Shown: positions 1 to 64,000 of the stretch, piece after piece | Numbering within the stretch: position 1 is the first letter of the stretch | Layout of the letters: the number at the start of each line of letters is the position of its first letter | From: Patescibacteria group bacterium | Lineage (GTDB): Bacteria; Patescibacteriota; Patescibacteriia; 2-01-FULL-39-33 | Assembly: GCA_041645075.1 (NCBI GenBank) | Contig: JBAZQS010000003.1 | Span: forward strand, 6,710 to 70,709 | Direction: 5' to 3' | DNA length: 64,000 nucleotides | Position numbers and translations under genes: made by a program | The notes under the pieces: model-generated | Database searches by the model: none | Told to the model about the DNA's origin: nothing | What the model saw: the letters and a program-made list of their open reading frames with translations, nothing else

Positions 1-828
1 ACTGGTAGTAAATGAATGATCAACGCTCACCGTATCGGGCGAGGCATGAGAAATCACGCGGTAGTAATAAGTCGTGCCAGGCGTCAAACCAGTCAAAGTT
101 ACGGAATGAAAAGTAACTTTGTTTAAATCATCAATTGTTGAATGAGCATAACCGTAATTCGGCGGACTGCTAAAATCAAAAATATGCGCCTCGCTTGCCG
201 CGCCCCAAATCACCCGACTGGTGGATAAATAATTAGTTAACCAAGTAAGTGTCGCGGAATCGTTGCTAACATTTATTGACGCTTCATTGAAAATCGTTAA
301 GCCGGCCGGCACACCGCCTCCGCCGCCTTGTCCGGGCGGAGTTACCGGTGTCTGCTCGCCCTGAAAACCGACTAAAATATCAAAATTATTTAAAACATTA
401 TTTTGATAATCATTATCAGCGCCGGAATTAAAAGTCACAATTAAATCATAAGTCGTGCTGGCGTTATCCGCCAGATTGGATAAAAATGTCTCGCCTTGAC
501 CGAAAAATTCAGTCAGGCCCTTATTTAAAATCGTTTGACTCCCCTCTTTTATCTTTAAATTTAAAGCCTCGCCAAAATTATCAGGGTCATTGACATTAAT
601 CGCTTCAATGGCCACCGGTTTTGACACGCCGCTTTTATTTTTAATTTCAATCTGGGCCACTATTGAGTCGCCGGGCAAAAAATTCACCGCGCCAAAAAGC
701 GGATTGGGATTAAAGATGACGACTAAATTTTGCGGCACTTGGGCGCCTACGGTTGAAGCGAATAAAAAGCCGGCTGACACCAAGACAGCGACCCAAAAAA
801 TTAATTTTAATTTTTTTATTTTAAGCAT
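1..828 (-). CDS. Secreted protein with N-terminal signal peptide and FN3/PKD-like beta-sandwich region (5' partial: start codon at 826-828, continues past window start)
   Basis: Manual minus-strand translation from ATG (cat at 826-828): MLKIKKLKLIFWVAVLVSAGFLFASTVGAQ... ending in ...LTGLTPGTTYYYRVISHASPDTVSVDHSFTTSGT, an FN3-like 'TYYYRV' strand. No stop before window edge. Not in the ORF track because truncated. Confidence 0.5.
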   Translation of the reverse strand, partial: MLKIKKLKLIFWVAVLVSAGFLFASTVGAQVPQNLVVIFNPNPLFGAVNFLPGDSIVAQIEIKNKSGVSKPVAIEAINVNDPDNFGEALNLKIKEGSQTILNKGLTEFFGQGETFLSNLADNASTTYDLIVTFNSGADNDYQNNVLNNFDILVGFQGEQTPVTPPGQGGGGGVPAGLTIFNEASINVSNDSATLTWLTNYLSTSRVIWGAASEAHIFDFSSPPNYGYAHSTIDDLNKVTFHSVTLTGLTPGTTYYYRVISHASPDTVSVDHSFTTS

Positions 829-839
829 ATTGATTATTT

Positions 840-2483
840 TTAAACGGTTGGCGCCTCTGCTGGCGCTGGCGGAACCGGGTCAGGACCGGGAACTGGTTCG
901 GGCGCCGGAGTTGGTTCCGGTTCCGGTGTCGGCTTAATGGCCAATTCCGGCTCGGGTTCGGGTTCTGGCGCGGGAGCAATTATTTCATCGGGCAGGACGA
1001 CTTCTTCCGGCTCAATCGTCGGTTCATTAGTATTTAACGGCTCATCGGAATTTTCGCCGAGATTTTCCGCGGGCGGTTCAATGGCCGGTTCTTCTTCTTG
1101 TTCAGTATTTTCGCCGAGATTTTCCGCTGAAGATAAATCGGGATTTTCCGAGGCGATGTTATCCGGATTTTCCACGCTATTTTCATCGGACAAATTTTCG
1201 TTATCAGCCGGCTGGGCTTCTTCCACAGTGGTGGTTTCAGCCGGTTCAGCCGAGACAATTTCCTCGGCTGGTTCTTCTATGATATTTTCCGATTCGGCGA
1301 CATAATTCGGGTCGTAATCTTGAGCCGTCGGGTCGTTTTTGGATAAATTGGGATTTTTGGGCGTACCGCAATTATAATCTTGAGCATTACTATCCCAATA
1401 ACTAAGCATTAGAGAAAGATCCGAACTTGACATAATCAAAGGTTCACAAGTATGCCAACTACTGGTGGCCATACCGTCACTTGGCACAATATTTCTTTCC
1501 ATTGATTTTTTGATAACGCCATTTGAACCAGCCGGCCAATTACTGTTGATAACGGCGGGGGTTTGGTCAATAATATTGCCATCAATATCTTTCAAAATTA
1601 AGGCGCCGTTATCGTCATACTCATTGTCAAAATTAATATTGACGCTTGTTAAATCAACATCCACATTCACCAGTGAATCAACTCTATTATAATTAGCAAT
1701 TAAGAAATAACCACCAGCTAAAATGATATTTGAAGTTGGAATTTCCAAATGACCGCCGCTGCCAGAAACCGCCCCGTCAATATCCCAATTGGAAATATCA
1801 ATATCATGGCTCGTCATATTTCGCAACTCAATCCATTCGTCATGGGGTTTTAGGGTGTCGTCGTCTTCCTTGCTCCCCATCCACATAATTTCATTTATCA
1901 CCACATCCCCCGGGCCGGGAATAGGCGGCTCTTGGGACGGCCACTCGCCCGAAGAAATGCTCATAGCGATAATTTCGGTATCGGTAAAACCGCTGGTATT
2001 GTCGGGCAGATTGATTTGCCAGCCGGAAAAGACGAGGTCAAAATTACAGGACTGATTTTCTACGGCCGGGTCGGTGGTGGTCGCTAATCTGGCGCTAAAA
2101 ATAATATCCGCGTCCAGTAAAAAAGTCGTGGTCGCCGAAACAAAAGAGCTTAACGGCTGATAGATGCCGGAAATATCGTCTTTTACCTCCAAATACTGAC
2201 ATAAAGCGCCAGTGGAACTCGCCGTCACGGCCTGATAATTAAAATCAGCCGTACCCGCGTTAGCCAAAAAAACCGTGCTGGTTGCTTCGCTATCCGCGAT
2301 TAAAGTCGGCAAAAAACTGCCGCCGCCCGAGAGCGAAAAATCAAGCGTGCCGGCGGTAAAATTGGCCGCCCCTTGCTCAATATCGTTAAAATAGGCAAAG
2401 GTCTCGCCAATCGCGGAAAGTCCCGCCCAATTCAAACCAATAAGCAATAAAAGGGTGGTTAATTTTAATATTATTTTTCTCAT
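840..2483 (-). CDS. SipW-cognate-class secreted protein (TasA/camelysin-type signal) with lamin-tail domain (LTD) and acidic Pro/Glu-rich C-terminal tail
   Basis: N-terminus MRKIILKLTTLLLLIGLNWAGLSAIGETFAYFNDIEQGAANFTAGTLDFSL matches the SipW-cognate signal pattern (AYFxD..ExxxNxFxAGxLD). LTD signature GDVVINEIMWMGS...DEWIELRN...GGYFLIANYN. C-terminus low complexity PEPEPEP. Immediately downstream of sipW. Confidence 0.7.
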   Translation of the reverse strand: MRKIILKLTTLLLLIGLNWAGLSAIGETFAYFNDIEQGAANFTAGTLDFSLSGGGSFLPTLIADSEATSTVFLANAGTADFNYQAVTASSTGALCQYLEVKDDISGIYQPLSSFVSATTTFLLDADIIFSARLATTTDPAVENQSCNFDLVFSGWQINLPDNTSGFTDTEIIAMSISSGEWPSQEPPIPGPGDVVINEIMWMGSKEDDDTLKPHDEWIELRNMTSHDIDISNWDIDGAVSGSGGHLEIPTSNIILAGGYFLIANYNRVDSLVNVDVDLTSVNINFDNEYDDNGALILKDIDGNIIDQTPAVINSNWPAGSNGVIKKSMERNIVPSDGMATSSWHTCEPLIMSSSDLSLMLSYWDSNAQDYNCGTPKNPNLSKNDPTAQDYDPNYVAESENIIEEPAEEIVSAEPAETTTVEEAQPADNENLSDENSVENPDNIASENPDLSSAENLGENTEQEEEPAIEPPAENLGENSDEPLNTNEPTIEPEEVVLPDEIIAPAPEPEPEPELAIKPTPEPEPTPAPEPVPGPDPVPPAPAEAPTV

Positions 2484-2488
2484 TTTAT

Positions 2489-3016
2489 TTAGTCAACTTT
2501 ATCAATTGTTTTTGTTTTCTTTTTCTTGATTTCTGCATAAATTTTCCTGGCCTCGTCATAAATGATTATTACCGCCGGCACAATGATAATAATCATAAAG
2601 CCGATGGGTTTTTTGGCCGCGTCAACCGCATAGCCGAGATAAGGAACGGAAAAAATAACCTTGCCGACAACTTCATTGGTTAAAACCTCTTTTTGGTCTG
2701 GCGTGTTATTAGCGTCGCCTTTGGTAATGTAAATCGGCTTGCCTTCTTGAACGCGAATATCATTAATCCGATGGGTGGTTGGCGTTTGGTTTTTGCCGAT
2801 TTTACCGAAAGTGATAATGTCGCCAATCTGATAATTGGCCGCCGGCTTTATGGCTACAACACTGCCGGTTTTTATGGTTGGCTCCATTGAGCCAGAAAGC
2901 ACGGCCAAAACCTTGAAATTGCCAGTGAGGGGCAAAATGGAAATTATCAGCAAAAGAGCGATAACGGAAATTAAAACAATAACTAAATAATAAAATATTT
3001 TGAATATTTTTGGCAT
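2489..3016 (-). CDS. sipW: Signal peptidase I, SipW (archaeal/eukaryotic S26B type)
   Basis: N-terminal TM, LSGSMEPTIKTGSVV catalytic Ser motif, ITKGDANNTPD. Size 175 aa. Adjacent to three substrate-type genes. Confidence 0.8.
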   Translation of the reverse strand: MPKIFKIFYYLVIVLISVIALLLIISILPLTGNFKVLAVLSGSMEPTIKTGSVVAIKPAANYQIGDIITFGKIGKNQTPTTHRINDIRVQEGKPIYITKGDANNTPDQKEVLTNEVVGKVIFSVPYLGYAVDAAKKPIGFMIIIIVPAVIIIYDEARKIYAEIKKKKTKTIDKVD

Positions 3017-3099
3017 GTTTTATTTCTTTTTTTCTACTATTTTAAATCCTTTATGGTCCCCCACTTTTTTTAAAGTGGGGGACGAAAAGGATTCAAGTA

Positions 3100-3819
3100 T
3101 TACTGACTCGCGTCCTGATTTAGGGTGAAAATCATGGTCAAATCAAAAATGTCTCCCTGGAAATCATTGCCGGCTTCGTTGGCAAATTTAACGCCCATTT
3201 CATAGTCATACATACCCATATTGACAGGAGGTGGAAGATTGTCCAGAACATCATTCTTTAAATCATAAAAACTGATTTTCCCGTCGCCATTCTGGTCCTC
3301 TATTTTCCAGTCATTGCTCTGGCCTAATAAGGTTCCAGTACAAGTATGGTTTGAGCTGTTATATAATGCCCTTTTTTCACCGGTTAAACAATCTATACAG
3401 CCAAAATCTTTATAAATACATCTGGTAATTAACATTTCCTTTGCCATTTCGCCCGGGTGCAAATTTGTTTGACAATCAGTGTCCCCTTCCAGACAAGGAT
3501 TTTCTTCAACCACGGAATAATCACTGGTTATTTCAAGGTGATTTCCCGGCACGGTGCTGTCCCAAGATTCCTGCATTTGAACCAGAGGAATTCTAAAATC
3601 CCACGCATCCCCCGGCTTTACATCGGGGGGAGCGGTCCAGGTAGCGTGAACTCCATCTCCCCAGTCCTCATCCTGATCTCTAATTTTCAAATCCAAAATG
3701 CCGGCTGAAAATGTGTTTCCACTACTTGTTTCCGTATCCTGAAAATAGGCAATGGTTCCGCCAATGGCAATTGTTGCAACCACGGCAATAATACTCAAAC
3801 TGATTAGTATTCTTTTCAT
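3100..3819 (-). CDS. TasA/camelysin-like SipW-cognate secreted protein with EF-hand/dockerin-like Ca-binding loop
   Basis: MKRILISLSIIAVVATIAIGGTIAYFQDTETSSGNTFSAGILDLKI signal class. DQNGDGKISFYDLKND loop near C-terminus. Confidence 0.7.
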   Translation of the reverse strand: MKRILISLSIIAVVATIAIGGTIAYFQDTETSSGNTFSAGILDLKIRDQDEDWGDGVHATWTAPPDVKPGDAWDFRIPLVQMQESWDSTVPGNHLEITSDYSVVEENPCLEGDTDCQTNLHPGEMAKEMLITRCIYKDFGCIDCLTGEKRALYNSSNHTCTGTLLGQSNDWKIEDQNGDGKISFYDLKNDVLDNLPPPVNMGMYDYEMGVKFANEAGNDFQGDIFDLTMIFTLNQDASQ

Positions 3820-3837
3820 ATTAATTTTTATTTACCC

Positions 3838-3868
3838 GCCCCGCCCCTCGCGAGAGGCGGGGTTGGCC
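3838..3868. terminator. GC-rich hairpin between the two TasA-like genes (ccgcccctcgcgagaggcgggg)
   Basis: Perfect 9-bp stem read directly. No strong U-tract, so it could be a terminator or attenuator. Confidence 0.35.
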
Positions 3869-3891
3869 GGATTTAAGAAATCAGTGAGAGA

Positions 3892-4671
3892 TTATTCTGG
3901 CTGACTCTGTGGACTGCACAAAAATCTGTCGTTATTCCTTGCCTGCTCGGTGTAGAAAGAAATGTCAGATACATAGCTGTCGCTCTGAACGATGTTGCCA
4001 GTTGTCCATGGTAAACTCCAAGATACGCCAAGATAGTAGTTATTGCTACCAATAAGTGGTCCGGCGCCGGTAAACACATTTCCGTTTGCGTCAGCTAAAG
4101 GTAAGGTTACTGTTCGGGTAGGCGCAATGCCGGTGCCAATTAAATTATCACAATCTGGCTGATAAATATTGTCTCCGGGCCTTGCATTTGGGTACTCATC
4201 ATTAATCTCAGGAGTACACACATCCGCCCAAATCGTACCGGTAAGAGCTTGCGCTAATTCGCCATCGTTTAAGTTACTTGGATCCTCTTGTGTCTCTCCT
4301 GGTTCTGCTAATTCTGGTTCGGTGGAGCTCATATCGTCGTTTTTGACCGGAGTCACGGTCATACAACCCCAAGCATTGTTGTCATAAACATGCAAGCTGA
4401 TAGTTCCCTCGCCGTAATCACCGGGTTTGAGATCCGCGAAATTAAAGAATTTCTCATTGGTTAAGTCCGTCAATCTCCATTGGCCGGCGTTTGGGTCCCC
4501 GTCAACTCGCTTATTAAAATAGCCCTCATAATCCACCTTCAAATCAATTGCCCCAGCGGTAAAAGTGTTGCCAGTGCTGGTTTCAGTGTCGCTGAAGTAG
4601 GCGGTGGTCGCGCCGATGGCCACGGCGGCGACAAAGGCGATAACCGCCAAACTTAATAAAACTTTTTTCAT
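3892..4671 (-). CDS. TasA/camelysin-like SipW-cognate secreted protein
   Basis: MKKVLLSLAVIAFVAAVAIGATTAYFSDTETSTGNTFTAGAIDLKVD. Paralogous N-terminus to 3100..3819. Confidence 0.7.
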   Translation of the reverse strand: MKKVLLSLAVIAFVAAVAIGATTAYFSDTETSTGNTFTAGAIDLKVDYEGYFNKRVDGDPNAGQWRLTDLTNEKFFNFADLKPGDYGEGTISLHVYDNNAWGCMTVTPVKNDDMSSTEPELAEPGETQEDPSNLNDGELAQALTGTIWADVCTPEINDEYPNARPGDNIYQPDCDNLIGTGIAPTRTVTLPLADANGNVFTGAGPLIGSNNYYLGVSWSLPWTTGNIVQSDSYVSDISFYTEQARNNDRFLCSPQSQPE

Positions 4672-5114
4672 ACTTTTGTTTTTTTATTAATAATTAAATT
4701 CCTCCTAAATTAAACTTTCAACTTTAAACAATTAGGGTTAAACTGCTTTGAGCAATTCGACTTTAGAAACCACTAAATTGATTAAAGCGCGCAATGCAAT
4801 ATGTAAAATAAGTTATTTTTTAAAATAAAAAAACGCCTCAAAAAATCAGGCGCTTAACGTTTTATTGGATTGACTCGCATTATTCGGAAGGAAATTTCAG
4901 CTTGTTTTTCTACCGACATTTGCTAAAAGTAATTTTTTATTCCCCCCTAAAAATGCTAAACAACCTTATCCCCCTTAAACATTACTGCCTTATTTTATCA
5001 CCGCTCTAAAATAGGCGCAATGGCATAAGCGGTGGATAACTTTTAATTTATTTCAGCTAAATTTAAAATATCCCAGTAATAAGTGTTTATGAGATGGTTA
5101 CAAATCAAAATCTG

Positions 5115-5672
5115 CTATCTTTTATATAAGCCGGTCAAGACCGCCTGCTCAATGACGCGATCACCCAGCGCTTCTTTAAATTTATTCTTGTCTGTATTTT
5201 CGTCCAAAACCAGATTATCGCTTAAAGCGTAAAGCTTGAAATTATAGCGATGAACGCCCGAGGGCGGACAAGGCCCGTCATAAGTAGAGCGTCCAAAATC
5301 ATTTATACCCACGGCCGCGCCACTGGGAACGCTATTTTCGGTAATTTCTCGCGTATCGGACGAAATATTCCAAACCAGCCAATGGACAAAGTCGCCACTG
5401 GGAGAATCCGGGTCATCCACCATCAAGGCCAGACCCTTGGCGCCATCGGGAACACCGCTGATGGCCAGCGGCGGATTAACATTTTTCCCGCCACAAGTGT
5501 ATTGGGCAGGCAGGGATTGATTCGGCTCAAAGGCCGGACTGGTTAATTTCATATTGCCTAATTTAAAATTTTGAATTAAATTTTTATGATTGGCAGACCT
5601 TTGGAAAATAAAAAATATTCCGGCGATTACCGCCAACGCCGTAATAATTAAAATGATTGTGTTTTTTTTCAT
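5115..5672 (-). CDS. YbhB/YbcL family PEBP-like protein with N-terminal membrane anchor
   Basis: DPDSP...FVHWLVWNI...GPCPPSGVHRYNFKLYAL motifs of the PEBP family. Confidence 0.7.
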   Translation of the reverse strand: MKKNTIILIITALAVIAGIFFIFQRSANHKNLIQNFKLGNMKLTSPAFEPNQSLPAQYTCGGKNVNPPLAISGVPDGAKGLALMVDDPDSPSGDFVHWLVWNISSDTREITENSVPSGAAVGINDFGRSTYDGPCPPSGVHRYNFKLYALSDNLVLDENTDKNKFKEALGDRVIEQAVLTGLYKR

Positions 5673-5680
5673 ATTTGAAT

Positions 5681-6895
5681 TTATTTAATAATGCCGCCAC
5701 CTAAAACCTCATCACCATTATAAAAAACCGCGGATTGGCCGGGCATAATGGCGCGCTGGGATTTTTTAAACTTTACAGTAAGGAATCTCCCACCCCCTGC
5801 CCCGACTTGGCGTCGGGACGTCCCCCTCTGGCAGGGGGACAAAATAATACAATTGGCGGCCCGGCCGTGATAGCGGATCTGTACTTTACATTTTAAAGGA
5901 AATTTCGGTTTCTTGCCAATCCAATTAATATTATGGCAAAAAAACTCTTTTTGATAAATAGCGGAATTATTTTGATTTTTAGTGACAATCAATAAATTCT
6001 TTTTGCGGTCAAAGCCGCAGACATACCAAGGTCCACCCGATAGGCCGATACCGCTTCGTTGGCCAAGGGTATAAAGCGGGAGGCCTTGATGGGTACCCAA
6101 TACAGACCCCTCCCCAACCCTCCCCTTGTAAAGGGGAGGGGGTTTAATATGCGGCCTCCCCTTATAAAAAATGGGGGAATAAATAATAATTTTTCCGGGT
6201 TTTAATTTCAAATATCTTTTCAAAAAATCATAATGGCTTTCGCCCACAAAACAAATCTCTTGGCTGTCCTTTTTATCATGAACCGGCAGTTTAAATTTTT
6301 TGGCCAATTTCCTGACTTCGCTTTTTTCATAATCCCCCACTGGAAACAGCAAATACTTTAATTGCGATTGCCCTAAATTGTACAAAAAATATGATTGGTC
6401 TTTATTCTCATCTTTTCCACGCAATAATTTTAATTTTGGATTTTGGATTTGTTTGGGATTTAGGATTTGGGATTTAGGATTTTCCGCCAACAGGCGGACA
6501 TAATGCCCCGTCGCCAGATAATCGGCGCTAAAAATCGTTCTAACTTTTTTCAGCAAAAGGTCAAATTTTATAAATTTGTTGCAGGCCACGCAGGGATTCG
6601 GCGTTTTGCCTCGGCCGTATTCTTTGAGAAATTCATCCACGATTATTTTTTTAAATGCCGGGCCGAAATTTAATTTATGAAACGGAATATCTAAAATATC
6701 CGCCACCCACTTGGCCTCATTAAATGATTCTAAACTGCAACACCGATTTTCACCGTATATCTTGCCGGTAGGAAACCAAAATTGCATAAACACACCCACC
6801 ACCTCATAACCCTGTTCTTTTAATAAGGCCGCGGCCACCGAAGAGTCCACGCCGCCGGACATAGCGACCACAACTTTTTTACCATTATCTTTCAT
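5681..6895 (-). CDS. mnmA: tRNA-specific 2-thiouridylase MnmA (carries two in-frame repeat-element insertions)
   Basis: VVVAMSGGVDSSVAA PP-loop, CCSLE, GHYVR, GQS AVFY...GGG C-terminus. 404 aa against ~360 typical. The extra peptide PPPLYKGRVGEGSV is encoded by the cctccccttgtaaaggggagg hairpin repeat at ~6100-6180. A second insertion at ~5790-5835 is encoded by a cccgacttggcgtcggg hairpin. Confidence 0.85.
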   Translation of the reverse strand: MKDNGKKVVVAMSGGVDSSVAAALLKEQGYEVVGVFMQFWFPTGKIYGENRCCSLESFNEAKWVADILDIPFHKLNFGPAFKKIIVDEFLKEYGRGKTPNPCVACNKFIKFDLLLKKVRTIFSADYLATGHYVRLLAENPKSQILNPKQIQNPKLKLLRGKDENKDQSYFLYNLGQSQLKYLLFPVGDYEKSEVRKLAKKFKLPVHDKKDSQEICFVGESHYDFLKRYLKLKPGKIIIYSPIFYKGRPHIKPPPLYKGRVGEGSVLGTHQGLPLYTLGQRSGIGLSGGPWYVCGFDRKKNLLIVTKNQNNSAIYQKEFFCHNINWIGKKPKFPLKCKVQIRYHGRAANCIILSPCQRGTSRRQVGAGGGRFLTVKFKKSQRAIMPGQSAVFYNGDEVLGGGIIK

Positions 6896-6906
6896 AAATA
6901 TTATTT

Positions 6907-7090
6907 GAGATGGTTACAAAACTATTTTAGCTATAAATTTAGGACTTTTTGAGCGAGACAAGGAGGGCCAGCAAAAAGATCTGAGCCGCCCCGACGTAAC
7001 ATCGGGGCGGTGAAAATCTTTTTGCGCCAGCCTGACGCAGTCGCAGCCAAAAAGGACAAATTTAGAGAAATATAGTTTTGTAACTATCTC
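6907..7090. mobile_element. MITE-like element, copy 1 (19-bp TIR GAGATGGTTACAAAACTAT ... ATAGTTTTGTAAC(T)ATCTC)
   Basis: Terminal inverted repeats read directly. The internal ~145 bp is ~80% identical to copy 2 in inverted orientation. It contains a gccccgacgtaacatcggggc hairpin. Confidence 0.6.
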
Positions 7091-7091
7091 A

Positions 7092-7976
7092 TTAAGGAAT
7101 TACAACCTCAAGGGCTTTCGGCAAGACCTCTACCTCTATTTCCTTGGAAATTTTCAGGTAATCGCCGTCTATCTGGTAGGAATTCCAGCCACGATTCAAA
7201 TAAATCTTAAAATAATCATTATCCAAGGTAAAAATGTGTTTTTTCGGCTGTTGGCGCCAAAGCAAATAAAAAAGGTCGCTGATTAAAGAAAGCAGGGTTT
7301 TATTGGTAAAAACATAAAGATTTAAAATGCCGTCTTGCCAGTCAATATTCTTTTTCAATTTCAAGCCGAAATAATTTATGGCGTTAAAAATAACCAAACT
7401 ATTGCCCTTGACCCAAAATGTTTTATTTTGCGTTTTGATTTTAAATTTAATCTTTCTAATCTTAATTTTATTAAAAATAAATCGCCATAAATAGCCAAAA
7501 TAACCAAACTTATTTTTTAAATCGCCGGGGGTGCTGGCAATAACATGGGAAATATAGCCGATTGAAAGCCCCACCAAAAAATAATGATTCTGGTTTATTA
7601 GGCCAACGTCAATTTTAACGGTTTTTTCCGGTTGAGCCAATAACTTTATCGCTTGCTTGACGGTCAGAGGAATTCCCAGATCCGTGGCCATAACATTGGC
7701 CGAACCAAAAGGAATGATGCCAAGCGGGGCTGATAATTTATTATTTAAAATTGTCTTCGTCGCCACCTTAACCGTGCCGTCACCGCCCACCGCCACCACC
7801 AACTCCGTTCCCAAAAAATTATGCCCCGAAATCGCGGTTTCAAAATTATCATTTAAATAAAACAAATCAACTTGGTAGCCAAGCTCTTCAAGCTTATTTC
7901 TCACTAAGCCCTCAATATCCTGCTTGGTCATCAGGCCGGCGGATTTGTTGAAAATTACTAAAGCAATTTTGGTCAT
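7092..7976 (-). CDS. Diacylglycerol/lipid kinase catalytic-domain protein (YegS/BmrU-like)
   Basis: VAVGGDGTV, IIPFGSANVMATDLGIP motifs of DAGK_cat. Confidence 0.6.
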   Translation of the reverse strand: MTKIALVIFNKSAGLMTKQDIEGLVRNKLEELGYQVDLFYLNDNFETAISGHNFLGTELVVAVGGDGTVKVATKTILNNKLSAPLGIIPFGSANVMATDLGIPLTVKQAIKLLAQPEKTVKIDVGLINQNHYFLVGLSIGYISHVIASTPGDLKNKFGYFGYLWRFIFNKIKIRKIKFKIKTQNKTFWVKGNSLVIFNAINYFGLKLKKNIDWQDGILNLYVFTNKTLLSLISDLFYLLWRQQPKKHIFTLDNDYFKIYLNRGWNSYQIDGDYLKISKEIEVEVLPKALEVVIP

Positions 7977-8030
7977 TGTCGTTTATTCGCAGTAGTTTAT
8001 TCGTAATTCGTAATTTGAAATTTTAAAATA

Positions 8031-8585
8031 TTACCACCAAACTTTTTTAAGGCCCAACAAATATGAAATCAGGTTGACAAGGGGATGGAGAATTAAAGTG
8101 ATTAAAAGCGAGGCCAAAATAATTTCTACCGACGGCTTATAAATCAAGGAGATGAAAATAAAAAAACCGATGATAAAATCAAGCTGGTCAAAAATCGGCC
8201 AGGACTGGCCCGAGGCGAGATGCAAACGCCGCTTCAAAAAACTTTTAATTAAGTCGCCCAAAATCGCGCCCAAGCCGGCCAGCACGCCAAAAGACAAAAA
8301 CATGGCATCATAATTTACAATGGAAATCTGATAAAAAAAATCATAACCAAACAAAGATGCCTGAATAATAGTGACCACTAAAGACATAATTACCGCCGCG
8401 ATAATCCCCCGCCAGGTTTTATTCTGGCCGAATAAAAAATCTTGGCCCAATTTCAAGCCGCCATCAATCGGCTTGGCCATTGATTTCAATAAGCCGAGTT
8501 TATCAAAAATTACCGGCGCCATATTGGCAAAATAAGCCGGCAAAAGTAAATAAAAACTTTTTATCAGATAATCAAGGTAGGGCAT
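8031..8585 (-). CDS. CDP-archaeol synthase-like (DUF46/CarS family) integral membrane cytidylyltransferase
   Basis: LLPAYFANMAPV...PIDGG...GQNKTWRG, resembling CarS conserved blocks. Multi-TM. Adjacent to the lipid kinase. Confidence 0.45.
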   Translation of the reverse strand: MPYLDYLIKSFYLLLPAYFANMAPVIFDKLGLLKSMAKPIDGGLKLGQDFLFGQNKTWRGIIAAVIMSLVVTIIQASLFGYDFFYQISIVNYDAMFLSFGVLAGLGAILGDLIKSFLKRRLHLASGQSWPIFDQLDFIIGFFIFISLIYKPSVEIILASLLITLILHPLVNLISYLLGLKKVWW

Positions 8586-8850
8586 ATTGATTATATTTTA
8601 CTATAAATTTGCGAGATATTCAATATAAATTATTCTATTTGCTAAATCCCCTATTTTAATATAGAATACAATCAGAAAAGATAGTGGATATGCGCGGGGT
8701 TTCACATATCGGGAGAACAAAAATCTTTTCTGCCCACCAATTTATCCAACCAAAAAATCGAAAGAAACCCATCTTAAAACTTCCCACCACTGCTTCCCGG
8801 ATAACAAAAAAGCGACGAACACCATCCCTTCGTCGCTTTCTCATTTAATG

Positions 8851-9025
8851 AGATGGTTACAAAACTATATTTCTCTAAATTTGTCCTTTTTGGCTGCGAC
8901 TGCGTCGGGCGGGCGCAAAATGATTTTCACCGTAGCCCCGCTATGGCTCAAGTCATTTTGCTGGCCCTCCTTGTCTCGCTCAAAAAGTCCTAAATTTATA
9001 GCTAAAATAGTTTTGTAACCATCTC
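8851..9025. mobile_element. MITE-like element, copy 2 (inverted relative to copy 1), overlapping the stop codon of the 9024..10715 gene
   Basis: GAGATGGTTACAAAACTAT at 8851 and ATAGTTTTGTAACCATCTC at 9007-9025. Confidence 0.6.
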
Positions 9026-10715
9026 ATTGTATATTCTTGTCGTCTTCCGATTTTGGATTAGCCGTAAAGCTCACGGGTTTTTTCCCTAAAGCGGTTGATA
9101 AGCTTATGGGCGGTTCGCTAATTTCTAATTTTTTTTCACTAATAATGGCCTGCTCGTTTTTTAACTCGCCTTTTTGATTGCCGGCCCGAAATTTAATCAA
9201 ACAATCTTGGCAGAAAACCGGCCTAATTCCGTCGGGTTTGAAATTAACCGTGGTCGCCACGCCGCAAGAAGAGCATTGAACCGTATATTGTTCCGGATTA
9301 GAAATATTTTTTTTGTTTTTCTTTTTCAAGTCCTGGTTAAAATTTTGGCTTTGAGGCGGACTGGGCAGCTGACGGTTAAAATTTTCTGTCCGGTCTTTGC
9401 CGCCGACCATTTGCACCACTTTATCGCTTAAATCAACCCCGCTCCAACGATTAATTTTCTCCTCTACTTCCGCCTTCGGATTGGCATATCTCTCGCGTGA
9501 AACCCGTATCACCTTCTCCGCGCTATCAGTGATAAATTCATCATATAGGGGCGGCAAGGTTGTCGCCGAAAATGGGTCGGAAGCCACGCCGTCAATCATC
9601 AATTTCAAATAAATATGATAGGCGGGCAGGCTGACTAAGTCCTCCTCAATAAAGGTCGGGGTAAATTCTTTGACTAATTCTTCCGCGTCAGAAGCGCCGA
9701 CCCGAAAGCCGATTAACGAGCCCACATTGCCGAATACGGCGTCGGAAACCTCCTCGGGCAGCTGTTTTATGTATTGATGGGCAATAATTAAATTAAGACG
9801 ATATTTTCTGGCTTCTGATAAAATATTAGAAAAACTTTCATTGGCAAAATTCTGGAATTCATCCACATAGAGATAAAAGTCCTGGCGCTCCAGCTCCGGT
9901 ATGTCAACCCGGCTCATGGCCGACAAATATAATTTCGTCACAATCATTGAGCCCAATAACTGCATGGTATCTTCGCCAATTCTGCCTTTTGATAAATTTA
10001 AAATCAAAATTTTCCGGTTATCAATTATTTCTCTTAAGTCAAAGGTTGATTTCACCTGGCCGACAATATTCCTGATTAAAACATTGGACAAAAATTGCCC
10101 GACTTTATTTTGAATCGGCGAAATAACTTCCTGCAAAACGCGGTCATTCCACTGGGTATATTCATTGGTCCAAAATGACTTAACGACCGGGTCTTTGATT
10201 TTTTCCACGACTTTTCTGCGGTAATCCTTATCCACCAGAATTCTCATAATACCCAAAAGCGTGCTACTCGGATAGTCCAAGAGCGCCAAAATCGCATTTC
10301 TTAAAATATATTCCAATCTCGGGCCCCAGCTATCGGCAAATTGTTTTTTAAATACACCCACCAAGCCGGAAGCAATGAAATGTTTGCTGTTTTCATCAAC
10401 GGCCTCTAAAATATTAAAAGCCACGGGATGTTCGGTATCGGCCGGATTAAAATAAATGAGATCATTTATCCGGTTTGGTGGAATGAAATTCAACAGCTTT
10501 TCCGCCGTATCGCCATGCGGGTCAATATAACAGCAGCCGTCGCCCCTGATAATATCGGAAATAATCATATTTTCCAGCAGACAGGTCTTACCCATGCCGG
10601 TTTTGCCAATAATATACATATGGCGGCGACGGTCGTCTCTTTTTATGCCAAAGGTTTTTCTTTCGCTGCGAAAATTGGTTTCGCCAAAAATTGTTATATC
10701 TTTATTGTCGGTCAT
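9024..10715 (-). CDS. VirD4/TraD/TrwB-like P-loop coupling ATPase (soluble, no TM) with C-terminal zinc ribbon
   Basis: Walker A GKTGMGKT, YIDPHGD (compare TrwB DPKGE), Walker B LYVDEFQNF, IIAHQ. C-terminal CSSCG...CQDC. Confidence 0.5.
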   Translation of the reverse strand: MTDNKDITIFGETNFRSERKTFGIKRDDRRRHMYIIGKTGMGKTCLLENMIISDIIRGDGCCYIDPHGDTAEKLLNFIPPNRINDLIYFNPADTEHPVAFNILEAVDENSKHFIASGLVGVFKKQFADSWGPRLEYILRNAILALLDYPSSTLLGIMRILVDKDYRRKVVEKIKDPVVKSFWTNEYTQWNDRVLQEVISPIQNKVGQFLSNVLIRNIVGQVKSTFDLREIIDNRKILILNLSKGRIGEDTMQLLGSMIVTKLYLSAMSRVDIPELERQDFYLYVDEFQNFANESFSNILSEARKYRLNLIIAHQYIKQLPEEVSDAVFGNVGSLIGFRVGASDAEELVKEFTPTFIEEDLVSLPAYHIYLKLMIDGVASDPFSATTLPPLYDEFITDSAEKVIRVSRERYANPKAEVEEKINRWSGVDLSDKVVQMVGGKDRTENFNRQLPSPPQSQNFNQDLKKKNKKNISNPEQYTVQCSSCGVATTVNFKPDGIRPVFCQDCLIKFRAGNQKGELKNEQAIISEKKLEISEPPISLSTALGKKPVSFTANPKSEDDKNIQ

Positions 10716-10746
10716 AAACCTAAATAATTTTTAATTTTGTAAGTGG

Positions 10747-12327
10747 TCAAACCGTGGGTAAGTTTGCTGGGGGTGTCGGTGGCTTTCGCGGCTCGCCTCG
10801 ATTCGGCGAAGCGGGTGGTGCCGGCGGTTCAAAAATATTTTGTTTTCCTTCGGTGGGCAAAGCCAGGGGTGACGGAGCCGTCGGAATATGTGGCCTGGCC
10901 CCAGCATACGCGGGGCTAACCCCAGCATACGCGGGGCTCGCCACTGGCCCTTCAAAAACCGGCCTGGTTTCTTTCTTGACAATAAAATCGCGATTGCCAA
11001 TGGGGAGCCGGGTTGGCGGCACCACTTTCTTGCTCTCAATTTTTTCCACCATCGGCGCTTTGACGGTCATCACCGGGAAATGCCAAAGCGAGGCCAATTC
11101 CTCATTATTTAAAAGCATATTAGCCACGTTATCGCCATAATAATTGGTTCGTTTTATATAATACCTTAAAATTCTATTCTGTCTGTAAGCCACTCTTTTT
11201 TTTACCCGAAAATAATCCACGCTTGTTTTTGTTCTGGGGCCGGGCTTAAAGCCATTGGCATTGCTCACGCTAAACTGCTTGATTGAACCGATAATGGCGG
11301 CTACGCCCCGGCCTTTATTAAAAACCCCTTGTTCGGCCAGATAAACCAAACGGAATTTAACTCTAAAAGGGTGCTTGGCAAGTTTTTTCTGGATATTTTC
11401 CAAAAGCAATCTATCGCCCGGCGACATATTGAAAAGCCGAATCGTATCTTCCTTTTTCTTTTCTACTTCACCGGTCGCGCTCATTATACTGGTCAATAAA
11501 TTAACGCCTTGGGCCACCGCATTAACGGGTGCGTTGAGAATTTTATCCCCGAAAGTTGAGGGAGCGGTATAAATCTGGCCGCTAAATTCCTTAACAATTT
11601 TTTTTGCTTTTTCCCCCCACCCCGGCTCCGCCGGCAGAGGCGTAACCACCAGTTGCAGCCAGGCCTGTTCACCGGGCCCAAGCCGGCTTAAAATTTCCAA
11701 TAATCCGGCCATTGGGTCAAGAAATGTTTGGGTTAAAGTATGTTCAAATTCGGGATAAGTCCTGATTGGATAAGGATAGTCCTTGGTTAAAATAAATTCC
11801 GTGCCCCATAAATTATATTTTTCATTGGGAAAACGGAGGTGGGCATAATCCTGCGCGTAGTCCTCCACTTCGGTAATTTCCGCGTCCGGATATTGGGCAT
11901 AGATGGCGGCCTCGGCCAAGTCGCGAAGGTGGCTTGGCGTCCTGATTAAAAATTGAATATAGCCCTCTAAGCTTACAACTTCAAAAGAAAAACTTTCTTG
12001 ATTTTTTCCGGTCCAATATCTTTCTATTAAATTGCCGCTTGTTTGAGCGCCGGCCAAAGCCGCGAATATATTTTCTACGGCTTTTGGCGTCTGTTCGTTA
12101 TTTTTAGGAATATCAACGGCTAATAGGACGTGCTGCCATTTGCCGGCATATTGGCCCTGACGAGCGTCTAACCAGACCCGATACATAACAACGGTAAGCA
12201 AAATTAAAAAAATAACCCAGCCGCCGCCCAGAAATAATTGCCGGGCGATGGTCACCGGATCCTGCGAGCCAAAAACCGAAAATCGCTCCCACCAAGAAGC
12301 CAGGTCTAAGTTGAATTCAATATTCAT
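10747..12327 (-). CDS. Membrane-anchored hypothetical protein (1 N-terminal TM) with Pro/Ala-rich C-terminal repeat PAYAG; probably co-operonic with the VirD4-like ATPase
   Basis: TM GGGWVIFLILLTVVMY. Tandem DNA repeat ccccagcatacgcggggct x2 at ~10902-10945. Confidence 0.45.
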   Translation of the reverse strand: MNIEFNLDLASWWERFSVFGSQDPVTIARQLFLGGGWVIFLILLTVVMYRVWLDARQGQYAGKWQHVLLAVDIPKNNEQTPKAVENIFAALAGAQTSGNLIERYWTGKNQESFSFEVVSLEGYIQFLIRTPSHLRDLAEAAIYAQYPDAEITEVEDYAQDYAHLRFPNEKYNLWGTEFILTKDYPYPIRTYPEFEHTLTQTFLDPMAGLLEILSRLGPGEQAWLQLVVTPLPAEPGWGEKAKKIVKEFSGQIYTAPSTFGDKILNAPVNAVAQGVNLLTSIMSATGEVEKKKEDTIRLFNMSPGDRLLLENIQKKLAKHPFRVKFRLVYLAEQGVFNKGRGVAAIIGSIKQFSVSNANGFKPGPRTKTSVDYFRVKKRVAYRQNRILRYYIKRTNYYGDNVANMLLNNEELASLWHFPVMTVKAPMVEKIESKKVVPPTRLPIGNRDFIVKKETRPVFEGPVASPAYAGVSPAYAGARPHIPTAPSPLALPTEGKQNIFEPPAPPASPNRGEPRKPPTPPANLPTV

Positions 12328-12371
12328 AATTTTTAACTTGTCACCTTTATTGCCAAAAAAATATTTAGATT

Positions 12372-13559
12372 TTATTCGGTCGCTGATTCGGCGAGAACAT
12401 CTTTTCCCACCAATTCATATCGGCCGCCCTTTTCTTTTCTGATGTCTTTATTATTCATCAAAGCCAGATAAATGGTGGACTTCTTCACGTTTCTTTTTTC
12501 CAAAACCTTATCAATAATCTCTTCCTTGGTCAGGGAGCCGTATTCCTTCAATAAATCAGCCACCACCTCGCTCACCGTGCCCGGTTTGTAGCCCCACTCG
12601 CTTAAAGCATAAATTCCCCGTCCCACTAAAATATACTTATCGTCAAGAATCAATTCATTATGAACCGTGGCCGGATAAGCGATTTTTTCGTCAAATTTCG
12701 TTTCATTGATGGCCTGGGCAATCTCGGTAAAATGCATGGGTTTGCCGAATTTTTTTAAGACCAAATATATTTTATCATTAATTTTCCTGGGCTGGACCGT
12801 ACCCCAAGAAACCAAGCCCCACTTATCAAAAAGGTCGCGCTTAACCTTGCGGCTGACGCGCAGATAGCTTTCTAAAATCCGGTCCACATCTTCATCGGTC
12901 ACTTCCAAAAAATTGATGATGGAAAGAATTTTTTCCTTATTTTGATTATAGAATTCAGAATTTTTAAGCTTGTCTAAAAGTTCCTTCAGATTAAGCGACT
13001 CGCCCGCCCCCTCAATGATTTTCACCATCTCATTTATGACCTCTTTTAAAAGTTCGGTATTGGCCGAGCCCGATTTCCACAGGTGATTAAAGTCCTTGTC
13101 TTGTTTGACCTTATTAATATTGTCAGAAAAAATATGTTCGGCCAAAAAGAGCAGGGCGGATTCGCCGCCTTGGTGAGTATCTAAATAGTTAAGCAAATTT
13201 TCCAAGAAAAATTCTTCCTCCATTATGCCGCCATATTGCTCTAATAATTGGCTCACCACATTTTCCGCTTCTTTGATTTCCGCGCGCAATTCCTCTAATT
13301 CCTTTAATTTGCGAATGCTTAAACCTTCAATCTGTCTTACTCTTTCCCGGGTAATGCCGTAAATTTTACCGATTTCTTCAAGCGTGTGTTTTTGGTCAAA
13401 TTCCAAAGCAAAGCGACGTTTGATAATATCCCTTTCCTTGTCGCTTAAATGGGAAAATAAAACATTCAACGTTTCCACCGGATTAAAGCGAGCCACGCTG
13501 TCCTGAAATTGATTTTTTCTCACTTGGTCTAATATTGACATATTATAATATAAAAACAA
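12372..13559 (-). CDS. Sigma-70 region-4 HTH plus C-terminal HARE-HTH domain protein (transcription factor)
   Basis: N-terminal TLEEIGKIYGITRERVRQIE (sigma70_r4). C-terminal GRGIYALSEWGY (HARE-HTH/RpoE-delta-like). Confidence 0.5.
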   Translation of the reverse strand: MFLYYNMSILDQVRKNQFQDSVARFNPVETLNVLFSHLSDKERDIIKRRFALEFDQKHTLEEIGKIYGITRERVRQIEGLSIRKLKELEELRAEIKEAENVVSQLLEQYGGIMEEEFFLENLLNYLDTHQGGESALLFLAEHIFSDNINKVKQDKDFNHLWKSGSANTELLKEVINEMVKIIEGAGESLNLKELLDKLKNSEFYNQNKEKILSIINFLEVTDEDVDRILESYLRVSRKVKRDLFDKWGLVSWGTVQPRKINDKIYLVLKKFGKPMHFTEIAQAINETKFDEKIAYPATVHNELILDDKYILVGRGIYALSEWGYKPGTVSEVVADLLKEYGSLTKEEIIDKVLEKRNVKKSTIYLALMNNKDIRKEKGGRYELVGKDVLAESATE

Positions 13560-13773
13560 TAGAGAAAAATAGAAAAAATTATCTAAATTAAGATAAAATT
13601 AAACTAATCTATTTTTATAATATAATTATATCAAGAAAAATTAGTTTTGTCAAACGACTATTAAACCCAAATTGGGGAAAAATAAAAACCCCCATTTTTT
13701 TAAATTGAGATTGCTTCCACCGCTTTCGCGGGGGTAAACTATTCTCGCAATGACAAAGTGGGAGCGGTTTTTC

Positions 13774-14706
13774 TTATTTTCTATTTTTAAAATTTTTACT
13801 AAGATTGTGCCAAGTAACCACCAGCGGGCTGGCCACGAAAATTGAAGAATAGGTGCCGACAATAATGCCGACAATCAAGACCAAGGCAAAATTGACAATG
13901 GTTTTGCCGCCCAAAAAATATAAGGCGGATAAAACCAATAAAATCGTCAGGGAAGTGTTGATGGAGCGGGCAATGGTTTGATTGATACTGTCATTAACCA
14001 CTGCCTCAAAATCAGCGCTATAATGCTTGGCCAAATTTTCGCGCGTCCGGTCAAAAACCACGATGGTGTCGTGAACCGAAAAACCCAAAATCGTTAAAAG
14101 CGCGGTAATAAATAAGCTGTCCACCTCAAAGCCGGCGAAATGTCCTAAAATCGCAAATAAGCCAACCACAATTAGAATATCATGAATAAGGGCGATGACC
14201 GCGGCCACGCCGTATTTCCAGGATTCAACCGGTTTGGAAACTTTTCTAAAAGCAAAGGCAATATACAAAATAATTGCCAACGAGGCCAAGACAATTGCCA
14301 TCCAGGCCTTCTTAGCCAATTCCTGGCCGATAATTGGGCCGATTGACTCAAACCTTTCTTCAACTAAAGCGGGTATGGAATCATTTTTAACGTCCTTAAA
14401 TTTGCTTTTTAATTGACTTAAAATTCTTTGATGGGTCTCTTCGTCAACGGTTTTGAAACGCAAGATTATATTCCGAGCGCCCGCCGGCTGGACTCTTAAC
14501 TCGCCCAAATTCAAGTCCGACAAACCGCTTTGGATCTGGTCAATGGCGGGACGCTCAATATTGAATTTAATTTCCATTAAACTCCCGCCCGTAAAATCAA
14601 TGCTGGGCTTGAGCCCCCAGATAAGCAAACTAATAATCGCCGCCATAACCATTATTAATGACAGCGTATAATTATATTTTCTATTTTGGATTATTTTTAA
14701 TTTCAT
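13774..14706 (-). CDS. secF: Protein-export membrane protein SecF
   Basis: FTGGSLMEI, DILIVVGLFAILG, FDRTREN. Confidence 0.85.
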   Translation of the reverse strand: MKLKIIQNRKYNYTLSLIMVMAAIISLLIWGLKPSIDFTGGSLMEIKFNIERPAIDQIQSGLSDLNLGELRVQPAGARNIILRFKTVDEETHQRILSQLKSKFKDVKNDSIPALVEERFESIGPIIGQELAKKAWMAIVLASLAIILYIAFAFRKVSKPVESWKYGVAAVIALIHDILIVVGLFAILGHFAGFEVDSLFITALLTILGFSVHDTIVVFDRTRENLAKHYSADFEAVVNDSINQTIARSINTSLTILLVLSALYFLGGKTIVNFALVLIVGIIVGTYSSIFVASPLVVTWHNLSKNFKNRK

Positions 14707-16535
14707 GTTATTGTTTTTTTTCTAACCCCATAAAGCCATCTATTCTGAAAGGGCCGCCAGCCACTGACTAATCGTAAAAATTGTCTAGTAATGGTAATGG
14801 CGGAAAACATCGAAACAAGAATACCTATGGCTAGGGTTAGGGCAAATCCCCGAATAATACTCGAGCCAAACCAGTACAAAACAACGCAAGTTATTAAAGA
14901 TGAAACATTTGAGTCGCGAATGGAAAACCAGGCGCGATGAAAGCCCTCTTTTACGCCGGCGGCCAAGTCCTTGCCGGCGCGCAGTTCTTCTTTTAGCCGT
15001 TCAAAAATAAGAATATTGGCGTCCACGGCCATGCCGACCGAAAGAATAAAGCCGGCAATGCCCGCCAAAGTTAAAGTGATGTGTAAAAATTTGAAAAGCG
15101 CCAGAGCAATTGTGGTATAAATAAATAAGGCGATGACCGACAAAACGCCGGGCAGACGGTAATATAAAATCATAAAAATCACCACTAACAACAAGCCGAA
15201 CACACCCGCCTGCAAGCTTCTTTGGACCGACTCGTTGCCTAAGCTGGCGCCGACCGTGGTCTGCGAAATCAAATTTATGGGCACGGGCAGAGCGCCGGCA
15301 TTTAATCGCTGGGCCAATAATTTGGCCTCTTGCGTGGTAAAACTGCCGCTAATAACCGCCTTGCCCGATAAAATCGGCTCATTGACCCTGGGAATGCTAA
15401 TGGGCGAGCCGTCCAAAAAAATGGCAACCGGCTTACCTACATTCTTAGTAGTAATATCGGCAAACAATTTCGCGCCCTCATCGTTGAACTCTAAACCCAC
15501 TTCCGGCACGCCGGAATTCGGGTCAAATTCAACATTTGCCTTTTTTAATTGCTGGCCGGTTAAGCCCGTGTTTTTCCATTCCGAATTAATTTTTAAGCCC
15601 AAATCCGCCGCGGTCTTGGTTTGAAATAAGATGTGACGGACATCAATTTCTTTATTATCCCCTTCGCCTCTTTCCGCTTCTTTTTTGATAATATGATAAC
15701 CGAATTGCGTCTTGACCAAGTTGGGATAAATTTCTCCCACTTTTAATTTATTAAAAGCCACGTCGTCAAATTCCGGCACGAAAGCGCCTTTTTTTACGCC
15801 CTGATACAATCCGCCATTATCTTTACTGCCCGAATCATCAGAATACTGCTTGGCCAGTTTCGCAAAATCAGCGCCCGCTAAAATTTGCGGTAAAACGGCT
15901 TGCGCTTTTTCCTCAATGGCTTTATTTTCCCGGTCTAATTGCTGTTGCTCTGACGGCGTTAATTGGCTGGCCTCCGGATTTTCTTCCTTAAATTCCAATA
16001 ACGGCGTCTCGCCAATCATTTTAATCGCCTGATTGACATCATAAACGCCAGCTAATTCCACAATCACGCGCCAACTGCTTCCCACTTGATTGGTTTGCAC
16101 CAATGGTTCGGAAACGCCCAAAGCATTAACGCGGCGTTCAATCACATCTCTGACCCCGCCCAAAGCATCGGCCCGCTCGCTTGGGTTAATTTGCGAGACA
16201 TCGGCATCATAAACCAAGTGCGTGCCACCCAATAAATCCAAACCCAAACTAAAGGGCAGGCCGTAATTAATTAAGTCAATTTCTTTAATATTTTTAAACT
16301 TTAGGCCTTTGGTATTATCTAATGGGCTCTTTTCAATTTTCGGCCAAATCCGCCAATCGCTGACTACGGGAACAGTTGATAAGCCCTGGTCTAATTTTTG
16401 GGCGACGATATTTTTAAAGCCGAAAACATCTATGAAAAAAGTAAAAATAAATAAAATTACGATGCCGAAAATAAGCCAACGGAGCTTGCCCCTTGGACCG
16501 GGAGTAAAAAAATTTTGAAATGGATTTTTTGCCAT
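14703..16535 (-). CDS. secD: Protein-export membrane protein SecD with embedded parvulin (PrsA/PpiC-like) domain
   Basis: LGLDLLGGTHLVYDAD and LPVPINLISQTTVGASLG (SecD). The internal segment FAKLAKQYSDDSGSKDNGGLYQGVKKGAFVPEFDDVAFNKLKVGEIYPNLVKTQFGYHIIKKEAERG closely parallels the B. subtilis PrsA parvulin core (...[17 protein letters not shown]). Confidence 0.85.
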   Translation of the reverse strand: MAKNPFQNFFTPGPRGKLRWLIFGIVILFIFTFFIDVFGFKNIVAQKLDQGLSTVPVVSDWRIWPKIEKSPLDNTKGLKFKNIKEIDLINYGLPFSLGLDLLGGTHLVYDADVSQINPSERADALGGVRDVIERRVNALGVSEPLVQTNQVGSSWRVIVELAGVYDVNQAIKMIGETPLLEFKEENPEASQLTPSEQQQLDRENKAIEEKAQAVLPQILAGADFAKLAKQYSDDSGSKDNGGLYQGVKKGAFVPEFDDVAFNKLKVGEIYPNLVKTQFGYHIIKKEAERGEGDNKEIDVRHILFQTKTAADLGLKINSEWKNTGLTGQQLKKANVEFDPNSGVPEVGLEFNDEGAKLFADITTKNVGKPVAIFLDGSPISIPRVNEPILSGKAVISGSFTTQEAKLLAQRLNAGALPVPINLISQTTVGASLGNESVQRSLQAGVFGLLLVVIFMILYYRLPGVLSVIALFIYTTIALALFKFLHITLTLAGIAGFILSVGMAVDANILIFERLKEELRAGKDLAAGVKEGFHRAWFSIRDSNVSSLITCVVLYWFGSSIIRGFALTLAIGILVSMFSAITITRQFLRLVSGWRPFQNRWLYGVRKKTIT

Positions 16536-16759
16536 TTATTATTGGCGGTGAATAATTTACTTTAAACTATTATAGTTTAGCAAAAATTCTCTTGATTTGC
16601 AAGATTTAAATTTTAATTAAAAGAGGGAGCGGCAGGCTGTTGTATAGCGCGCTCCCTTATTAACAAGCAATTAATTTTATGAAACGGCGCGAGACCTGGA
16701 TTCTCTGGGGGTCTGGAGTTTCTCTAATAAGATTAATAATCGTGGTTTAATTTGTCGCT

Positions 16760-17242
16760 TTAAGCCATCGATTCTCTTTGAAGTTGCATGGCTTTGTGCA
16801 TCCCATCGCTCAATATTATGGCGGTAATACGTCGTTCTGGAATGATTACCTGGCTATCATCCAATAACTTCCTTAAAGGAGGATGCCGATAAGGATTATC
16901 ACTTTCAGTAAGATATTTTGGCACTTTAATACTGAGCCGACCCTTGGGACGCCAGATAGACACATCCGTGGGATCCAATGAAATGAGCGAGCCGACATAA
17001 TCGGCTACGTAATAATCACCGCAATCTTCAACAACCGCCAAGATTATGTCCCGACAAAACCAAGCCGGAATATCCTTACTGTGGTTAAGTGATAGGCATA
17101 TATCCTTATCAACCTTCAGAAAAAACAACACCCTTTTCCCAACTCTCTTCCGCAACTCATTGGCAAAACTGCCCAGGCCCAAAAAATATTTAGTATTTCT
17201 GAACCATTGACGAATGAGAGCACTGCCGAAAGGTCGTCGCAT
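16760..17242 (-). CDS. Hypothetical protein (160 aa), no recognisable domain
   Basis: Has its own AGGAGG 3 nt before ATG. Sits between secD and gap. Confidence 0.35.
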   Translation of the reverse strand: MRRPFGSALIRQWFRNTKYFLGLGSFANELRKRVGKRVLFFLKVDKDICLSLNHSKDIPAWFCRDIILAVVEDCGDYYVADYVGSLISLDPTDVSIWRPKGRLSIKVPKYLTESDNPYRHPPLRKLLDDSQVIIPERRITAIILSDGMHKAMQLQRESMA

Positions 17243-17403
17243 AGATTCCTCCTAATTACTGTTTGTATGGAGCTTTGCCCCAAAAAAAGTTTTAATGAGC
17301 TTAGAAACATAAGCCATTCCTGTCGACTATTATTGAATATGGCGCCTCCTTTGTCAAATATCTTTGATCTTATAAAAACCCCCTCATAATGGAGGGGGAA
17401 TTT

Positions 17404-18405
17404 TTATATTATCATTGCCATCTCTACCAACCGATGAGAATAACCCCATTCATTATCATACCAAGCCAAAACCTTTACTAAATTGCCTATGGCTCTGGTA
17501 AATTTTAAATCAATTATAGCGGAATAAGCGGTGCCGATAATATCGGTGGAGACGAGTTCGTCATCAGCGCCGGTTACCCCGATAATGCCCTTATACAGCG
17601 GCTGTTTGCTCGCCGCGATAAACGCCTTATTAATTGTTTCGGCGCTCACCTCTTTTTTTAAGACAGCGGTAATGTCTGATAATGAGCCACAGATAATCGG
17701 CACGCGAACCGCAATGCCGTCAAATTTATCTTTTAACTCGGGAATGACCAAGGTGGTGGCTTTAGCGGCGCCGGTCGTTGATAATACCATATTCACGGCT
17801 CCGGCCCGTCCCCGCCTCAAATCCTTGGCCTCCGGTCCATCAACCAACCTCTGGGAGGCGGTATAAGCGTGAATGGTGGTCATTAATGATTTTTCTATGC
17901 CAAATTTTGACTCCAAAACCTGAATAACGGGCGCGATGGAATTGGTGGTGCAGGAAGCGTTGGAAATAATATTTTCATTTTTTCCCAAGGTCTTTTTAGT
18001 CAATTCCGTGCCGAAAACCAAGGTTTGCATTTCATCTTTGGCCGGAGTGGATAATAATACTTTCTTGGCCCCGGCTTTTAAATGCATCTGCATCTCGGCT
18101 TTGGTCTCAAATACGCCGGTGCATTCCAAAACCACTTCAACGCCCAATTTTTTCCAAGGCAATTTTAACGGATTTTTTTCGGCATAAACCGGATATTTTT
18201 TGCCGTTCACTATTAGATTATTGGCGTCATAAGAAACCTTTTTGTCGTATCGGCCATAAACCGAATCGTATTTTAGCAGATAAGCCAGAGTGCGCGTATC
18301 GGTTAAATCATTAATGGCAACCACCTGTAAATTTTTCTTGGTCAGGGCGATTTTAAACGTGGTTCGGCCAATCCGGCCAAATCCGTTTATGGCAATTTTT
18401 TTCAT
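17404..18405 (-). CDS. gap: Glyceraldehyde-3-phosphate dehydrogenase
   Basis: KIAINGFGRIGR, ASCTTN. Confidence 0.9.
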   Translation of the reverse strand: MKKIAINGFGRIGRTTFKIALTKKNLQVVAINDLTDTRTLAYLLKYDSVYGRYDKKVSYDANNLIVNGKKYPVYAEKNPLKLPWKKLGVEVVLECTGVFETKAEMQMHLKAGAKKVLLSTPAKDEMQTLVFGTELTKKTLGKNENIISNASCTTNSIAPVIQVLESKFGIEKSLMTTIHAYTASQRLVDGPEAKDLRRGRAGAVNMVLSTTGAAKATTLVIPELKDKFDGIAVRVPIICGSLSDITAVLKKEVSAETINKAFIAASKQPLYKGIIGVTGADDELVSTDIIGTAYSAIIDLKFTRAIGNLVKVLAWYDNEWGYSHRLVEMAMII

Positions 18406-18480
18406 ATATGGGATTTAAATAATTAATTCAATGAGCAATTTAATTATAGCAAAATTCAGATAAAAAATAAATTTGATTTA

Positions 18481-18507
18481 GAGATGGTTACAAAACTATA
18501 TTTCTCT
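18481..18507. repeat. Solo TIR of the MITE-like family (GAGATGGTTACAAAACTAT...)
   Basis: Exact TIR match, 4 nt from the stop of 18511..19317. Confidence 0.5.
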
Positions 18508-18510
18508 CTC

Positions 18511-19317
18511 TTATGATTTTTTAATCGGTACTTCCACGACAAGCGGCTTATCCCCCTCTCTTTCAGGATCAATCTGAACATTCACGCTTTGGCGCAAGGT
18601 ATGCCAGCCAATCACCTGCCCCCGGCCGTGCTTGGTTCTGACTCTAGTGCCAACCGGCGGTAAATTTTTTGCCAATTCGTCATAAAGATTTTTTTCATAG
18701 CCCAAGCAGCATTTCAGACGGCCGCAAATGCCGGACAAGCGCTCTGAACCGCGATGAGCCACTTGCTGTTGCTCGGCTAATTCAGAAGTAACACTGCCCA
18801 ATTTCCTTAAATGGCTCTGGCAGCAAAGTTTGAGTCCACAACAACCGATATCGCCCGTGAGTTTGGCTTCATCGCGCACGCCCACCTGATGCAGTCGTAT
18901 GGTTTTTTGGAAATGGCGGGTTAACTCCTTGACCGCGTCCCGAAAATCAACCCGGCCATCAGCCACAAAAGCGAAAGTGAAACGGCGGCCGTCAAAAGAA
19001 GGGTGGCTGCCGATGATTTTCATCTCTAAACCCAATTTTTTGATAATCTTGCGGCCATACTCTACGACATTTTCCTTTTGCCGTTGATTGTCAGAAATGA
19101 TCGCCCAGTCATCATTGTTGGCCACTCTTTGAATAGAGCCGATTTCAGTCTCTCCTGTTTTTTCCGGTTCAATTTCTTTAATGCTAATTACCCGACCGGC
19201 GTCCACGCCAAAATCAGTGCTCACAATGACATAGTCGCCCACCCCGACATCAACATCGCCGACTTTGGCGGAAAATAAATTATCCCAAGGCGCGAATTGT
19301 ATTTGAGCGATTAACAT
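18511..19317 (-). CDS. PSP1 C-terminal domain protein (RicT/YaaT-like)
   Basis: CCGLKLCCQSH...RLKCCLGYE cysteine pairs typical of the PSP1 domain. Confidence 0.7.
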   Translation of the reverse strand: MLIAQIQFAPWDNLFSAKVGDVDVGVGDYVIVSTDFGVDAGRVISIKEIEPEKTGETEIGSIQRVANNDDWAIISDNQRQKENVVEYGRKIIKKLGLEMKIIGSHPSFDGRRFTFAFVADGRVDFRDAVKELTRHFQKTIRLHQVGVRDEAKLTGDIGCCGLKLCCQSHLRKLGSVTSELAEQQQVAHRGSERLSGICGRLKCCLGYEKNLYDELAKNLPPVGTRVRTKHGRGQVIGWHTLRQSVNVQIDPEREGDKPLVVEVPIKKS

Positions 19318-19325
19318 AAATTAAA

Positions 19326-20159
19326 TTAAACTTGATAACGGCTGAATTGTTTAATGGAAACGCCACTTAACAAATCAGCAATCTTTTTATCTTCATCTTT
19401 GATAAAGACCTGTTTTAATAAGCAATTATCTTCATAGTATTTCGCCAATTTGCCTTCAATTATTTTAGCCCAAATATTTTCCGGCTCGCCTCGCTGAGTC
19501 GAAGCGGGCTTGCCCCGCTGTTTTAATTGCTCGCGATAAATTTCTTTTTCTTTTTCCAAAACCGCCGGCGGAATATCTTGAATATCAAGATAAAGCGGAT
19601 TCATGGCGGCAACATGCATGGCAATATCGCCGGCTAAGGCATCGCTGCCGCCAGTCAAAACTACAACCGCAGCCACTTTTTTATTAGAGTGCAGATAACT
19701 GCCGATTACCGCGCCGGACAAAATTTCATATCTGCTTAATTTTATATTTTCTCCGATTTTAACTGCCAATTCATTTTTAATCACGGCTTCGGCCCAAGAA
19801 CCGAATTCTTCTATATTAGATTCTAATAATTTTTGGGCGAGCTTATCGGCCGTCTTGATAAAATCATCATTTCTAGCCACAAAGTCGGTTTCGCAATTTA
19901 AAACAACGGCCGCCACTTTTTGCCTGCTTCGACTCGCGTCGAGCGAGGCGAGCCCGTCCCGAGCAATGGCAATCACGCCCTCATTGGCGCTCCGGTCTGA
20001 TTTTTTGGCGGCCTTGATTTCACCGCTCTTTCTTAAAATTTCCACGGCTTTAGTCAATTCCCCGCCCGCCTCTTCAAGCGCCTTTTGGCAATCGCCAATA
20101 CCGGCGCCGGTTTGCTCGCGAAGTTTAACGATGGTTTGAGTGTCTATAGACATAGTCAC
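19326..20159 (-). CDS. tsf: Elongation factor Ts
   Basis: LREQTGAGIGDCQKALEEAGGELTKAVEILRKSG UBA-like N-terminus. Confidence 0.9.
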   Translation of the reverse strand: MTMSIDTQTIVKLREQTGAGIGDCQKALEEAGGELTKAVEILRKSGEIKAAKKSDRSANEGVIAIARDGLASLDASRSRQKVAAVVLNCETDFVARNDDFIKTADKLAQKLLESNIEEFGSWAEAVIKNELAVKIGENIKLSRYEILSGAVIGSYLHSNKKVAAVVVLTGGSDALAGDIAMHVAAMNPLYLDIQDIPPAVLEKEKEIYREQLKQRGKPASTQRGEPENIWAKIIEGKLAKYYEDNCLLKQVFIKDEDKKIADLLSGVSIKQFSRYQV

Positions 20160-20308
20160 TTATTATTAAATTATTTATTTTTTATTACCAGCACAATAAA
20201 TTTTCAATTTACAATTTACAATAAATGTCTCAATGAATCAATTTTCAAATTGTTTGAATTATTGAAAATTGAAAATTCATTGTAAATTGAGAATTGATAA
20301 TTGAAAAT

Positions 20309-21001
20309 TTATTTTGTGGCTTCCACTTTTCCTTCCTTAACCGCCTCGGCAATCAAGCCGGTGATTATTTCAATTGACTTGACCGCGTCGTCATTGGCCG
20401 GTATGGGATAATCAATCAAATCGGGATTGATATTGGTATCGCAAAAAGCCACAATGGGTATTTTGCGCTTGCGGGCTTCGGCCACGGCCGTCTTTTCCTT
20501 TTTAACATCCAAAACAAAAATGGCCTCGGGTATTTTTTTCAGTTCCGCCAGGCCGCCGACTAATTTTTTTAATTTTTCAATTTCCTTCTGGAATTCCACC
20601 TGCTCTTTTTTGGTATATTTTTCCAAAGCGCCCGAGTCCTTTTTTTCCGTCAATTCCTTGTATTTTTTAATCAATTTATTGACATTGGAAAAATTAGTGA
20701 ATAAGCCGCCAATCCACCTTTCGCTGATATAGGGCATGCCGCACGCCAAGGCGTATTTTTCTATGATTTTCTGGCCCTGTCTTTTTGTGCCCACAAATAA
20801 AATAACCCCGCCCCTCTGCACTGTCTCTTTAACGAAGTCGGTGGCGATTTGCAATTTCTCCACGGTCTTTTCCAAATCAATAATGTGAACGCCTCCGCGT
20901 TCAGTAAAAATGAAGTCCTTCATCTTGGGGTGCCAACGGCCTTTCTGGTGGCCGAAATGCACGCCCGCCTGAAGCAATTCTAAAAGTGTCGGTAATTTCA
21001 T
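20309..21001 (-). CDS. rpsB: 30S ribosomal protein S2
   Basis: LLQAGVHFGHQKGRWHPKM. Confidence 0.9.
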   Translation of the reverse strand: MKLPTLLELLQAGVHFGHQKGRWHPKMKDFIFTERGGVHIIDLEKTVEKLQIATDFVKETVQRGGVILFVGTKRQGQKIIEKYALACGMPYISERWIGGLFTNFSNVNKLIKKYKELTEKKDSGALEKYTKKEQVEFQKEIEKLKKLVGGLAELKKIPEAIFVLDVKKEKTAVAEARKRKIPIVAFCDTNINPDLIDYPIPANDDAVKSIEIITGLIAEAVKEGKVEATK

Positions 21002-21350
21002 ATTTTTTCCTTTTTTAACCTCTGCTTCTCCCCCGTTTCCGGGAAGGAATTTCGAAAAGCATGAAGTGATTTATTAAAACCTTAATAAAAGATCAGATAT
21101 AATTTAGCAGATTAATTATAAAATGTCAAATTTTATTTTTTCCTCTCCTCGTCTTGAGGAGAGGATTAAGGTGAGGTCTAAAATAAAAACCCCCAACATT
21201 ATAGCTGGGGGTATATTCATTTACGTTTATGTTCCGATTTTTTCGGAACAATTTTATAATCATCGGGCGGGGGGCTTACAAATCCTGGCCTTCAATCCAT
21301 GGAATACGCTCGCGCTTTTGGGTATCGAGGCACCCGTGAAAACGTAAGAA

Positions 21351-22307
21351 TTAAAAACCCCAATTGCGTCGCTCATCAAATAATTGGTCTCTCATTATTG
21401 AGCCAAATGAAACCGGTCGGCTAAACATGGAGCTTATTGGCGACATACAATCAATTCTTGGGGCGTCTTCTCTTCTTATCATATGGCCTACTGTAAAGCG
21501 GTTCTCAAAATCGCCAATGCGACCCATGGTCATATCACGCTCCTCTATCTCGCGTGCCTGGCGTTTCATTATCTGATCCAGCACTGTCTCTCCCCACCTT
21601 ACCGGAGCCATGTAATCTTCATAACTTCTTTCTACAGGCGGCAACACCGGCGAAGCAGTTCTCTTTGGCCACTGCGATTCTATTTCTTCCCATGGCTTTG
21701 GGCTAGTAGTCCTGTGGCTGGATGACTTGGGTCTAAACATTTCGGGTCTAAGCCCGGTCAGTTCTAACGTAGGAGCTGGTCTTGGAAATATTAGTGTTGG
21801 TTCTTCTTTTTCTCCAAACAAGCTTTTCATAGATCTTTCAAACAGGCCTTGCATAGACCTTTCTCTTTCTTCTTTTTCTCTCCTCCTGCCTTCCAGATAT
21901 CTTTCAGCCCATGCTATAGAGCTTTCCGGTTCATCAGGAACTCCGCGAGAGACGCTGTGAGTTTGTTGATGTCTGAGTATGGTCGACCTCTCAAGCCCGC
22001 CACAAAGGTCGTTAAGCACGCTCCACTGGGTGGTTGCTTCCAGACCCGTACTGAGTGTGGTGTGTGTCCTCCCCCTGTCTGTTGTGGCGTGCAATTTAGA
22101 GCTCTTAGAATTGAATGAGAAATGCGCGCCGTCATCAGAATCTGCATCAATCAGGAGCCCCATTGACCCGGTTGACTTATGTTTCCAGCCATAAGAGTCT
22201 GCATTTGAAGGCATTAACCGCTTCCTTGCTTCTTCTCTCTCCAGCCTCTCTTCCATCCATGTTTTCTTGGGTTCTTCTGTTTCTCCCAAGAAGTATATCT
22301 TATCCAT
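21351..22307 (-). CDS. Hypothetical hydrophilic, probably disordered protein (318 aa) in a compositionally atypical (~50% GC) island
   Basis: A 318-codon stop-free frame in a ~1-kb segment whose GC content is visibly higher than the flanks, with many overlapping ORFs in other frames. Charged low-complexity sequence (EGRRREKEERERS). No motif recognised. Confidence 0.4.
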   Translation of the reverse strand: MDKIYFLGETEEPKKTWMEERLEREEARKRLMPSNADSYGWKHKSTGSMGLLIDADSDDGAHFSFNSKSSKLHATTDRGRTHTTLSTGLEATTQWSVLNDLCGGLERSTILRHQQTHSVSRGVPDEPESSIAWAERYLEGRRREKEERERSMQGLFERSMKSLFGEKEEPTLIFPRPAPTLELTGLRPEMFRPKSSSHRTTSPKPWEEIESQWPKRTASPVLPPVERSYEDYMAPVRWGETVLDQIMKRQAREIEERDMTMGRIGDFENRFTVGHMIRREDAPRIDCMSPISSMFSRPVSFGSIMRDQLFDERRNWGF

Positions 22308-22481
22308 TTTCCTTCTCCTTTTAATGGTAAATGATGGGTTTAAATTTTTAGGGTGCGATTAACTAATTTATACCACTTAGCCAAAAATTTGTCAAATAAA
22401 AATTCTCCGGGCAATCCCGCTATTGACTTTTCGCCATGAAGCCAATATAATTATACTATCAAGAAAATCATTTAATTTCTT

Positions 22482-22778
22482 ATGAAAAAAGACATCCATC
22501 CGAAGTATTATCCCGAAGCAAAAGTCACTTGTGCTTGTGGCAATGTTTTTACCGTGGGTTCAACCGTGGAAAGCATTAATGTGGAAATCTGCTCGGCTTG
22601 CCATCCCTTTTATACGGGCAAACAAAAATTAGTTGACTCGGCCCGGCGGGTTGATAAATTTGAAAAACGGGTCGCCAAGAAAGCCGAAATCCAAGGCGCC
22701 AGAAAAGGCAAGAAAATCAAAAAAGAAAAACAAAAAACCATTAAAACGGCCAAAAGGGTAAAAATTGCGGCTGAATGA
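22482..22778 (+). CDS. rpmE: 50S ribosomal protein L31 (with Lys-rich C-terminal extension)
   Basis: [10 protein letters not shown]...CACGNVF...[13 protein letters not shown]. Confidence 0.85.
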
Positions 22779-23839
22779 AAGATAAGTTAGATAAACTACA
22801 ATATAGGTTTGACGAATTGGAACGACTCCTCCAAGATGAGACGGTAATTTCTGACGCCCAAAAAATCAAAAAAATTTCCCAAGAATATAATGACCTTAAG
22901 GAAATCATCCAGGCAAAAAACGATTTGGAAAAAACCGAAAACGATTTAAAAGAGATAAAAAATATTATTAAAGAAAATGAGGATGACGAGGAATTAAAAA
23001 AAATATCAGAAGAAGAAAAAATAACCTTGGAGAAAAAGAGGGCGGAATTGGAACAAAAAATTAAATCGCTGCTCATGCCCAAAGACCCAAACGACGGTAA
23101 AAACGCGATTATAGAAATCAGGGCTGGCGCCGGCGGCGATGAATCGGCCCTGTTTGCGTCTGAACTTTTCCGGATGTATTCCCGCTTTGCCGAAAAGAAA
23201 AATTGGAAACCAAGATTATTATCAGCCAACAGAATCGGCCTGGGCGGTTTTAAAGAGGTAATTTTTGAAATTACCGGTAAATCTGCCTATGGCGCCATGA
23301 AATTTGAAAGCGGCGTTCATCGGGTTCAGCGCGTGCCCGAAACCGAAAAAAAGGGGCGCGTCCATACCTCTACGGTAACCGTGGCGGTCTTGCCCGAGGC
23401 AGAAGAAGTTGAATTGGCCATAGACCCGAAGGACTTGCGGCTTGATACTTTCTGCGCCGGCGGGCACGGCGGCCAAAGCGTGAACACCACTTATTCGGCT
23501 GTCCGCCTTACTCATCTGCCAACGGGAATTGTGGTCTCCTGCCAAGATGAGAGATCGCAATTGCAAAACAAAGAAAAAGCCATGGTGATTTTACGGTCAA
23601 GATTATTGGCGGCGAAAAAAGAGGCAGAGGCAAAAAAACTTGGCGAGACCAGAAAATCACAAATCGGCACGGGCGACCGGAGCGAGAAAATCAGAACCTA
23701 TAATTTTCCTCAAGACCGCATAACCGACCATCGTCTTGGTGAAAATTTTGGCAATATCCCAAGTATCTTAGACGGCAATCTTGATGAGATGATTAAGGCG
23801 GTAAAAAGCCGGGTGGAATTAGAAGCCATAAAAGATTAA
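22775..23839 (+). CDS. prfA: Peptide chain release factor 1
   Basis: [11 protein letters not shown] motif. [12 protein letters not shown] (PxT-type). Classic rpmE-prfA-prmC context. Confidence 0.9.
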
Positions 23840-23841
23840 TT

Positions 23842-24513
23842 ATGAATGAAAAGAATAAAAAAATTTCCCTAATTATCCCCGCCCATAATGAAGAGGAAAA
23901 TCTCGGGCGCGTTTTAAAGGTGGTTATCCAAGTGCCCGAAATAGATGAGATCTTAGTGGTGGTTGATGCCTGCAGCGACAAAACCGCCGAGGTGGCCCAG
24001 AAATACGGCGTTAAAACCTTAATCAGAAAAACCAGCAAGGGCAAAGGCGAGGCCATGATTGATGGCGTAAATCATACCACGGGCGGAATCTTGATGTTTG
24101 CCGACGCGGATTTGGAAAATTTAACGGTGCGCCATGTTCAAAAAGTTCTTGAACCGGTAATTAATGGCCGGGCTTCTATGTCGGTCGGCCTGCGGGATAG
24201 AATTTTCGGCTTGGGCGCCTTGATTCCCAGATTATTTCCCATGTATGCCATCGGCGGCGAAAGAGCCATGGCCAGAAAATTTTTTGATTTAATCCCCAAA
24301 GATGAAAACACTTTGGACTTTGGCATTGAGACGGTAATGAATTATTTTGCCAAGAAGCACAAACTGAAAGTGGCCTATCCGATTTTAAAAAATCTGCATC
24401 AAGTCATTAAAGAAAAAAAGTGGGGTTTTTGGCGCGGCCTTATTTCGCGAATGGGATTGTTTTGGCAGGTTTGGCGGACTCGTTTTATTATGAAGCGCAG
24501 AAAAAATCTCTAA
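23842..24513 (+). CDS. Family 2 glycosyltransferase (Dpm1-like)
   Basis: ISLIIPAHNEEENL, DAD acidic motif (VVVDACSDKT). Confidence 0.7.
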   Translation: MNEKNKKISLIIPAHNEEENLGRVLKVVIQVPEIDEILVVVDACSDKTAEVAQKYGVKTLIRKTSKGKGEAMIDGVNHTTGGILMFADADLENLTVRHVQKVLEPVINGRASMSVGLRDRIFGLGALIPRLFPMYAIGGERAMARKFFDLIPKDENTLDFGIETVMNYFAKKHKLKVAYPILKNLHQVIKEKKWGFWRGLISRMGLFWQVWRTRFIMKRRKNL

Positions 24514-24543
24514 AGCCCGCAGGGGCTTTTTAAAAAACGCGCT

Positions 24544-25395
24544 ATGACCATAAATCAGGCGTTAAAAAATGGGATAAAAAAATTAAAAACGGCCGAGGAT
24601 GGTTCAGCCATTCTTGACGCGGAAGTTTTATTGGCTTTTATTTTAAAAAAAGATAAAGAATTTTTATATACCAATCCGACGACTCGGCCGCGAAAAAACC
24701 AGCTTAAAAATTTTTATAAGCTAATCGCTCGGCGCGCCAAAAACGAACCCGTGGCTTATCTGACAAGTCAAAAAGAATTTTATGGCTTGGATTTTTATGT
24801 CAATAAAAACGTCTTAATCCCCCGCCCGGCCACGGAATTATTGGTTGAAGAGGCCTTGAATTATATTAAAAAAATAAAAGCAAAGAATCTCACTATCTGC
24901 GATGTAGGCGCCGGATCTGGCGCGATTATTATTGCTCTCGCTAAAAATATTAAAAAATCGCTTCCTAAACAAAATTTTAAATTCATGGGCGCGGATATTT
25001 CCCGCGGCGCCCTAAACGTCGCTCAAAAAAACGCCAAAGCGCATAAGATAAAAATCAATTTTCTCAAAAGTAATCTTTTAAAAAATCTAACCGATAAAAA
25101 AATAGATATTTTAACCGCCAATCTCCCCTATCTTAAAAACCGTGAGATTAGGGGCGCCTTAAAATACGAACCGAAACGCGCCTTAAGCGGCGGCCAAAGA
25201 GGCGCCGAGATTTTTAAAAAATTATTCCGCCAAATTCCTGATTTAAAATTTCCGCCGAAAATAATTTTTCTAGAGATTGACGACAAGCAAGCCAAAACAT
25301 TAACCGAATTGGCAAAAAATCTGCTTCCTCAATATCAGCGGAAAATAAAAAAAGATTTTAGCGGCCTTGATCGTTTACTTATCCTTAAAATTTAA
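24544..25395 (+). CDS. prmC: Release factor glutamine N5-methyltransferase PrmC/HemK
   Basis: DVGAGSGAIIIAL SAM-binding motif. ANLPYL (NPPY variant). Downstream of prfA. Confidence 0.75.
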   Translation: MTINQALKNGIKKLKTAEDGSAILDAEVLLAFILKKDKEFLYTNPTTRPRKNQLKNFYKLIARRAKNEPVAYLTSQKEFYGLDFYVNKNVLIPRPATELLVEEALNYIKKIKAKNLTICDVGAGSGAIIIALAKNIKKSLPKQNFKFMGADISRGALNVAQKNAKAHKIKINFLKSNLLKNLTDKKIDILTANLPYLKNREIRGALKYEPKRALSGGQRGAEIFKKLFRQIPDLKFPPKIIFLEIDDKQAKTLTELAKNLLPQYQRKIKKDFSGLDRLLILKI

Positions 25396-26029
25396 AGGGC
25401 CCGGAACTTAATTCTCTTAGAATTTTGCTCCGAGCCCAGTCAGGGATTTTATAGATTTTGCCTCTCCGAATTATTGGGTGTGCCGCCAATATGCCGCACC
25501 GAAGGAGTGGTGGGTATTAAACCCTGAAGCATAAATTTACCCCATGGAATAGGGTTAAGCTTCAAACCTCCAAGACCCAATGTTCCGGGGATGTTCTGCG
25601 GAAACGACCTGCCGAAAAAGGTACTGCCGAAACAATTCAAGGTGAAAGATATGGTTTATCCGCTTACCCGCCAAAACACAAGAGTTCGAACTGGAGTTTA
25701 AAACCAGTTGGATTTACCGGCGAGTAAGGCACGTCTGTGGGAATAATTGCTTGGGGGGCTTATTCCCGGCGCCCCATGATTAGCCCAGCAGTTGACGCAT
25801 ATCAGACCTCCTTCCACCTCAATTCTAATATGGATCCTCCTCTAATCCATTTTATTCACTTATTTAAATTAAATATACTACTTAAAATTGCGGCCGTCAA
25901 ATCGAACCCCTCACCCTACCCTCTCCCCGATTACGGGGCGAGGGACTTTTAATAACTATGCCCCTTTCTTAATCACCCTCTCCCTAATGGGAGAGGGCAG
26001 GGTGAGGGCAGGGTGATGGGTGTATTGTG
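25396..26029. ncRNA. Candidate structured non-coding RNA region (identity unresolved) in convergent spacer prmC> <rplY
   Basis: A 630-bp spacer without a credible ORF. GC content is elevated and there are multiple stable hairpins (gggaataattgcttggggggcttattccc, ccctctccctaatgggagaggg, gtgcggcatattggcggcac). Weak resemblance to RNase P P4-3' (CACAGACGUGCCUUA) but the full consensus is not satisfied. Confidence 0.25.
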
Positions 26030-26710
26030 TTAGATGGCTTTTGATTGTTTCTTGGCTGACTGGCCGTCTGGGGTCGGTTTTTCGGCTTCCGCCGGCTGGC
26101 TTTCACCCTCCACTGCGACAACCGGTTCGACGGGCTTTTCTTCGGCAACCTCAACTTTCGGCGCGGCCACCATGGCCACCACATCCTCGGCTTCGTGTCC
26201 GATGATTTCAATATTTTTCGGCAATTTCAAATCCTTAATTATAATGACATCATTAAACTTCTCTAACGAGGAAATATCAACTTCAATCTCATGAATCAAA
26301 TCGGCAGGCAGACATCTGATTTCTAATTCGCTTAAATTGTGAATCAAGACGCCGCCGTCTTCTTTGGCTGATTTTGATTCACCGATAAATTTTAATTCTA
26401 CGGCCGTGGTAATCTTTTCATCCATTCTGATTTGCTGAAGGTCAATATGAAAAAGCCGTCCCTTGATCGGATCGGATTGAACTTCGGCGATTAAGACCTT
26501 AAGGGGAACGGCGCCGTCTAAAATTAAATCAACGATCGTATTTTCACCCGCCTCTCGGTAGACCTTTTCAAAAGCGATATAATCCAATTCTAAATTTTGA
26601 TTAGCCGTACCATGGCCGTACAAAACCGCCGGGATTTTATTGGCTTGGCGCAGGGAATATACTTTTTTACCGGTTATCTCCCTTTTTTTCGCTTCTAATT
26701 TGATGGTCAT
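26030..26710 (-). CDS. rplY: 50S ribosomal protein L25 / general stress protein Ctc
   Basis: MTIKLEAKKREITGKKVYSLRQANKIPAVLYGHG. Acidic C-terminal tail. Confidence 0.85.
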   Translation of the reverse strand: MTIKLEAKKREITGKKVYSLRQANKIPAVLYGHGTANQNLELDYIAFEKVYREAGENTIVDLILDGAVPLKVLIAEVQSDPIKGRLFHIDLQQIRMDEKITTAVELKFIGESKSAKEDGGVLIHNLSELEIRCLPADLIHEIEVDISSLEKFNDVIIIKDLKLPKNIEIIGHEAEDVVAMVAAPKVEVAEEKPVEPVVAVEGESQPAEAEKPTPDGQSAKKQSKAI

Positions 26711-26865
26711 AATTAATGATTATTTTATTTGATTTATTTAATAACTAATTGAATGAATGCGATTTAAATTTACCCTGTGGAATAAAATTTTTTTAGAAAA
26801 ATTTATGGCGATAGCCATATTCCACGGGGTAAATATAGCTTAAATTTGAAAAAAAGTCAAACGCC

Positions 26866-26899
26866 AAACCCCGCCTCGACGTGACATCGGGGCGGGGTT
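26866..26899. terminator. Hairpin of the CCCCGnCGACGTnACaTCGGGGCGGGG family
   Basis: aaccccgcctcgacgtgacatcggggcggggttt read directly. Confidence 0.5.
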
Positions 26900-26934
26900 T
26901 ACAATCTAATTTAAAGACGGCGTTTAAAATCAAT

Positions 26935-27291
26935 TTATATTAAATTTAAATCTCTTTCCGGCTCGCCGGATTTTAACGCCTCATATACGCCCAAAAGCTC
27001 ATCACTGTTAATTTTCGCTGATTCTCTGAATTTATTGACTTCTTGGCTGTCTAAGTCGGTAATCAAGCCGACCGAGCTAACGCCAAAACTATTAGCCAAA
27101 ATTAAAGCCACGATCGCGGATTTGCATCGGCCGCATTTCACATAAATCAAATGGGCGGTTTCGTTTTCATCTAATATTTTTGCCTCCAAGGGATTATAAT
27201 GGCAATGGCAAACCGGGCAATATGAAACCAATCTCAAAGTATCTTCGGGAAGCCGCCCAAAATCAAACATGGGCTGAATTATATCTTGCAT
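26935..27291 (-). CDS. Hypothetical zinc-ribbon protein
   Basis: CPVCHCHY...CGRCKS cysteine pairs. No family recognised. Confidence 0.4.
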   Translation of the reverse strand: MQDIIQPMFDFGRLPEDTLRLVSYCPVCHCHYNPLEAKILDENETAHLIYVKCGRCKSAIVALILANSFGVSSVGLITDLDSQEVNKFRESAKINSDELLGVYEALKSGEPERDLNLI

Positions 27292-27390
27292 ATATTAAAT
27301 TTTATTATTGTATTATTAATTATGCTACTTTAAAAAATCTATGTCAAGCGCCTGAACGGAAAAAATTGAGATAGTTGCAAAACCATCTCA

Positions 27391-28524
27391 TTAAGATTTT
27401 CTGGAGATTATGCTTGAACGATAAATATTGAGCATCATACCCGCCGCGGACATAACCACAATTAAAAAACTGCCCCCATAGCTGATAAACGGCAAAGAAA
27501 TGCCCGTGACCGGCAAAAGACCGATGCCCATGCCGATATTGATAAAAACCTGGACAAAAATCAGGATTAAAACCAACAATGATAAAAATAGGCCGAAGTC
27601 ATCCGGCGCGCTACGGGCAATCCGATAAATTCGGTATAACAATAAAATAAACAAGCCCAGAACCAAAACCACACCCACAAAACCCAGCTCTTCAGCCATG
27701 ACCGAAAAAATAAAATCGGTTTGGCTCTCCGGAATGAATTTTAATTGGCTTTGCGAACCAAAACCCAATCCCCGGCCCATTAGCCGGCCCGCGCCCACCG
27801 CGATAATGGACTGCCGGACATTATAACCTCGCCCTTGTGGGTCTAAAGAAGGATTAATAAATGTTTTAATGCGGTCCCTTTGATAATCTTCAAAAACCAA
27901 AAACCAGCTTGTTAAAAAAACCAGCGCCATCAACCCTAAAACCATGATGATATGCCATTTATTTTTTGTCACCAAAAAGAAAGAGAGAAACCAGATAAAA
28001 AACAAAACCAGGGCCGAACCAAAATCCGGCTGAATCATCACCAAGCCAAGGGGCATGAGCATAATCAAACCGACAAAAATTAATTGCCATAGTTTATGAA
28101 TGGTTCGGGCGTGGCGGCTGTAGACATCAGCCAGACAGAGAATTAAAAAAAGTTTCATCAATTCAACCGGCTGAAAACTAAAAAAACCAAAGGAAAACCA
28201 GCCGCGCGTGCCGCGTATGGTCGAGCCCAGCGGGGTTAAGACCAAAACCAATAAAACCAAGCCGATTATATAGCCAAGCCAGCACCACCGTCGCCAACTA
28301 TGATAATCAATATTGGCGAAGAACAACATAAGCGCCAAACCGGCCGCGAGCCAAATTAACTGCTTCTGAAAATTCATAAATTGCCCTTGACCCTGGCCCA
28401 AAGCCACGCTATAAATCGCGGCCAAGCCAAAAAAAATCAAAAGGATTACGGCCATAAAAAAAAGCCAGTCAATTTTTTTTAAAAAAGGAAAATACCGATC
28501 AAAAATCATATAGTTATTGTTCAA
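27391..28524 (-). CDS. ftsW: SEDS family peptidoglycan glycosyltransferase FtsW/RodA
   Basis: 10 TM. SQSQLKFIPESQTDFIFSVMAEELGFVG. Confidence 0.8.
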   Translation of the reverse strand: MNNNYMIFDRYFPFLKKIDWLFFMAVILLIFFGLAAIYSVALGQGQGQFMNFQKQLIWLAAGLALMLFFANIDYHSWRRWCWLGYIIGLVLLVLVLTPLGSTIRGTRGWFSFGFFSFQPVELMKLFLILCLADVYSRHARTIHKLWQLIFVGLIMLMPLGLVMIQPDFGSALVLFFIWFLSFFLVTKNKWHIIMVLGLMALVFLTSWFLVFEDYQRDRIKTFINPSLDPQGRGYNVRQSIIAVGAGRLMGRGLGFGSQSQLKFIPESQTDFIFSVMAEELGFVGVVLVLGLFILLLYRIYRIARSAPDDFGLFLSLLVLILIFVQVFINIGMGIGLLPVTGISLPFISYGGSFLIVVMSAAGMMLNIYRSSIISRKS

Positions 28525-29758
28525 ATCCGAGGGCGGAGATGGGATTCATTTTGGCGGCGCGCCGGGCCGGATAAAAACCAAAAACCAAACCAACCAGCGC
28601 CGAAAAACCAAAAGCGATGAGCACGGAAAAAATTGGCAATTTAAACGCCCAAGTAAAACCAAATTGCCCAGCGATAATAGCAATTAAATAAGTAAAGCTG
28701 ATGCCCGCCGCTATTCCTATTATACCTCCAAAAACCGTTACCGCAATTGCCTCCCAGAGAAATTGCCATAAAATCTCCAGTTGCCGAGCACCCACGGATT
28801 TGCGCAAGCCGATTTCAAAAGTTCTTTCCGTAACCGAAACATACATAATATTCATAATGCCGATGCCGCCTACCAATAAAGAAATGCTGGCGATGGCCGT
28901 GAGCAACAATGTTATCCCGCCAAAAACCGTGTTGATTGTTTGCCGGGCCTGCTCGGTGGTGGTCACCGCAAAATCATCATCTTGGAAATTTTCAATTTTG
29001 TGGCGTTCCCTTAACAGGGTGGCAATTTCATCAGCGGTTTCATTTTCAATTAACGGATCCTTTACTTGGGCCATAATAAACATAACATAATCAATGCCCA
29101 TGACTAATTTTTGCGCCGTTCTAATCGGCAGATACAGCATCTCATCAAAATTCAAACCAAAACCAGCTCCCCGCTCTTCTAATACGCCGACCACCTTAAA
29201 TTTATTCTTCCCGATTTTAATGTTTTGGTTTATGGGATTTTGGTTGCCGAATAAATCAGAGGCGACTTTACTGCCCAAAACCGCCACCCGGGCCAATTCC
29301 TTATCTTCTTCATGGCTAATAGGCCGACCCAGAGCTAATTTACTGCGGTCAATATTTATCACGTCAGCCGAAGCACCCATAAAATTAATTATTCTATTTT
29401 GGTCCTCATAAGAAACCACGGACTGCCCCATAACCGCGGCATAATAATCCTTGATATTCGGCAATTTGCTGATGGCCTCGGCGTCCTCATTCTTTAGGGT
29501 GGTTATCTGCACGCCTTGCGCCCGGCTTATATCTGAAGAGACCGCATCACTATTGGGTACTTTGGTTTCTACGTGGATAACATCGGTGCCAAAACTTTCT
29601 AACTGGCCGAGAATTAAGCCCTTTATGCTCTCGCCGGCCGAGAGCACGATAATCACGGCCGCAATGCCGATAATAATACCAAAAATTGTCAAAAACGTAC
29701 GGCTTTTATTAAGCAAGAGCGACCGCCAGGCAAGTTTTAGGGGTAAAATAATATTCAT
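28514..29758 (-). CDS. ABC transporter permease, FtsX/MacB-like
   Basis: N-terminal TM, large periplasmic loop, C-terminal FtsX 3-TM bundle. Confidence 0.8.
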   Translation of the reverse strand: MNIILPLKLAWRSLLLNKSRTFLTIFGIIIGIAAVIIVLSAGESIKGLILGQLESFGTDVIHVETKVPNSDAVSSDISRAQGVQITTLKNEDAEAISKLPNIKDYYAAVMGQSVVSYEDQNRIINFMGASADVINIDRSKLALGRPISHEEDKELARVAVLGSKVASDLFGNQNPINQNIKIGKNKFKVVGVLEERGAGFGLNFDEMLYLPIRTAQKLVMGIDYVMFIMAQVKDPLIENETADEIATLLRERHKIENFQDDDFAVTTTEQARQTINTVFGGITLLLTAIASISLLVGGIGIMNIMYVSVTERTFEIGLRKSVGARQLEILWQFLWEAIAVTVFGGIIGIAAGISFTYLIAIIAGQFGFTWAFKLPIFSVLIAFGFSALVGLVFGFYPARRAAKMNPISALGFEQ

Positions 29759-29767
29759 TTTTAAATT

Positions 29768-31003
29768 TTATTCATATCTCAACGCCTCAATGGGATTTAA
29801 TTTTGCGGCTTTTCTGGCCGGGTAAATACCGAAAATCAAACCAACGCCGGCGGCCACGCCCAGACCAAGTAGAATTGAACTGGGCGTGATGACCAGAGCC
29901 CAATTATAACCCAAATATCTTGCCACCAGGGCGACTAACGCTGATAGCGCGCCGCCCATAATAACACCGAGCAAACCGCCCAATAAAGCAACCGTGATGG
30001 TTTCCAAAATAAATTGCGCTAAAATATTTGACCGTTTCGCGCCCACGGCTCGGCGCAAGCCCACTTCCCTGACTCTTTCATTGACGGCCGCCAGCATAAT
30101 ATTCATGACGCCGACACCGCCGACAACCAGAGAAATGGCGGCGATGGCCGCCAAGAAAAATTTTAGGGCGTCGGTAATGGTGAGTAATGCCTGAATGGCG
30201 TCCTTGGTGTTTCTCACCGAAAAATCATCATCGCCAGCGGCCGAGATATTGTGCCGGTCGCGCAATAATAACGCGATATCTTCGGTGGCCTTATCCATAT
30301 TTTCGGCGCGATTAATTTTAACCCTGATATAATTAACATATCTTACGCCCAATAGTATTTTTTGAGCGGTTTGCGCCGGCACTAAAACAATATTATCTTG
30401 ATTTTGAAAACCGGCCGTTCCCCTTTCCTTCATTACCCCGATGACTTCAAAAAATTCATTTTTAATCTTTATTTTTTTACCCAAAGGGTTATTATCATCA
30501 AATAAATCTTTCCCCGCTTGATCGCCAAGCACGGCCACGCGAGCCGAAGCCGCGTCTTCTTCCGGAGTAAAAAAACGGCCATTCGCCACTTCGGTATTTT
30601 CTACTGACGGATAACCGCTCATGACGCCATTAAATTGGGTGGCGTTTTTAATATTTTGGTAACTGATATTGCCCATCCCCGTATTATATGAACTCACGGC
30701 CGCAATATTGGGCACTTGTTCGGCGATGGCTTGAGCGTCTTCATATTTTAAAGTCGTGATAATAATGCCCAGAACCGAAGCGGGCGGGCCGTTTTGGTCG
30801 GATTTTCCCGGCAAAATTCCAACCAAATTTGTGCCGATTGAATTTAATTGGTTTATAATCAAACTTTGAGCGCCGGCGCCCACCGACATAATAATCACGA
30901 CCGAAGCAATGCCGATGATAATGCCCAAGCCAGTTAAAAAACTCCGGACTTTATTGGTTCGTAACACGGAAAAGGATAGTTTAAGAGTATCAGTAAATCG
31001 CAT
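29768..31003 (-). CDS. ABC transporter permease, FtsX/MacB-like (paralog)
   Basis: Same architecture as 28514..29758. Confidence 0.8.
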   Translation of the reverse strand: MRFTDTLKLSFSVLRTNKVRSFLTGLGIIIGIASVVIIMSVGAGAQSLIINQLNSIGTNLVGILPGKSDQNGPPASVLGIIITTLKYEDAQAIAEQVPNIAAVSSYNTGMGNISYQNIKNATQFNGVMSGYPSVENTEVANGRFFTPEEDAASARVAVLGDQAGKDLFDDNNPLGKKIKIKNEFFEVIGVMKERGTAGFQNQDNIVLVPAQTAQKILLGVRYVNYIRVKINRAENMDKATEDIALLLRDRHNISAAGDDDFSVRNTKDAIQALLTITDALKFFLAAIAAISLVVGGVGVMNIMLAAVNERVREVGLRRAVGAKRSNILAQFILETITVALLGGLLGVIMGGALSALVALVARYLGYNWALVITPSSILLGLGVAAGVGLIFGIYPARKAAKLNPIEALRYE

Positions 31004-31023
31004 TAGTTAAAAATTTATAAATA

Positions 31024-31737
31024 TTATTTCGCAAACTCTCCATTGTTCGCGCTCCGCCTTTCGCTGACCATAAAATCTTCAACAATTAAGCCGTCTCTTA
31101 AGCGAATAATTCTTTTGGCGTGACGCGCCGTATCGCTTTCGTGCGTCACTAAGATAATGGTGCGCCCCTGGTCATTTAACTTTTCTAAAATCTGCATGAT
31201 CGCTTGGCCTGATTTGGTGTCCAGATTGCCGGTGGGCTCATCGGCAAAAATCAAACTCGGATTATTTACCAGCGCGCGGGCAATGGCCACCCTTTGTTTT
31301 TCACCGCCGGAAAGCTGATTGGAAAGATTATTGGTTTGAGGCGATAAGCCGACGGCTTCAATCGCGTCTCTGACGATTTTATCGTGGTCTTTTTGCCGGC
31401 TATATAAAAGCGGCAAACGGACATTGTCATAAACCGTGGTCTTCGGTAAAAGATTAAATGATTGAAAAACAAAACCCACTTCCTCATTTCTGATTTTTGC
31501 CAGTTGATTATCATCTAAATTGCTTACCTCGCGCCCCTTAAATTTATAATCACCCGAGGTCGGGGTATCCAAAAAACCAAGAATGTGCATTAAGGTGGAT
31601 TTGCCCGAGCCGGACGGCCCCATAATGGCCACGAATTCGCCGCCATCAATATTAAAATTTAAGCCGTGAAGAACGCTAGTTATCACCTCGTCGTTGACAT
31701 AGTCCTTTTTTAAATTTTGAACTTCTATTAATGGCAT
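31024..31737 (-). CDS. ABC transporter ATP-binding protein (MacB/LolD-type)
   Basis: GPSGSGKST Walker [16 protein letters not shown] signature, [11 protein letters not shown] Walker B. Confidence 0.9.
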
Positions 31738-31834
31738 AATTTAAATGAATTTTCAATTTTCAATGATTCAAACTTTTATTTTTTTGAAAATTGATTCATT
31801 GGGTCATTTATTGAAAATTGTAAATTGTAAATTA

Positions 31835-33595
31835 CTATTTTTGTTCTTTCTTAAACGTGACTACTTTCTCGCCCTTGGCCAATCCGGAAATTACTTCCAC
31901 TAACCCATTATCGCCGCGCAAGCCGATGGTTACTGTTTTTTCAGTGGTCTGATTATTATCGCCTAAGACCGCCACGTATTTTTCCGCCACTTCGCCCAAT
32001 GTCGTTTCCCTGACTTTTACCGCCCTTTGGGGAATATACAAAACATTGTCTTTTTCCGCGGTTTTAATCGTAACATCCGAGGTCATACCCGATTTCACCC
32101 TTTCATTCCACGAATCAGAATCAAAACCGACTGTCGTTTGGTAATAAACCACGTCTTGAATAGTAGTTTGCGCGGGATCAATAAAGGTTACCAGGCCCGA
32201 AAAAATATGGTCGGCGCCAAAAGCATCAAGCTGGATTACGGCCTGGTCGCCGATTTTAATTTTAGCAATATCTGATTCCGGTATATTAACTTTGATTTGC
32301 AATTTTTCATTGCCCAGCATTTTAATGGCCGGCTTGGCCAGGCCGTCTTGCCCGCTGGAAACAAAATTTGTCTGCTCGCCCAATTTATAATTCACTTGGA
32401 TAACGGTGCCGTCAATGGGCGCGACAATAGCATAATCTTTCAAACCGACCAGCGTCTGGTCTAATTGCGCTTGGGCTTGAGCGACCTGCGCCCTAGCCGC
32501 GGCCAGGTCAAAAGTCCGGGGACCGGCTTTTTTCAAATCTAATTGCGCCTTAGAAATCGCCAAGGAATTTTCCGCGGCCCCAATCTGTGAATCATAACTA
32601 TTGATATTGTTTGCTAAATTGGACTTGGCGGTTTGCAAGGCATTTAAAGAAGCATTGTTTGCTGATTGCTCGGCATTAATATCTGATTTGATGGCGTCTT
32701 TTTTGGTCTGGGTGTAAACGGCATTTAATATAATGGCATTGGCTAAATTATAAGAATTATCTAAAAGATTAGTAAGGTCGGTTAAAATTATTCTTAACTT
32801 ATCTGCTCGTTCAATAATCAACTTGCTGTCCGTATTATTAACCGAATCAACATCATTGGCTACAAGATTAAAATTCTTGCTGACATTATAATAATCTGAC
32901 TCAACTCGGTTCTTAAGTGCCGTATTGTTTACCAGCAAGTCACTGATTAAATCGCGGTTAATAAAATAATTAAAAATTTTATTTAGGGCGACCTTCACCG
33001 TAAAAACCGCATTATTGATTGAGTCCGAATTTTTCTCTTTTAAAATATTCAACTGCTCGGCGCTTTCTGATTTTTGACTGGCTAAATCGTCAACGGCCTT
33101 AGCGGCCTGCCGTTCCAAAACATTAATATCTTCTGGCGAAGCGCCAGCCATAACTTTAGCCAAATTAGCATTAGCGGCCGCCACATTGGCGCGCTCTTGA
33201 GCAATAACCGGCGCGACATTGCTGGCATCAACTCGGCCGAGAACTTCGCCGGCTTTTACTTTGCCGCCTTGGCCAACTTTTAAATAAATGAGCCGGCCGT
33301 TATTTTTAAAATTAAGATTAATTTCTTCGGACGATTCTATGTTGCCGGTCGCGCTTACCGTCTGGGTAAGCTTGCCCTGTTTGACTGCCTCGGCCGTATA
33401 CTCAATGGCCGGTTTTTTGCCGAAAAAAATCAGGCCCACTACGGCAATAATTAAAATTACTATAACTGCAAACCAAAATAATTTTCTCTTGAATAATTTT
33501 TTAACGCTAAAGCCCTTTTTCGCCCCAACGTCACGTCGGGACGGAATATTAAGGGCTTCATAAGTATTAATTGGATTATTTAAGATTGGCTCCAT
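31835..33595 (-). CDS. HlyD/MacA-like periplasmic adaptor (membrane fusion protein) with long coiled-coil
   Basis: N-terminal TM, long coiled-coil, beta-barrel/lipoyl segments. Contains an in-frame ccccaacgtcacgtcgggacg hairpin repeat near the 5' end (~33523-33545). Confidence 0.7.
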   Translation of the reverse strand: MEPILNNPINTYEALNIPSRRDVGAKKGFSVKKLFKRKLFWFAVIVILIIAVVGLIFFGKKPAIEYTAEAVKQGKLTQTVSATGNIESSEEINLNFKNNGRLIYLKVGQGGKVKAGEVLGRVDASNVAPVIAQERANVAAANANLAKVMAGASPEDINVLERQAAKAVDDLASQKSESAEQLNILKEKNSDSINNAVFTVKVALNKIFNYFINRDLISDLLVNNTALKNRVESDYYNVSKNFNLVANDVDSVNNTDSKLIIERADKLRIILTDLTNLLDNSYNLANAIILNAVYTQTKKDAIKSDINAEQSANNASLNALQTAKSNLANNINSYDSQIGAAENSLAISKAQLDLKKAGPRTFDLAAARAQVAQAQAQLDQTLVGLKDYAIVAPIDGTVIQVNYKLGEQTNFVSSGQDGLAKPAIKMLGNEKLQIKVNIPESDIAKIKIGDQAVIQLDAFGADHIFSGLVTFIDPAQTTIQDVVYYQTTVGFDSDSWNERVKSGMTSDVTIKTAEKDNVLYIPQRAVKVRETTLGEVAEKYVAVLGDNNQTTEKTVTIGLRGDNGLVEVISGLAKGEKVVTFKKEQK

Positions 33596-33878
33596 AATTA
33601 TTTATTACTTTTTGTTTAAATTTAAATAATTTTTAACTAAATCATATTAGCATATTTTGGCCAAAAAGTAAATCCCGCCTCATTTTAAAATTTGAGGCGG
33701 GGGTTATCTTCCTCCCCCTTTATAAGGGGGAGGCCAGGAGGGGGTGCATTGGGGGGTGGAGGGGGTTAATGCTGATATTTTTTACCCCTCCCCAACCCTC
33801 CCCTTATAAAGGGGAGGGGGTTTAGGAGGAGTTTCGTAATTCAAGATATCTAATAACGGCAATATTAAACATAAAATT

Positions 33879-35165
33879 TTAAACCGCAACGCGCTTGACG
33901 GTTTTGATAACCAGGAATTTTTCCGCCCGCCTGATGTCGGCCAAGAGGTCGGAGCGGCTCGGATTAAACATAAATAAATTACAGACGCTCCGGCCGCCAT
34001 GCTTGGCGTATCGGCACTGTTCGCCTAACTTTTTGTTGACTTCAATGCCAACAAATGATTTAAGTTTTTTTATTTTTTTTATACCTTTTAATTCGTTTAG
34101 TCGGCCCTCGTCTTTGGCAAAAAATTTCAGGGCCACGGAATAGCCGTTTACTTTTTTGGGAATAATCGGCTTTTTGGGAATGCGGATAAGCACGTCATTC
34201 AAAGAGTGGTCAATGCCGTATGAGAGCTGATATAAGCGAGGGCGAAAACCGCCCACGCGCGGACCGAGTTCAATTATCTTCCAGCCCTCTTCGGTTTTCA
34301 TCAGTTCAATATGAACGGTGGTGCTGCGCAGAGCCAAAGCATAAACCGCTTTTTGCGCCACTCCTTCCGCTTCTTCAATGGATGATTTTTTAAGCAGAGT
34401 CGGCGTCATTTGCTGATAGCCAAAAAAATCATCAAAGCCGATAGTCCGGCCCGTCTTGACGTGCACCATCGGGCAAAAATAAACTTTGCCCCGCGCCGAA
34501 ACATAAACATCAATAGAATACATCTCGCCTTCCATAAATTGCTCAACCAAAACCTTGGGCTCGGCACTCCGCTTATTTTCTTTATAGAGGGTGTGAATTT
34601 TTCTAAAAACCCGCCTTAATGTCTCCTCCAATTCCTCTTCGTGAAAGCAAATGCTCACCAATAAACTCGCAGCTAAGCCCGCCGGCTTAATGACCAAGGG
34701 AAAGCCCACCTTGCTTTTAATTTTTTGGATTGATTCTTTATTTGTCTTGGAAACAATGGTAAATCGCGGAATAATTTTTTTATCATAAACCCGCATTCTT
34801 TCGCGCATCGTAATTTTATCGGTCGCCCAAAACAACGACTCGGCGGTCGGCGTCCGCAAATACGGCACATTGGGGATAATTTTGGCAAAAGTATTGATAT
34901 GCGCCTCGCCCCGGCAAGTAAAAGCCAACAGCTCGTCTTTATACGGCAATAGGGCTTGTTCAATTTTCCAGGACCGGCTTAAATCGCAGGAAATAATAAT
35001 ATCAACATCCAAGCCGGCTAGCTTTTTTTGCTGGGCTTGATTTTTTGAATCCACGACCACCGCGATTTTAAATTTTTCTTTGGTCTTTCGGCTGTATCTT
35101 CTGACACTTTCAATTGTCTCTTTGAAAACGCTATTCACAAAAAGAATAATGTTCCTTTGGGGCAT
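33879..35165 (-). CDS. ATP-grasp domain protein
   Basis: VGFPLVIKPAGLAAS, EQFMEGEMYSIDVY, HIELMKTEEGWKIIELGPRVGG. Confidence 0.6.
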   Translation of the reverse strand: MPQRNIILFVNSVFKETIESVRRYSRKTKEKFKIAVVVDSKNQAQQKKLAGLDVDIIISCDLSRSWKIEQALLPYKDELLAFTCRGEAHINTFAKIIPNVPYLRTPTAESLFWATDKITMRERMRVYDKKIIPRFTIVSKTNKESIQKIKSKVGFPLVIKPAGLAASLLVSICFHEEELEETLRRVFRKIHTLYKENKRSAEPKVLVEQFMEGEMYSIDVYVSARGKVYFCPMVHVKTGRTIGFDDFFGYQQMTPTLLKKSSIEEAEGVAQKAVYALALRSTTVHIELMKTEEGWKIIELGPRVGGFRPRLYQLSYGIDHSLNDVLIRIPKKPIIPKKVNGYSVALKFFAKDEGRLNELKGIKKIKKLKSFVGIEVNKKLGEQCRYAKHGGRSVCNLFMFNPSRSDLLADIRRAEKFLVIKTVKRVAV

Positions 35166-35251
35166 TGATTTAAATAATGGCTTAAGTTTAAAACATAAAA
35201 ATTTTTGAAATTCTAGTAATTTTTTTCATGAATTTATCCACAGTTTAGTAT

Positions 35252-35279
35252 TTGACATAATTCGTAGATTTGCTATACT
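35252..35279 (+). promoter_or_regulatory. Near-consensus sigma70 promoter (TTGACA-16-TATACT) inside a 10-bp-arm palindrome (TTTGACATAA...TAATGTCAAA)
   Basis: Read directly. The terminator hairpin starts ~15 nt downstream. Confidence 0.4.
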
Positions 35280-35292
35280 AATAATGTCAAAC

Positions 35293-35329
35293 CTCTCCCC
35301 GCTTCGGCGGGGGGATTTTTTTTTATTTA
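35293..35329 (+). terminator. Rho-independent terminator (ccccgcttcggcgggggg + T9)
   Basis: GC stem plus U-run on the plus strand. Confidence 0.55.
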
Positions 35330-35835
35330 TAGTAAGAAATCTGATCTTTAAGCTTTTTGAGATTGATATATTTTGCTCGATCCAGTAACTCTTTGGCGAT
35401 ATGACCTTTCGTGGACATTACTAGAACTCTTTTATGTTGAGCTTTCACCGCATCCAAGAGTGGAGCAAAGTCGCTATCTCCCGACATTAAAACAAGAGTG
35501 TCGAAATTATTAATATTCCCGAGCACATCAATCGTGAGCTCCACATCCAGATTTCCCTTCCACTCATAGGAGCTTTTTGAAATTTTAATCCGCTTTACTT
35601 CTTTTGCTTTTACAATATAACCGATCTTTTCAAGCTTTTGTATGAAAGAATTTTGTTTGTGATTTTCACCAACTCTTCCCGTATAAAAATAAATAGCGCG
35701 GAGATCGCACTCGCCCTCAAAATACTTTTTTAATTTTTCATAATCCACCCGCCAACGCAAAGTTTGCTGCGAATATAAAATATTCGCAGCATCAATAAAA
35801 ACATACGCCCTGCCTTTGACGAATTGCCCAATCAT
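35323..35835 (-). CDS. NYN/LabA-like (PIN-fold) domain protein
   Basis: YVFIDAANILYS...LVLMSGDSDFAPLLDAVK acidic residues typical of the NYN domain. Confidence 0.65.
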   Translation of the reverse strand: MIGQFVKGRAYVFIDAANILYSQQTLRWRVDYEKLKKYFEGECDLRAIYFYTGRVGENHKQNSFIQKLEKIGYIVKAKEVKRIKISKSSYEWKGNLDVELTIDVLGNINNFDTLVLMSGDSDFAPLLDAVKAQHKRVLVMSTKGHIAKELLDRAKYINLKKLKDQISYYK

Positions 35836-36008
35836 ACTTTATTAAGATTATGTTAAGTTTCCGGCGGAAACGGCGGATTCTGCCAAATCTGCGGAGAACC
35901 ACTAAACGCCCAGTAAAATAATGAATTACCCCGCAGCAGAGCTGACGGGGAATTATCTAATTAAAAAAATAAAATTTTAATAATAATTTTTGGTCCATAA
36001 ATTATTAT

Positions 36009-37838
36009 CTACTTCACTGCCTTTTTTATGTCTTTAATTTCTTTGCCAATCAGCCCCTCCGAATCGTCTAAGTCCTTTTTGAGCTGCTGGAAAATCTTTT
36101 CTTCTTCTTTGGTCAGCGGTCTTTTATTTTGCGTTTTATTGAGTAATTTAATCTGATTCCGGATGTCTTTTTTCAATAAATCAAAGGCCCGATGCAAGGT
36201 CTGCTCGGCTTCTTGAACTTCTTTTCGCAGTCGGTTTCTAAAGAGGACAAATTTATGCCAGCCAAACCAAAGAATAAACAAAAGCAGGATAACTAAGGCC
36301 GCCAACGGCACCGCGACCGAAAGCAAGGCGACTGCCAGCGACCCTACCCGCAAGAAAGCCGGACGCTTGACCGCCATCGTCAGCTTTTCGGTGGGCAAAC
36401 TTTTGGCTTGCCGTTCATCCACCACCTCGGCCCAAAAATTATAAATGCCGTCTTTTAGCCGTTCATCAGCGATAAAAGTAAAATTTCCTTTTTCATCGGC
36501 TTTTACGCTCTGGCTTTTTAACTCCCCTTTTTCTCCTTGAAACCACATCGTTACTAATGAACGGAGATAGCGGCTGATTCCTTTTATCACTAAAATTTCG
36601 CCGCTGGCCAAGACCTTTGGATACTCGGTAATCACCGGCGTCTCCAAGGGCTTAATGGTAAATTCTGCGGTGGCGATTCGGTCATTTCCGGCTTTGTCAA
36701 ACGCCTTGACCACGATGGTGTGTCGGCCAGGCCCTGGCGGCGGCAGAGGGAAAATATGCGGCTGATTTGGTCTTTCTATCTTATCCTCGTAATTGGAAAC
36801 AAACCACTCGCCATTGTCAACTTTTACATCGCAATGTCCCGCTATCCCCGAAAGCGAATCTTCGTGGTCAACTATTATGGTGGGACGGGGATTGTCTGTT
36901 TCATTGCCATCAACAAATCTTATCTCAAACGGCTCGGGCGGCGTCGTGTCAATTTGAATTTTAAAATGAGTGATTGGTCCCCAGCCGGCAGAATTCCTCA
37001 TTTTTATATGGAAATACCAAACACCATCTTCAATGTTTTCATATGACTTGGCGGCAAATAGGCCATTGGAAACCGGGCCCGGGTTAGAGGTGGGGCTTTG
37101 GCTGAAATACACGCTCACCCCATTAACATTAGCCGGCAAAGCCCAGGAAAATTGCGGATTTTTATTACTATACCATTTATTGGACTCCGGGTGAGTGGCC
37201 GAGGATACTTGAGGCGCCGAAGGCGCGCCGGAAATTGGCGCCGGCGCGAGCTTCTCTTCCGTTACCTCGGGAACGGTTGGCACGGCGCCGCCCAAACTAA
37301 ACTGTGCGCTCCCCAAACTTGCCAAAATATTAGTGCCCTTGCCATCATTGGCGAGCGCCGAGCCCGAGGAAAAATTAAGCCGAGCGGTACCGGCTGTTTT
37401 CACTTTAAAATTTGCGGTAAGAACTTTACCGGCCGCCCCGCTAAATCCCGGATTAAGCACAATCCCTTCAAAATTAATTACGCCGGCGCTGTTGGAAAAT
37501 GACGGCTCCAAAACCCAGAGAGAAAAAATGGAGCCGGATTTTGAAAGAGAAGTAATTTCCAGTTTATCGCGCGGGAAAGAAATCACGCCCGAGGCCGCGT
37601 TCATGGCTTGGTCGGCGCTGGAAACATAGACATTGACGTTAAAAGTTTTTCCCACCGCATAGGAGCCGGAGGAGGGGGAAAAATACAGCGAGGCGGCTTG
37701 CGCTGTTGCGGGCAGAATGCCAAAAACAATAAACAGCAACGCGCTGCTAATTAGCAAGCATCTTACATTTTTAAATATTTCCTCCATAAAATTTTTATTG
37801 CGTAAGTAATAGCGAATCCTAATATAATTATAAGCCAA
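36009..37838 (-). CDS. Cohesin-like domain surface protein with C-terminal TM anchor and cytoplasmic coiled-coil tail (likely start at internal Met MEEIF, ~37787)
   Basis: Signal peptide, then SLYFSPSSGSYAVGKTFNVNVYVSS...VISFPRDKLEI...GIVLNPGFSGAAGKVLTANFKV (cohesin-type beta-sandwich pattern). TM VGSLAVALLSVAVPLAALVILLLFILWFGW. Confidence 0.5.
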   Translation of the reverse strand: MAYNYIRIRYYLRNKNFMEEIFKNVRCLLISSALLFIVFGILPATAQAASLYFSPSSGSYAVGKTFNVNVYVSSADQAMNAASGVISFPRDKLEITSLSKSGSIFSLWVLEPSFSNSAGVINFEGIVLNPGFSGAAGKVLTANFKVKTAGTARLNFSSGSALANDGKGTNILASLGSAQFSLGGAVPTVPEVTEEKLAPAPISGAPSAPQVSSATHPESNKWYSNKNPQFSWALPANVNGVSVYFSQSPTSNPGPVSNGLFAAKSYENIEDGVWYFHIKMRNSAGWGPITHFKIQIDTTPPEPFEIRFVDGNETDNPRPTIIVDHEDSLSGIAGHCDVKVDNGEWFVSNYEDKIERPNQPHIFPLPPPGPGRHTIVVKAFDKAGNDRIATAEFTIKPLETPVITEYPKVLASGEILVIKGISRYLRSLVTMWFQGEKGELKSQSVKADEKGNFTFIADERLKDGIYNFWAEVVDERQAKSLPTEKLTMAVKRPAFLRVGSLAVALLSVAVPLAALVILLLFILWFGWHKFVLFRNRLRKEVQEAEQTLHRAFDLLKKDIRNQIKLLNKTQNKRPLTKEEEKIFQQLKKDLDDSEGLIGKEIKDIKKAVK

Positions 37839-38656
37839 TTCTCATAGTTTTCATACCAACGAAGCGGATTCCGCGGTGAAATTTGTTCCACTCGTGTATT
37901 GCCGGCTTTATCAACCGCTTTCACAAAAATATAACTGCGCAATTCTTGATCTTGCAAAATATATGGGCTTTCTTTTTGAGACCACCTTTGAAATATATCA
38001 AAAAACTTCTGGCGGGATTCCCTTATCTCATAATGGTCAATACCCGAACCTTTATCTTGAGTAGCGAAAACAACAAACCACTTACCGCCAAAAGTCGACT
38101 CATCTTTGGCAATTTCCGGCATAAATGATTCTGGCGACTCGGTATCTTTTACTTTTGTAACTATGGGGGTTACAGCCAGAGCTTCCAAAGAGATCGTTAT
38201 CTCAAGCGGCGCTGTTGTTAAAGCCGCCGAAGATCCCATACCGTCATTTCGCAAAACTTTTGCGTCGCTAACTTCAAAATGGGCAATACCTTCCGATTTT
38301 GCTTCTAAGACAGCCGAAAAAAGCAGGCCGTTATTTCCTTGAAATCCGCCGGGCGTGATGCCAGAAAATGTAACGGTGTCATTTTGCGCCTTAGGTCTAT
38401 CAATCCAAAAATTTATAAGTGAATTCCCGTCTCGTATCTCTTTTACCCCAACAAGATTGCTTGGAAAAATAATTTTTCCTTCAAGCGCGTTAACGCTTTC
38501 TTCCGGAGTATTTATAAGAAGCTTAACCTCAAATTGCTCGCCAACTCCCACTCCGCTTGTTTTCGCTTCAAAGAAAAGATCAGCCGCAAAAACGAGTTGA
38601 GGCAAGATCAGTCCCAACAATAATACCAATAAAATTTTAGTTAGAAAATGTTTCAT
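37763..38656 (-). CDS. Cohesin-like domain surface protein with C-terminal TM anchor
   Basis: Signal peptide, then LFFEAKTSGVGVGEQFEVKLLINT...GKIIFPSNLVGVKEI...GLLFSAVLEAKSEG. C-terminal TM. Confidence 0.5.
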   Translation of the reverse strand: MKHFLTKILLVLLLGLILPQLVFAADLFFEAKTSGVGVGEQFEVKLLINTPEESVNALEGKIIFPSNLVGVKEIRDGNSLINFWIDRPKAQNDTVTFSGITPGGFQGNNGLLFSAVLEAKSEGIAHFEVSDAKVLRNDGMGSSAALTTAPLEITISLEALAVTPIVTKVKDTESPESFMPEIAKDESTFGGKWFVVFATQDKGSGIDHYEIRESRQKFFDIFQRWSQKESPYILQDQELRSYIFVKAVDKAGNTRVEQISPRNPLRWYENYENWLIIILGFAITYAIKILWRKYLKM

Positions 38657-38659
38657 AAA

Positions 38660-40792
38660 TTATCCTGTCCAATAAAATGCCATAATACTAAAATCCACTA
38701 AATCAACTTTGCCGTCGCCGTTAAGTCGTTCAATTTCAATCGGTTTGAATGTGGCGGAGAGCGGCCTTTTATACCAATACGCAGCAATGGAAAAATCAAT
38801 AAGATTCACCCGTTGGTCATTGTTTAAGTCGCCTTTTAAATATTTTGTTACTGGCGCAGCCGCGACATTTTTCGTGCCGACCTTAAAACCTATCATCCCG
38901 CTGAAACCGGATACGGCAATATTGCCGATAGAGGCCTTGGATTTTGCGTAGTAAGTGCCTAAAGCGACAAGACCGGAATCAAAATTATACAAATAGACGC
39001 CATTTTTGTCAGAAATTGTTTTGCCGAAAAACTCTTCTTCGGAATTTACCGAAACAACAATATCGGCCTGTGGCGCGCTTTGCCCAAAAATTGCGATATT
39101 GTCGCCGCGCTTAACTTCGCTTTTATCAACCGCAATGGTCGGGGCGATGAAAATTCCGCTGACATTGGTGGTGGCGCCGGCGGTAACACTCACGGGAAAA
39201 GTTAAAAGAGAAGAGCGGAGGCCTTTGCTATCCTCACCGTAAACGGCAAAAATATAATTACCGCCAGTTAAATTAGAAACGCTAATCTGAAAATTAGCAT
39301 CGGCGCCGGCGATTGTCGTTGCCGCCACTTGGGCGTCTTTGAGCAGAGTGACAGAACTTTTCGGATAAGCCCGGCCGCTAACATTGACTCTGGTTTCCAC
39401 GGCCGAACCTCCGCCCCCACCCCCCCCTCCTCCGGGAGGACTAACCGGCGGAGTAACAGTACCGGACTCTGCTGTAAATTGTTTCGTTGCTGCCGCCCAG
39501 TTAGTTTCAGCTAAAGCTCGCGCCTTAACTTTGAACCAATAAGTTCCCGCTGTTGGCACATTATTCAAAGTCAATGACAGGTTTATAAAGCTTCCGGCAT
39601 TTATGTATGCGGTAGCTGATCCGGAATCTACATCATCATTTCCACCACACAAATTACTTTCGCTGTTTACAATACAATAGACATAGTAGAAGTCGCTGTG
39701 TGAAGTTCCCTTGTTGTCAATTCTCACACTGGCGGTTATGGTCGGTATAACTTTATCTGTAATGTCAATTATTTGAACATCAGCCGGCGAGCTGGAAAGA
39801 TTCCAATAATCAGTTCGTTTAATCGTTTCCCCATTAACGACGACAGAAACGACTGTCTCCCAAACACCGCCGACGGCGCTACCGCCAATGCTATAGCTAT
39901 AACTGTAAGTTCCGTTTGAGTTCTTGGTCATAACGCCATTTGGCACTTGGACCGTTCCGGCAGAATCAGTAATAACCACTGTTGGCAGAGAATCAGCATC
40001 TGTTGGAATAGTCGCGTAATTTAGGACCTGCAATTTTGCTTTGTAAGCGGTGTTAACTGTGGTCTCTCCAAAGTCGGACAGTGTCACCGTCCAGCCGCTT
40101 TGAATTTTGGCAGCAAGAGTTGAAGTGGCAGTGTCAATATAAGATTGGGTGGCCAAGGAACCCGAATCAAGACCGGCACCAGTTAGAGTACGGCTAATCG
40201 ATGTCCAAACAGCTGAAGCCATGTCAGCCACTAAAGTACCAAACGAAGTGAGAGTTCGACCGCTAAATGACCAGATCGCAGAAGGAAGTGTGGCAAACAA
40301 ACTTGATGAAGCTGACGAAACAGCAGCGTTGATGTTGGCGCCAATGACCGCCGCCAGAGAAGATGTCGCTACTGTCAAACTTTCATCAACCACTCCTTTA
40401 ATTGTGCTAGTTGAGACCACTGACCAATCAACGATAAAACTTTTATCTACTATAACCAAGTCCCCCCTTGCTACCGCCCCACAAGTCATAACTGACGGCC
40501 AGACACCGGAAGGAGCATTCCCCGCCGTCGTATAATTATAGTAATGCCAGCCACTAGTACTTGCTGTCATTATTGTTGGTGGAACCTTCATCACATTAAG
40601 AGGGTCGGTTATTTCGATAGTGCAATCTGTCGTCGTCGCGACAAAATTATCATCAAAGACGAATTCGCCCAAGGTGACAGTATCGCCAGGGGCGATTTTT
40701 TGATAACTGGCATATACAAAATCAATCGCAAAAAAACTAAAAACTAAAAACAGCAAGATAAAACAGCTAAAAACTTTAAAAGAAAAATTCAT
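38660..40792 (-). CDS. Large secreted protein with C-terminal dockerin (type I-like duplicated Ca-binding repeats) and poly-Gly linker
   Basis: Signal peptide. ...GDLNNDQRVNLIDFSIAAY...LNGDGKVDLVDFSIMAF. PPGGGGGGGGGS linker. Confidence 0.6.
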   Translation of the reverse strand: MNFSFKVFSCFILLFLVFSFFAIDFVYASYQKIAPGDTVTLGEFVFDDNFVATTTDCTIEITDPLNVMKVPPTIMTASTSGWHYYNYTTAGNAPSGVWPSVMTCGAVARGDLVIVDKSFIVDWSVVSTSTIKGVVDESLTVATSSLAAVIGANINAAVSSASSSLFATLPSAIWSFSGRTLTSFGTLVADMASAVWTSISRTLTGAGLDSGSLATQSYIDTATSTLAAKIQSGWTVTLSDFGETTVNTAYKAKLQVLNYATIPTDADSLPTVVITDSAGTVQVPNGVMTKNSNGTYSYSYSIGGSAVGGVWETVVSVVVNGETIKRTDYWNLSSSPADVQIIDITDKVIPTITASVRIDNKGTSHSDFYYVYCIVNSESNLCGGNDDVDSGSATAYINAGSFINLSLTLNNVPTAGTYWFKVKARALAETNWAAATKQFTAESGTVTPPVSPPGGGGGGGGGSAVETRVNVSGRAYPKSSVTLLKDAQVAATTIAGADANFQISVSNLTGGNYIFAVYGEDSKGLRSSLLTFPVSVTAGATTNVSGIFIAPTIAVDKSEVKRGDNIAIFGQSAPQADIVVSVNSEEEFFGKTISDKNGVYLYNFDSGLVALGTYYAKSKASIGNIAVSGFSGMIGFKVGTKNVAAAPVTKYLKGDLNNDQRVNLIDFSIAAYWYKRPLSATFKPIEIERLNGDGKVDLVDFSIMAFYWTG

Positions 40793-40795
40793 AAA

Positions 40796-40827
40796 TTAGG
40801 GACTAGGGACTAGGTTGTAGGGACTAG
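40796..40827. repeat. Left arm of 32-bp inverted repeat (TTAGGGACTAGGGACTAGGTTGTAGGGACTAG) flanking the four-helix-bundle gene
   Basis: Pairs with 41228..41259. Confidence 0.7.
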
Positions 40828-40847
40828 AAACATTAGTAAATTAGCAA

Positions 40848-41216
40848 CTAGGGACTAGTATCATCTAGTTTTCTAGTCATTACATTTAACATTTTCATTA
40901 CTTCATTTAATAAATTATCTACTTCTTTAAAATTTATATTTTTGCCAAAATCCAATCTTTTCGCAATTTCTATTTGTGTTTCAAGTTCAGCTCCGGAACC
41001 AAAAGCGATTAATAAAAAATGTCTATAATCTTTTTTTGTTCCCCTTGTGTTTCCTTCTGATATATTGGAAGGGATAGAAACAGCGGCTCTTCTTATTTGT
41101 GATATTAATCCATATATTTCTGATTTTGGAAATAATTCTGTCAATTTATATATTGACACTACCAAATCCATTGATTTTTGCCAAACTATTAATTCTTTAA
41201 AATTTTTAACTTGCAT
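40848..41216 (-). CDS. Four-helix-bundle protein (23S rRNA intervening-sequence protein / bAvd-like family, TIGR02436)
   Basis: LIVWQKSMDLVVSIYKLTELFPKSEIYGLISQIRRAAVSIPSNISEG...FLLIAFGSGAELETQIEIAKRL. Confidence 0.75.
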   Translation of the reverse strand: MQVKNFKELIVWQKSMDLVVSIYKLTELFPKSEIYGLISQIRRAAVSIPSNISEGNTRGTKKDYRHFLLIAFGSGAELETQIEIAKRLDFGKNINFKEVDNLLNEVMKMLNVMTRKLDDTSP

Positions 41217-41227
41217 ATTTTTTAAAT

Positions 41228-41259
41228 CTAGTCCCTAGTCCCTACAACCTAGTCCCTAA
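41228..41259. repeat. Right arm of the inverted repeat (CTAGTCCCTAGTCCCTACAACCTAGTCCCTAA)
   Basis: Reverse complement of the left arm with internal block order swapped. Confidence 0.7.
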
Positions 41260-41380
41260 TTCATCTTTTTAACCATTTCCAGTTGTTAACAATTATACCA
41301 TATATATCATAACATTTACAGCTACCTGCACTGCAAAAAGATTTTTAAGTATGGTATAATAAAATTGAGAAAATAAAAAT

Positions 41381-41767
41381 ATGTTTTTACCAAATTCACA
41401 TTCTTTTTTGTTGGTAAAATCGGCCATTGCCAAGCCGGTTATTCAATCTGGTACTCAAGAATCTGCAATAATTTTGCCATCATCCTCACCATCAGATTAT
41501 AGGAGGAATTTGTTTTTACCAAATTCACATTCTTTTTTGTTGGTAAGATCGGCCATTGCCAAGCCGGTTATTCAATCTGGTACTCAAGAATCTGCAATAA
41601 TTTTGCCGTCATCCTCATCATCAGATTATAGGAGGAATTTGTTTTTACCAAATTCACATTCTTTTTTGTTGGTAAGATCGGCCATTGCCAAGCCGGTTAT
41701 TCAATCTGGTACTCAAGAATCTGCAATAATTTTGCCGTCATCTTTCTCGTCAGATTCCGGTAAGCCG
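41381..41767 (+). repeat. 3 x 129-bp tandem repeat, each unit carrying TGgTAAAAT extended -10-like motif and AGGAGG + TTG/ATG
   Basis: Units start at 41381 (ATG), 41510 (TTG) and 41639 (TTG). They are near-identical and the third diverges at its 3' end. Confidence 0.75.
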
Positions 41768-42376
41768 ACAATCGGCGATAAAAACAAAAGAACTTTTTTG
41801 AAAGTGGCTGGCATTGCAGGCGCCGGTCTTGTCGGTTCACTGCTTTTGCCTAAAAAGGCCTCGGCCTTGATAATGGGCAGTTCACCCACAACAGGAGTGG
41901 TCGGTGTCAAAAATTCAACCAACGCGAGAATCAACCCCGCTACAGAAGAAACGGTTAATTCACTACTTAAACCTTCAGATTTAAGTTTTGATACCGGATC
42001 TTTGAAAGTTAAGGTAACCTCTGTCTCTGGCGACGGCTCTAGTAGTTTTAGTAATTCGGGAGGCGTGGCCAAAAGCGGTCTGGTAGATGTTGACCGACAT
42101 GTTCAGGTGGACGTATTAACTTCGGGGTTACCATCATCGGCTTCAACAGAAACCACTCTGCAGACTATTTCTTTTGGTGGTTTTAAATTTACTCTTCGCC
42201 TGGCAACGGTTGGTGACATTGATTACGTGGGGGAAGCGTCAATTGGGACAGCCACTTCTGCCGCGTCATGGCGTATAAAAAAGATTGACAGTACTACTGG
42301 TATAATTATCCAATGGGCCGGTACGGGAGTTTTTGACCAAATATGGGATAATCGCGCTTCTTTAAGCTATAGTTAA
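41381..42376 (+). CDS. Small secreted protein with Tat-like signal (NKRTFLKVAGIAGAGLVGSLLLPKKASA); the N-terminal 130 aa are encoded by the tandem repeats (true start may be a downstream TTG)
   Basis: KR-variant twin-arginine motif followed by h-region and ASA cleavage site. Mature part Ser/Thr/Gly-rich. Confidence 0.5.
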   Translation: MFLPNSHSFLLVKSAIAKPVIQSGTQESAIILPSSSPSDYRRNLFLPNSHSFLLVRSAIAKPVIQSGTQESAIILPSSSSSDYRRNLFLPNSHSFLLVRSAIAKPVIQSGTQESAIILPSSFSSDSGKPTIGDKNKRTFLKVAGIAGAGLVGSLLLPKKASALIMGSSPTTGVVGVKNSTNARINPATEETVNSLLKPSDLSFDTGSLKVKVTSVSGDGSSSFSNSGGVAKSGLVDVDRHVQVDVLTSGLPSSASTETTLQTISFGGFKFTLRLATVGDIDYVGEASIGTATSAASWRIKKIDSTTGIIIQWAGTGVFDQIWDNRASLSYS

Positions 42377-42528
42377 ATCAAAATGGAAAAATCAAAATGG
42401 AAAATGATAATTAAATCAAAATTAAAAAATCAAATATCAAAATGATAGTACAAAACGATAGTGCAAAGTTTAAATAGGTAGAGGAAATGTAAATGCCATT
42501 TTGATTTTTGATATTTGATTTTTACATT
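42377..42528. repeat. Palindromic element A (ATCAAAATGGAAAAATCAAAATGGAAAAT ... CCATTTTGATTTTTGATATTTGATTTT), copy 1
   Basis: Starts right after the stop at 42376. A second copy is at 48419..48511. Confidence 0.65.
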
Positions 42529-42572
42529 AGCTAAGGTTATCCACAACACATGGCAATATATAATAATAGCAG

Positions 42573-42857
42573 ATGGTGTATAATAATAGCAGATGGTGTA
42601 TAATATATAGAGTAAGATTAATTAAAATGTTTAACAATATGGAAAAAGTAGTAAAATGCAGGGGATGTGGGCAATATTTTATGCACACAGAAAAAGCTAT
42701 AAAATGTCCATTTTGTCATACTGAATATGGTGAAGTTGAGGAAAAAGTTGAGGAAAAAAAAGGGACTGCAAAAACTCAAGTTGAGGAAAAAGCTAAGGAT
42801 AAAAAAGGGGTTGCAAAAACTCGAAAAGGATTTTTCAAAATTCGGAAAGATAATTAA
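42573..42857 (+). CDS. Hypothetical zinc-ribbon protein with Lys/Glu-rich tail (start probably at internal Met)
   Basis: CRGCGQYF...CPFCHTEYG. Preceded by 2.5 tandem copies of taataatagcagatggtgta, each with a TATAAT box. Confidence 0.35.
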   Translation: MVYNNSRWCIIYRVRLIKMFNNMEKVVKCRGCGQYFMHTEKAIKCPFCHTEYGEVEEKVEEKKGTAKTQVEEKAKDKKGVAKTRKGFFKIRKDN

Positions 42858-42890
42858 AAAAAGAAGTTATTATTATTAATAATATAAAAT

Positions 42891-45512
42891 ATGGCAGCAG
42901 TAGTAACAACAGATTATAGTATCGCAACAAACGGAGACATCCGTTATACCGGTACGACAACCAATAACACCGTTATTGAATTCCACCGTTGGCTCGGCGA
43001 TTTGATGGACGACGCCCTCGCTACAGGCAACGACCTCTTGGATATCACGGACGCGACCGCTTCAGAGCGTTCAACCGACAACATTATCACGCTAAAAGCG
43101 CCTTTTAACATTGACAATACGGTTGCGCAACATCTTTTTGATGGTTCCATTATTCAAACTAACGGCGATGAGATTTATGATGGTATCTTAGTATTCGCAG
43201 CAGCGGGTACTCCACTCCAAATTCTTCAGAATGGAAAACCTGCATACCCCAATTTTTGGGGTACAAGTATAAACGCTGATTCGGCAAACGGTATCTCGCA
43301 TCGCTTTATGTTGAAAGTAAAAACTGCCGCAGCTGATATTGATGGACGACGTTTGGTTGGACAAACAAGAGAGACGGGCAAAACCTACAGCGAATTTAAG
43401 ATTAACGGTACAGCCAGAGGTAACAACGTTCTCGCCCTTACCTATGCTACTGACTTGAACAACGCCACAGCAGAAGCGACTATTCGCGGGTGGACTACGA
43501 TTACAAATACAGAAGGCTACCGACTCTTGGATGTGGACAATAACAGCCTCACGGAGAACTACTATTCGGAATGGAATCGCGCTGCGCTTACAATCAACCA
43601 ATTCTTTGAAAGACATAAGTGGCTTACTCGTGAATCAACAGTAGAATCTTCAAATGCTAATTCCGGCGCGAGTAATTTCCAAGTAGCAAACGCGACTATT
43701 ATCGGGCAGAGCCAATCATTCGCCAATGGTGTAAACGCTCAATACCTTACTCGTGTGCGAGTAAAGATGAGGAAGGTCGAGGGGACTCCTGGCACTGTCA
43801 CTGGAAACCTTACCGCGAAACTCTACAATCATAGTGGGGCGACTTTCGGTACCGATTCTATCCCTGGAGTTACGCTTCACGCAACATCAGAGAATTTTGA
43901 TGTGGCGACTCTCACCACGGCGTATAAAGAATATGAAATTGCGTTCGGTACAGCAGGAGCCACAGCGCATTTTTTAATGGTGGCTTCTACAAATTATTGT
44001 ATTGCGTTTGAACATGCCGCTATTAACGGTTCAAACTATGTAGAGATACAAGGAGATGGGACTGCTGGCAACCACCCGGGTAACCGCGCCCAATTAGTAG
44101 CTTCGACCTGGACACCGACCGCGGCTGATAACCTTGACTTCAAAGTATACGCGTCTCCTAAGCAGTATGGCATTCGTGGTGAAATATTCCGCGGTATCAC
44201 CCATGAAGTTGTTGCAGATACTCCTTCAGCCGCATTCTCCGCGGTTGAAGCAATTTCATGGCCTGGCGGCACAGGACAATTGCTTGCAAGTGTCTTCCCA
44301 GACACAACCGCGACAGCTCTAAGCGTGAACGCGAGCCTCCAATTCGCCCGGGCTACTGGTAGCTTCATCACCGACGGCTTCCGGCCGGGCATGACGATCG
44401 TTTCGACCGTCTTCACCACTGGCGCGAACAACACGACCAAGATTATCTCGTCTCTCACCGCGACCACGATTACCGTGACGGACACGACCGGCCTCGTCCA
44501 AGAAGCGGCGGGCACGGATGAGCGAATTCGTGCTGGGCATATCTGGATGCAACTTCTGACTGGTATAGCACCAACAGATAATCAGACCATCACTGGCGGG
44601 ACTTCATCTACGACGGCCTTGATGAATGTCACCATTACAGAACGCACGCTTTCACAGCCAGCTGTGGGTGCTTCAACCGGTACGGCAATCATCGGATCGT
44701 ATGGACTTGGTGTTGAACCCATCCCAGACCTTAGTGCTTCCGATAAGGTAACTGACTTGAGTAATACTCTTCGTGTTCCTCCGAATAATGTTACATTCAC
44801 AGTTGCTGGGCTCGTATCTGGTGAAGATAGGGTGCTTGTTGCTCCTCTCGGGTATGAGTTTGCCTATGACACCGAAGCCGTCGCCAACTTCGCTCTCGGA
44901 GACTCTCTTACCTTCGGCACTCCGACAGGCACAGGGTATCTCTCACTGCTTCGTGATGACGGCACGACAGGGCGTATGCAGATACGACTTCTTTCCGGCT
45001 CCGTTCCTACTGATAACTCAACCATTACAAATGGTACCGCGACCGCACTAGTAAACGGCTCAGTAGTAGCGAGCGAAGACCCGCGACAGCTTATCTTGAC
45101 TGCAGTAGCACTAAGTGGTGGTGCAGTGACCACCGTACCCTGCACCACAGCTATCCCTACCGATACTCCTTCAGCGGCAGGAACTACTGGTTCTATTCGA
45201 ATACGGCTCGCAAGTGGTTTATTTCGTAATATTGCTTACACCTCATATTCGGGTAACGACTTTACCATTCCAAGCACGGACTTCTCAGCAGATAACGCCC
45301 CTGCAAGCACCAGCATCTTCATCGCCTATATTGATAAAGCTATTACTGGTGGGGCTACTACGGCAACATTCACCGGCGTGTATTCGGCAGACAGAAATTT
45401 GTTTGTGCGTGTCCGCGATGGAGCGTCTACACCGATTAAGACCTTTGAAACCACAGGTACGCTCGGCTCTGCAGGTGGTTCAGCTACCGCCATCAGAACG
45501 AGTGACGCATAA
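42891..45512 (+). CDS. Large (873 aa) Thr/Gly/Ala-rich protein without signal peptide; phage tail-fibre/receptor-binding-protein-like
   Basis: No SP/TM. Repetitive T/G/N-rich beta-type sequence. Codon composition is GC-elevated relative to the genome. First gene of the cassette bounded by the palindromic elements. Confidence 0.4.
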   Translation: MAAVVTTDYSIATNGDIRYTGTTTNNTVIEFHRWLGDLMDDALATGNDLLDITDATASERSTDNIITLKAPFNIDNTVAQHLFDGSIIQTNGDEIYDGILVFAAAGTPLQILQNGKPAYPNFWGTSINADSANGISHRFMLKVKTAAADIDGRRLVGQTRETGKTYSEFKINGTARGNNVLALTYATDLNNATAEATIRGWTTITNTEGYRLLDVDNNSLTENYYSEWNRAALTINQFFERHKWLTRESTVESSNANSGASNFQVANATIIGQSQSFANGVNAQYLTRVRVKMRKVEGTPGTVTGNLTAKLYNHSGATFGTDSIPGVTLHATSENFDVATLTTAYKEYEIAFGTAGATAHFLMVASTNYCIAFEHAAINGSNYVEIQGDGTAGNHPGNRAQLVASTWTPTAADNLDFKVYASPKQYGIRGEIFRGITHEVVADTPSAAFSAVEAISWPGGTGQLLASVFPDTTATALSVNASLQFARATGSFITDGFRPGMTIVSTVFTTGANNTTKIISSLTATTITVTDTTGLVQEAAGTDERIRAGHIWMQLLTGIAPTDNQTITGGTSSTTALMNVTITERTLSQPAVGASTGTAIIGSYGLGVEPIPDLSASDKVTDLSNTLRVPPNNVTFTVAGLVSGEDRVLVAPLGYEFAYDTEAVANFALGDSLTFGTPTGTGYLSLLRDDGTTGRMQIRLLSGSVPTDNSTITNGTATALVNGSVVASEDPRQLILTAVALSGGAVTTVPCTTAIPTDTPSAAGTTGSIRIRLASGLFRNIAYTSYSGNDFTIPSTDFSADNAPASTSIFIAYIDKAITGGATTATFTGVYSADRNLFVRVRDGASTPIKTFETTGTLGSAGGSATAIRTSDA

Positions 45513-45671
45513 TCCCCGTGGCATATAGCAAAATAATGAAAACCCCCGAGCTTACGCTCGGGGTGTCCAAATATAATTAGAATGCAATTGAAACTGTCGC
45601 GCTTGTTGAAATTGACAGCGTAAAAACCGTAATTATTAAAGGGGTTGAATAAGAATTATTGAATAAAAATT

Positions 45672-47492
45672 ATGGCAGTACCAGTATATACCATCCCCGA
45701 ACTCACCACGATGAATACGGGTGAGGCGACTACCAACTGGGCAGAGCCCGGAACGTGGCTGGGCGGAGGTCTACCTGTGGCTGAAACGGATTACTTCATT
45801 CAAGGAACGGGCTGTATCGATAAAACATTCAACGCCGTCGCTATCGGTGGCTTGATGTATAGCGCCGGGGCTCAAACAATTGCAAGCCCAAATGCCTACT
45901 TTGCGTGGGTGTGGTTCGGGTGTCCCAATGCCATTGATACATTAGCCAATGGCGGAATTCGATTGATGGTTGGGGACCTGAATACCGTCTTCAAAGCATG
46001 GTATGTCTTAGGTAGCAATACATATCAATATGGCGGATGGCGCTGTATTCCCGTTGATCCCAACACTACTGCGGACGCAACCATTGGTACACCCTCCGGT
46101 GTGTGGGCGTTTTTTGGGATGGCCGCAAGTGTCTTGAATGCCGTAGCCAAAGGTAACCCCTGCGCTATCGATGTCATTCGACACGGAAGAGGGACGCTTC
46201 AATCCGTAAGCGGTGAGGCAGCAAACTACGCCACCTTTGCAGGTGCGGCAGCACAAGACCAAAATGTAACCAACCGTTGGGGATTATGCCAGCTTATTGA
46301 TGGTACGGTTATCCAGCAAGGCCACTTCCTCATGGGCGTGGCCGCAACTGCTGTAGATTTCCGAGACAGTAATCGTGCAATTGTCATTGCCAACACCACG
46401 AAGGTTACCTCGACATTCAACCTGTTTGAGATTCGTAATGCCACTAGCCGAGTCGATTGGACTAGTATTTCGTTTACTGCGCTTGGCACGGTATCAAGGG
46501 GGGACTTCACAGTCACCGACAACGCTACCATCAATTGGATTGGTTGCACCTTTACCGATGTTGGATTGTTCGTTCTACAGGCGGCAACTATCGTTACGAG
46601 TTGCGTGTTCAGACGCACCGATAGAATCACATTGGCTGGCGCAACGCTCACAAGTTGTACGATTGATAATAATCGGGCCACAACGGCGGTTCTCGCGGCC
46701 ACCCCAGCAGGTGCTCAATTAGTTTCTGGCTGCACGTTCACCAGCGATGGCACGGGGCATGGGCTTGAGATCACCGGCGCGGCCGTCCCCGACATGACGC
46801 TGACAAATTGCACATGGACTAACTATACAGCAGCCAGTGGTGGCAATGAAGCAGTTTACGTGAACATCGCATCTGGCACTATGAACTTGAACATCAGTGG
46901 TGGCACCACTCCATCAGTACGAACAGCGGGGTGTAACGTAACGGTTGTCTCGGGTGCGGTAAATGTGACCATAAATGTAAAAAACTCAGCAGGAACTAAT
47001 ATTGAAAATGCACGAGTCTTTGTTAAGGCTTCGGATAATATAGGGCCATTCCCCTTTGAGGAAACTGTAACAATTAGTAACTCAGGAACTACCGCCACAG
47101 TGACACATACGGCCCATGGAATGACTACTAATGATAAGGTGGTTATTTCTGGAGCGACGTCTCCGACCTTTGATGCTAACAATGGGATATTCTCTATTAC
47201 CTATGTTTCGGATAACAGCTACACTTACGCCATGTTATCAGCACCGGGAGATGGCGCCGTGCCGGGAACTATTATAAGTACCTTTGTTGCAATAAGTGGA
47301 ACGACTAATGCAAGTGGTAATATATCAATGAGTAGGGTGTTCTTAACAAATCAGAATATCATTGGTTGGGTAAGAAAAACCTCAACTCCACCAACTTACA
47401 CTCCACCAAATTACAAAACCGGGCCGATTGGGGGTACAGTCAATTCAACTACGGGATTCACTGCCAACGTACAATTAATTTCAGACGACTAA
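45672..47492 (+). CDS. 606-aa protein with right-handed parallel beta-helix repeats (tailspike/pectate-lyase-like), no signal peptide
   Basis: Periodic CTFTDVG / CTIDNN / CTFTSDGTGHG / CTWTNYT coils, and Asn/Thr ladders. Confidence 0.45.
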   Translation: MAVPVYTIPELTTMNTGEATTNWAEPGTWLGGGLPVAETDYFIQGTGCIDKTFNAVAIGGLMYSAGAQTIASPNAYFAWVWFGCPNAIDTLANGGIRLMVGDLNTVFKAWYVLGSNTYQYGGWRCIPVDPNTTADATIGTPSGVWAFFGMAASVLNAVAKGNPCAIDVIRHGRGTLQSVSGEAANYATFAGAAAQDQNVTNRWGLCQLIDGTVIQQGHFLMGVAATAVDFRDSNRAIVIANTTKVTSTFNLFEIRNATSRVDWTSISFTALGTVSRGDFTVTDNATINWIGCTFTDVGLFVLQAATIVTSCVFRRTDRITLAGATLTSCTIDNNRATTAVLAATPAGAQLVSGCTFTSDGTGHGLEITGAAVPDMTLTNCTWTNYTAASGGNEAVYVNIASGTMNLNISGGTTPSVRTAGCNVTVVSGAVNVTINVKNSAGTNIENARVFVKASDNIGPFPFEETVTISNSGTTATVTHTAHGMTTNDKVVISGATSPTFDANNGIFSITYVSDNSYTYAMLSAPGDGAVPGTIISTFVAISGTTNASGNISMSRVFLTNQNIIGWVRKTSTPPTYTPPNYKTGPIGGTVNSTTGFTANVQLISDD

Positions 47493-47510
47493 TCAATTAG
47501 AAAAAATAAT

Positions 47511-47756
47511 ATGGATGAAGTAACAGCCAAAGAAGAAGCCAAGGAAATAGCCATCGCGCAACTAAATAAAAGGAATACCGAGACCGTGGAGGTTGTTTTG
47601 CGCGTCATGCAGAAAGAAATAACCGAGTTGAAGATTGTCGTCGCCAGCTTGAATAATACCATGGGGGGATTAATTGAACGGCAGAATCAGTTGGAGCAGA
47701 AAATAAACATTCAGAAGGTCCAGCTCATGGGATTAGGCCCAAGTGTCAAAGAATAA
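47511..47756 (+). CDS. Small coiled-coil protein (81 aa)
   Basis: Heptad-like EITELKIVVASLNNTMGGLIERQNQLEQKI. No TM. Confidence 0.35.
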   Translation: MDEVTAKEEAKEIAIAQLNKRNTETVEVVLRVMQKEITELKIVVASLNNTMGGLIERQNQLEQKINIQKVQLMGLGPSVKE

Positions 47757-47865
47757 TCTGATATGCCCAAAAGGCTTGAAAAGCCAAAAAGGCCAAAAAT
47801 GTCCAACCCTTCTCTAGTTTTTTAAGCATTTCCGGCCTTTTAGGCCTTTTGAGCTTTTCATTCAT

Positions 47866-48417
47866 ATGGCAATTTCAATAAACTGGCCAACCGGAGTGAT
47901 AACCGTACCAAAGGTGGATATGACGCTTGTTCAATCTACTCCTATTGAAATTAGAGAGTTAAACATCAATACCTTCCGCCTTAGATTAAAGGACTTGGAA
48001 GATGATGCAGAGGGTCAAGTTTGGGCGACAACCCACAATCACAATACGACAGTTTCAGTTGGAGGAGTTACACTTGCGCGAGTAGTTGAAATTATTAATG
48101 GATATACGGTGACTTTTGAGAATGGTACGTATGCTGTAAACCTCGTAGGCGCAAATTCAAATATTGGGGATGTTCTAAATCTTAATACTGTATCTATCAG
48201 GGCTGCAAATTCAGCAGGGCTTATCCAGGCGATGATATGGGATGAGCCAATTGCAGGCCATCTTACAACAGGAACAACCGGCAAAGCTCTATCTGATGCA
48301 GGCGGCGCGGGTAATCCGTGGTCAAGCACTATAACTGGCAATACTACTGCCGGGACATTTGGTGAATTAGTTGGCAAGAAGCTTTTGACTATAGCTAAAT
48401 TTTTGGGACTTAAATAA
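47866..48417 (+). CDS. Hypothetical protein (183 aa), beta-rich, no signal peptide
   Basis: ORF with cassette-like composition. No motif recognised. Confidence 0.4.
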   Translation: MAISINWPTGVITVPKVDMTLVQSTPIEIRELNINTFRLRLKDLEDDAEGQVWATTHNHNTTVSVGGVTLARVVEIINGYTVTFENGTYAVNLVGANSNIGDVLNLNTVSIRAANSAGLIQAMIWDEPIAGHLTTGTTGKALSDAGGAGNPWSSTITGNTTAGTFGELVGKKLLTIAKFLGLK

Positions 48418-48418
48418 A

Positions 48419-48511
48419 TCAAAATGGAAAAATCAAAATGGAAAATTTAGGGCTCAATACTTTTAATTTTACATTTTAAATTGTTATTTTGATTTTTGAT
48501 TTTTGATTTTT
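48419..48511. repeat. Palindromic element A, copy 2
   Basis: ATCAAAATGGAAAAATCAAAATGGAAAAT ... TTTTGATTTTTGATTTTTGATTTT, right after the stop at 48417. Confidence 0.65.
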
Positions 48512-48524
48512 TAATTAGCTATAT

Positions 48525-49646
48525 ATGACAATAAATGATCTTATCCAGCTGCTTAATAATAGGTTGAGAGAATTTCAACTCTCCAGAGATTACGCCAGGA
48601 TGAGCGGCGATTTGGAAAGAATGAATGTTGCCGATAAAGAAATTCTTTCTTTAGAGGATACTTTGTATAAATTGAATTTATTGGTGGACACCTCCAAGTC
48701 CGCCGCTATTAGAGAGGTCATTCTGGCGGAAGTTATAACCGATGGTTCAGTCGCGGTTTTGGGAGAATACGATATCACTCTTTATGCTACCGACCCTTTG
48801 CACGAAAAAAAAATAATGAATATCTTGAGCAAAATGGGAGTGATGGAGACAGTGGAAAAAATTGATGCTTATATCAAGGGCAAATATTTGAGCAGTCCGG
48901 TTACCGGAGAGATGGTAATGAGCGCTGCTTCTGCTTATAGCGTAGACGCCCGGTTGATGATGGCTATAATGGAACAGGACTCGAGCTTTGCTACTGCCGG
49001 CAAAGCGGTAAGGACTCTAAATCCAGGCAATGTCGGTAATGATGACAGCGGTAATCTTCGCACATACGACTCGTGGCAAGAGGGCGTGACAGCAGTGGCG
49101 GCATGGCTTAGCAGACACCGTGGATTAACAACCATTTCCGAAATTCCTGAAGAAAATGTTCTTGAACCTACGGCCACTTCCCAGCCAGAGGCTGGTCCGC
49201 CTTTGGCGGAAACGACCTTAACAACCACTACAACCACTGCCACTGCCACCACCACACCAGCGGCCGCCACTTCAACTCCGGAAACCATACCGGTCATCAC
49301 TTCTACTACTACCACTGCCACCACCACACCAGCGGTAGCCACCTCAACTCCGGAAACCATACCGGTCATCACTTCAACCACTACCACCGCCACCACCACG
49401 CCGTTTACGACCACCTCCACTCCGGAAACCACACCGGTCATCACTTCCCAGCCAGAGGCTGGTCCGCCTTTGGCGGAAACGACTTCAACGACCACTACGA
49501 CCACCACCGCTACGACTACACCTCCCACCGCCCCAGAAGAGCCCGCACCGGCGACCGCCACTTCAACTCCGGAAACCATACCGGTCATCACTTCTACCAC
49601 TACCACGGCTACCACAACTACATCGACCGCCACTGCGACAGAATAG
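48525..49646 (+). CDS. Peptidoglycan hydrolase (glucosaminidase/FlgJ-like domain) with C-terminal Thr-rich tandem repeats
   Basis: ASAYSVDARLMMAIMEQDSSFA...NPGNVG...LRTYDSWQEGVTAVAAWL resembles the mannosyl-glycoprotein endo-beta-N-acetylglucosaminidase domain. 4 x ~35-aa TTTTATTTPAxATSTPETIPVITS repeats. Confidence 0.5.
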   Translation: MTINDLIQLLNNRLREFQLSRDYARMSGDLERMNVADKEILSLEDTLYKLNLLVDTSKSAAIREVILAEVITDGSVAVLGEYDITLYATDPLHEKKIMNILSKMGVMETVEKIDAYIKGKYLSSPVTGEMVMSAASAYSVDARLMMAIMEQDSSFATAGKAVRTLNPGNVGNDDSGNLRTYDSWQEGVTAVAAWLSRHRGLTTISEIPEENVLEPTATSQPEAGPPLAETTLTTTTTTATATTTPAAATSTPETIPVITSTTTTATTTPAVATSTPETIPVITSTTTTATTTPFTTTSTPETTPVITSQPEAGPPLAETTSTTTTTTTATTTPPTAPEEPAPATATSTPETIPVITSTTTTATTTTSTATATE

Positions 49647-49675
49647 CAAGCCGCTATAACAGCTGATTAACCACC

Positions 49676-50398
49676 TTGGAAAATTTTAAAAAAAATATAG
49701 AAAAATTTCTTCCATTTTTGGAAGATCTGCGTGAACGATTGTATCGCGGGGTAATTTTATTCGTCGTATTCTTTTTGGTCGGCTTTCTCTCTTCTGGAAT
49801 AATTCTAAAAAAAATATTAAAACTTGTTCATATCGATCAGGTGGTAATCGCCACTTCTTCACCATTTCAGTTTACCGAGATAGCGATGGATGTTGGGTTT
49901 TTCCTCGCGATTATGGTTTCTGTTCCGTACATAATTTATAGCTTTTATGTCTTCATTATACCCGCATTAACTAGAAGCGAGAAAATAAAACTTTTAAAAT
50001 CTATTCCTTTAAGCGTTGGATTATTCATTGTTGGATCTTTTTATGGGTTTTTTATTCTTTACTATGCTTTAGGATTATTAGCTTCTGTCAACATCAGTTT
50101 AGGGATCGCCAATTTTTGGAATATCGGTCAATTTTTAACAGAAATGCTTATTACCTCCGCTTTGTTGGGATTGGTCTTTGAGCTTCCTCTCCTCTTGTCT
50201 CTGCTTATAAAACTGGGGATAACTACACCCCAAACCCTCAAAAACAATAGGCGCGTCGCTTATTTTTTAACCATTTTTCTGACCGCTTTACTTCCGCCAA
50301 CCGATGGTGTATCATTAATAGCGATGGCACTGCCACTTGTGCTACTATACGAGGGGACGATATTATTAAATAATAAAAAAACAATATGTTTGGATTAG
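49676..50398 (+). CDS. tatC: Sec-independent translocase TatC
   Basis: 6 TM. FxxxxFxxGxxFxYF-like segments SFYGFFILYYALG... Confidence 0.8.
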   Translation: MENFKKNIEKFLPFLEDLRERLYRGVILFVVFFLVGFLSSGIILKKILKLVHIDQVVIATSSPFQFTEIAMDVGFFLAIMVSVPYIIYSFYVFIIPALTRSEKIKLLKSIPLSVGLFIVGSFYGFFILYYALGLLASVNISLGIANFWNIGQFLTEMLITSALLGLVFELPLLLSLLIKLGITTPQTLKNNRRVAYFLTIFLTALLPPTDGVSLIAMALPLVLLYEGTILLNNKKTICLD

Positions 50399-50550
50399 GA
50401 CCTAGAGAACTAATTATTTTGGCCGTTATCCTCGTTTTGCTTTTTGGCGCAAAGAAGATTCCAGAACTTGCTCGCGGTATTGGGGAGGCTGTCAGACACA
50501 TCAGAAACGGTTTTTCTGATGACAAAGACAAAACAGATAAAAAAAGTTAA
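50386..50550 (+). CDS. tatA: TatA/E copy 1 (54 aa)
   Basis: MFGLGPRELIILAVILVLLFGAKKIPELARGIGEAVRHIRNGFSDDKDKTDKKS. Not in the ORF track (<60 aa). Overlaps the tatC stop. Confidence 0.75.
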   Translation: MFGLGPRELIILAVILVLLFGAKKIPELARGIGEAVRHIRNGFSDDKDKTDKKS

Positions 50551-50652
50551 ATAGCGTAACCACTGTTGTCATCTTTACCTCCACTAACCGATGGTGTATT
50601 ATTAATTAAAAAGGTTGATCTTATTAAATAATTAAATAATAAAAAATATTAT

Positions 50653-50817
50653 ATGTTTGGATTAGGACCTACAGAAATAATTATTTTTGTCGCTATCATC
50701 GTTTTGCTTTTTGGTTCAAAAAAGATCGCGGATCTTGCTCGCAGTGTCGCGGAGGCTGTTAAAATCCTCCGGGGTAGTTTTTCAGACGAAAAAGACAAAA
50801 CAGACAAAAAAAATTAA
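50653..50817 (+). CDS. tatA: TatA/E copy 2 (54 aa)
   Basis: MFGLGPTEIIIFVAIIVLLFGSKKIADLARSVAEAVKILRGSFSDEKDKTDKKN. Part of a ~260-bp tandem duplication unit that includes a tatC 3'-end fragment. Confidence 0.75.
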   Translation: MFGLGPTEIIIFVAIIVLLFGSKKIADLARSVAEAVKILRGSFSDEKDKTDKKN

Positions 50818-50909
50818 ATCGCGTAACCACTGTTGACCTCCACTAACTGATGGTGTATTTTTAATTAAAAAGGTCGATATTATTAAATAATTAAATAATA
50901 AAAAATATT

Positions 50910-51083
50910 ATGTTTGGATTAGGACCTAGGGAACTAATTATTGTGGTCGGTATCCTCGTTTTGCTTTTTGGTTCAAAAAAGATCGCGGATCTTGCTCGCA
51001 GTGTCGCGGAGGCTGTTAAAATCCTCCGGGGTAGTTTTTCAGACGAAAAAGACAAAAAAGACAAAACAGATAAAATTGCGTAA
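50910..51083 (+). CDS. tatA: TatA/E copy 3 (57 aa)
   Basis: MFGLGPRELIIVVGILVLLFGSKKIADLARSVAEAVKILRGSFSDEKDKKDKTDKIA. Confidence 0.75.
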   Translation: MFGLGPRELIIVVGILVLLFGSKKIADLARSVAEAVKILRGSFSDEKDKKDKTDKIA

Positions 51084-51101
51084 TCATTTGTTAGCCGAAA
51101 T

Positions 51102-51740
51102 ATGAAAAATTGGATACGTATTTTTTTGGTATGCTTTGTTTTGATTGGTGGCACGGCGTTTTTTGCTTTTTATTCAATCAATCAATTAAATAAAGCATTT
51201 GATGATATAGAAGCTTCGTTTTTTGCAACCGTAAAAATACCACAAGTTCATTTTTCCGACAAAACAAATAAAGAGCAAATTCCAACCTCTACCCCAGAAA
51301 CTATTCCAACCTCTACCCCAGAAATCATCTCAACCTCAGCAACATCAACTGATTTGGATCTATCTTTCATTTTTCCAAAAAAAAACAATGAAGTTTACAT
51401 TGGTTGCACGTACCAACTTTCCTTTCAATCATCCACGACAATACGTTCATTGGAAATTGCTCTCCTTGATGATGGTACGAATGAAACCATTGAGCCGAGT
51501 GCAAGCGGTATAGCGAGGGAAAACAAAATAGAACCAAATTCTCAAAGTTTAGATTGGAAAGTGGGAGTAGTTTGGCCGGGTAAATATTATATCAAAGTGT
51601 CAAACATTAATGGTGTTGAATTAGAAAATTATAGTAAAACCTTTACGATAAGAAAAATGCCAAAAGGTATAAGTGTTGACGAAAGAGAAAAAATTTGCAA
51701 GGAATCGGACGGTTCATTTTATTTATTGGATAAGTTATAG
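51102..51740 (+). CDS. Secreted/membrane-anchored hypothetical protein with TSTPETIP repeats
   Basis: N-terminal signal anchor. IPTSTPETIPTSTPEIIS repeats resemble those of the peptidoglycan hydrolase. Confidence 0.45.
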   Translation: MKNWIRIFLVCFVLIGGTAFFAFYSINQLNKAFDDIEASFFATVKIPQVHFSDKTNKEQIPTSTPETIPTSTPEIISTSATSTDLDLSFIFPKKNNEVYIGCTYQLSFQSSTTIRSLEIALLDDGTNETIEPSASGIARENKIEPNSQSLDWKVGVVWPGKYYIKVSNINGVELENYSKTFTIRKMPKGISVDEREKICKESDGSFYLLDKL

Positions 51741-52116
51741 ATTCTGATTAATTCTTTGACTGCTTTTTCATCTTCACCCTTGCTCCGCATTTGATGTTTG
51801 ACGTGAGAGCGCAAGTGATTTTCGAGAAGGAAGCTGGCGAGGCTTTAGTGGAGCGTATGATTCAATTCAGAGCCACCACGCGTTCCGCGCGTGCGATTAG
51901 TCTGAATTACTTTCAAAAAATGTTCGAACTTCGTCCAAAAAACACCGCCAGATTTCCAAGTTTGAACCTTAGTGTTTGCAACGTGTTTTGACCCCCTTGG
52001 GGGTTCAGGAGGTTCGATCTTGGCAACTTGAAGGTCTATAAGAACATCAAAGACTGGCGTCCATATAGGCGTCAGTTTTTGATTTCTGCGGAGTATTTTA
52101 TTTTCTACTTTAACTG

Positions 52117-52150
52117 TAGCCCCATGGGGAATCGAACCCCAATTTCCTCC
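52117..52150 (-). other. tRNA 3'-half fragment (anticodon-stem 3' strand GGAGG, variable loop, T-arm TGGGGTTCGATTCCCCA, acceptor TGGGGCT, discriminator A)
   Basis: Read on the minus strand as GGAGGAAATTGGGGTTCGATTCCCCATGGGGCTA. No 5' half adjacent. Confidence 0.5.
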
Positions 52151-52174
52151 GCCTGCCCTGTTAAATAAATTCTG

Positions 52175-52246
52175 TACCGCCGCGGGGAATCGAACCCCGG
52201 TTTTCTCCGTGAGAGGGAGATGTCCTAGCCGCTAGACGATGGCGGC
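52175..52246 (-). tRNA. tRNA-Glu (anticodon CUC), 72 nt, no encoded CCA
   Basis: GCCGCCATCGTCTAGCGGCTAGGACATCTCCCTCTCACGGAGAAAACCGGGGTTCGATTCCCCGCGGCGGTA. Anticodon stem TCTCC/GGAGA, loop CTCTCAC (U33, CTC, A37), T-loop TTCGATT. Acceptor stem G1·U72 with an A7·C66 mismatch. Confidence 0.65.
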
Positions 52247-52261
52247 TTAAATTTAACAGGG

Positions 52262-52300
52262 TGAAAGAGGGAAATGTCCTAACCATTAGACGATGAGGCC
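52262..52300 (-). other. tRNA 5'-half fragment (acceptor GGCCTCA, D-arm GTCT/AATGGTTA/GGAC, anticodon 5' stem TTTCC + loop start CTCTTTC)
   Basis: Minus strand GGCCTCATCGTCTAATGGTTAGGACATTTCCCTCTTTCAC. Overlaps the last 7 codons of the GIY-YIG ORF. Confidence 0.5.
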
Positions 52301-52554
52301 AAAATGTTTAATTTATAATAATATACTTTTAATTTTTTCCTTCCAGCACATGATTTCCAGTATTTTTCTCTGATTAAAGCCGTTTCTAAATTATTAGCCC
52401 TCTCCAAAATATAACACTTAAATTTTCCAAAGTGTTTGGTTGTGTTTACCTGTCCGGCTCTATGTTCTCTAACTCTCCTACATATATTTTCAGAAAATCC
52501 GATGTAGGTATTTTTAGAATCCTCACTTATTAACCAATATATGAAATATTCCAT
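52279..52554 (-). CDS. GIY-YIG nuclease family protein (~91 aa from MEYFIYW; the ORF track's longer N-terminus runs through a hairpin and is unlikely)
   Basis: YFIYWLISEDSKNTYIGFSENICRRVREHRAG...TKHFGKFKCYILE...ALIREKYWK, the GIY...YIG...R...E core. C-terminal residues LASSSNG are encoded by the tRNA-fragment sequence. Confidence 0.7.
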   Translation of the reverse strand: MEYFIYWLISEDSKNTYIGFSENICRRVREHRAGQVNTTKHFGKFKCYILERANNLETALIREKYWKSCAGRKKLKVYYYKLNILASSSNG

Positions 52555-52589
52555 TTTTTTATAACAATTACCCGTTACAACTCGGAAAC

Positions 52590-52635
52590 GAGACAAACCC
52601 GCCTCGCGTCGATGAGCGAACGCGAGTCGAGGCGG
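52590..52635. terminator. Strong hairpin cccgcctcgcgtcgatgagcgaacgcgagtcgaggcggg
   Basis: 15-bp stem read directly. Separates the GIY-YIG gene from the divergent gene. Confidence 0.45.
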
Positions 52636-52707
52636 GGACAATTGTTATTATTCTACATTTATATTATAATAAAATCAAGAGTTAGGTTAAAAATTAATTT
52701 TAAAAAT

Positions 52708-53286
52708 ATGAATTCAATCGGGGGCATTAAATTAATAATAATTATTCTGATTATTATTGTGGTCGGCTTTTCCTTGTTTATCTGGGGCTATGCTTTTGGC
52801 TTAAAAGCCACCGGCATCGATGGTTTTGCCCAGGGCTGGGATGCGGCGCGCCAAGCCATTGAAAAAACCGGCCTGTTTCCCAATAATAAGGAACCGCTCT
52901 ATAATATTGCCGGCAAAATCACGGGCATTAATAATAATATCATTACCATAGAAGCGTCCCCGGTAGTTAATAACCCATTGGCCAAGCAAGCGCCCATTAA
53001 AAGAACGATTACGGTCGGCAATGACACGGTTTTTATAGAACAAAAGCAAAAAAGCCCCGAGGAATTTATGAAGGAACAAAACGAGTTTTTTCTAAAAAGA
53101 TTAAAAAATCTTGAAAATCAGGCCGAAAGCGCTCCTCCATTATTATATACGGAAAAAAGAATTAAATTCTCTGACTTGAAGGTTGGCGACAAAATCAATG
53201 TGGTCGCAGAAAATGATATAAAATACGCGACGCAAATCACGGCCAAGGAAGTTAGAAAAAATACCCAAGCAATATCAGGACAATAA
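52708..53286 (+). CDS. Signal-anchored hypothetical protein (start taken at MNSIGG; the ORF track start at 52612 lies in the hairpin)
   Basis: TM IKLIIIILIIIVVGFSLFIWGYAF, soluble C-terminal domain. Confidence 0.45.
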   Translation: MNSIGGIKLIIIILIIIVVGFSLFIWGYAFGLKATGIDGFAQGWDAARQAIEKTGLFPNNKEPLYNIAGKITGINNNIITIEASPVVNNPLAKQAPIKRTITVGNDTVFIEQKQKSPEEFMKEQNEFFLKRLKNLENQAESAPPLLYTEKRIKFSDLKVGDKINVVAENDIKYATQITAKEVRKNTQAISGQ

Positions 53287-53300
53287 TATAAAATAAAAAA

Positions 53301-53330
53301 ACGCCCCGACGTCACGTCGGGGCGTTTTTT
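53301..53330. terminator. Bidirectional rho-independent terminator (A-run, gccccgacgtcacgtcggggc, T-run)
   Basis: Member of the CCCCGACGTnACGTCGGGG hairpin family. Flanked by A7 and T9. Confidence 0.7.
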
Positions 53331-53371
53331 TAATTAAGCTGACTGGAAATATTCAAACGGAGGATTTTTTG

Positions 53372-54517
53372 TTAAATGTTAAGCTCATCAAGCAACGTCT
53401 TCTGTTTTTTAGAGATATTTTTCGGTATATCAATAATAATTTCTACGATCTGGTCTCCCCGACCGCGGCTATTTAATCGTGGCACGCCCTTATCGCGCAA
53501 CTTAAATTTGGTCTGGCTTTGCGTGCCTTCGGGTATTTTCAGTTTGACCGGCCCGTCAACGGTTTCAATATTTACCTTATCGCCCAAAACCGCTTGCCTA
53601 ATGGAAATATGATATTGGGATAAAATATCATCGCCTTGGCGCTTGAATTCCTTACTGGGCCGAACGCGGATAGTGATATATAAATCGCCCGCCATTCCCC
53701 CGGGCGCGGGCTCACCGAGATGACTAGAAGCGGGCTCGCCCTTACCAGATAATTTAAGGGCTTGGCGGTTGGCAATGCCGGCCGGTATTTTGACCTTGAT
53801 TCTTTCCGCGCCATAGGCCACGCCGGCGCCATTGCATTTAGCACATTTTTTTTCCTTTATTTTGCCGGCGCCGCGGCAATTGGCACAGATGGCTTGTGTT
53901 TGAAAATTGCCGAATATCGTCTGTTGTGATTTTATGGTCTGACCGCTGCCGCCGCAGGTGGGACAAGTATTTATTTTTGAGCCGGGCTCGGCGCCATTGC
54001 CTCCGCAGTGGTCGCATAATATCTTTTTTTGCAAATCAATAATTTTTTCCGCGCCGAAAACCGCTTCTTCAAAATCAACCGCCAATTCAATTTCCACATC
54101 ATCGCCTTGTTTACTTTTTCTTGTTCTGGTTTGCGCGCCGCCAAAAAAAGAGCTAAATACGTCTCCCAAGTCGCCGAAATCAAAATTTACATTATTAAAA
54201 CCGCCCGGCTGGAATCCGCCAAAAGGATTATTGCCTTGTGCCCGCGCAAAATCAGAATAATTAAAACCGCCCGCTTCGCCGCGAGGCGAGCCCGGTCCGC
54301 CGCCGGCGCCAAAAGTAGAGCCGAATTGGTCGTATTGTTTTCTTTTTTCAGGATTACTCAAGGTCTGATACGCTTCATTGGCTTCCTTAAACTTGTTGAC
54401 GTTGCCACTATCCTTATCTGGATGGTGCTGGTGAGCCAATTTATGAAAGGCCTTTTTTATTTCATCCTGATTGGCGCTTTTGGTTACACCCAATATGTCA
54501 TAAAAATCTTTTGCCAT
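53372..54517 (-). CDS. dnaJ: Chaperone DnaJ
   Basis: J-domain HPD (HQHHPDK), G/F region, four CxxCxGxG zinc-finger repeats. Confidence 0.9.
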   Translation of the reverse strand: MAKDFYDILGVTKSANQDEIKKAFHKLAHQHHPDKDSGNVNKFKEANEAYQTLSNPEKRKQYDQFGSTFGAGGGPGSPRGEAGGFNYSDFARAQGNNPFGGFQPGGFNNVNFDFGDLGDVFSSFFGGAQTRTRKSKQGDDVEIELAVDFEEAVFGAEKIIDLQKKILCDHCGGNGAEPGSKINTCPTCGGSGQTIKSQQTIFGNFQTQAICANCRGAGKIKEKKCAKCNGAGVAYGAERIKVKIPAGIANRQALKLSGKGEPASSHLGEPAPGGMAGDLYITIRVRPSKEFKRQGDDILSQYHISIRQAVLGDKVNIETVDGPVKLKIPEGTQSQTKFKLRDKGVPRLNSRGRGDQIVEIIIDIPKNISKKQKTLLDELNI

Positions 54518-54678
54518 AATATTATAATGTCATTGCGGGTAAAGTGAAACGACCTTTGTATTGTCATTACGAGGAGTGAGTGAAGCGAACGACGAAGCAA
54601 TCTTGAATGACCTCGCTAAATAGATTGCTTTGTCGACGAGTACGCCTCCTCGCAATAACATTCAAAGACCTCCCCCTG

Positions 54679-54957
54679 TCCTGGGCAGAGCTGAAAGCTC
54701 CTTTGGTCGCTTTCATCTACTCTCGCTTCGCTCGCTCCTGCCCGTCTGATTACAGACCCCCTTGGAAAGGGGAAGCTATCTTGCCTCCCCTTAATAAGGG
54801 GAGGCGCAAATTTGCCAGCAGGCAAATTTCAGAGGGGTTAATTAACCCCCTCCTGGCCGTTCCTGGGCAGCGCTGAATGCTCCTTATGGTCGCATTCATC
54901 GACTCTCGCTTCGCTCGCTTCTGCCCGTCGCATTAGCGACCCCCTTCGTAAGGGGGA
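54679..54957. repeat. Two ~95-bp direct repeats (54679-54772, 54861-54957) in the dnaK-dnaJ spacer, each containing a hairpin with compensatory substitutions (tgaaagc/gctttca vs tgaatgc/gcattca), separated by cctccccttaataaggggagg and gaggggttaattaacccctc hairpins
   Basis: Read directly. An inverted partial copy lies at ~54575-54600. Confidence 0.55.
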
Positions 54958-54969
54958 GGAAATAATGTA

Positions 54970-56889
54970 TTACTTCTTCACCTCCTCAAACTCCCCTTCG
55001 ACCGGCTCCTTTTCCGCTCCAGTGTTTTCTTGTTTTTGTGTTTTTGTGTCTTCCGTGTTTTCTGGTTTTTGTGAATACATAGCCGCGCCGACTTTCTGAA
55101 TCGCTTCGCTTAAAATATCATAATTTTTCTTAATCAAATCCTTGTCTTCGCCCTTGTTGGCGTTTTTCAAATCTTCAACTTTATCCATAATACCCTTGCG
55201 GTCGTCGGCGGAAACTTTATCGCCCGCGTCTTTTAGGGTCTTTTCCGTGGTGAAGATTAAATTTTCCGCCTGGTTGCGCGATTCAATTAACTCTCTTTTC
55301 TTTTTATCTTCCTCGGCGTGCGCCTCGGCGTCCCGTTTCATTTTTTCCACCTCCTCTTTGGCTAAGCCGGTTGAGGCGGTAATGGTAATATGCTGTTCTT
55401 TGCTGGTGGCTTTGTCTTTGGCTTTAACGTTTAAAATTCCATTAGCGTCAATATCAAAAGTCACTTCAATTTGGGGCACGCCCCTTGGCGCCGGCGGAAT
55501 GCCATCAAGCATAAATTTACCCAAGGTTTTATTATCAGACGCCATCGGCCTTTCGCCTTGTAAAACGTGAATTTCCACGCCCGGCTGATTATCGGCCGCC
55601 GTAGAAAAGGTCTGCGATTTTGAAGTTGGGATAGTGGTGTTTCTGTCTATTAATGGCGTCATCACCTGGCCCAACGTTTCAATGCCCAAGGTCAACGGCG
55701 TCACATCAAGCAGTAATACGTCTTTAACGTCTCCCTGTAAAACACCGGCTTGAACCGCCGCGCCCAAAGCCACGACCTCGTCAGGATTAACCGAAACATT
55801 GGGTTTCTTGCCAAAAAATTCTTCCACTTTTCGCAAGACCAAGGGCATTCTGGTCATACCGCCGACCATCAGGATTTCTTCAATATCTTTAGCGCTGACG
55901 CCCGCGTCGCTTAAGGCCTTTCTTACCGGTTCAAAAGTGGCGTCCACTAAATCCGTGACCAAACCCTCAAGCTGGGCGCGGGTAAGTCGTATCATTAAAT
56001 GTTTTGGCGAACTGTCCGGGCCGACCGTAATGAACGGCTGATTGATTTCGGTTTCCATCTGCGTGGATAATTCTATCTTGGCTTTTTCCGCCGCTTCTTT
56101 TACTCTTTGCAGGGCGGTCTGGTCTTTGGCTAAATCAATGCCTTCCTGTTTTTTGAATTCGCCTAAAATCCAACTCATAACTCTTTGGTCAAAATCGTCC
56201 CCGCCCAAATGAGTGTCGCCATTGGTTGATTTTACTTCCACGGTATCGCCGCTCACATCCAAAATAGAAATATCAAAAGTGCCGCCGCCCAAATCATAGA
56301 CCGCGATTTTCTGGCCCTTTTTCTTTTCAAAACCATAAGCCAAGGCCGCGGCCGTGGGCTCATTGATAATTCTTTTGACGGTCAAGCCGGCGATTTCGCC
56401 CGCGTCTTTGGTGGCCTGCCTTTGCGAATCGTCAAAATAAGCCGGCACCGTAATCACGGCCTCGGTAATTTTTTCGCCCAGCTTGGCTTCGGCGTCTTCC
56501 TTTAATTTTTGCAATACCATGGCGGAAATTTCCTGCGGCGCGTATTCCTTGCCACCCATCACTATTTTAACTCCGCCGTTGGCTTTCTTCATCTCAAAAG
56601 ATAATAATTTCAAATCGCGCTGGACTTCCGGGTCCTCCCATTTTCGGCCAATCAGCCGTTTAATGGAAAATAAAGTATTGGCCGGATTGGTAATCGCTTG
56701 CCTTTTAGCCGCGATACCGACTAAACGTTCGCCGTTTTTGGTAATCGCCACGATGGAAGGCGTGGTTCTCGCCCCCTCTTTGTTTTCTAAAATTTTTGGC
56801 TGGCCGCCCTCCATAACCGCCATAGCGCTGTTGGTCGTGCCCAAATCAATTCCTAAAATCTTTGGCATAGTTTTATTCCTTTTATCCAA
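54970..56889 (-). CDS. dnaK: Chaperone DnaK (Hsp70)
   Basis: [18 protein letters not shown], full-length Hsp70. The C-terminal tail carries an in-frame ACACAAAAACACAAAAACA repeat (TKTQKQ). Confidence 0.95.
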
Positions 56890-57015
56890 ATATCTATTAT
56901 TAAAGATAGTTGGGTTTATTAATTTTTTTATTAAGCTAACTTTTTAAATTAAGAATTAAAAATTAAGAATTAAGAATTAATTATTTAATTTTTAATTATT
57001 AATTGTTAATTAATT

Positions 57016-57540
57016 TTACTTCGCCACCTTCACCCTCGCCGGCATAATCACTTTGCCGCCAAGCATATAGCCCGGCTGGACCTCTTCAAAAATCAGGTCC
57101 GCCTCAAAGCCCTCTTTTTCTTTATGGACTATGGCTTCATGCAAATTATGGTCAAATTTTTCGCCGACCGTCTTTATTTCCTTAATGTCGTATTTTTTAA
57201 GTAATTCCTGAAATTGTTTTTGAATATGCTTAAGGCCGATAACCCAGTCCAAATTCTGCTGGTCTTCGGGAATATGCTTCAAGGCCAATTTAAAGTGGCT
57301 GTATATCGGCAACAATTCGGAGATGAAAGCCGCATTGGCAAATTCTATAATATCTTTTTGCCGCTTTTCTATTTCCTTTTTAAAATTGGCATAATCGGCC
57401 TGCGCCCTTTGCCAGCCCGCCAAATTTTCCGTGGCCTCTTGCTTAGCTTCAAGTAGTTTTGTTTGCGCCTCGGTCAATTCTTCTACAACCGACGTTAAAT
57501 CATGGCCGTTATCATTAATTTTTAATTGCTCTTTGTCCAT
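57016..57540 (-). CDS. grpE: Nucleotide exchange factor GrpE
   Basis: Coiled-coil N-terminus, C-terminal beta domain. Operon position hrcA-grpE-dnaK-dnaJ. Confidence 0.85.
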   Translation of the reverse strand: MDKEQLKINDNGHDLTSVVEELTEAQTKLLEAKQEATENLAGWQRAQADYANFKKEIEKRQKDIIEFANAAFISELLPIYSHFKLALKHIPEDQQNLDWVIGLKHIQKQFQELLKKYDIKEIKTVGEKFDHNLHEAIVHKEKEGFEADLIFEEVQPGYMLGGKVIMPARVKVAK

Positions 57541-57563
57541 TCTTTAAAAATTATTTATTATGC

Positions 57564-58262
57564 TTATAAATTTTCCAATAATTTTTGCGCGTATTTAATC
57601 AAGCCGATATTTTCTTGGTAATCCATCCGGTTCGGACCGAAAATTCCAACCAAGCCGTAATTTTTTCCGGCTTTATATTTAACTAAGATAACGGAAGACC
57701 CGTTACCAAACGGATTATCGTCGCCCATTAAAATTTGAATATTATTATCTATTTGATGGAAAATCTTGGCTATGGCCTCGTCCAAATGGTCAATAATTTC
57801 TGACATAGAATATACTACCTGATGCTCAATAAATTCCGGTTGCCTGAATAAATTAGAAATTCCCGTATAATACACGTCGGTGGGCGCAAAGCCGATTAAA
57901 ACCGCTTCTTCGGACAACTCGGCTAAAAGCTTGGCCAACAATTTAATGCTCTCGCTATCTAATTTTATTTTTTTAGATAAAGAATCAAAAATCTTTTTAT
58001 TCTTTGCCGTGATGTCGCCGTCAGAAACAAATTTTTCCACATAATACTGATATCCGGCCAGGGTCGGCACTCGGCCCGCCGAGGTATGGGGCTGATAAAT
58101 CAAGCCCCGCTCTTCCAATTCAACCATATAATTTCTGATGGTGGCTGAACTTAATTCGGGAAAATATTTTTCCACCATCAAATTAGAGCCCACTGGGCTA
58201 ACCGAATCAATATATTCCTCAACGATAATCTTTAATAAATTGTCGTTTTTATTATCGGTCAT
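57564..58262 (-). CDS. hrcA: Heat-inducible transcription repressor HrcA (short form, 232 aa)
   Basis: Winged-helix N-terminus, SNLMVEKYFPELSSATIRNYMVELEERGLIYQPHTSAGRVPT. CIRCE lies upstream. Confidence 0.8.
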   Translation of the reverse strand: MTDNKNDNLLKIIVEEYIDSVSPVGSNLMVEKYFPELSSATIRNYMVELEERGLIYQPHTSAGRVPTLAGYQYYVEKFVSDGDITAKNKKIFDSLSKKIKLDSESIKLLAKLLAELSEEAVLIGFAPTDVYYTGISNLFRQPEFIEHQVVYSMSEIIDHLDEAIAKIFHQIDNNIQILMGDDNPFGNGSSVILVKYKAGKNYGLVGIFGPNRMDYQENIGLIKYAQKLLENL

Positions 58263-58289
58263 TGGGAAAATTTGGACCGTTTTTTATTA

Positions 58290-58316
58290 TTAGCACTCTC
58301 TATATCAGAGTGCTAA
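58290..58316. promoter_or_regulatory. CIRCE operator (TTAGCACTC-N9-GAGTGCTAA), perfect consensus
   Basis: ttagcactctctatatcagagtgctaa read directly, 28 nt upstream of the hrcA start. Confidence 0.9.
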
Positions 58317-58430
58317 ATATAATATATCTTATTATTAAATGGGTTGTCAAGCCCGCCAACCAGCCATCGGATATTTTAATAATTTATTAAATTTGGTATA
58401 ATAAATGCATTAAAAATAAAACTCATTCAT

Positions 58431-58922
58431 ATGCGATTAAAATTCTGCATTATTGCCCTACTAATTATCGTATCTTTGGCGACTCTTGCTGGTGTGGCCA
58501 ACGCCGACACGGGCATAGTGAATGCGAAAAGCGAAGCGGGGAAAGCGGCAGCCGGCACGCCTCTCGCCAACGCCAAAATCGCAGACCTGCCGGTTTTGGT
58601 GGGCACGATTTTTCAGGTTGTTTTGGCTATGGTCGGCGTCTTATTTGTCATACTGGTGATTTGGGGCGGCATCTCCTGGATGCTGGCCAGTGGCGACAGC
58701 GCTAAAATCACTAAAGCCAAGGGCCTGCTCATGGCCGCGGCCATCGGACTGATTATCACCATGATTTCCTATACGATTACCATATTTGTCTTGGAAGGTG
58801 TCGGCGTCGTCCAAACCAAGGGAACGGGCACAGAAAAAGACACGCAAAACAGACCATCAGACAATATAATAGACCCAAATCGGCCAGATAATCCGGCGGA
58901 TGATTGGACTCTTTATCCCTAA
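58431..58922 (+). CDS. Secreted two-TM small protein, TrbC/VirB2-pilin-like topology (tentative)
   Basis: Signal peptide ending ANA, then two hydrophobic helices separated by a short loop, and a hydrophilic C-tail. Confidence 0.3.
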   Translation: MRLKFCIIALLIIVSLATLAGVANADTGIVNAKSEAGKAAAGTPLANAKIADLPVLVGTIFQVVLAMVGVLFVILVIWGGISWMLASGDSAKITKAKGLLMAAAIGLIITMISYTITIFVLEGVGVVQTKGTGTEKDTQNRPSDNIIDPNRPDNPADDWTLYP

Positions 58923-58941
58923 TTAAAATTTGGGATTTATC

Positions 58942-58978
58942 CAGCCCCGCCCCGACATTACGTCGGGGCGGGGCTGGA
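58942..58978. terminator. Hairpin ccagccccgccccgacattacgtcggggcggggctgg (CCCCGAC family)
   Basis: Read directly. Follows the stop at 58922. Confidence 0.6.
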
Positions 58979-58997
58979 TTTATCTTAAAAACCCGCT

Positions 58998-63417
<4,420 letters not shown>

Positions 63418-63418
<1 letters not shown>

Positions 63419-63594
63419 AGATGGTTACAAAACTATTCCGGCTCTAAATTTGCTATTTTTGGCCGAGGCTTCGTCAGGCGGGGCGAAATGATTTTCACCG
63501 TAATTCTATTACGCCTCAAATCATTTCGCTGGCCTTCCTCGCCTCGCCCCAAAATATCTAAATTTCGCCACGAAATAATTTTGTAACCATCTCA
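63418..63594. mobile_element. MITE-like element, copy 3, overlapping the last base of the gyrB stop
   Basis: GAGATGGTTACAAAACTAT at 63418, ATAATTTTGTAACCATCTC at 63576-63594. Internal architecture similar to copies 1 and 2. Confidence 0.6.
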
Positions 63595-63610
63595 TAAAAC
63601 GCCAACCAAA

Positions 63611-63649
63611 AATACCCCCGCCCCGACGTTACGTCGGGGCGGGGGTATT
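63611..63649. terminator. Bidirectional terminator hairpin cccccgccccgacgttacgtcggggcggggg
   Basis: CCCCGAC family, flanked by A- and T-runs. Lies between gyrB and greA (convergent). Confidence 0.65.
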
Positions 63650-63667
63650 TTATTATTCTATTTTATT

Positions 63668-64000
63668 CTATTCAATTTTATGAATTTTACATTTGAACTT
63701 GCCGGCGGGAATAATCAATTCAAATTCATCACCTACGGTCTTGCCGATAAAGGCCCGCCCCAACGGCGACTCATGCGAAATTTTGCCGTTGACGGGATCG
63801 GCTTCGCTGTGGCCCACAATCGTATATTTTACTTTTGAACCGTCATGGCAGGTGGCGTGCACCGTAGAACCAATGCCCACAATATTGGATTTGCTATTTT
63901 TAACAATCACCGCGTTTTTTATTAAATTCTCTAACTCCTGTATCCGGCCCTCAATAAAACCCTGCTCTTCCCTGGCCTCATGATATTCGGCATTTTCTGA
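63668..64000 (-). CDS. greA: Transcription elongation factor GreA (5' partial; continues beyond the window end)
   Basis: Manual extension of the frame upstream of the 63910 GTG: ...AEYHEAREEQGFIEGRIQELENLIKNAVIV... then C-terminal FKBP-like domain GHSEADPVNGKISHESPLGRAFIGKTVGDEFELIIPAG. Confidence 0.8.
   Translation of the reverse strand, partial: SENAEYHEAREEQGFIEGRIQELENLIKNAVIVKNSKSNIVGIGSTVHATCHDGSKVKYTIVGHSEADPVNGKISHESPLGRAFIGKTVGDEFELIIPAGKFKCKIHKIE

Follow-up and report, generated by a model that had tools for sequence, protein, structure and literature searches.

The DNA analysed here, a window of 64,000 nucleotides from a Patescibacteria group bacterium, contains a locus that is probably a functional minimal TatAC operon for the translocation of folded proteins, in which tatA is present as a tandem multigene array. 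Judging from its gene neighbourhood, the minimal TatAC translocase looks dedicated to the cluster that surrounds it. The initial annotation had described a tatC gene followed by three tatA genes, and profile matches together with sequence features confirm that all three are intact members of the TatA family (Table 1).

Table 1. Features of the tatC-tatA locus and of the surrounding gene cluster, with positions in the window
Feature	Positions	Strand	Description
Candidate Tat substrate	41381-42376	+	First gene of the conserved cluster
873-aa protein	42891-45512	+	No signal peptide; first gene of a three-gene phage-type fibre-like module
606-aa protein	45672-47492	+	Beta-rich; second gene of the phage-type module
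183-aa protein	47866-48417	+	First ~120 aa correspond to a conserved domain that longer phage fibre-like proteins carry at the N-terminus
Glucosaminidase-domain protein	48525-49646	+	Lysozyme-like putative peptidoglycan hydrolase; ends 29 nt before tatC
tatC	49676-50398	+	TTG start, 240 aa; six-helix receptor subunit of the Tat translocase
tatC 3' source segment	50286-50384	+	Piece a 50286-50319, piece b 50355-50384
tatA1	50386-50550	+	54 aa, P-type, canonical: FGAKKIPELARGIGEAVRHIRNGF
tatC relic, unit 2	50573-50642	+	Piece a 50573-50606, piece b 50613-50642
tatA2	50653-50817	+	54 aa, A-type: FGSKKIADLARSVAEAVKILRGSF
tatC relic, unit 3	50832-50901	+	Piece a 50832-50865, piece b 50872-50901
tatA3	50910-51083	+	57 aa, A-type; N-terminus PRELII resembles that of tatA1
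212-aa protein	51102-51740	+	N-terminal membrane anchor, Thr/Pro-rich linker

Translocase genes and repeat units

The window TatC matches Pfam TatC (PF00902) with an E-value of 5e-39 (134.7 bits, cut-off 25.1) over model positions 2-208 of 208, and it misses the equivalog cut-off of NCBIfam TIGR00945 (117.5 versus 132.7). In an alignment, its residues 10-233 are colinear with the solved chains of Aquifex aeolicus (4B4A) and E. coli (9DZZ), and its hydropathy peaks are compatible with six helices. In E. coli TatC, E15 and E103 form the acidic part of the twin-arginine binding site, and E170 is buried. The glutamates of the TRSEK and FELP motifs of the window protein align with E103 and E170, respectively, both being conserved, and D17 aligns with E15 as a conservative change, a match that depends on the alignment, the register of E15 being different in the Aquifex alignment. 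An exact-sequence look-up of the window TatC returned no match, probably because gene callers choose a downstream start. The claim that Tat is uncommon in these genomes was only partly right: the combination of TatA and TatC has been published for Paceibacteria, Microgenomatia and Saccharimonadia (PMC9166423). The presence of tatC and tatA alone is therefore ordinary, since Tat, TatA paralogues and Tat in CPR bacteria are already known.

All three TatA proteins pass the gathering cut-off of Pfam TatA_B_E (PF02416; 51.5, 36.7 and 35.4 bits for tatA1, tatA2 and tatA3, cut-off 21). With NCBIfam tatAE (TIGR01411, cut-off 53.9), tatA1 lies above the threshold at 56.9 bits, and tatA2 and tatA3 fall just under it (49.0 and 47.5 bits). 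All three fail the TatB model (TIGR01410; 32.9, 22.7 and 22.5 bits, cut-off 56.5), and with only 54-57 aa none of them qualifies as a TatB. The window copies carry the TatA hallmarks E8, an F20-G21 hinge and a tail rich in D, E and K; the short N-terminal membrane helix has a mean hydropathy of 2.1-2.4 over residues 4-21, and the amphipathic helix a hydrophobic moment of 0.50-0.72 (residues 25-42).

The array of roughly 260 bp per unit and its origin by segmental duplication including the tatC 3' end, both proposed initially, are borne out by Tandem Repeats Finder (period 257, 2.8 copies, 85% matches, 50365-51083) and by alignment of the units with tatC. The units lie head to tail and measure 287, 259 and ~262 nt, with tatA start-to-start spacings of 267 and 257 nt; every unit opens, on the 5' side, with a tatC relic and shares a GCGTAACCACTGTTG motif past the stop. 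The relic had been described as the last ~35 nt of tatC. Its derivation from tatC stands, and its position has to be corrected: piece a corresponds to -112 to -79 from the tatC stop (codons LLPPTDGVSLI) and piece b to -43 to -14 (codons ILLNNKK), the ~35 nt of tatC that separate them being deleted in the relics. Identity to the tatC source is 88% and 76% for piece a in units 2 and 3, and 80% and 87% for piece b. The local alignment scores of the relics, 48 and 40, exceed those of all 200 shuffles (maxima 29 and 28).

As the initial annotation had stated, the first tatA overlaps the tatC stop; the overlap is 13 nt, the tatA1 start codon sitting within the final codons of tatC, and piece b of tatC is the leader of tatA1. 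Because of this overlap, the tatA leader is located inside tatC, which would explain why every unit opens with a tatC relic. Of 46 tatA copies, 37 have a leader motif, TTATTAAATAAT, at a distance of 19-33 nt ahead of the start, and the A/T-rich leader right before the ATG is the relic portion that is kept almost everywhere. The ATG-proximal part of the relic is thus the tatA leader, and the relic as a whole is more than junk. A promoter inside the relic is a weak possibility only: consensus-like hexamers fall on piece a (50287, 50574 and 50833), but hexamers of this kind are about as frequent as chance predicts (30 against 23.5 expected), and the short spacers of three related loci (L002, L003 and L017) lack piece a.

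TatA classes and copy number in related Parcubacteria

A one-off, genome-specific amplification of a single tatA has to be abandoned as an interpretation, since between one and four tatA copies follow tatC in each of the 20 loci compared from related Parcubacteria (tatC identity 69-91%), and arrays of more than one copy occur in 17 other species-level genomes. In 11 of these 20 loci, tatC and tatA1 overlap by 20 nt. The tatA copies fall into P-type, A-type and S-type classes, of which the A-type and the S-type each form a clade of their own in the tree; the A-type clade, including tatA2 and tatA3, spans the window and nine other genomes. Consistent with this, the nearest relative of tatA1 is the tatA1 of L002 and not the tatA2 and tatA3 beside it. 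The P-type and A-type clades are each common to many genomes, so their split is older than these species, and within the window only the tatA2/tatA3 pair is young or homogenised. These two copies share a 102-nt identical run (50699-50800 and 50956-51057). Their dN/dS of 1.23, which comes from only 7 differences, leaves selection on tatA3 itself no more than possible. Across genomes, the A-type has a median dN of 0.068 against a dS of 0.27, and the P-type a dN of 0.11 against a dS of 0.99. An RNA structure within the highly conserved A-type coding region was considered and rejected (folding z = -0.09).

The recurrence of two classes raises the question of whether the A-type has taken on a TatB-like role and forms the receptor complex with TatC, in which case the locus would functionally be TatABC instead of TatAC with spare TatA. 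Two classes occur together (P+A or P+S) in 13 of the 20 loci, so that most genomes hold two TatA classes side by side. A-type proteins are without the hinge Pro and one helix Gly (KKIADLARSVAEA versus KKIPELARSIGEA), they vary less in the amphipathic helix than P-type proteins do, and E. coli tatB is itself derived from a tatA duplication (PMC6708511). However, the A-type copies score lower with the TatB model than the P-type copy does, an extended TatB-like C-terminal helix is missing from proteins of this length, and several loci manage with one class, namely P-type only in L001, L004, L006, L007, L013 and L018 and A-type only in L005. We regard a TatB-like role as possible, if doubtful.

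Copy number and order vary among related genomes, and strains, too, can differ in them. Pseudogenised first tatA copies (MFGH*, MFGR*) are found in L012, L015 and L016, and near-perfect, fresh tatC relics in L007 (71 of 72 nt), L009 and L011. Together with a strain variant described below, these decayed first copies and fresh duplicates point to an array that evolves by birth and death. The same observations could be taken to mean that the extra copies are functionless, decaying, neutral by-products of unequal recombination: relatives hold decayed copies, close strains differ in copy number, and the dN/dS of tatA2 versus tatA3 is about 1.2. We nevertheless consider neutrality improbable, as the three reading frames of the window are intact and all match the Pfam model, the A-type is conserved over nine other genomes with dN far below dS, and the P-A-A order of the window recurs in L002, L016 and L017. 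Our literature searches found nothing on tandem tatA duplication, their results being swamped by TATA-box matches.

Returning to the TatAC operon with a tatA array, we propose the following hypothetical scheme, in which (i) duplicates of tatA would be translatable only if the end of tatC was carried along; (ii) the units would afterwards have undergone unequal crossover and gene conversion with one another, whereby copies were added, deleted and homogenised; (iii) the P-type copy would play the part of the canonical, bifunctional TatA known from TatAC systems, and the A-type copies that of a second conserved isoform and/or of extra TatA dosage, which would be useful because Tat export requires far more TatA than TatC; and (iv) the translocase would chiefly serve its own gene cluster, the first product of which carries a Tat-type (K/R)RxFLK signal. 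Both an excess of TatA over TatC and TatA paralogues have precedents (PMC6708511). Several observations count against this explanation: tatA2 and tatA3 give a dN/dS above 1, the A-type copies remain below the tatAE cut-off, and the candidate substrate has KR in place of RR and a signal far from its annotated start.

Candidate substrate and surrounding gene cluster

The Tat-like signal initially noticed in a nearby protein was found again, DKNKRTFLKVAGIAGAGLVGSLLLPKKASA/L with K136 and R137, the slash marking the end of the predicted signal. The dipeptide is KR (K136-R137, nt 41786-41791) and not twin arginine, and the protein reaches 16.2 bits with NCBIfam TAT_signal_seq (TIGR01409), for which the cut-off is 16.7. 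The other elements of a Tat signal are present, namely xFLK, an h-region that is rich in G and A and only weakly hydrophobic, a basic "Sec-avoidance" residue in the c-region and AxA (KRTFLKVAGIAGAGLVGSLLLPKKASA/L), and the predicted signal closes with PKKASA/L at nt 41866. Three N-terminal repeats of ~40 aa (FLPNSHSFLLV...) stand ahead of this internal signal, and the last stretch of the mature domain (~170 aa) resembles the C-terminal tip of phage fibres; the structure prediction (pLDDT 37) is too poor for fold assignment. Among the best 120 of the 433 homologues found, 100 have KR and 20 RR, so that KR is the majority state (~83%) of this family, unlike in other departures from the RR rule, and 112 of 115 homologues have the basic c-region with AxA behind it. 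Natural KR motifs are known from the chloroplast Rieske protein and from Salmonella TtrB. The position of the signal, 135 residues from the annotated start, is atypical for Tat cargo. An internal signal that sends a C-terminal domain through Tat is also found in the Streptomyces Rieske protein (PMC13186574); in contrast to that protein, the extension in the window family has no membrane helices and consists of 1-3 short FLPxxxSF repeats. In L013, a homologue of the signal protein directly adjoins tatC. The candidate was taken from the 64-kb window, and substrates encoded elsewhere in the genome are possible.

The cluster runs from the signal protein through three fibre-like genes and the glucosaminidase gene to tatC-tatA(n) and the membrane-anchored protein, and the window, L026/L027 and L024 together with L010 all keep this order as far as tatC-tatA. 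The 873-aa protein has no Pfam, PHROG or PDB match; of 80 viral loci from IMG/VR, 64 encode relatives of it (identity up to 64%), with the gene order as in the window. Relatives of the 606-aa protein are present in 57 of these 80 loci, and one match, at 27% identity, lies within the structural region of Virus Rctr197k. The 183-aa protein has 1962 homologues overall, with relatives at 51-78% identity on 228 IMG/VR contigs; its AlphaFold2 model (pLDDT only 55) is too poor for fold assignment. With the models of the KR-signal protein and the 183-aa protein, the sole significant Foldseek match was a viral protein (31% identity). PDB sequence and profile searches with the cluster proteins gave nothing significant, and PHROGs contains no family for the fibre-like proteins of the window or of the viral locus L107. 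The glucosaminidase protein consists of an N-terminal helical region and a Thr-rich repeat tail and is without a signal peptide. Its own Pfam match is weak (PF01832, 9e-4), and the same family is matched by 21 of 21 aligned family members (best E-value 3.5e-7). Its gene adjoins tatC in 12 of the 13 loci with enough upstream flank, and the gene of the 212-aa membrane-anchored protein comes after the tatA array in 14 related loci. The window and the fetched related loci have no housekeeping genes in common.

A more far-reaching interpretation, which we consider unlikely, is that Parcubacteria domesticated a phage tail-fibre module and enlisted a Tat translocase for it, which would give these episymbionts a way to build a structure for attachment to the host. 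The signal-less fibre-like proteins would then fold or oligomerise in the cytoplasm before export, the fibre complex would hitchhike on the small KR/RR-signal subunit, the neighbouring glucosaminidase would open the cell wall, and the tatA array, with two isoforms and variable dosage, would let the minimal TatAC pass large cargo. For hydrogenase 2, a signal-less partner is described as co-exported by a signal-bearing subunit (Rodrigue et al. 1999, in PMC6708511). As in such hitchhiker export, one signal-bearing and several signal-less proteins are encoded beside the Tat system of the window; in contrast to hydrogenase 2, the cargo would be phage-fibre-like and not a redox enzyme. A literature search on Parcubacteria and tail fibres found nothing.

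The gene order, with fibre-like genes, glucosaminidase, small membrane proteins and a membrane-anchored protein, also recalls a phage-derived element at its lysis or egress end, where TatC and TatA would occupy the holin position and release the signal-less glucosaminidase (and fibres). The viral loci with the fibre module do hold phage hallmark genes, and TatC-like and TatA-like families exist in PHROGs. However, an IMG/VR scan with the window TatC returned zero relatives, and the 80 viral loci that hold the fibre module all lack tatC, tatA and the glucosaminidase gene. Neither the window nor the surroundings of the cluster in L024, L026 and L027 revealed a gene for a capsid, portal, terminase or integrase, the flanks are of housekeeping type, and the cluster lies in a conserved chromosomal context across species, which makes a lysis function highly unlikely. 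A prophage or island bounded by tRNA-Glu was likewise rejected: tRNA-like fragments adjoin tRNA-Glu, but phage hallmark genes are lacking and no distal repeat matching these fragments (att) was found.

Known Tat systems and reproducibility of the array

Bacillus subtilis, with phoD-tatAd-tatCd, tatAy-tatCy and a third paralogue, tatAc, resembles the window in combining TatA and TatC without a long TatB, in possessing several small TatA paralogues of 6-7 kDa and, in the case of PhoD with TatAdCd, in linking a cargo genetically to its translocase (PMC6708511). In contrast, the B. subtilis paralogues are spread over different loci that each have a tatC, whereas the window has one array behind a single tatC, units that carry tatC 3' relics, and as cargo an uncharacterised KR/RR-signal protein heading a phage-fibre-like cluster. 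E. coli, with tatABC and tatE, likewise has adjacent TatA-family paralogues from tatA duplication, and its tatA output is far above its tatC output (PMC6708511). It differs from the window, where tatC comes first and tatA1 overlaps its end, where no paralogue reaches the TatB cut-off, and where copy number is variable among close relatives.

New here are a lineage-wide, still-active birth-and-death array of tatA, in which the repeat unit is dictated by the tatA/tatC overlap; the coexistence of two or three conserved TatA isoform classes without a recognisable TatB; and the conserved physical link of a translocase with a large, uncharacterised protein family in which the Tat-type signal mostly has KR, a phage-fibre-like module and a cell-wall hydrolase. 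If this link is functional, it offers a testable hypothesis for the export of folded surface proteins by ultra-small episymbiotic bacteria, as well as a natural setting in which to study how KR signals are recognised and how TatA isoforms specialise.

The concern that one or two tatA genes were expanded through repeat mis-assembly, suggested by two copies in one related short-read contig (L031) and by an N-run within the array of one related genome (L006), is extremely unlikely to be justified, given copies that differ by 9-20% in a protein-sensible manner, the multi-copy arrays of other species-level genomes and two differently sourced public records with the same three copies or the tatA2-tatA3 junction. 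The artefact worry raised initially is thereby largely answered, the array or the junction being reproduced in L028/L030 (ENA, 99.9% identical) and L029 (JGI, 99.5% identical). The strain variant L031 (98.7% identical) has two tatA copies, which could be a short-read collapse and not a real haplotype. Its second tatA is the 5' end of tatA2 joined exactly to the 3' end of tatA3, a state that, from the sequence, would be explained by one crossover within the 102-nt identical run.

The tatC gene and its tandem tatA copies

The window tatC product matches the whole Pfam TatC model (5e-39) and aligns from one end to the other with the TatC chains whose structures are known from Aquifex aeolicus and E. 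coli; in the E. coli alignment D17 stands at the E15 position, and the equivalents of E103 and E170 are conserved. The three small tatA genes that the initial annotation had placed after tatC were confirmed at their coordinates, all pass the Pfam TatA_B_E cut-off, and their products share E8, the FG hinge, the amphipathic helix and the charged tail. The overlap of the first copy with tatC also holds: the tatC stop lies 13 nt past the tatA1 start. As the tatA1 start codon falls within tatC, the leader of this gene consists of tatC codons, and its translation would be coupled to that of tatC. The system is of the TatAC type, the Gram-positive kind, in which one TatA serves two functions, small TatA paralogues may coexist in some number and tatC output is far below that of tatA (PMC6708511). 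The mere presence of TatA and TatC is not new, as both have been reported from Paceibacteria, Microgenomatia and Saccharimonadia (PMC9166423).

Tandem Repeats Finder describes the array with a period of 257, 2.8 copies and 85% matches, and start-to-start distances are 267 and 257 nt. From the 3' end of tatC, two segments (pieces a and b) reappear 5' of both tatA2 and tatA3, with alignment scores exceeding every one of 200 shuffles, and the ~35 nt separating them in tatC are deleted from the relics. The earlier claim that each unit starts with the last ~35 nt of tatC was thus right about the relic but imprecise about its place, since the pieces lie 79-112 nt (a) and 14-43 nt (b) ahead of the stop. 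As the short motif GCGTAACCACTGTTG is also shared by the units after every stop codon, the unit comprises the tatC 3' end, one tatA and a trailer of ~15-20 nt. Motif TTATTAAATAAT occurs 19-33 nt 5' of the start codon in 37 of 46 tatA genes and, in the first copy, corresponds to the tatC codons ILLNNKK. We propose that a duplicate tatA would be translatable only if its leader within tatC came along, a requirement that would explain where the repeat unit begins as well as why piece b in particular has been kept. Promoter-like hexamers coincide with piece a (e.g. TTGACC-17-TATTTT at 50833); because shuffled sequence contains such sites just as often and several relatives lack piece a, it is a weak promoter candidate.

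Features of the window and decayed copies in related loci
Feature	Position	Remarks
TrwB/TraG-type coupling ATPase	9024-10715	minus strand
SecD	14703-16535	minus strand
23S-rRNA-IVP family protein	40848-41216	minus strand; 122 aa
41381 protein	41381-42376	plus strand
N-terminal repeats of 41381 protein	41381-41740	three, ~120 nt each
873-aa protein	42891-45512	
606-aa protein	45672-47492	
183-aa protein	47866-48417	
Glucosaminidase gene	48525-49646	
72-nt tandem repeats	49226-49447, 49450-49640	glucosaminidase C-terminus
tatC	49676-50398	240 aa; TTG start
Relic source, piece a	50286-50319	in tatC
Relic source, piece b	50355-50384	in tatC
tatA1	50386-50550	54 aa
tatA2	50653-50817	54 aa
tatA3	50910-51083	57 aa
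102-nt run shared by tatA2 and tatA3	50699-50800 = 50956-51057	identical
N-terminus of membrane-anchored protein	51102-51180	
24-nt PETIPTST repeat	51279-51337	
tRNA-Glu(CTC)	52174-52246	minus strand; region 52115-52300
GIY-YIG ORF	52279-52641	minus strand
T4SS-type pilin	58431-58922	
gyrB	60017-63418	
tatA array with N-run, L006	1000-1340	
Decayed first tatA copies/relics, L012	900-1290	
Decayed first tatA copies/relics, L015	2160-2310	
Decayed first tatA copies/relics, L016	2330-2760	

Copy number and TatA classes among relatives

When each species was represented by a single genome, a scan yielded 19 close TatC relatives (69-91% identity), from genomes labelled Doudna-, Zambryski-, Yanofsky- and Nomurabacteria, Paceibacterota and others. 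All 19 carry tatA directly 3' of tatC, in one to four copies, and a 20-nt overlap between tatA1 and the tatC end, evidently ancestral, is present at 11 of 20 loci. The initial annotation is thus upheld in its core, but the amplification is not singular; the window array exemplifies a tatA array that is conserved among Parcubacteria and changes dynamically.

TatA falls into three classes, P-type (FGAKKIPELARSIGEAVRHIRNGF), A-type (FGSKKIADLARSVAEAVKILRGSF) and S-type (FGAKKVSDLARNVGEAIKYIRGGF), and the order P-A-A of the window recurs in the related loci L002, L016 and L017. Neighbour joining groups the A-type copies from the window with those from nine other genomes in a single clade and the S-type copies in a separate one, and window tatA1 is closest to tatA1 of L002 rather than to tatA2 or tatA3, which indicates that the P/A split is older than these species. 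Both P-type (dN 0.11 vs dS 0.99) and A-type (median dN 0.068 vs dS 0.27) are under purifying selection between genomes. We propose that the main TatA would be the P-type, and that the A-type would provide a second isoform, additional dosage or both. The NCBIfam TatA/E cut-off is passed by tatA1, with tatA2 and tatA3 slightly under it, and none of the three approaches the TatB cut-off; a TatB-like role for the A-type, which would refine this proposal rather than replace it, seems rather unlikely.

Window tatA2 and tatA3 show seven differences in their first 46 coding nt, followed by 102 identical nt and differing tails; the N-terminus reads PTEIII in tatA2 and, as in tatA1, PRELII in tatA3. Since A-type copies are paired in a similar way ('TTE against RE') in L005, L016 and L017, the A/A pair may be older than it appears and homogenised by gene conversion. 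In relatives, too, tatC C-terminal relics (e.g. LVLLYEVAVLLNKSKYYVW) precede the next tatA copy. The L007 relic 5' of tatA2 matches its own tatC at 71/72 nt, and those of L009 and L011 (~59 nt) are near to theirs; these represent fresh duplications or conversions. A diverged form, AAAAGGTCGATAT (tatC counterpart GAAGTGACAATAT), is common to many non-first units of different genomes and points to one old founding duplication. In L012, L015 and L016 the tatC-overlapping copy has shrunk to MFGH-stop or MFGR-stop, and a relic-bearing unit supplies the P-type gene. Copy-number change may be driven by unequal crossover and gene conversion. The idea that extra copies are neutral, decaying duplicates is improbable.

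Candidate cargo and phage-fibre-like neighbours

The window is an ordinary segment of a Patescibacteria (CPR) chromosome, with SecDF, EF-Ts, S2, GAPDH, RF, the dnaK operon, an intein-bearing gyrB and a T4SS-type pilin. Around tat, the window, L026/L027 and L024+L010 share one gene order: a 41381-family protein, a ~600-870-aa protein, a ~600-aa or giant protein, a 183-aa-type protein, a glucosaminidase-domain protein, tatC with its tatA copies, and a membrane-anchored ~200-aa protein. In the vicinity of this cluster are proteins with dockerin, cohesin or Big domains; L013 is without the long genes and has a 41381-like gene back to back with tatC.

The 41381 family (433 members detected) carries a (K/R)RxFLK signal with a G/A-rich h-region, a basic c-region and AxA. 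KR occurs in ~100 and RR in 20 of the best 120 of these members, and 112 of 115 homologues have the basic c-region and AxA. The signal is internal (median 84 residues from the annotated start) and follows one to three FLPxxxSF repeats, or three 40-aa repeats in the window protein; a Streptomyces Rieske protein provides a precedent for an internal Tat signal (PMC13186574). The near-identical tandem repeats encoding this N-terminus read FLPNSHSFLLV[KR]SAIAKPV...DYRRNL, and copies 2 and 3 each have AGGAGG ahead and a TTG start; homologues have 0-4 shorter FLPxxxSF repeats before the signal (at least one in 95/115). We suggest that the 41381-family protein would be the principal cargo. Taken as a whole, observed and proposed parts together, the reading that combines coupling, leader-bearing relics, crossover and conversion, a main P-type with a second or dosage-adding A-type, and this cargo is probably correct.

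Relatives of the 183-aa protein occur in 228 IMG/VR contigs (51-78% identity over the first ~120 residues), there as the N-terminus of longer proteins, and in 57-64 of 80 fetched viral loci they are directly preceded by relatives of the 873-aa and 606-aa proteins, ordered as in the window. A sample of seven of these loci also contains capsid, portal-like, sheath, tube and baseplate genes, with GC from 0.29 to 0.58; viral loci with the fibre module come from genuine phages that infect diverse hosts. Over its last ~70 residues the 41381 protein resembles the tip found at the C-terminus of phage proteins with collagen-like repeats. None of the 80 viral loci contains tatC, tatA or glucosaminidase, an IMG/VR scan for window TatC gave no match, and the CPR clusters have housekeeping flanks and no capsid, terminase or integrase genes. 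A prophage was rejected on these grounds, and the best reading is that a phage-fibre module has been domesticated and combined with the Tat system and a cell-wall hydrolase, of whose family all 21 members match PF01832. Together with the KR-signal family, this context adds to the interest of the tatA array. That pre-folded fibre-like proteins hitchhike through Tat on the signal-bearing subunit, building a surface structure, is doubtful. A phage-style lysis cassette is very improbable.

The three-gene module (42891-48417; L033-L112) has a common order in many uncultivated phages of very different GC, matches no PHROG or Pfam family and looks like a widespread component of phage fibres or tails that is so far uncharacterised. 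The 72-nt repeats encode Thr-rich TTTATTTP...STPETIPVITS units, of a composition typical of a putative cell-wall-spanning linker, and the PETIPTST repeat recurs in the protein downstream. The membrane-anchored protein begins MKNW(K/I)RIFLV; its homologues (L002, L004, L012, L013) mostly have W-K-R-I-[FIL]-L, which loosely recalls a signal anchor bearing a Tat motif of the KR kind, and the window copy has I-R.

Strain variants and other features of the window

An assembly artefact is scarcely credible: such repeats do trouble assemblers, as the N-run within the L006 array indicates, but three copies at the same spacing recur in an ENA contig (L028/L030; 99.9% identity over 6.8 kb), and a JGI contig (L029; 99.5%) spans the tatA2-tatA3 junction. 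In a contig of a strain that differs slightly (L031, 98.7% identity) there are two tatA copies only, the second being exactly the tatA2 5' end fused to the tatA3 3' end, as one unequal crossover within the 102-nt run would give; short-read collapse may account for this contig alone.

The complete tRNA-Glu(CTC) appears to split a second tRNA-Glu-like gene into a 5' and a 3' half, with acceptor arms (GGCCTCA and TGGGGCT) that are able to pair. An inverted repeat, CCCTGTTAAAT / ATTTAACAGGG, encloses the insert, which abuts the GIY-YIG ORF; the arrangement may reflect an integration scar or an insertion of nested or intron-like type. The 23S-rRNA-IVP family protein, with a weak bAvd-like match, is encoded between the KR-signal gene and that of the dockerin protein. 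Four-helix-bundle proteins of this sort accompany diversity-generating retroelements; no reverse transcriptase is among the annotated window ORFs. SecD has a PpiC-type peptidyl-prolyl isomerase (rotamase) domain inserted at residues ~186-286, an unusual fusion of a foldase with a Sec accessory subunit. The gyrB intein has its Intein_splicing domain at residues 469-889, and the coupling ATPase ends in a C-terminal treble-clef zinc finger.

Follow-up and report, generated by a model that had tools for sequence, protein, structure and literature searches.

Integrative elements such as phages and genomic islands insert into tRNA genes and restore them with a tRNA end of their own; these elements encode an integrase, insert near the 3' end of the gene and leave a short 3' segment as direct repeats. 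In archaea, tRNAs can be split, as in Nanoarchaeum, or carry multiple introns, as in the Thermoproteales, and these arrangements depend on a bulge-helix-bulge (BHB) motif, in which a 4-bp helix at the exon-intron junctions separates two bulges of 3 nt, as well as on a splicing endonuclease and a ligase. In Patescibacteria, group I introns have been reported at position 35/36 of tRNA-Asn and tRNA-Asp; these are self-splicing ribozymes of >200 nt, and their insertion in the anticodon loop causes standard annotation to miss the tRNA genes. The paper describing these introns makes no mention of Glu, GIY-YIG, hairpins or nesting. UPF0213/YhbQ-type proteins consist of a stand-alone GIY-YIG domain of ~100 aa, and we know of no linkage between this family and tRNA genes. 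SegB of phage T4, by comparison, is a free-standing GIY-YIG endonuclease encoded in a tRNA gene cluster, which recognizes a conserved tRNA gene motif and spreads its own gene together with adjacent tRNA genes, displacing the tRNA region of the recipient (PMC2330249).

The locus described here lies in a 64,000-nt stretch of DNA from an ultra-small Patescibacteria group bacterium (referred to below as the window). On the minus strand, it runs from 52636 to 52117 in the order GC-rich palindrome, GIY-YIG ORF, 5' half of an outer tRNA-Glu, arm, intact inner tRNA-Glu(CUC), arm and 3' half of the outer tRNA-Glu. The ORF, the halves, the arms and the intact tRNA-Glu had been listed in the original prediction, and all were located on the minus strand where it had placed them. 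The palindrome (HP), which is imperfect and 39 nt long (CCCGCCTCGACTCGCG...CGACGCGAGGCGGG; 52598..52636), was absent from that prediction and is part of the module, upstream of the ORF. The ORF (52279..52554, minus strand; ATG at 52554, TAG stop at 52281-52279) encodes a 91-aa stand-alone GIY-YIG protein (Pfam PF01541, E=1.1e-11) and is the only GIY-YIG gene in the window. As had been predicted, it reads into the outer 5' half; the protein ends in ...LASSSNG*, with the TAG within GGTTAG of the D loop as its stop codon. The last codons are thus tRNA sequence, and the last 22 nt of the ORF are outer tRNA positions 1-22.

The outer 5' half (52262..52300, minus strand) comprises the acceptor strand GGCCUCA, the D arm, the anticodon-stem strand UUUCC and the loop sequence CUCUUUCA, which places 8 nt on the 5' side and includes 2 extra nt. 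It is followed by the 5' arm CCCTGTTAAAT (52251..52261, minus strand), a perfect 11-bp complement of the 3' arm ATTTAACAGGG at 52156..52166 on the same strand, with which it pairs. Between the arms, the inner tRNA-Glu(CUC) (52175..52246, minus strand) was called by ARAGORN and matched by Rfam (RF00005, 54.5 bits, E=8.8e-11); it has the acceptor GCCGCCA, a G1.U72 pair and an A7xC66 mismatch. The 3' arm is separated from the outer 3' half by CAGGC (52151..52155, minus strand), in which CAGG fits a CA(A/G)G motif; most related nested loci have this motif after their 3' arm. The outer 3' half (52117..52150, minus strand) then provides GGAGG, the variable loop AAAU, the T arm (UGGGG-UUCGAUU-CCCCA), the acceptor strand UGGGGCU and the discriminator A. 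The mutual complementarity that had been claimed for the halves was borne out, with 7 bp between GGCCUCA and UGGGGCU (2 G.U) and 5 bp between UUUCC and GGAGG (2 G.U), as was the presence of G1.U72 in the outer as well as the inner tRNA. While the acceptor strand of the outer 3' half pairs 7/7 with the outer 5' acceptor, it pairs only 5/7 with the inner one. The intervening sequence, given earlier as ~115 nt, measured 106-111 nt instead.

A profile of tRNA-Glu, made from 56 intact genes, matched both outer halves separately in a 10-kb search (nhmmer; E=1.6e-7 for the 5' half and E=2.9e-7 for the 3' half). In the MFE fold of 196 nt (z=-3.0), one cloverleaf sat within the anticodon arm of another, with the outer halves in normal order and held by the 11-bp helix plus the acceptor and anticodon stems. 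When outer halves were joined in silico, ARAGORN recognized a tRNA body every time. The separate profile matches, the nested-cloverleaf fold and the recognized joined body together indicate that the halves are beyond chance.

As with integrative elements, the target is a tRNA gene and the insertion would be harmless, as the element carries tRNA sequence that keeps the gene working. Unlike these elements, however, the insert has no adjacent integrase, lies in the anticodon loop and supplies a whole tRNA, and its flanks are the 5' and 3' halves of a single tRNA, complementary to each other, rather than attL/attR direct repeats. Only the tRNA was found between the halves, and the flanking ORFs had no recombinase domain in Pfam (the ORF at 52612-53286 gave only a sub-threshold KOW2_Spt5 match and the one at 51102-51740 gave no hit). 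The idea that these sequences are remnants of a mobile element therefore holds in spirit, but not in its att-site form, since there is no integrase and no att-type direct repeat and the halves appear to be one displaced tRNA-Glu. The likeness to archaeal split and intron-containing tRNAs lies in the GC-rich helix that joins the halves beside the anticodon stem and in hairpin-like insertions at exact D-, anticodon- and T-loop sites, whereas the host here is a bacterium, no BHB was seen by inspection, the insert holds a whole tRNA and most loci would not recover a normal loop upon excision. The group I introns share with this locus the phylum, the anticodon-loop site and a tRNA gene missed by standard annotation, but the insert of 106-111 nt in the window has no group I core (Rfam negative) and contains a tRNA.

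The GIY-YIG protein of the window is 100% identical to a Patescibacteria MAG protein at NCBI, and 26 homologues were found, with 43-65% identity. The catalytic-motif residues Y6, Y17, G19, R27, H31 and E63 are invariant in 24 homologues. Among 24 loci in Patescibacteria genomes, 21 have a tRNA-Glu that starts ~0-40 nt from the end of the ORF or overlaps it, and ~10 of the homologous ORFs terminate within the D arm of the downstream tRNA. Most of the homologue loci also have a tRNA-Glu 5' fragment upstream, which ends at ~position 33-35 in the anticodon loop and is interrupted by the palindrome. In five loci the acceptor type of this fragment differs from that of the downstream intact tRNA, indicating that a different gene was displaced there, and in two (L005 and L009) the displaced 3' part is also retained downstream and pairs with the upstream fragment. 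The palindrome itself is found upstream of nearly every homologous ORF, usually exactly between positions 22 and 23 of the displaced 5' fragment, and occurs at that position in both orientations; in related loci it is restricted to tRNA-Glu fragments adjoining the ORF.

This linkage, with tRNA-Glu adjoining the ORF in 21/24 genome loci and a displaced tRNA-Glu 5' fragment upstream, is a Seg-like trait, and like segB the GIY-YIG gene of the window lies among tRNA genes. SegB is phage-borne and has an added DNA-binding region, whereas the 91-aa protein described here is a bare catalytic domain encoded on a bacterial chromosome by an ORF that overlaps a tRNA; in addition, a palindrome and displaced tRNA fragments accompany this ORF, and the tRNA genes are nested. 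Viral contigs contained neither true relatives of the ORF nor any nested tRNA-Glu, and a phage vector is for this reason unsupported. The protein is essentially all catalytic domain, with no separate DNA-binding domain, which is unlike known homing endonucleases and counts against the nuclease-driven reading set out below; a match to TIGR01453 (group I intron endonuclease) was weak and sub-threshold. Weak similarity was also seen to UPF0213/YhbQ-type proteins, whose ~100-aa stand-alone GIY-YIG domain is comparable (the closest solved structure is that of UPF0213 BH0048, 1ZG2, E=4.5e-4). Since the function of UPF0213 is uncharacterized, this likeness says little about mechanism.

Nesting of this type recurs. 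A metagenome scan identified 15 further distinct loci in which a tRNA-Glu is fully nested in a tRNA-Glu with pairing arms; in these loci, the 7 nt after the second T arm all pair with the outer 5' end, except in one locus, where 6/7 do. Approximately 12 more metagenome loci had a 5' half only, or an outer 3' half broken up by additional hairpin insertions, representing the decay series expected of relics, and overall the outer 3' half is missing or broken in ~40% of loci. Nesting at more than one level was found in L049, in L068 and in the window, which fits a prediction of serial invasion. Distant lineages share the arm termini CCC(C)GC...GCGGG and the CA(A/G)G motif, placed at identical tRNA positions, and in 13 further loci the inner tRNA likewise lies between pairing arms (with 91% pairing in the arms). 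Both acceptor types are represented among the inner tRNAs flanked by one and the same arm family, and arms and cargo thus do not form a fixed unit. The genes next to nested loci have housekeeping rather than mobility functions (judged by sequence motif alone, they are TsaD- and HU-like). By a subfamily profile, most nested loci have no GIY-YIG ORF nearby; one was detectable near 5/41 metagenome matches, of which three are fully nested (L041, L052 and L065), and this low number also counts against the reading set out below.

The outer tRNA of the window is a mosaic. Its positions 1-25 agree at 25/25 sites with the intact tRNA downstream of the GIY-YIG ORF in L008, the closest GIY-YIG relative, whose intact ORF-linked tRNA is orthologous to the split tRNA of the window. 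The outer variable loop and 3' acceptor strand also match the L008 tRNA, while the anticodon arm copies the inner tRNA instead. By manual count, the outer and inner anticodon stems are the same in 7/10 loci of the window's junction type. Gene conversion or co-conversion beside the site of an insertion would leave such a pattern. The original prediction had considered that a related genome might show an intact tRNA here and that the halves might be the scar of a tandem duplication; L008 does provide the intact tRNA, but the halves are better accounted for by insertion of a cassette than by such a scar.

The locus is best explained as a layered scar, left when a family of mobile cassettes specific to Patescibacteria replaced tRNA-Glu genes. 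In this reading, which we hold with a probability of about 0.5, tRNA-Glu genes were serially invaded by cassettes that carry a replacement tRNA-Glu, probably driven by the nuclease, and the halves are the displaced gene. The first layer would be a cassette composed of the GC-rich palindrome, the stand-alone GIY-YIG ORF and its own tRNA-Glu, with the ORF stopping on the D-loop TAG. A later cassette with no ORF, a tRNA-Glu(CUC) between complementary arms, would then have landed in the anticodon loop of the first-layer tRNA and split it, leaving the inner gene as the only working tRNA at the locus and the outer halves as the displaced gene. Insertion in an essential tRNA gene would be tolerated as the cassette supplies a replacement copy. 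The GIY-YIG nuclease would cut tRNA-Glu DNA around the anticodon loop and the D loop, the cassettes may spread via homologous recombination or the repair of breaks, co-converting the anticodon arm alongside, and the palindromes and arms are probably the cassette ends. T4 SegB offers a precedent for a GIY-YIG gene that spreads with tRNA genes.

If this reading is correct, it represents a new way for a selfish element to neutralize its own damage, in that a whole broken essential gene is replaced, whereas introns and inteins splice out and integrative elements repair a gene end, and Russian-doll tRNA loci are left behind. The large and uncharacterized class of stand-alone GIY-YIG proteins of ~90 aa would also gain a concrete, testable target, the tRNA-Glu gene. 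A literature search found no published description of the GIY-YIG/tRNA-Glu module, the palindrome or the nested tRNAs. Nested loci can in any case mislead annotation, which overlooks the split genes and may call the fragments, and tRNA gene counts in Patescibacteria are affected.

The main alternative, which we consider unlikely, is that the outer gene is still expressed, that the arms hold its halves together in the primary transcript and that the intervening sequence is a new type of bacterial tRNA intron that carries a tRNA. RNase P and RNase Z would free the inner tRNA, after which the arms would be trimmed and the halves joined by a bacterial activity; alternatively, the two pieces could act unjoined as a tRNA-like RNA. 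The clean nested double cloverleaf of the MFE fold is consistent with this view, as is the pairing across 14 loci, where the acceptor, anticodon and T stems and the arms are 91-100% paired (96% of cells) and 23/27 pairs of the arms and outer stems show double changes on both sides; that arms and outer stems stay paired despite so many double changes counts against replacement cassettes. The outer halves are moreover conserved like the functional inner tRNA where the intergenic DNA is unalignable. In L050 and L060, they differ at one position although the spacers and flanks have diverged past alignment (the TsaD proteins are 80% identical), a pattern suggestive of a constrained RNA, barring frequent gene conversion or re-invasion. 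For the cassette reading, this conservation, the non-fixed pairing of arms with cargo and the failure to find a filled/empty allele pair for an arm-flanked cassette are unfavorable. On the other hand, the truncated upstream fragments, which cannot be functional, are as well preserved as the outer halves, and preservation alone is therefore no proof of function.

Excision of the insert in silico bears on both views. At L038, L041 and L052, a canonical 7-nt loop with CUC or UUC is recovered on exact removal of CCCGCC...GGGCAGG, and ARAGORN recognizes the product as tRNA-Glu, as the intron view would have it; hairpin insertions elsewhere are also intron-like in lying at exact positions with no duplications. 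Against it, no single excision in the window, with any combination of prefix and suffix, yields a 7-nt loop with a Glu anticodon (UUC appears only with 8-9-nt loops), and in each of the remaining loci of this junction type the loop left behind is 8-11 nt long or lacks a Glu anticodon. L046 and L068 have no anticodon at all in the outer loop region, which, along with the result for the window, speaks for the cassette reading. The loop region varies among loci in both length and sequence, also unfavorable to an expressed outer tRNA; the 2-4 extra nucleotides of the outer loops were in turn counted against cassettes. Target-site duplication was considered as the source of these nucleotides and rejected, as 'CA' occurs on both sides of the arms with no consistent duplication that restores a normal loop.

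The intron, BHB or permuted-tRNA interpretation of the original prediction found no support at the locus in the window, where the excision test, the ARAGORN intron modes, Rfam and inspection for a BHB were all negative. For the family as a whole it keeps some probability, given the three loci that regain a perfect loop and the many double changes through which arms and outer stems stay paired. With relaxed thresholds over 52050-52400, the ARAGORN intron modes returned the inner tRNA and one spurious antisense call, and the outer tRNA was not called. Rfam covariance models (cmscan at E<=10 over 51800-52800, and at the gathering threshold on the whole window) likewise reported the inner tRNA only and no intron or ribozyme family, and at E<=0.01 nine related loci gave ordinary tRNAs alone. 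At the junction, 8 nt (CUCUUUCA) connect the anticodon stem to the 11-bp arm on the 5' side, against 5 nt (CAGGC) on the 3' side. Inspection of the sequence and the MFE fold yielded no BHB there, nor did manual pairing at the L038/L041/L052 type of junction; RNase III and K-turn-like motifs were also considered for the junction, but none was convincing. To our knowledge, no tRNA splicing endonuclease has been described in bacteria. The loss or breakage of the outer 3' half in many loci also argues against function, the occurrence of the palindrome in both orientations points to an element that acts at the DNA level, and the outer and inner anticodons are usually the same, so that the outer tRNA would not be needed.

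It is doubtful that Patescibacteria have a tRNA intervening sequence that encodes a tRNA, with one transcript giving two tRNA-Glu species with neither a ribozyme nor an archaeal-type endonuclease motif. If they did, no earlier tRNA intron system of bacteria would be protein-dependent or RNase P/Z-dependent, and the finding would bear directly on the long-standing question of how split tRNAs and tRNA introns originated. The small hairpins inserted precisely in D, anticodon and T loops would then belong to the same intron class, as its cargo-less form.

Local rearrangement with no dedicated mobile element or nuclease, the GIY-YIG gene being merely a frequent neighbor, seems improbable. Here, adjacent or paralogous tRNA-Glu genes that share an identical ~20-nt D-arm stretch and many short inverted repeats would be the substrate, with replication template switching, fold-back repair and gene conversion between them repeatedly producing partial duplications, palindromes and nested copies. 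The long identical stretches between inner and outer tRNAs and the pure self-duplications in L036, L037/L049, L055 and L061 are in line with such a process, as are the T-loop element of L055 and L029, which starts with the reverse complement of the T arm, and the alignment of the window's 5' arm to tRNA positions 38-46 in a profile search, a hint of an inverted duplication. However, distant lineages have the same arm termini and palindrome at matching tRNA positions, both the overlap of ORF and tRNA and the palindrome-ORF order are kept across proteins of only 43-65% identity, and chance would not keep striking tRNA-Glu alone. An assembly chimera of two tRNA-Glu genes joined via their common D-arm sequence is very improbable: the two genes do have 9 identical nt (ATCGTCTA..) and metagenome assemblies can mis-join repeats, but this stretch is much shorter than assembly k-mers, a mis-join cannot yield complementary arms and a matching 3' half, the 15 further nested loci come from other samples and assemblies of the metagenome collection, and an identical locus in an independent ENA assembly (L001) shows that the locus is not an artefact.

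Like dispersed palindromic repeats (REP, RPE, Correia and MITE), the palindrome is imperfect and inserted in either orientation; unlike these repeats, which have many copies per genome, it is present once in the 64-kb window (0 copies expected in shuffles). A promoter-like site, TTAACC-16-TATAAT (52663..52690, minus strand), matches the consensus ~25 nt upstream of the palindrome and is a possible start of a transcript spanning the ORF and the tRNAs, with the caveat that 5 such sites were observed against 3.5 expected in shuffles, which lends weak support to this one. GAA codons outnumber GAG codons (530 vs 231) and a UUC tRNA is therefore needed. The outer gene was considered for this role and rejected, as its loop is best read as an inner-type CUC loop with 2 extra U, and the tRNA-Glu(UUC) gene therefore probably lies outside the window.

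On the minus strand, the locus begins with a weak promoter-like site (52690-52663) and a GC-rich imperfect palindrome of 39 nt (52636-52598), followed by a 91-aa GIY-YIG ORF (52554-52279; PF01541, E=1.1e-11). The outer tRNA 5' half (52300-52262) overlaps this ORF by 22 nt and leads into the 5' arm CCCTGTTAAAT (52261-52251) and, after TTAA, the intact inner tRNA-Glu(CUC) (52246-52175); then come CAGAATTT, the complementary 3' arm ATTTAACAGGG (52166-52156), CAGGC and the outer tRNA 3' half (52150-52117), all on the minus strand. The inner tRNA was the sole call at the locus by ARAGORN and Rfam. With a profile of 56 intact tRNA-Glu genes, the two outer halves were matched separately (E=1.6e-7 and 2.9e-7), and the 196-nt stretch folds as one cloverleaf atop the extended anticodon arm of another (z=-3.0). 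The anatomy originally predicted, a tRNA-Glu(CUC) nested between complementary tRNA halves beside a GIY-YIG ORF, is therefore present. The inner tRNA combines G1.U72, which is frequent in this tRNA-Glu family, with an A7xC66 mismatch, which is not, and its Rfam score (54.5 bits) is the second-lowest among the tRNA-Glu genes scored, next to 52.9 in the related locus L023 (L-numbers denote related loci from genome or metagenome collections).

An NCBI Patescibacteria MAG encodes a protein identical to the window ORF, and a protein search found 26 homologues with 48-65% identity, all with PF01541. Their hosts were Patescibacteria wherever the source gave a name; the genome records include Komeili-, Morani-, Buchanan-, Kuenen-, Portnoy- and Falkowbacteria, among others, and a few third-party bins named otherwise. 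Comparison of ORF neighbourhoods (6 via exact protein look-up and 24 via genome scan) revealed a recurring module consisting of tRNA-Glu positions 1-22, a GC-rich palindrome, positions 23 to about 33, a short spacer, the GIY-YIG ORF and an intact tRNA-Glu (UUC or CUC). In 21 of the 24 genome loci, the tRNA starts about 0-40 nt from the ORF end or overlaps the ORF. About 10 ORFs terminate within the tRNA D arm, which explains the common C-termini ...SSSNG* and ...PPSSSG*; in the window, the stop and last codons lie within the tRNA (52279-52300). If the outer halves fold like a tRNA, RNase P cleavage at the outer 5' end would strip the stop from the nuclease mRNA, and might thereby make nuclease expression inverse to tRNA processing. 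The upstream tRNA-Glu fragment terminates in the anticodon loop in the genome loci. In 5 loci (L013, L014, L015, L017, L021) this fragment and the downstream tRNA differ in acceptor sequence, so the fragment represents a remnant of another gene and not a slipped copy. L005 and L009 still have the corresponding 3' portion of the displaced gene, located downstream of the intact tRNA. More distant GIY-YIG homologues were seen directly 3' of tRNA-Met/tRNA-Asp (L027:1264-1500) and tRNA-Pro/tRNA-Gly (L030:1218-1500), in both cases with a second copy of a tRNA 3' end downstream that is broken by a GC-rich hairpin; these look like sister modules on other tRNAs.

The palindrome is single-copy in the 64-kb window (0 expected by chance) and was found in tRNA-Glu fragments only, which is unlike the behaviour of a dispersed palindromic repeat family. 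Its site in other loci is exact, mostly positions 22/23 between GGTTAG and GAC and sometimes 12/13, and no duplication accompanies it, so that its removal restores the tRNA sequence; in the window, nearly all of the flanking tRNA sequence has decayed. At the same site it has the window orientation in 10 loci and is flipped in at least 8, which points to an element that operates as DNA, or to a protein site, and not to an RNA element. Two or three such hairpins can occur in one displaced tRNA copy, in the D, anticodon and T loops (L010, L022, L023, L024, L028, L034). A separate non-coding element of about 110-190 nt, with no match in Rfam, lies 3' of intact tRNA-Glu genes in L018, L020, L025, L029 and L055/L067 (e.g., L029:1859-2020 and L025:1867-1985). 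Its first bases, GG(G)GAAT(C/T)GAAC, are the tRNA T loop and stem in reverse complement, and it extends to a second copy of the tRNA 3' end (ATTCCCC, then the acceptor strand and CCA); L025 and L026 are near-identical, with and without the element, and thus represent a presence/absence polymorphism.

In the metagenome collection, a search for pairs of Glu-type D arms separated by only 25-55 nt, a spacing too tight for tandem genes, yielded 41 stretches. Parsing of these stretches, with no requirement for complementarity, identified the full nested design, in which a whole tRNA-Glu and its two complementary arms lie between an outer 5' and an outer 3' half, in 15 distinct loci beyond the window. 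After every second T arm 3' of an inner tRNA, the next 7 nt pair with the outer 5' end; with the window counted, 15 of the 16 distinct loci have all 7 acceptor pairs and one has 6 of 7. The junction type of the window, which has 2-4 extra nt in the outer loop (CUC-UU-UCA, CUU-UU-UCA, UUU-UAU-UCAU), arms usually starting with CCC(C)GC and CA(A/G)G after the 3' arm, was also found in L034, L035, L037, L039, L047, L050, L054, L060 and L066. In a second type (L038, L041, L052), the insert CCCGCCTGC...GCGGGCAGG sits exactly at positions 34/35, and L045, L046 and L068 have AT-rich arms. Approximately 12 further loci retain the outer 5' half alone or have an outer 3' half split by extra insertions (L034, L071). 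The GIY-YIG ORF was found, with a subfamily profile, beside 5 of the 41 stretches; genes beside nested loci are housekeeping-like (TsaD- and HU-like by sequence motif), and no relatives were found in viral contigs. In L046 (596-800) and L068 (3745-4000), another conserved insert, a hairpin GGAATAG..TGTTCC followed by ACCCAAAT.GCG CAT, separates the 3' arm from the outer 3' half, and in L068 it is repeated further downstream as third-level nesting. In L036, L043, L048/L064, L061 and L044/L056/L063, which the scan also recovered, a tRNA 5' fragment is simply duplicated in tandem before the same gene, in some cases on contigs unlike Patescibacteria; this scar type is different and more ordinary.

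In L008, which has the closest genome-collection relative of the window ORF (63% identity), an intact tRNA-Glu(CUC) comes after the ORF. The window outer 5' half is identical to positions 1-25 of this tRNA, and the outer 3' half agrees with it in the variable loop and the 3' strand of the acceptor stem, indicating that the outer tRNA is the cassette family's own ORF-linked tRNA, split later. The outer anticodon arm (AUUUCC CUC[UU]UCAC GGAGG) does not match L008 but matches the inner tRNA (AUCUCC CUCUCAC GGAGA); by our count, outer and inner anticodon stems are the same while acceptor stems differ in 7 of 10 loci of this junction type. Such a mosaic could result from co-conversion of flanks as a break was repaired, or from local gene conversion. 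When the halves were joined in silico with all junction prefixes and suffixes, ARAGORN recognised a tRNA body every time; no combination for the window gave a 7-nt loop with a Glu anticodon, UUC appearing only at 8-9 nt. Exact insert removal from the second junction type gives a canonical tRNA-Glu(CUC) or tRNA-Glu(UUC). Codon use in the window's long ORFs (GAA 530, GAG 231) implies that the genome requires a UUC tRNA, which is distinct from the inner tRNA and probably encoded outside the window.

Among known systems, a group I intron was rejected since the insert is too short and has no ribozyme in Rfam. A BHB intron is not supported: inspection of the junction gave no BHB and ARAGORN intron mode was negative. 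The intron reading of the original prediction thus found no support at this locus; it could still apply to the wider family of nested loci. An integrase-type island was rejected: neither a recombinase beside the locus nor att repeats were found. The suggested att-site remnant holds only loosely, inasmuch as a tRNA gene was displaced by a mobile insertion, and the description as a rearranged tRNA hotspot was borne out. The nearest likeness is to a free-standing GIY-YIG homing endonuclease for which a tRNA gene would serve as both target and cargo; the window protein, however, has no DNA-binding domain, and its nearest solved relative is an uncharacterised UPF0213 protein, so that membership of that class is not established. 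A survey of Patescibacteria tRNA introns reported group I introns at 35/36 of tRNA-Asn and tRNA-Asp, with no mention of Glu, GIY-YIG, hairpins or nesting (PMC13011429). No description of a GIY-YIG/tRNA-Glu module was found in the literature searched, and the phenomenon is widespread and apparently undescribed.

Serial invasion of tRNA-Glu genes, probably driven by the nuclease, by cassettes that carry their own replacement tRNA-Glu is the reading we favor, with a probability of about one half. It is supported by the family-wide ORF-tRNA linkage, the anticodon-loop ends of the displaced fragments, a graded decay (halves intact, then copies full of hairpins, then the 3' half gone), multi-level nesting (L049, L068 and the window), the mosaic outer tRNA and the failure of most loci to recover a normal loop. 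There is also precedent in T4 SegB: this GIY-YIG endonuclease recognises a motif in tRNA genes and thereby promotes the inheritance of its own gene together with neighbouring tRNA genes (PMC2330249). Cassette movement, the roles of arms and palindrome and any maturation of the outer tRNA are what we infer from these patterns.

A functional tRNA-containing intervening sequence is unlikely, even though 96% of cells pair in a hand-built stem/arm alignment of 14 loci and both sides changed in 23 of 27 pairs, far above shuffled and slid controls. Compensatory changes also occur in arms (e.g., C-G to U-A in L066), and the outer halves of L050 and L060 differ at one position while TsaD is 80% identical, intergenic DNA is unalignable and the inner tRNA lies between scrambled spacers. 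However, such patterns could arise even if the outer tRNA had no function: the outer halves may be recently captured, highly conserved host genes or be preserved by gene conversion from inner to outer, and perhaps an element spreads only if its arms pair and its homology is good; moreover, truncated upstream fragments incapable of function are equally well preserved. Unassisted local rearrangement is more doubtful still. An assembly artefact is highly improbable, since an independent ENA contig has the identical sequence, and the observation is real.

The stretch of about 375 nt that directly follows the outer 3' half (51741-52116, minus strand) has no convincing ORF and contains a GC-rich palindrome CGCACGCGCGGAACGCGTGGTG and the T-arm-like words AGATCGAACC and GTTCGAAC; the tRNA-Glu profile found no tRNA-Glu fragment there. 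Elsewhere in the window, 49676-51083 contains a TatC-like gene followed by three tandem TatA-like paralogues (54-57 aa; named from sequence only), with near-identical N-termini, MFGLGP(R/T)E(L/I)II.
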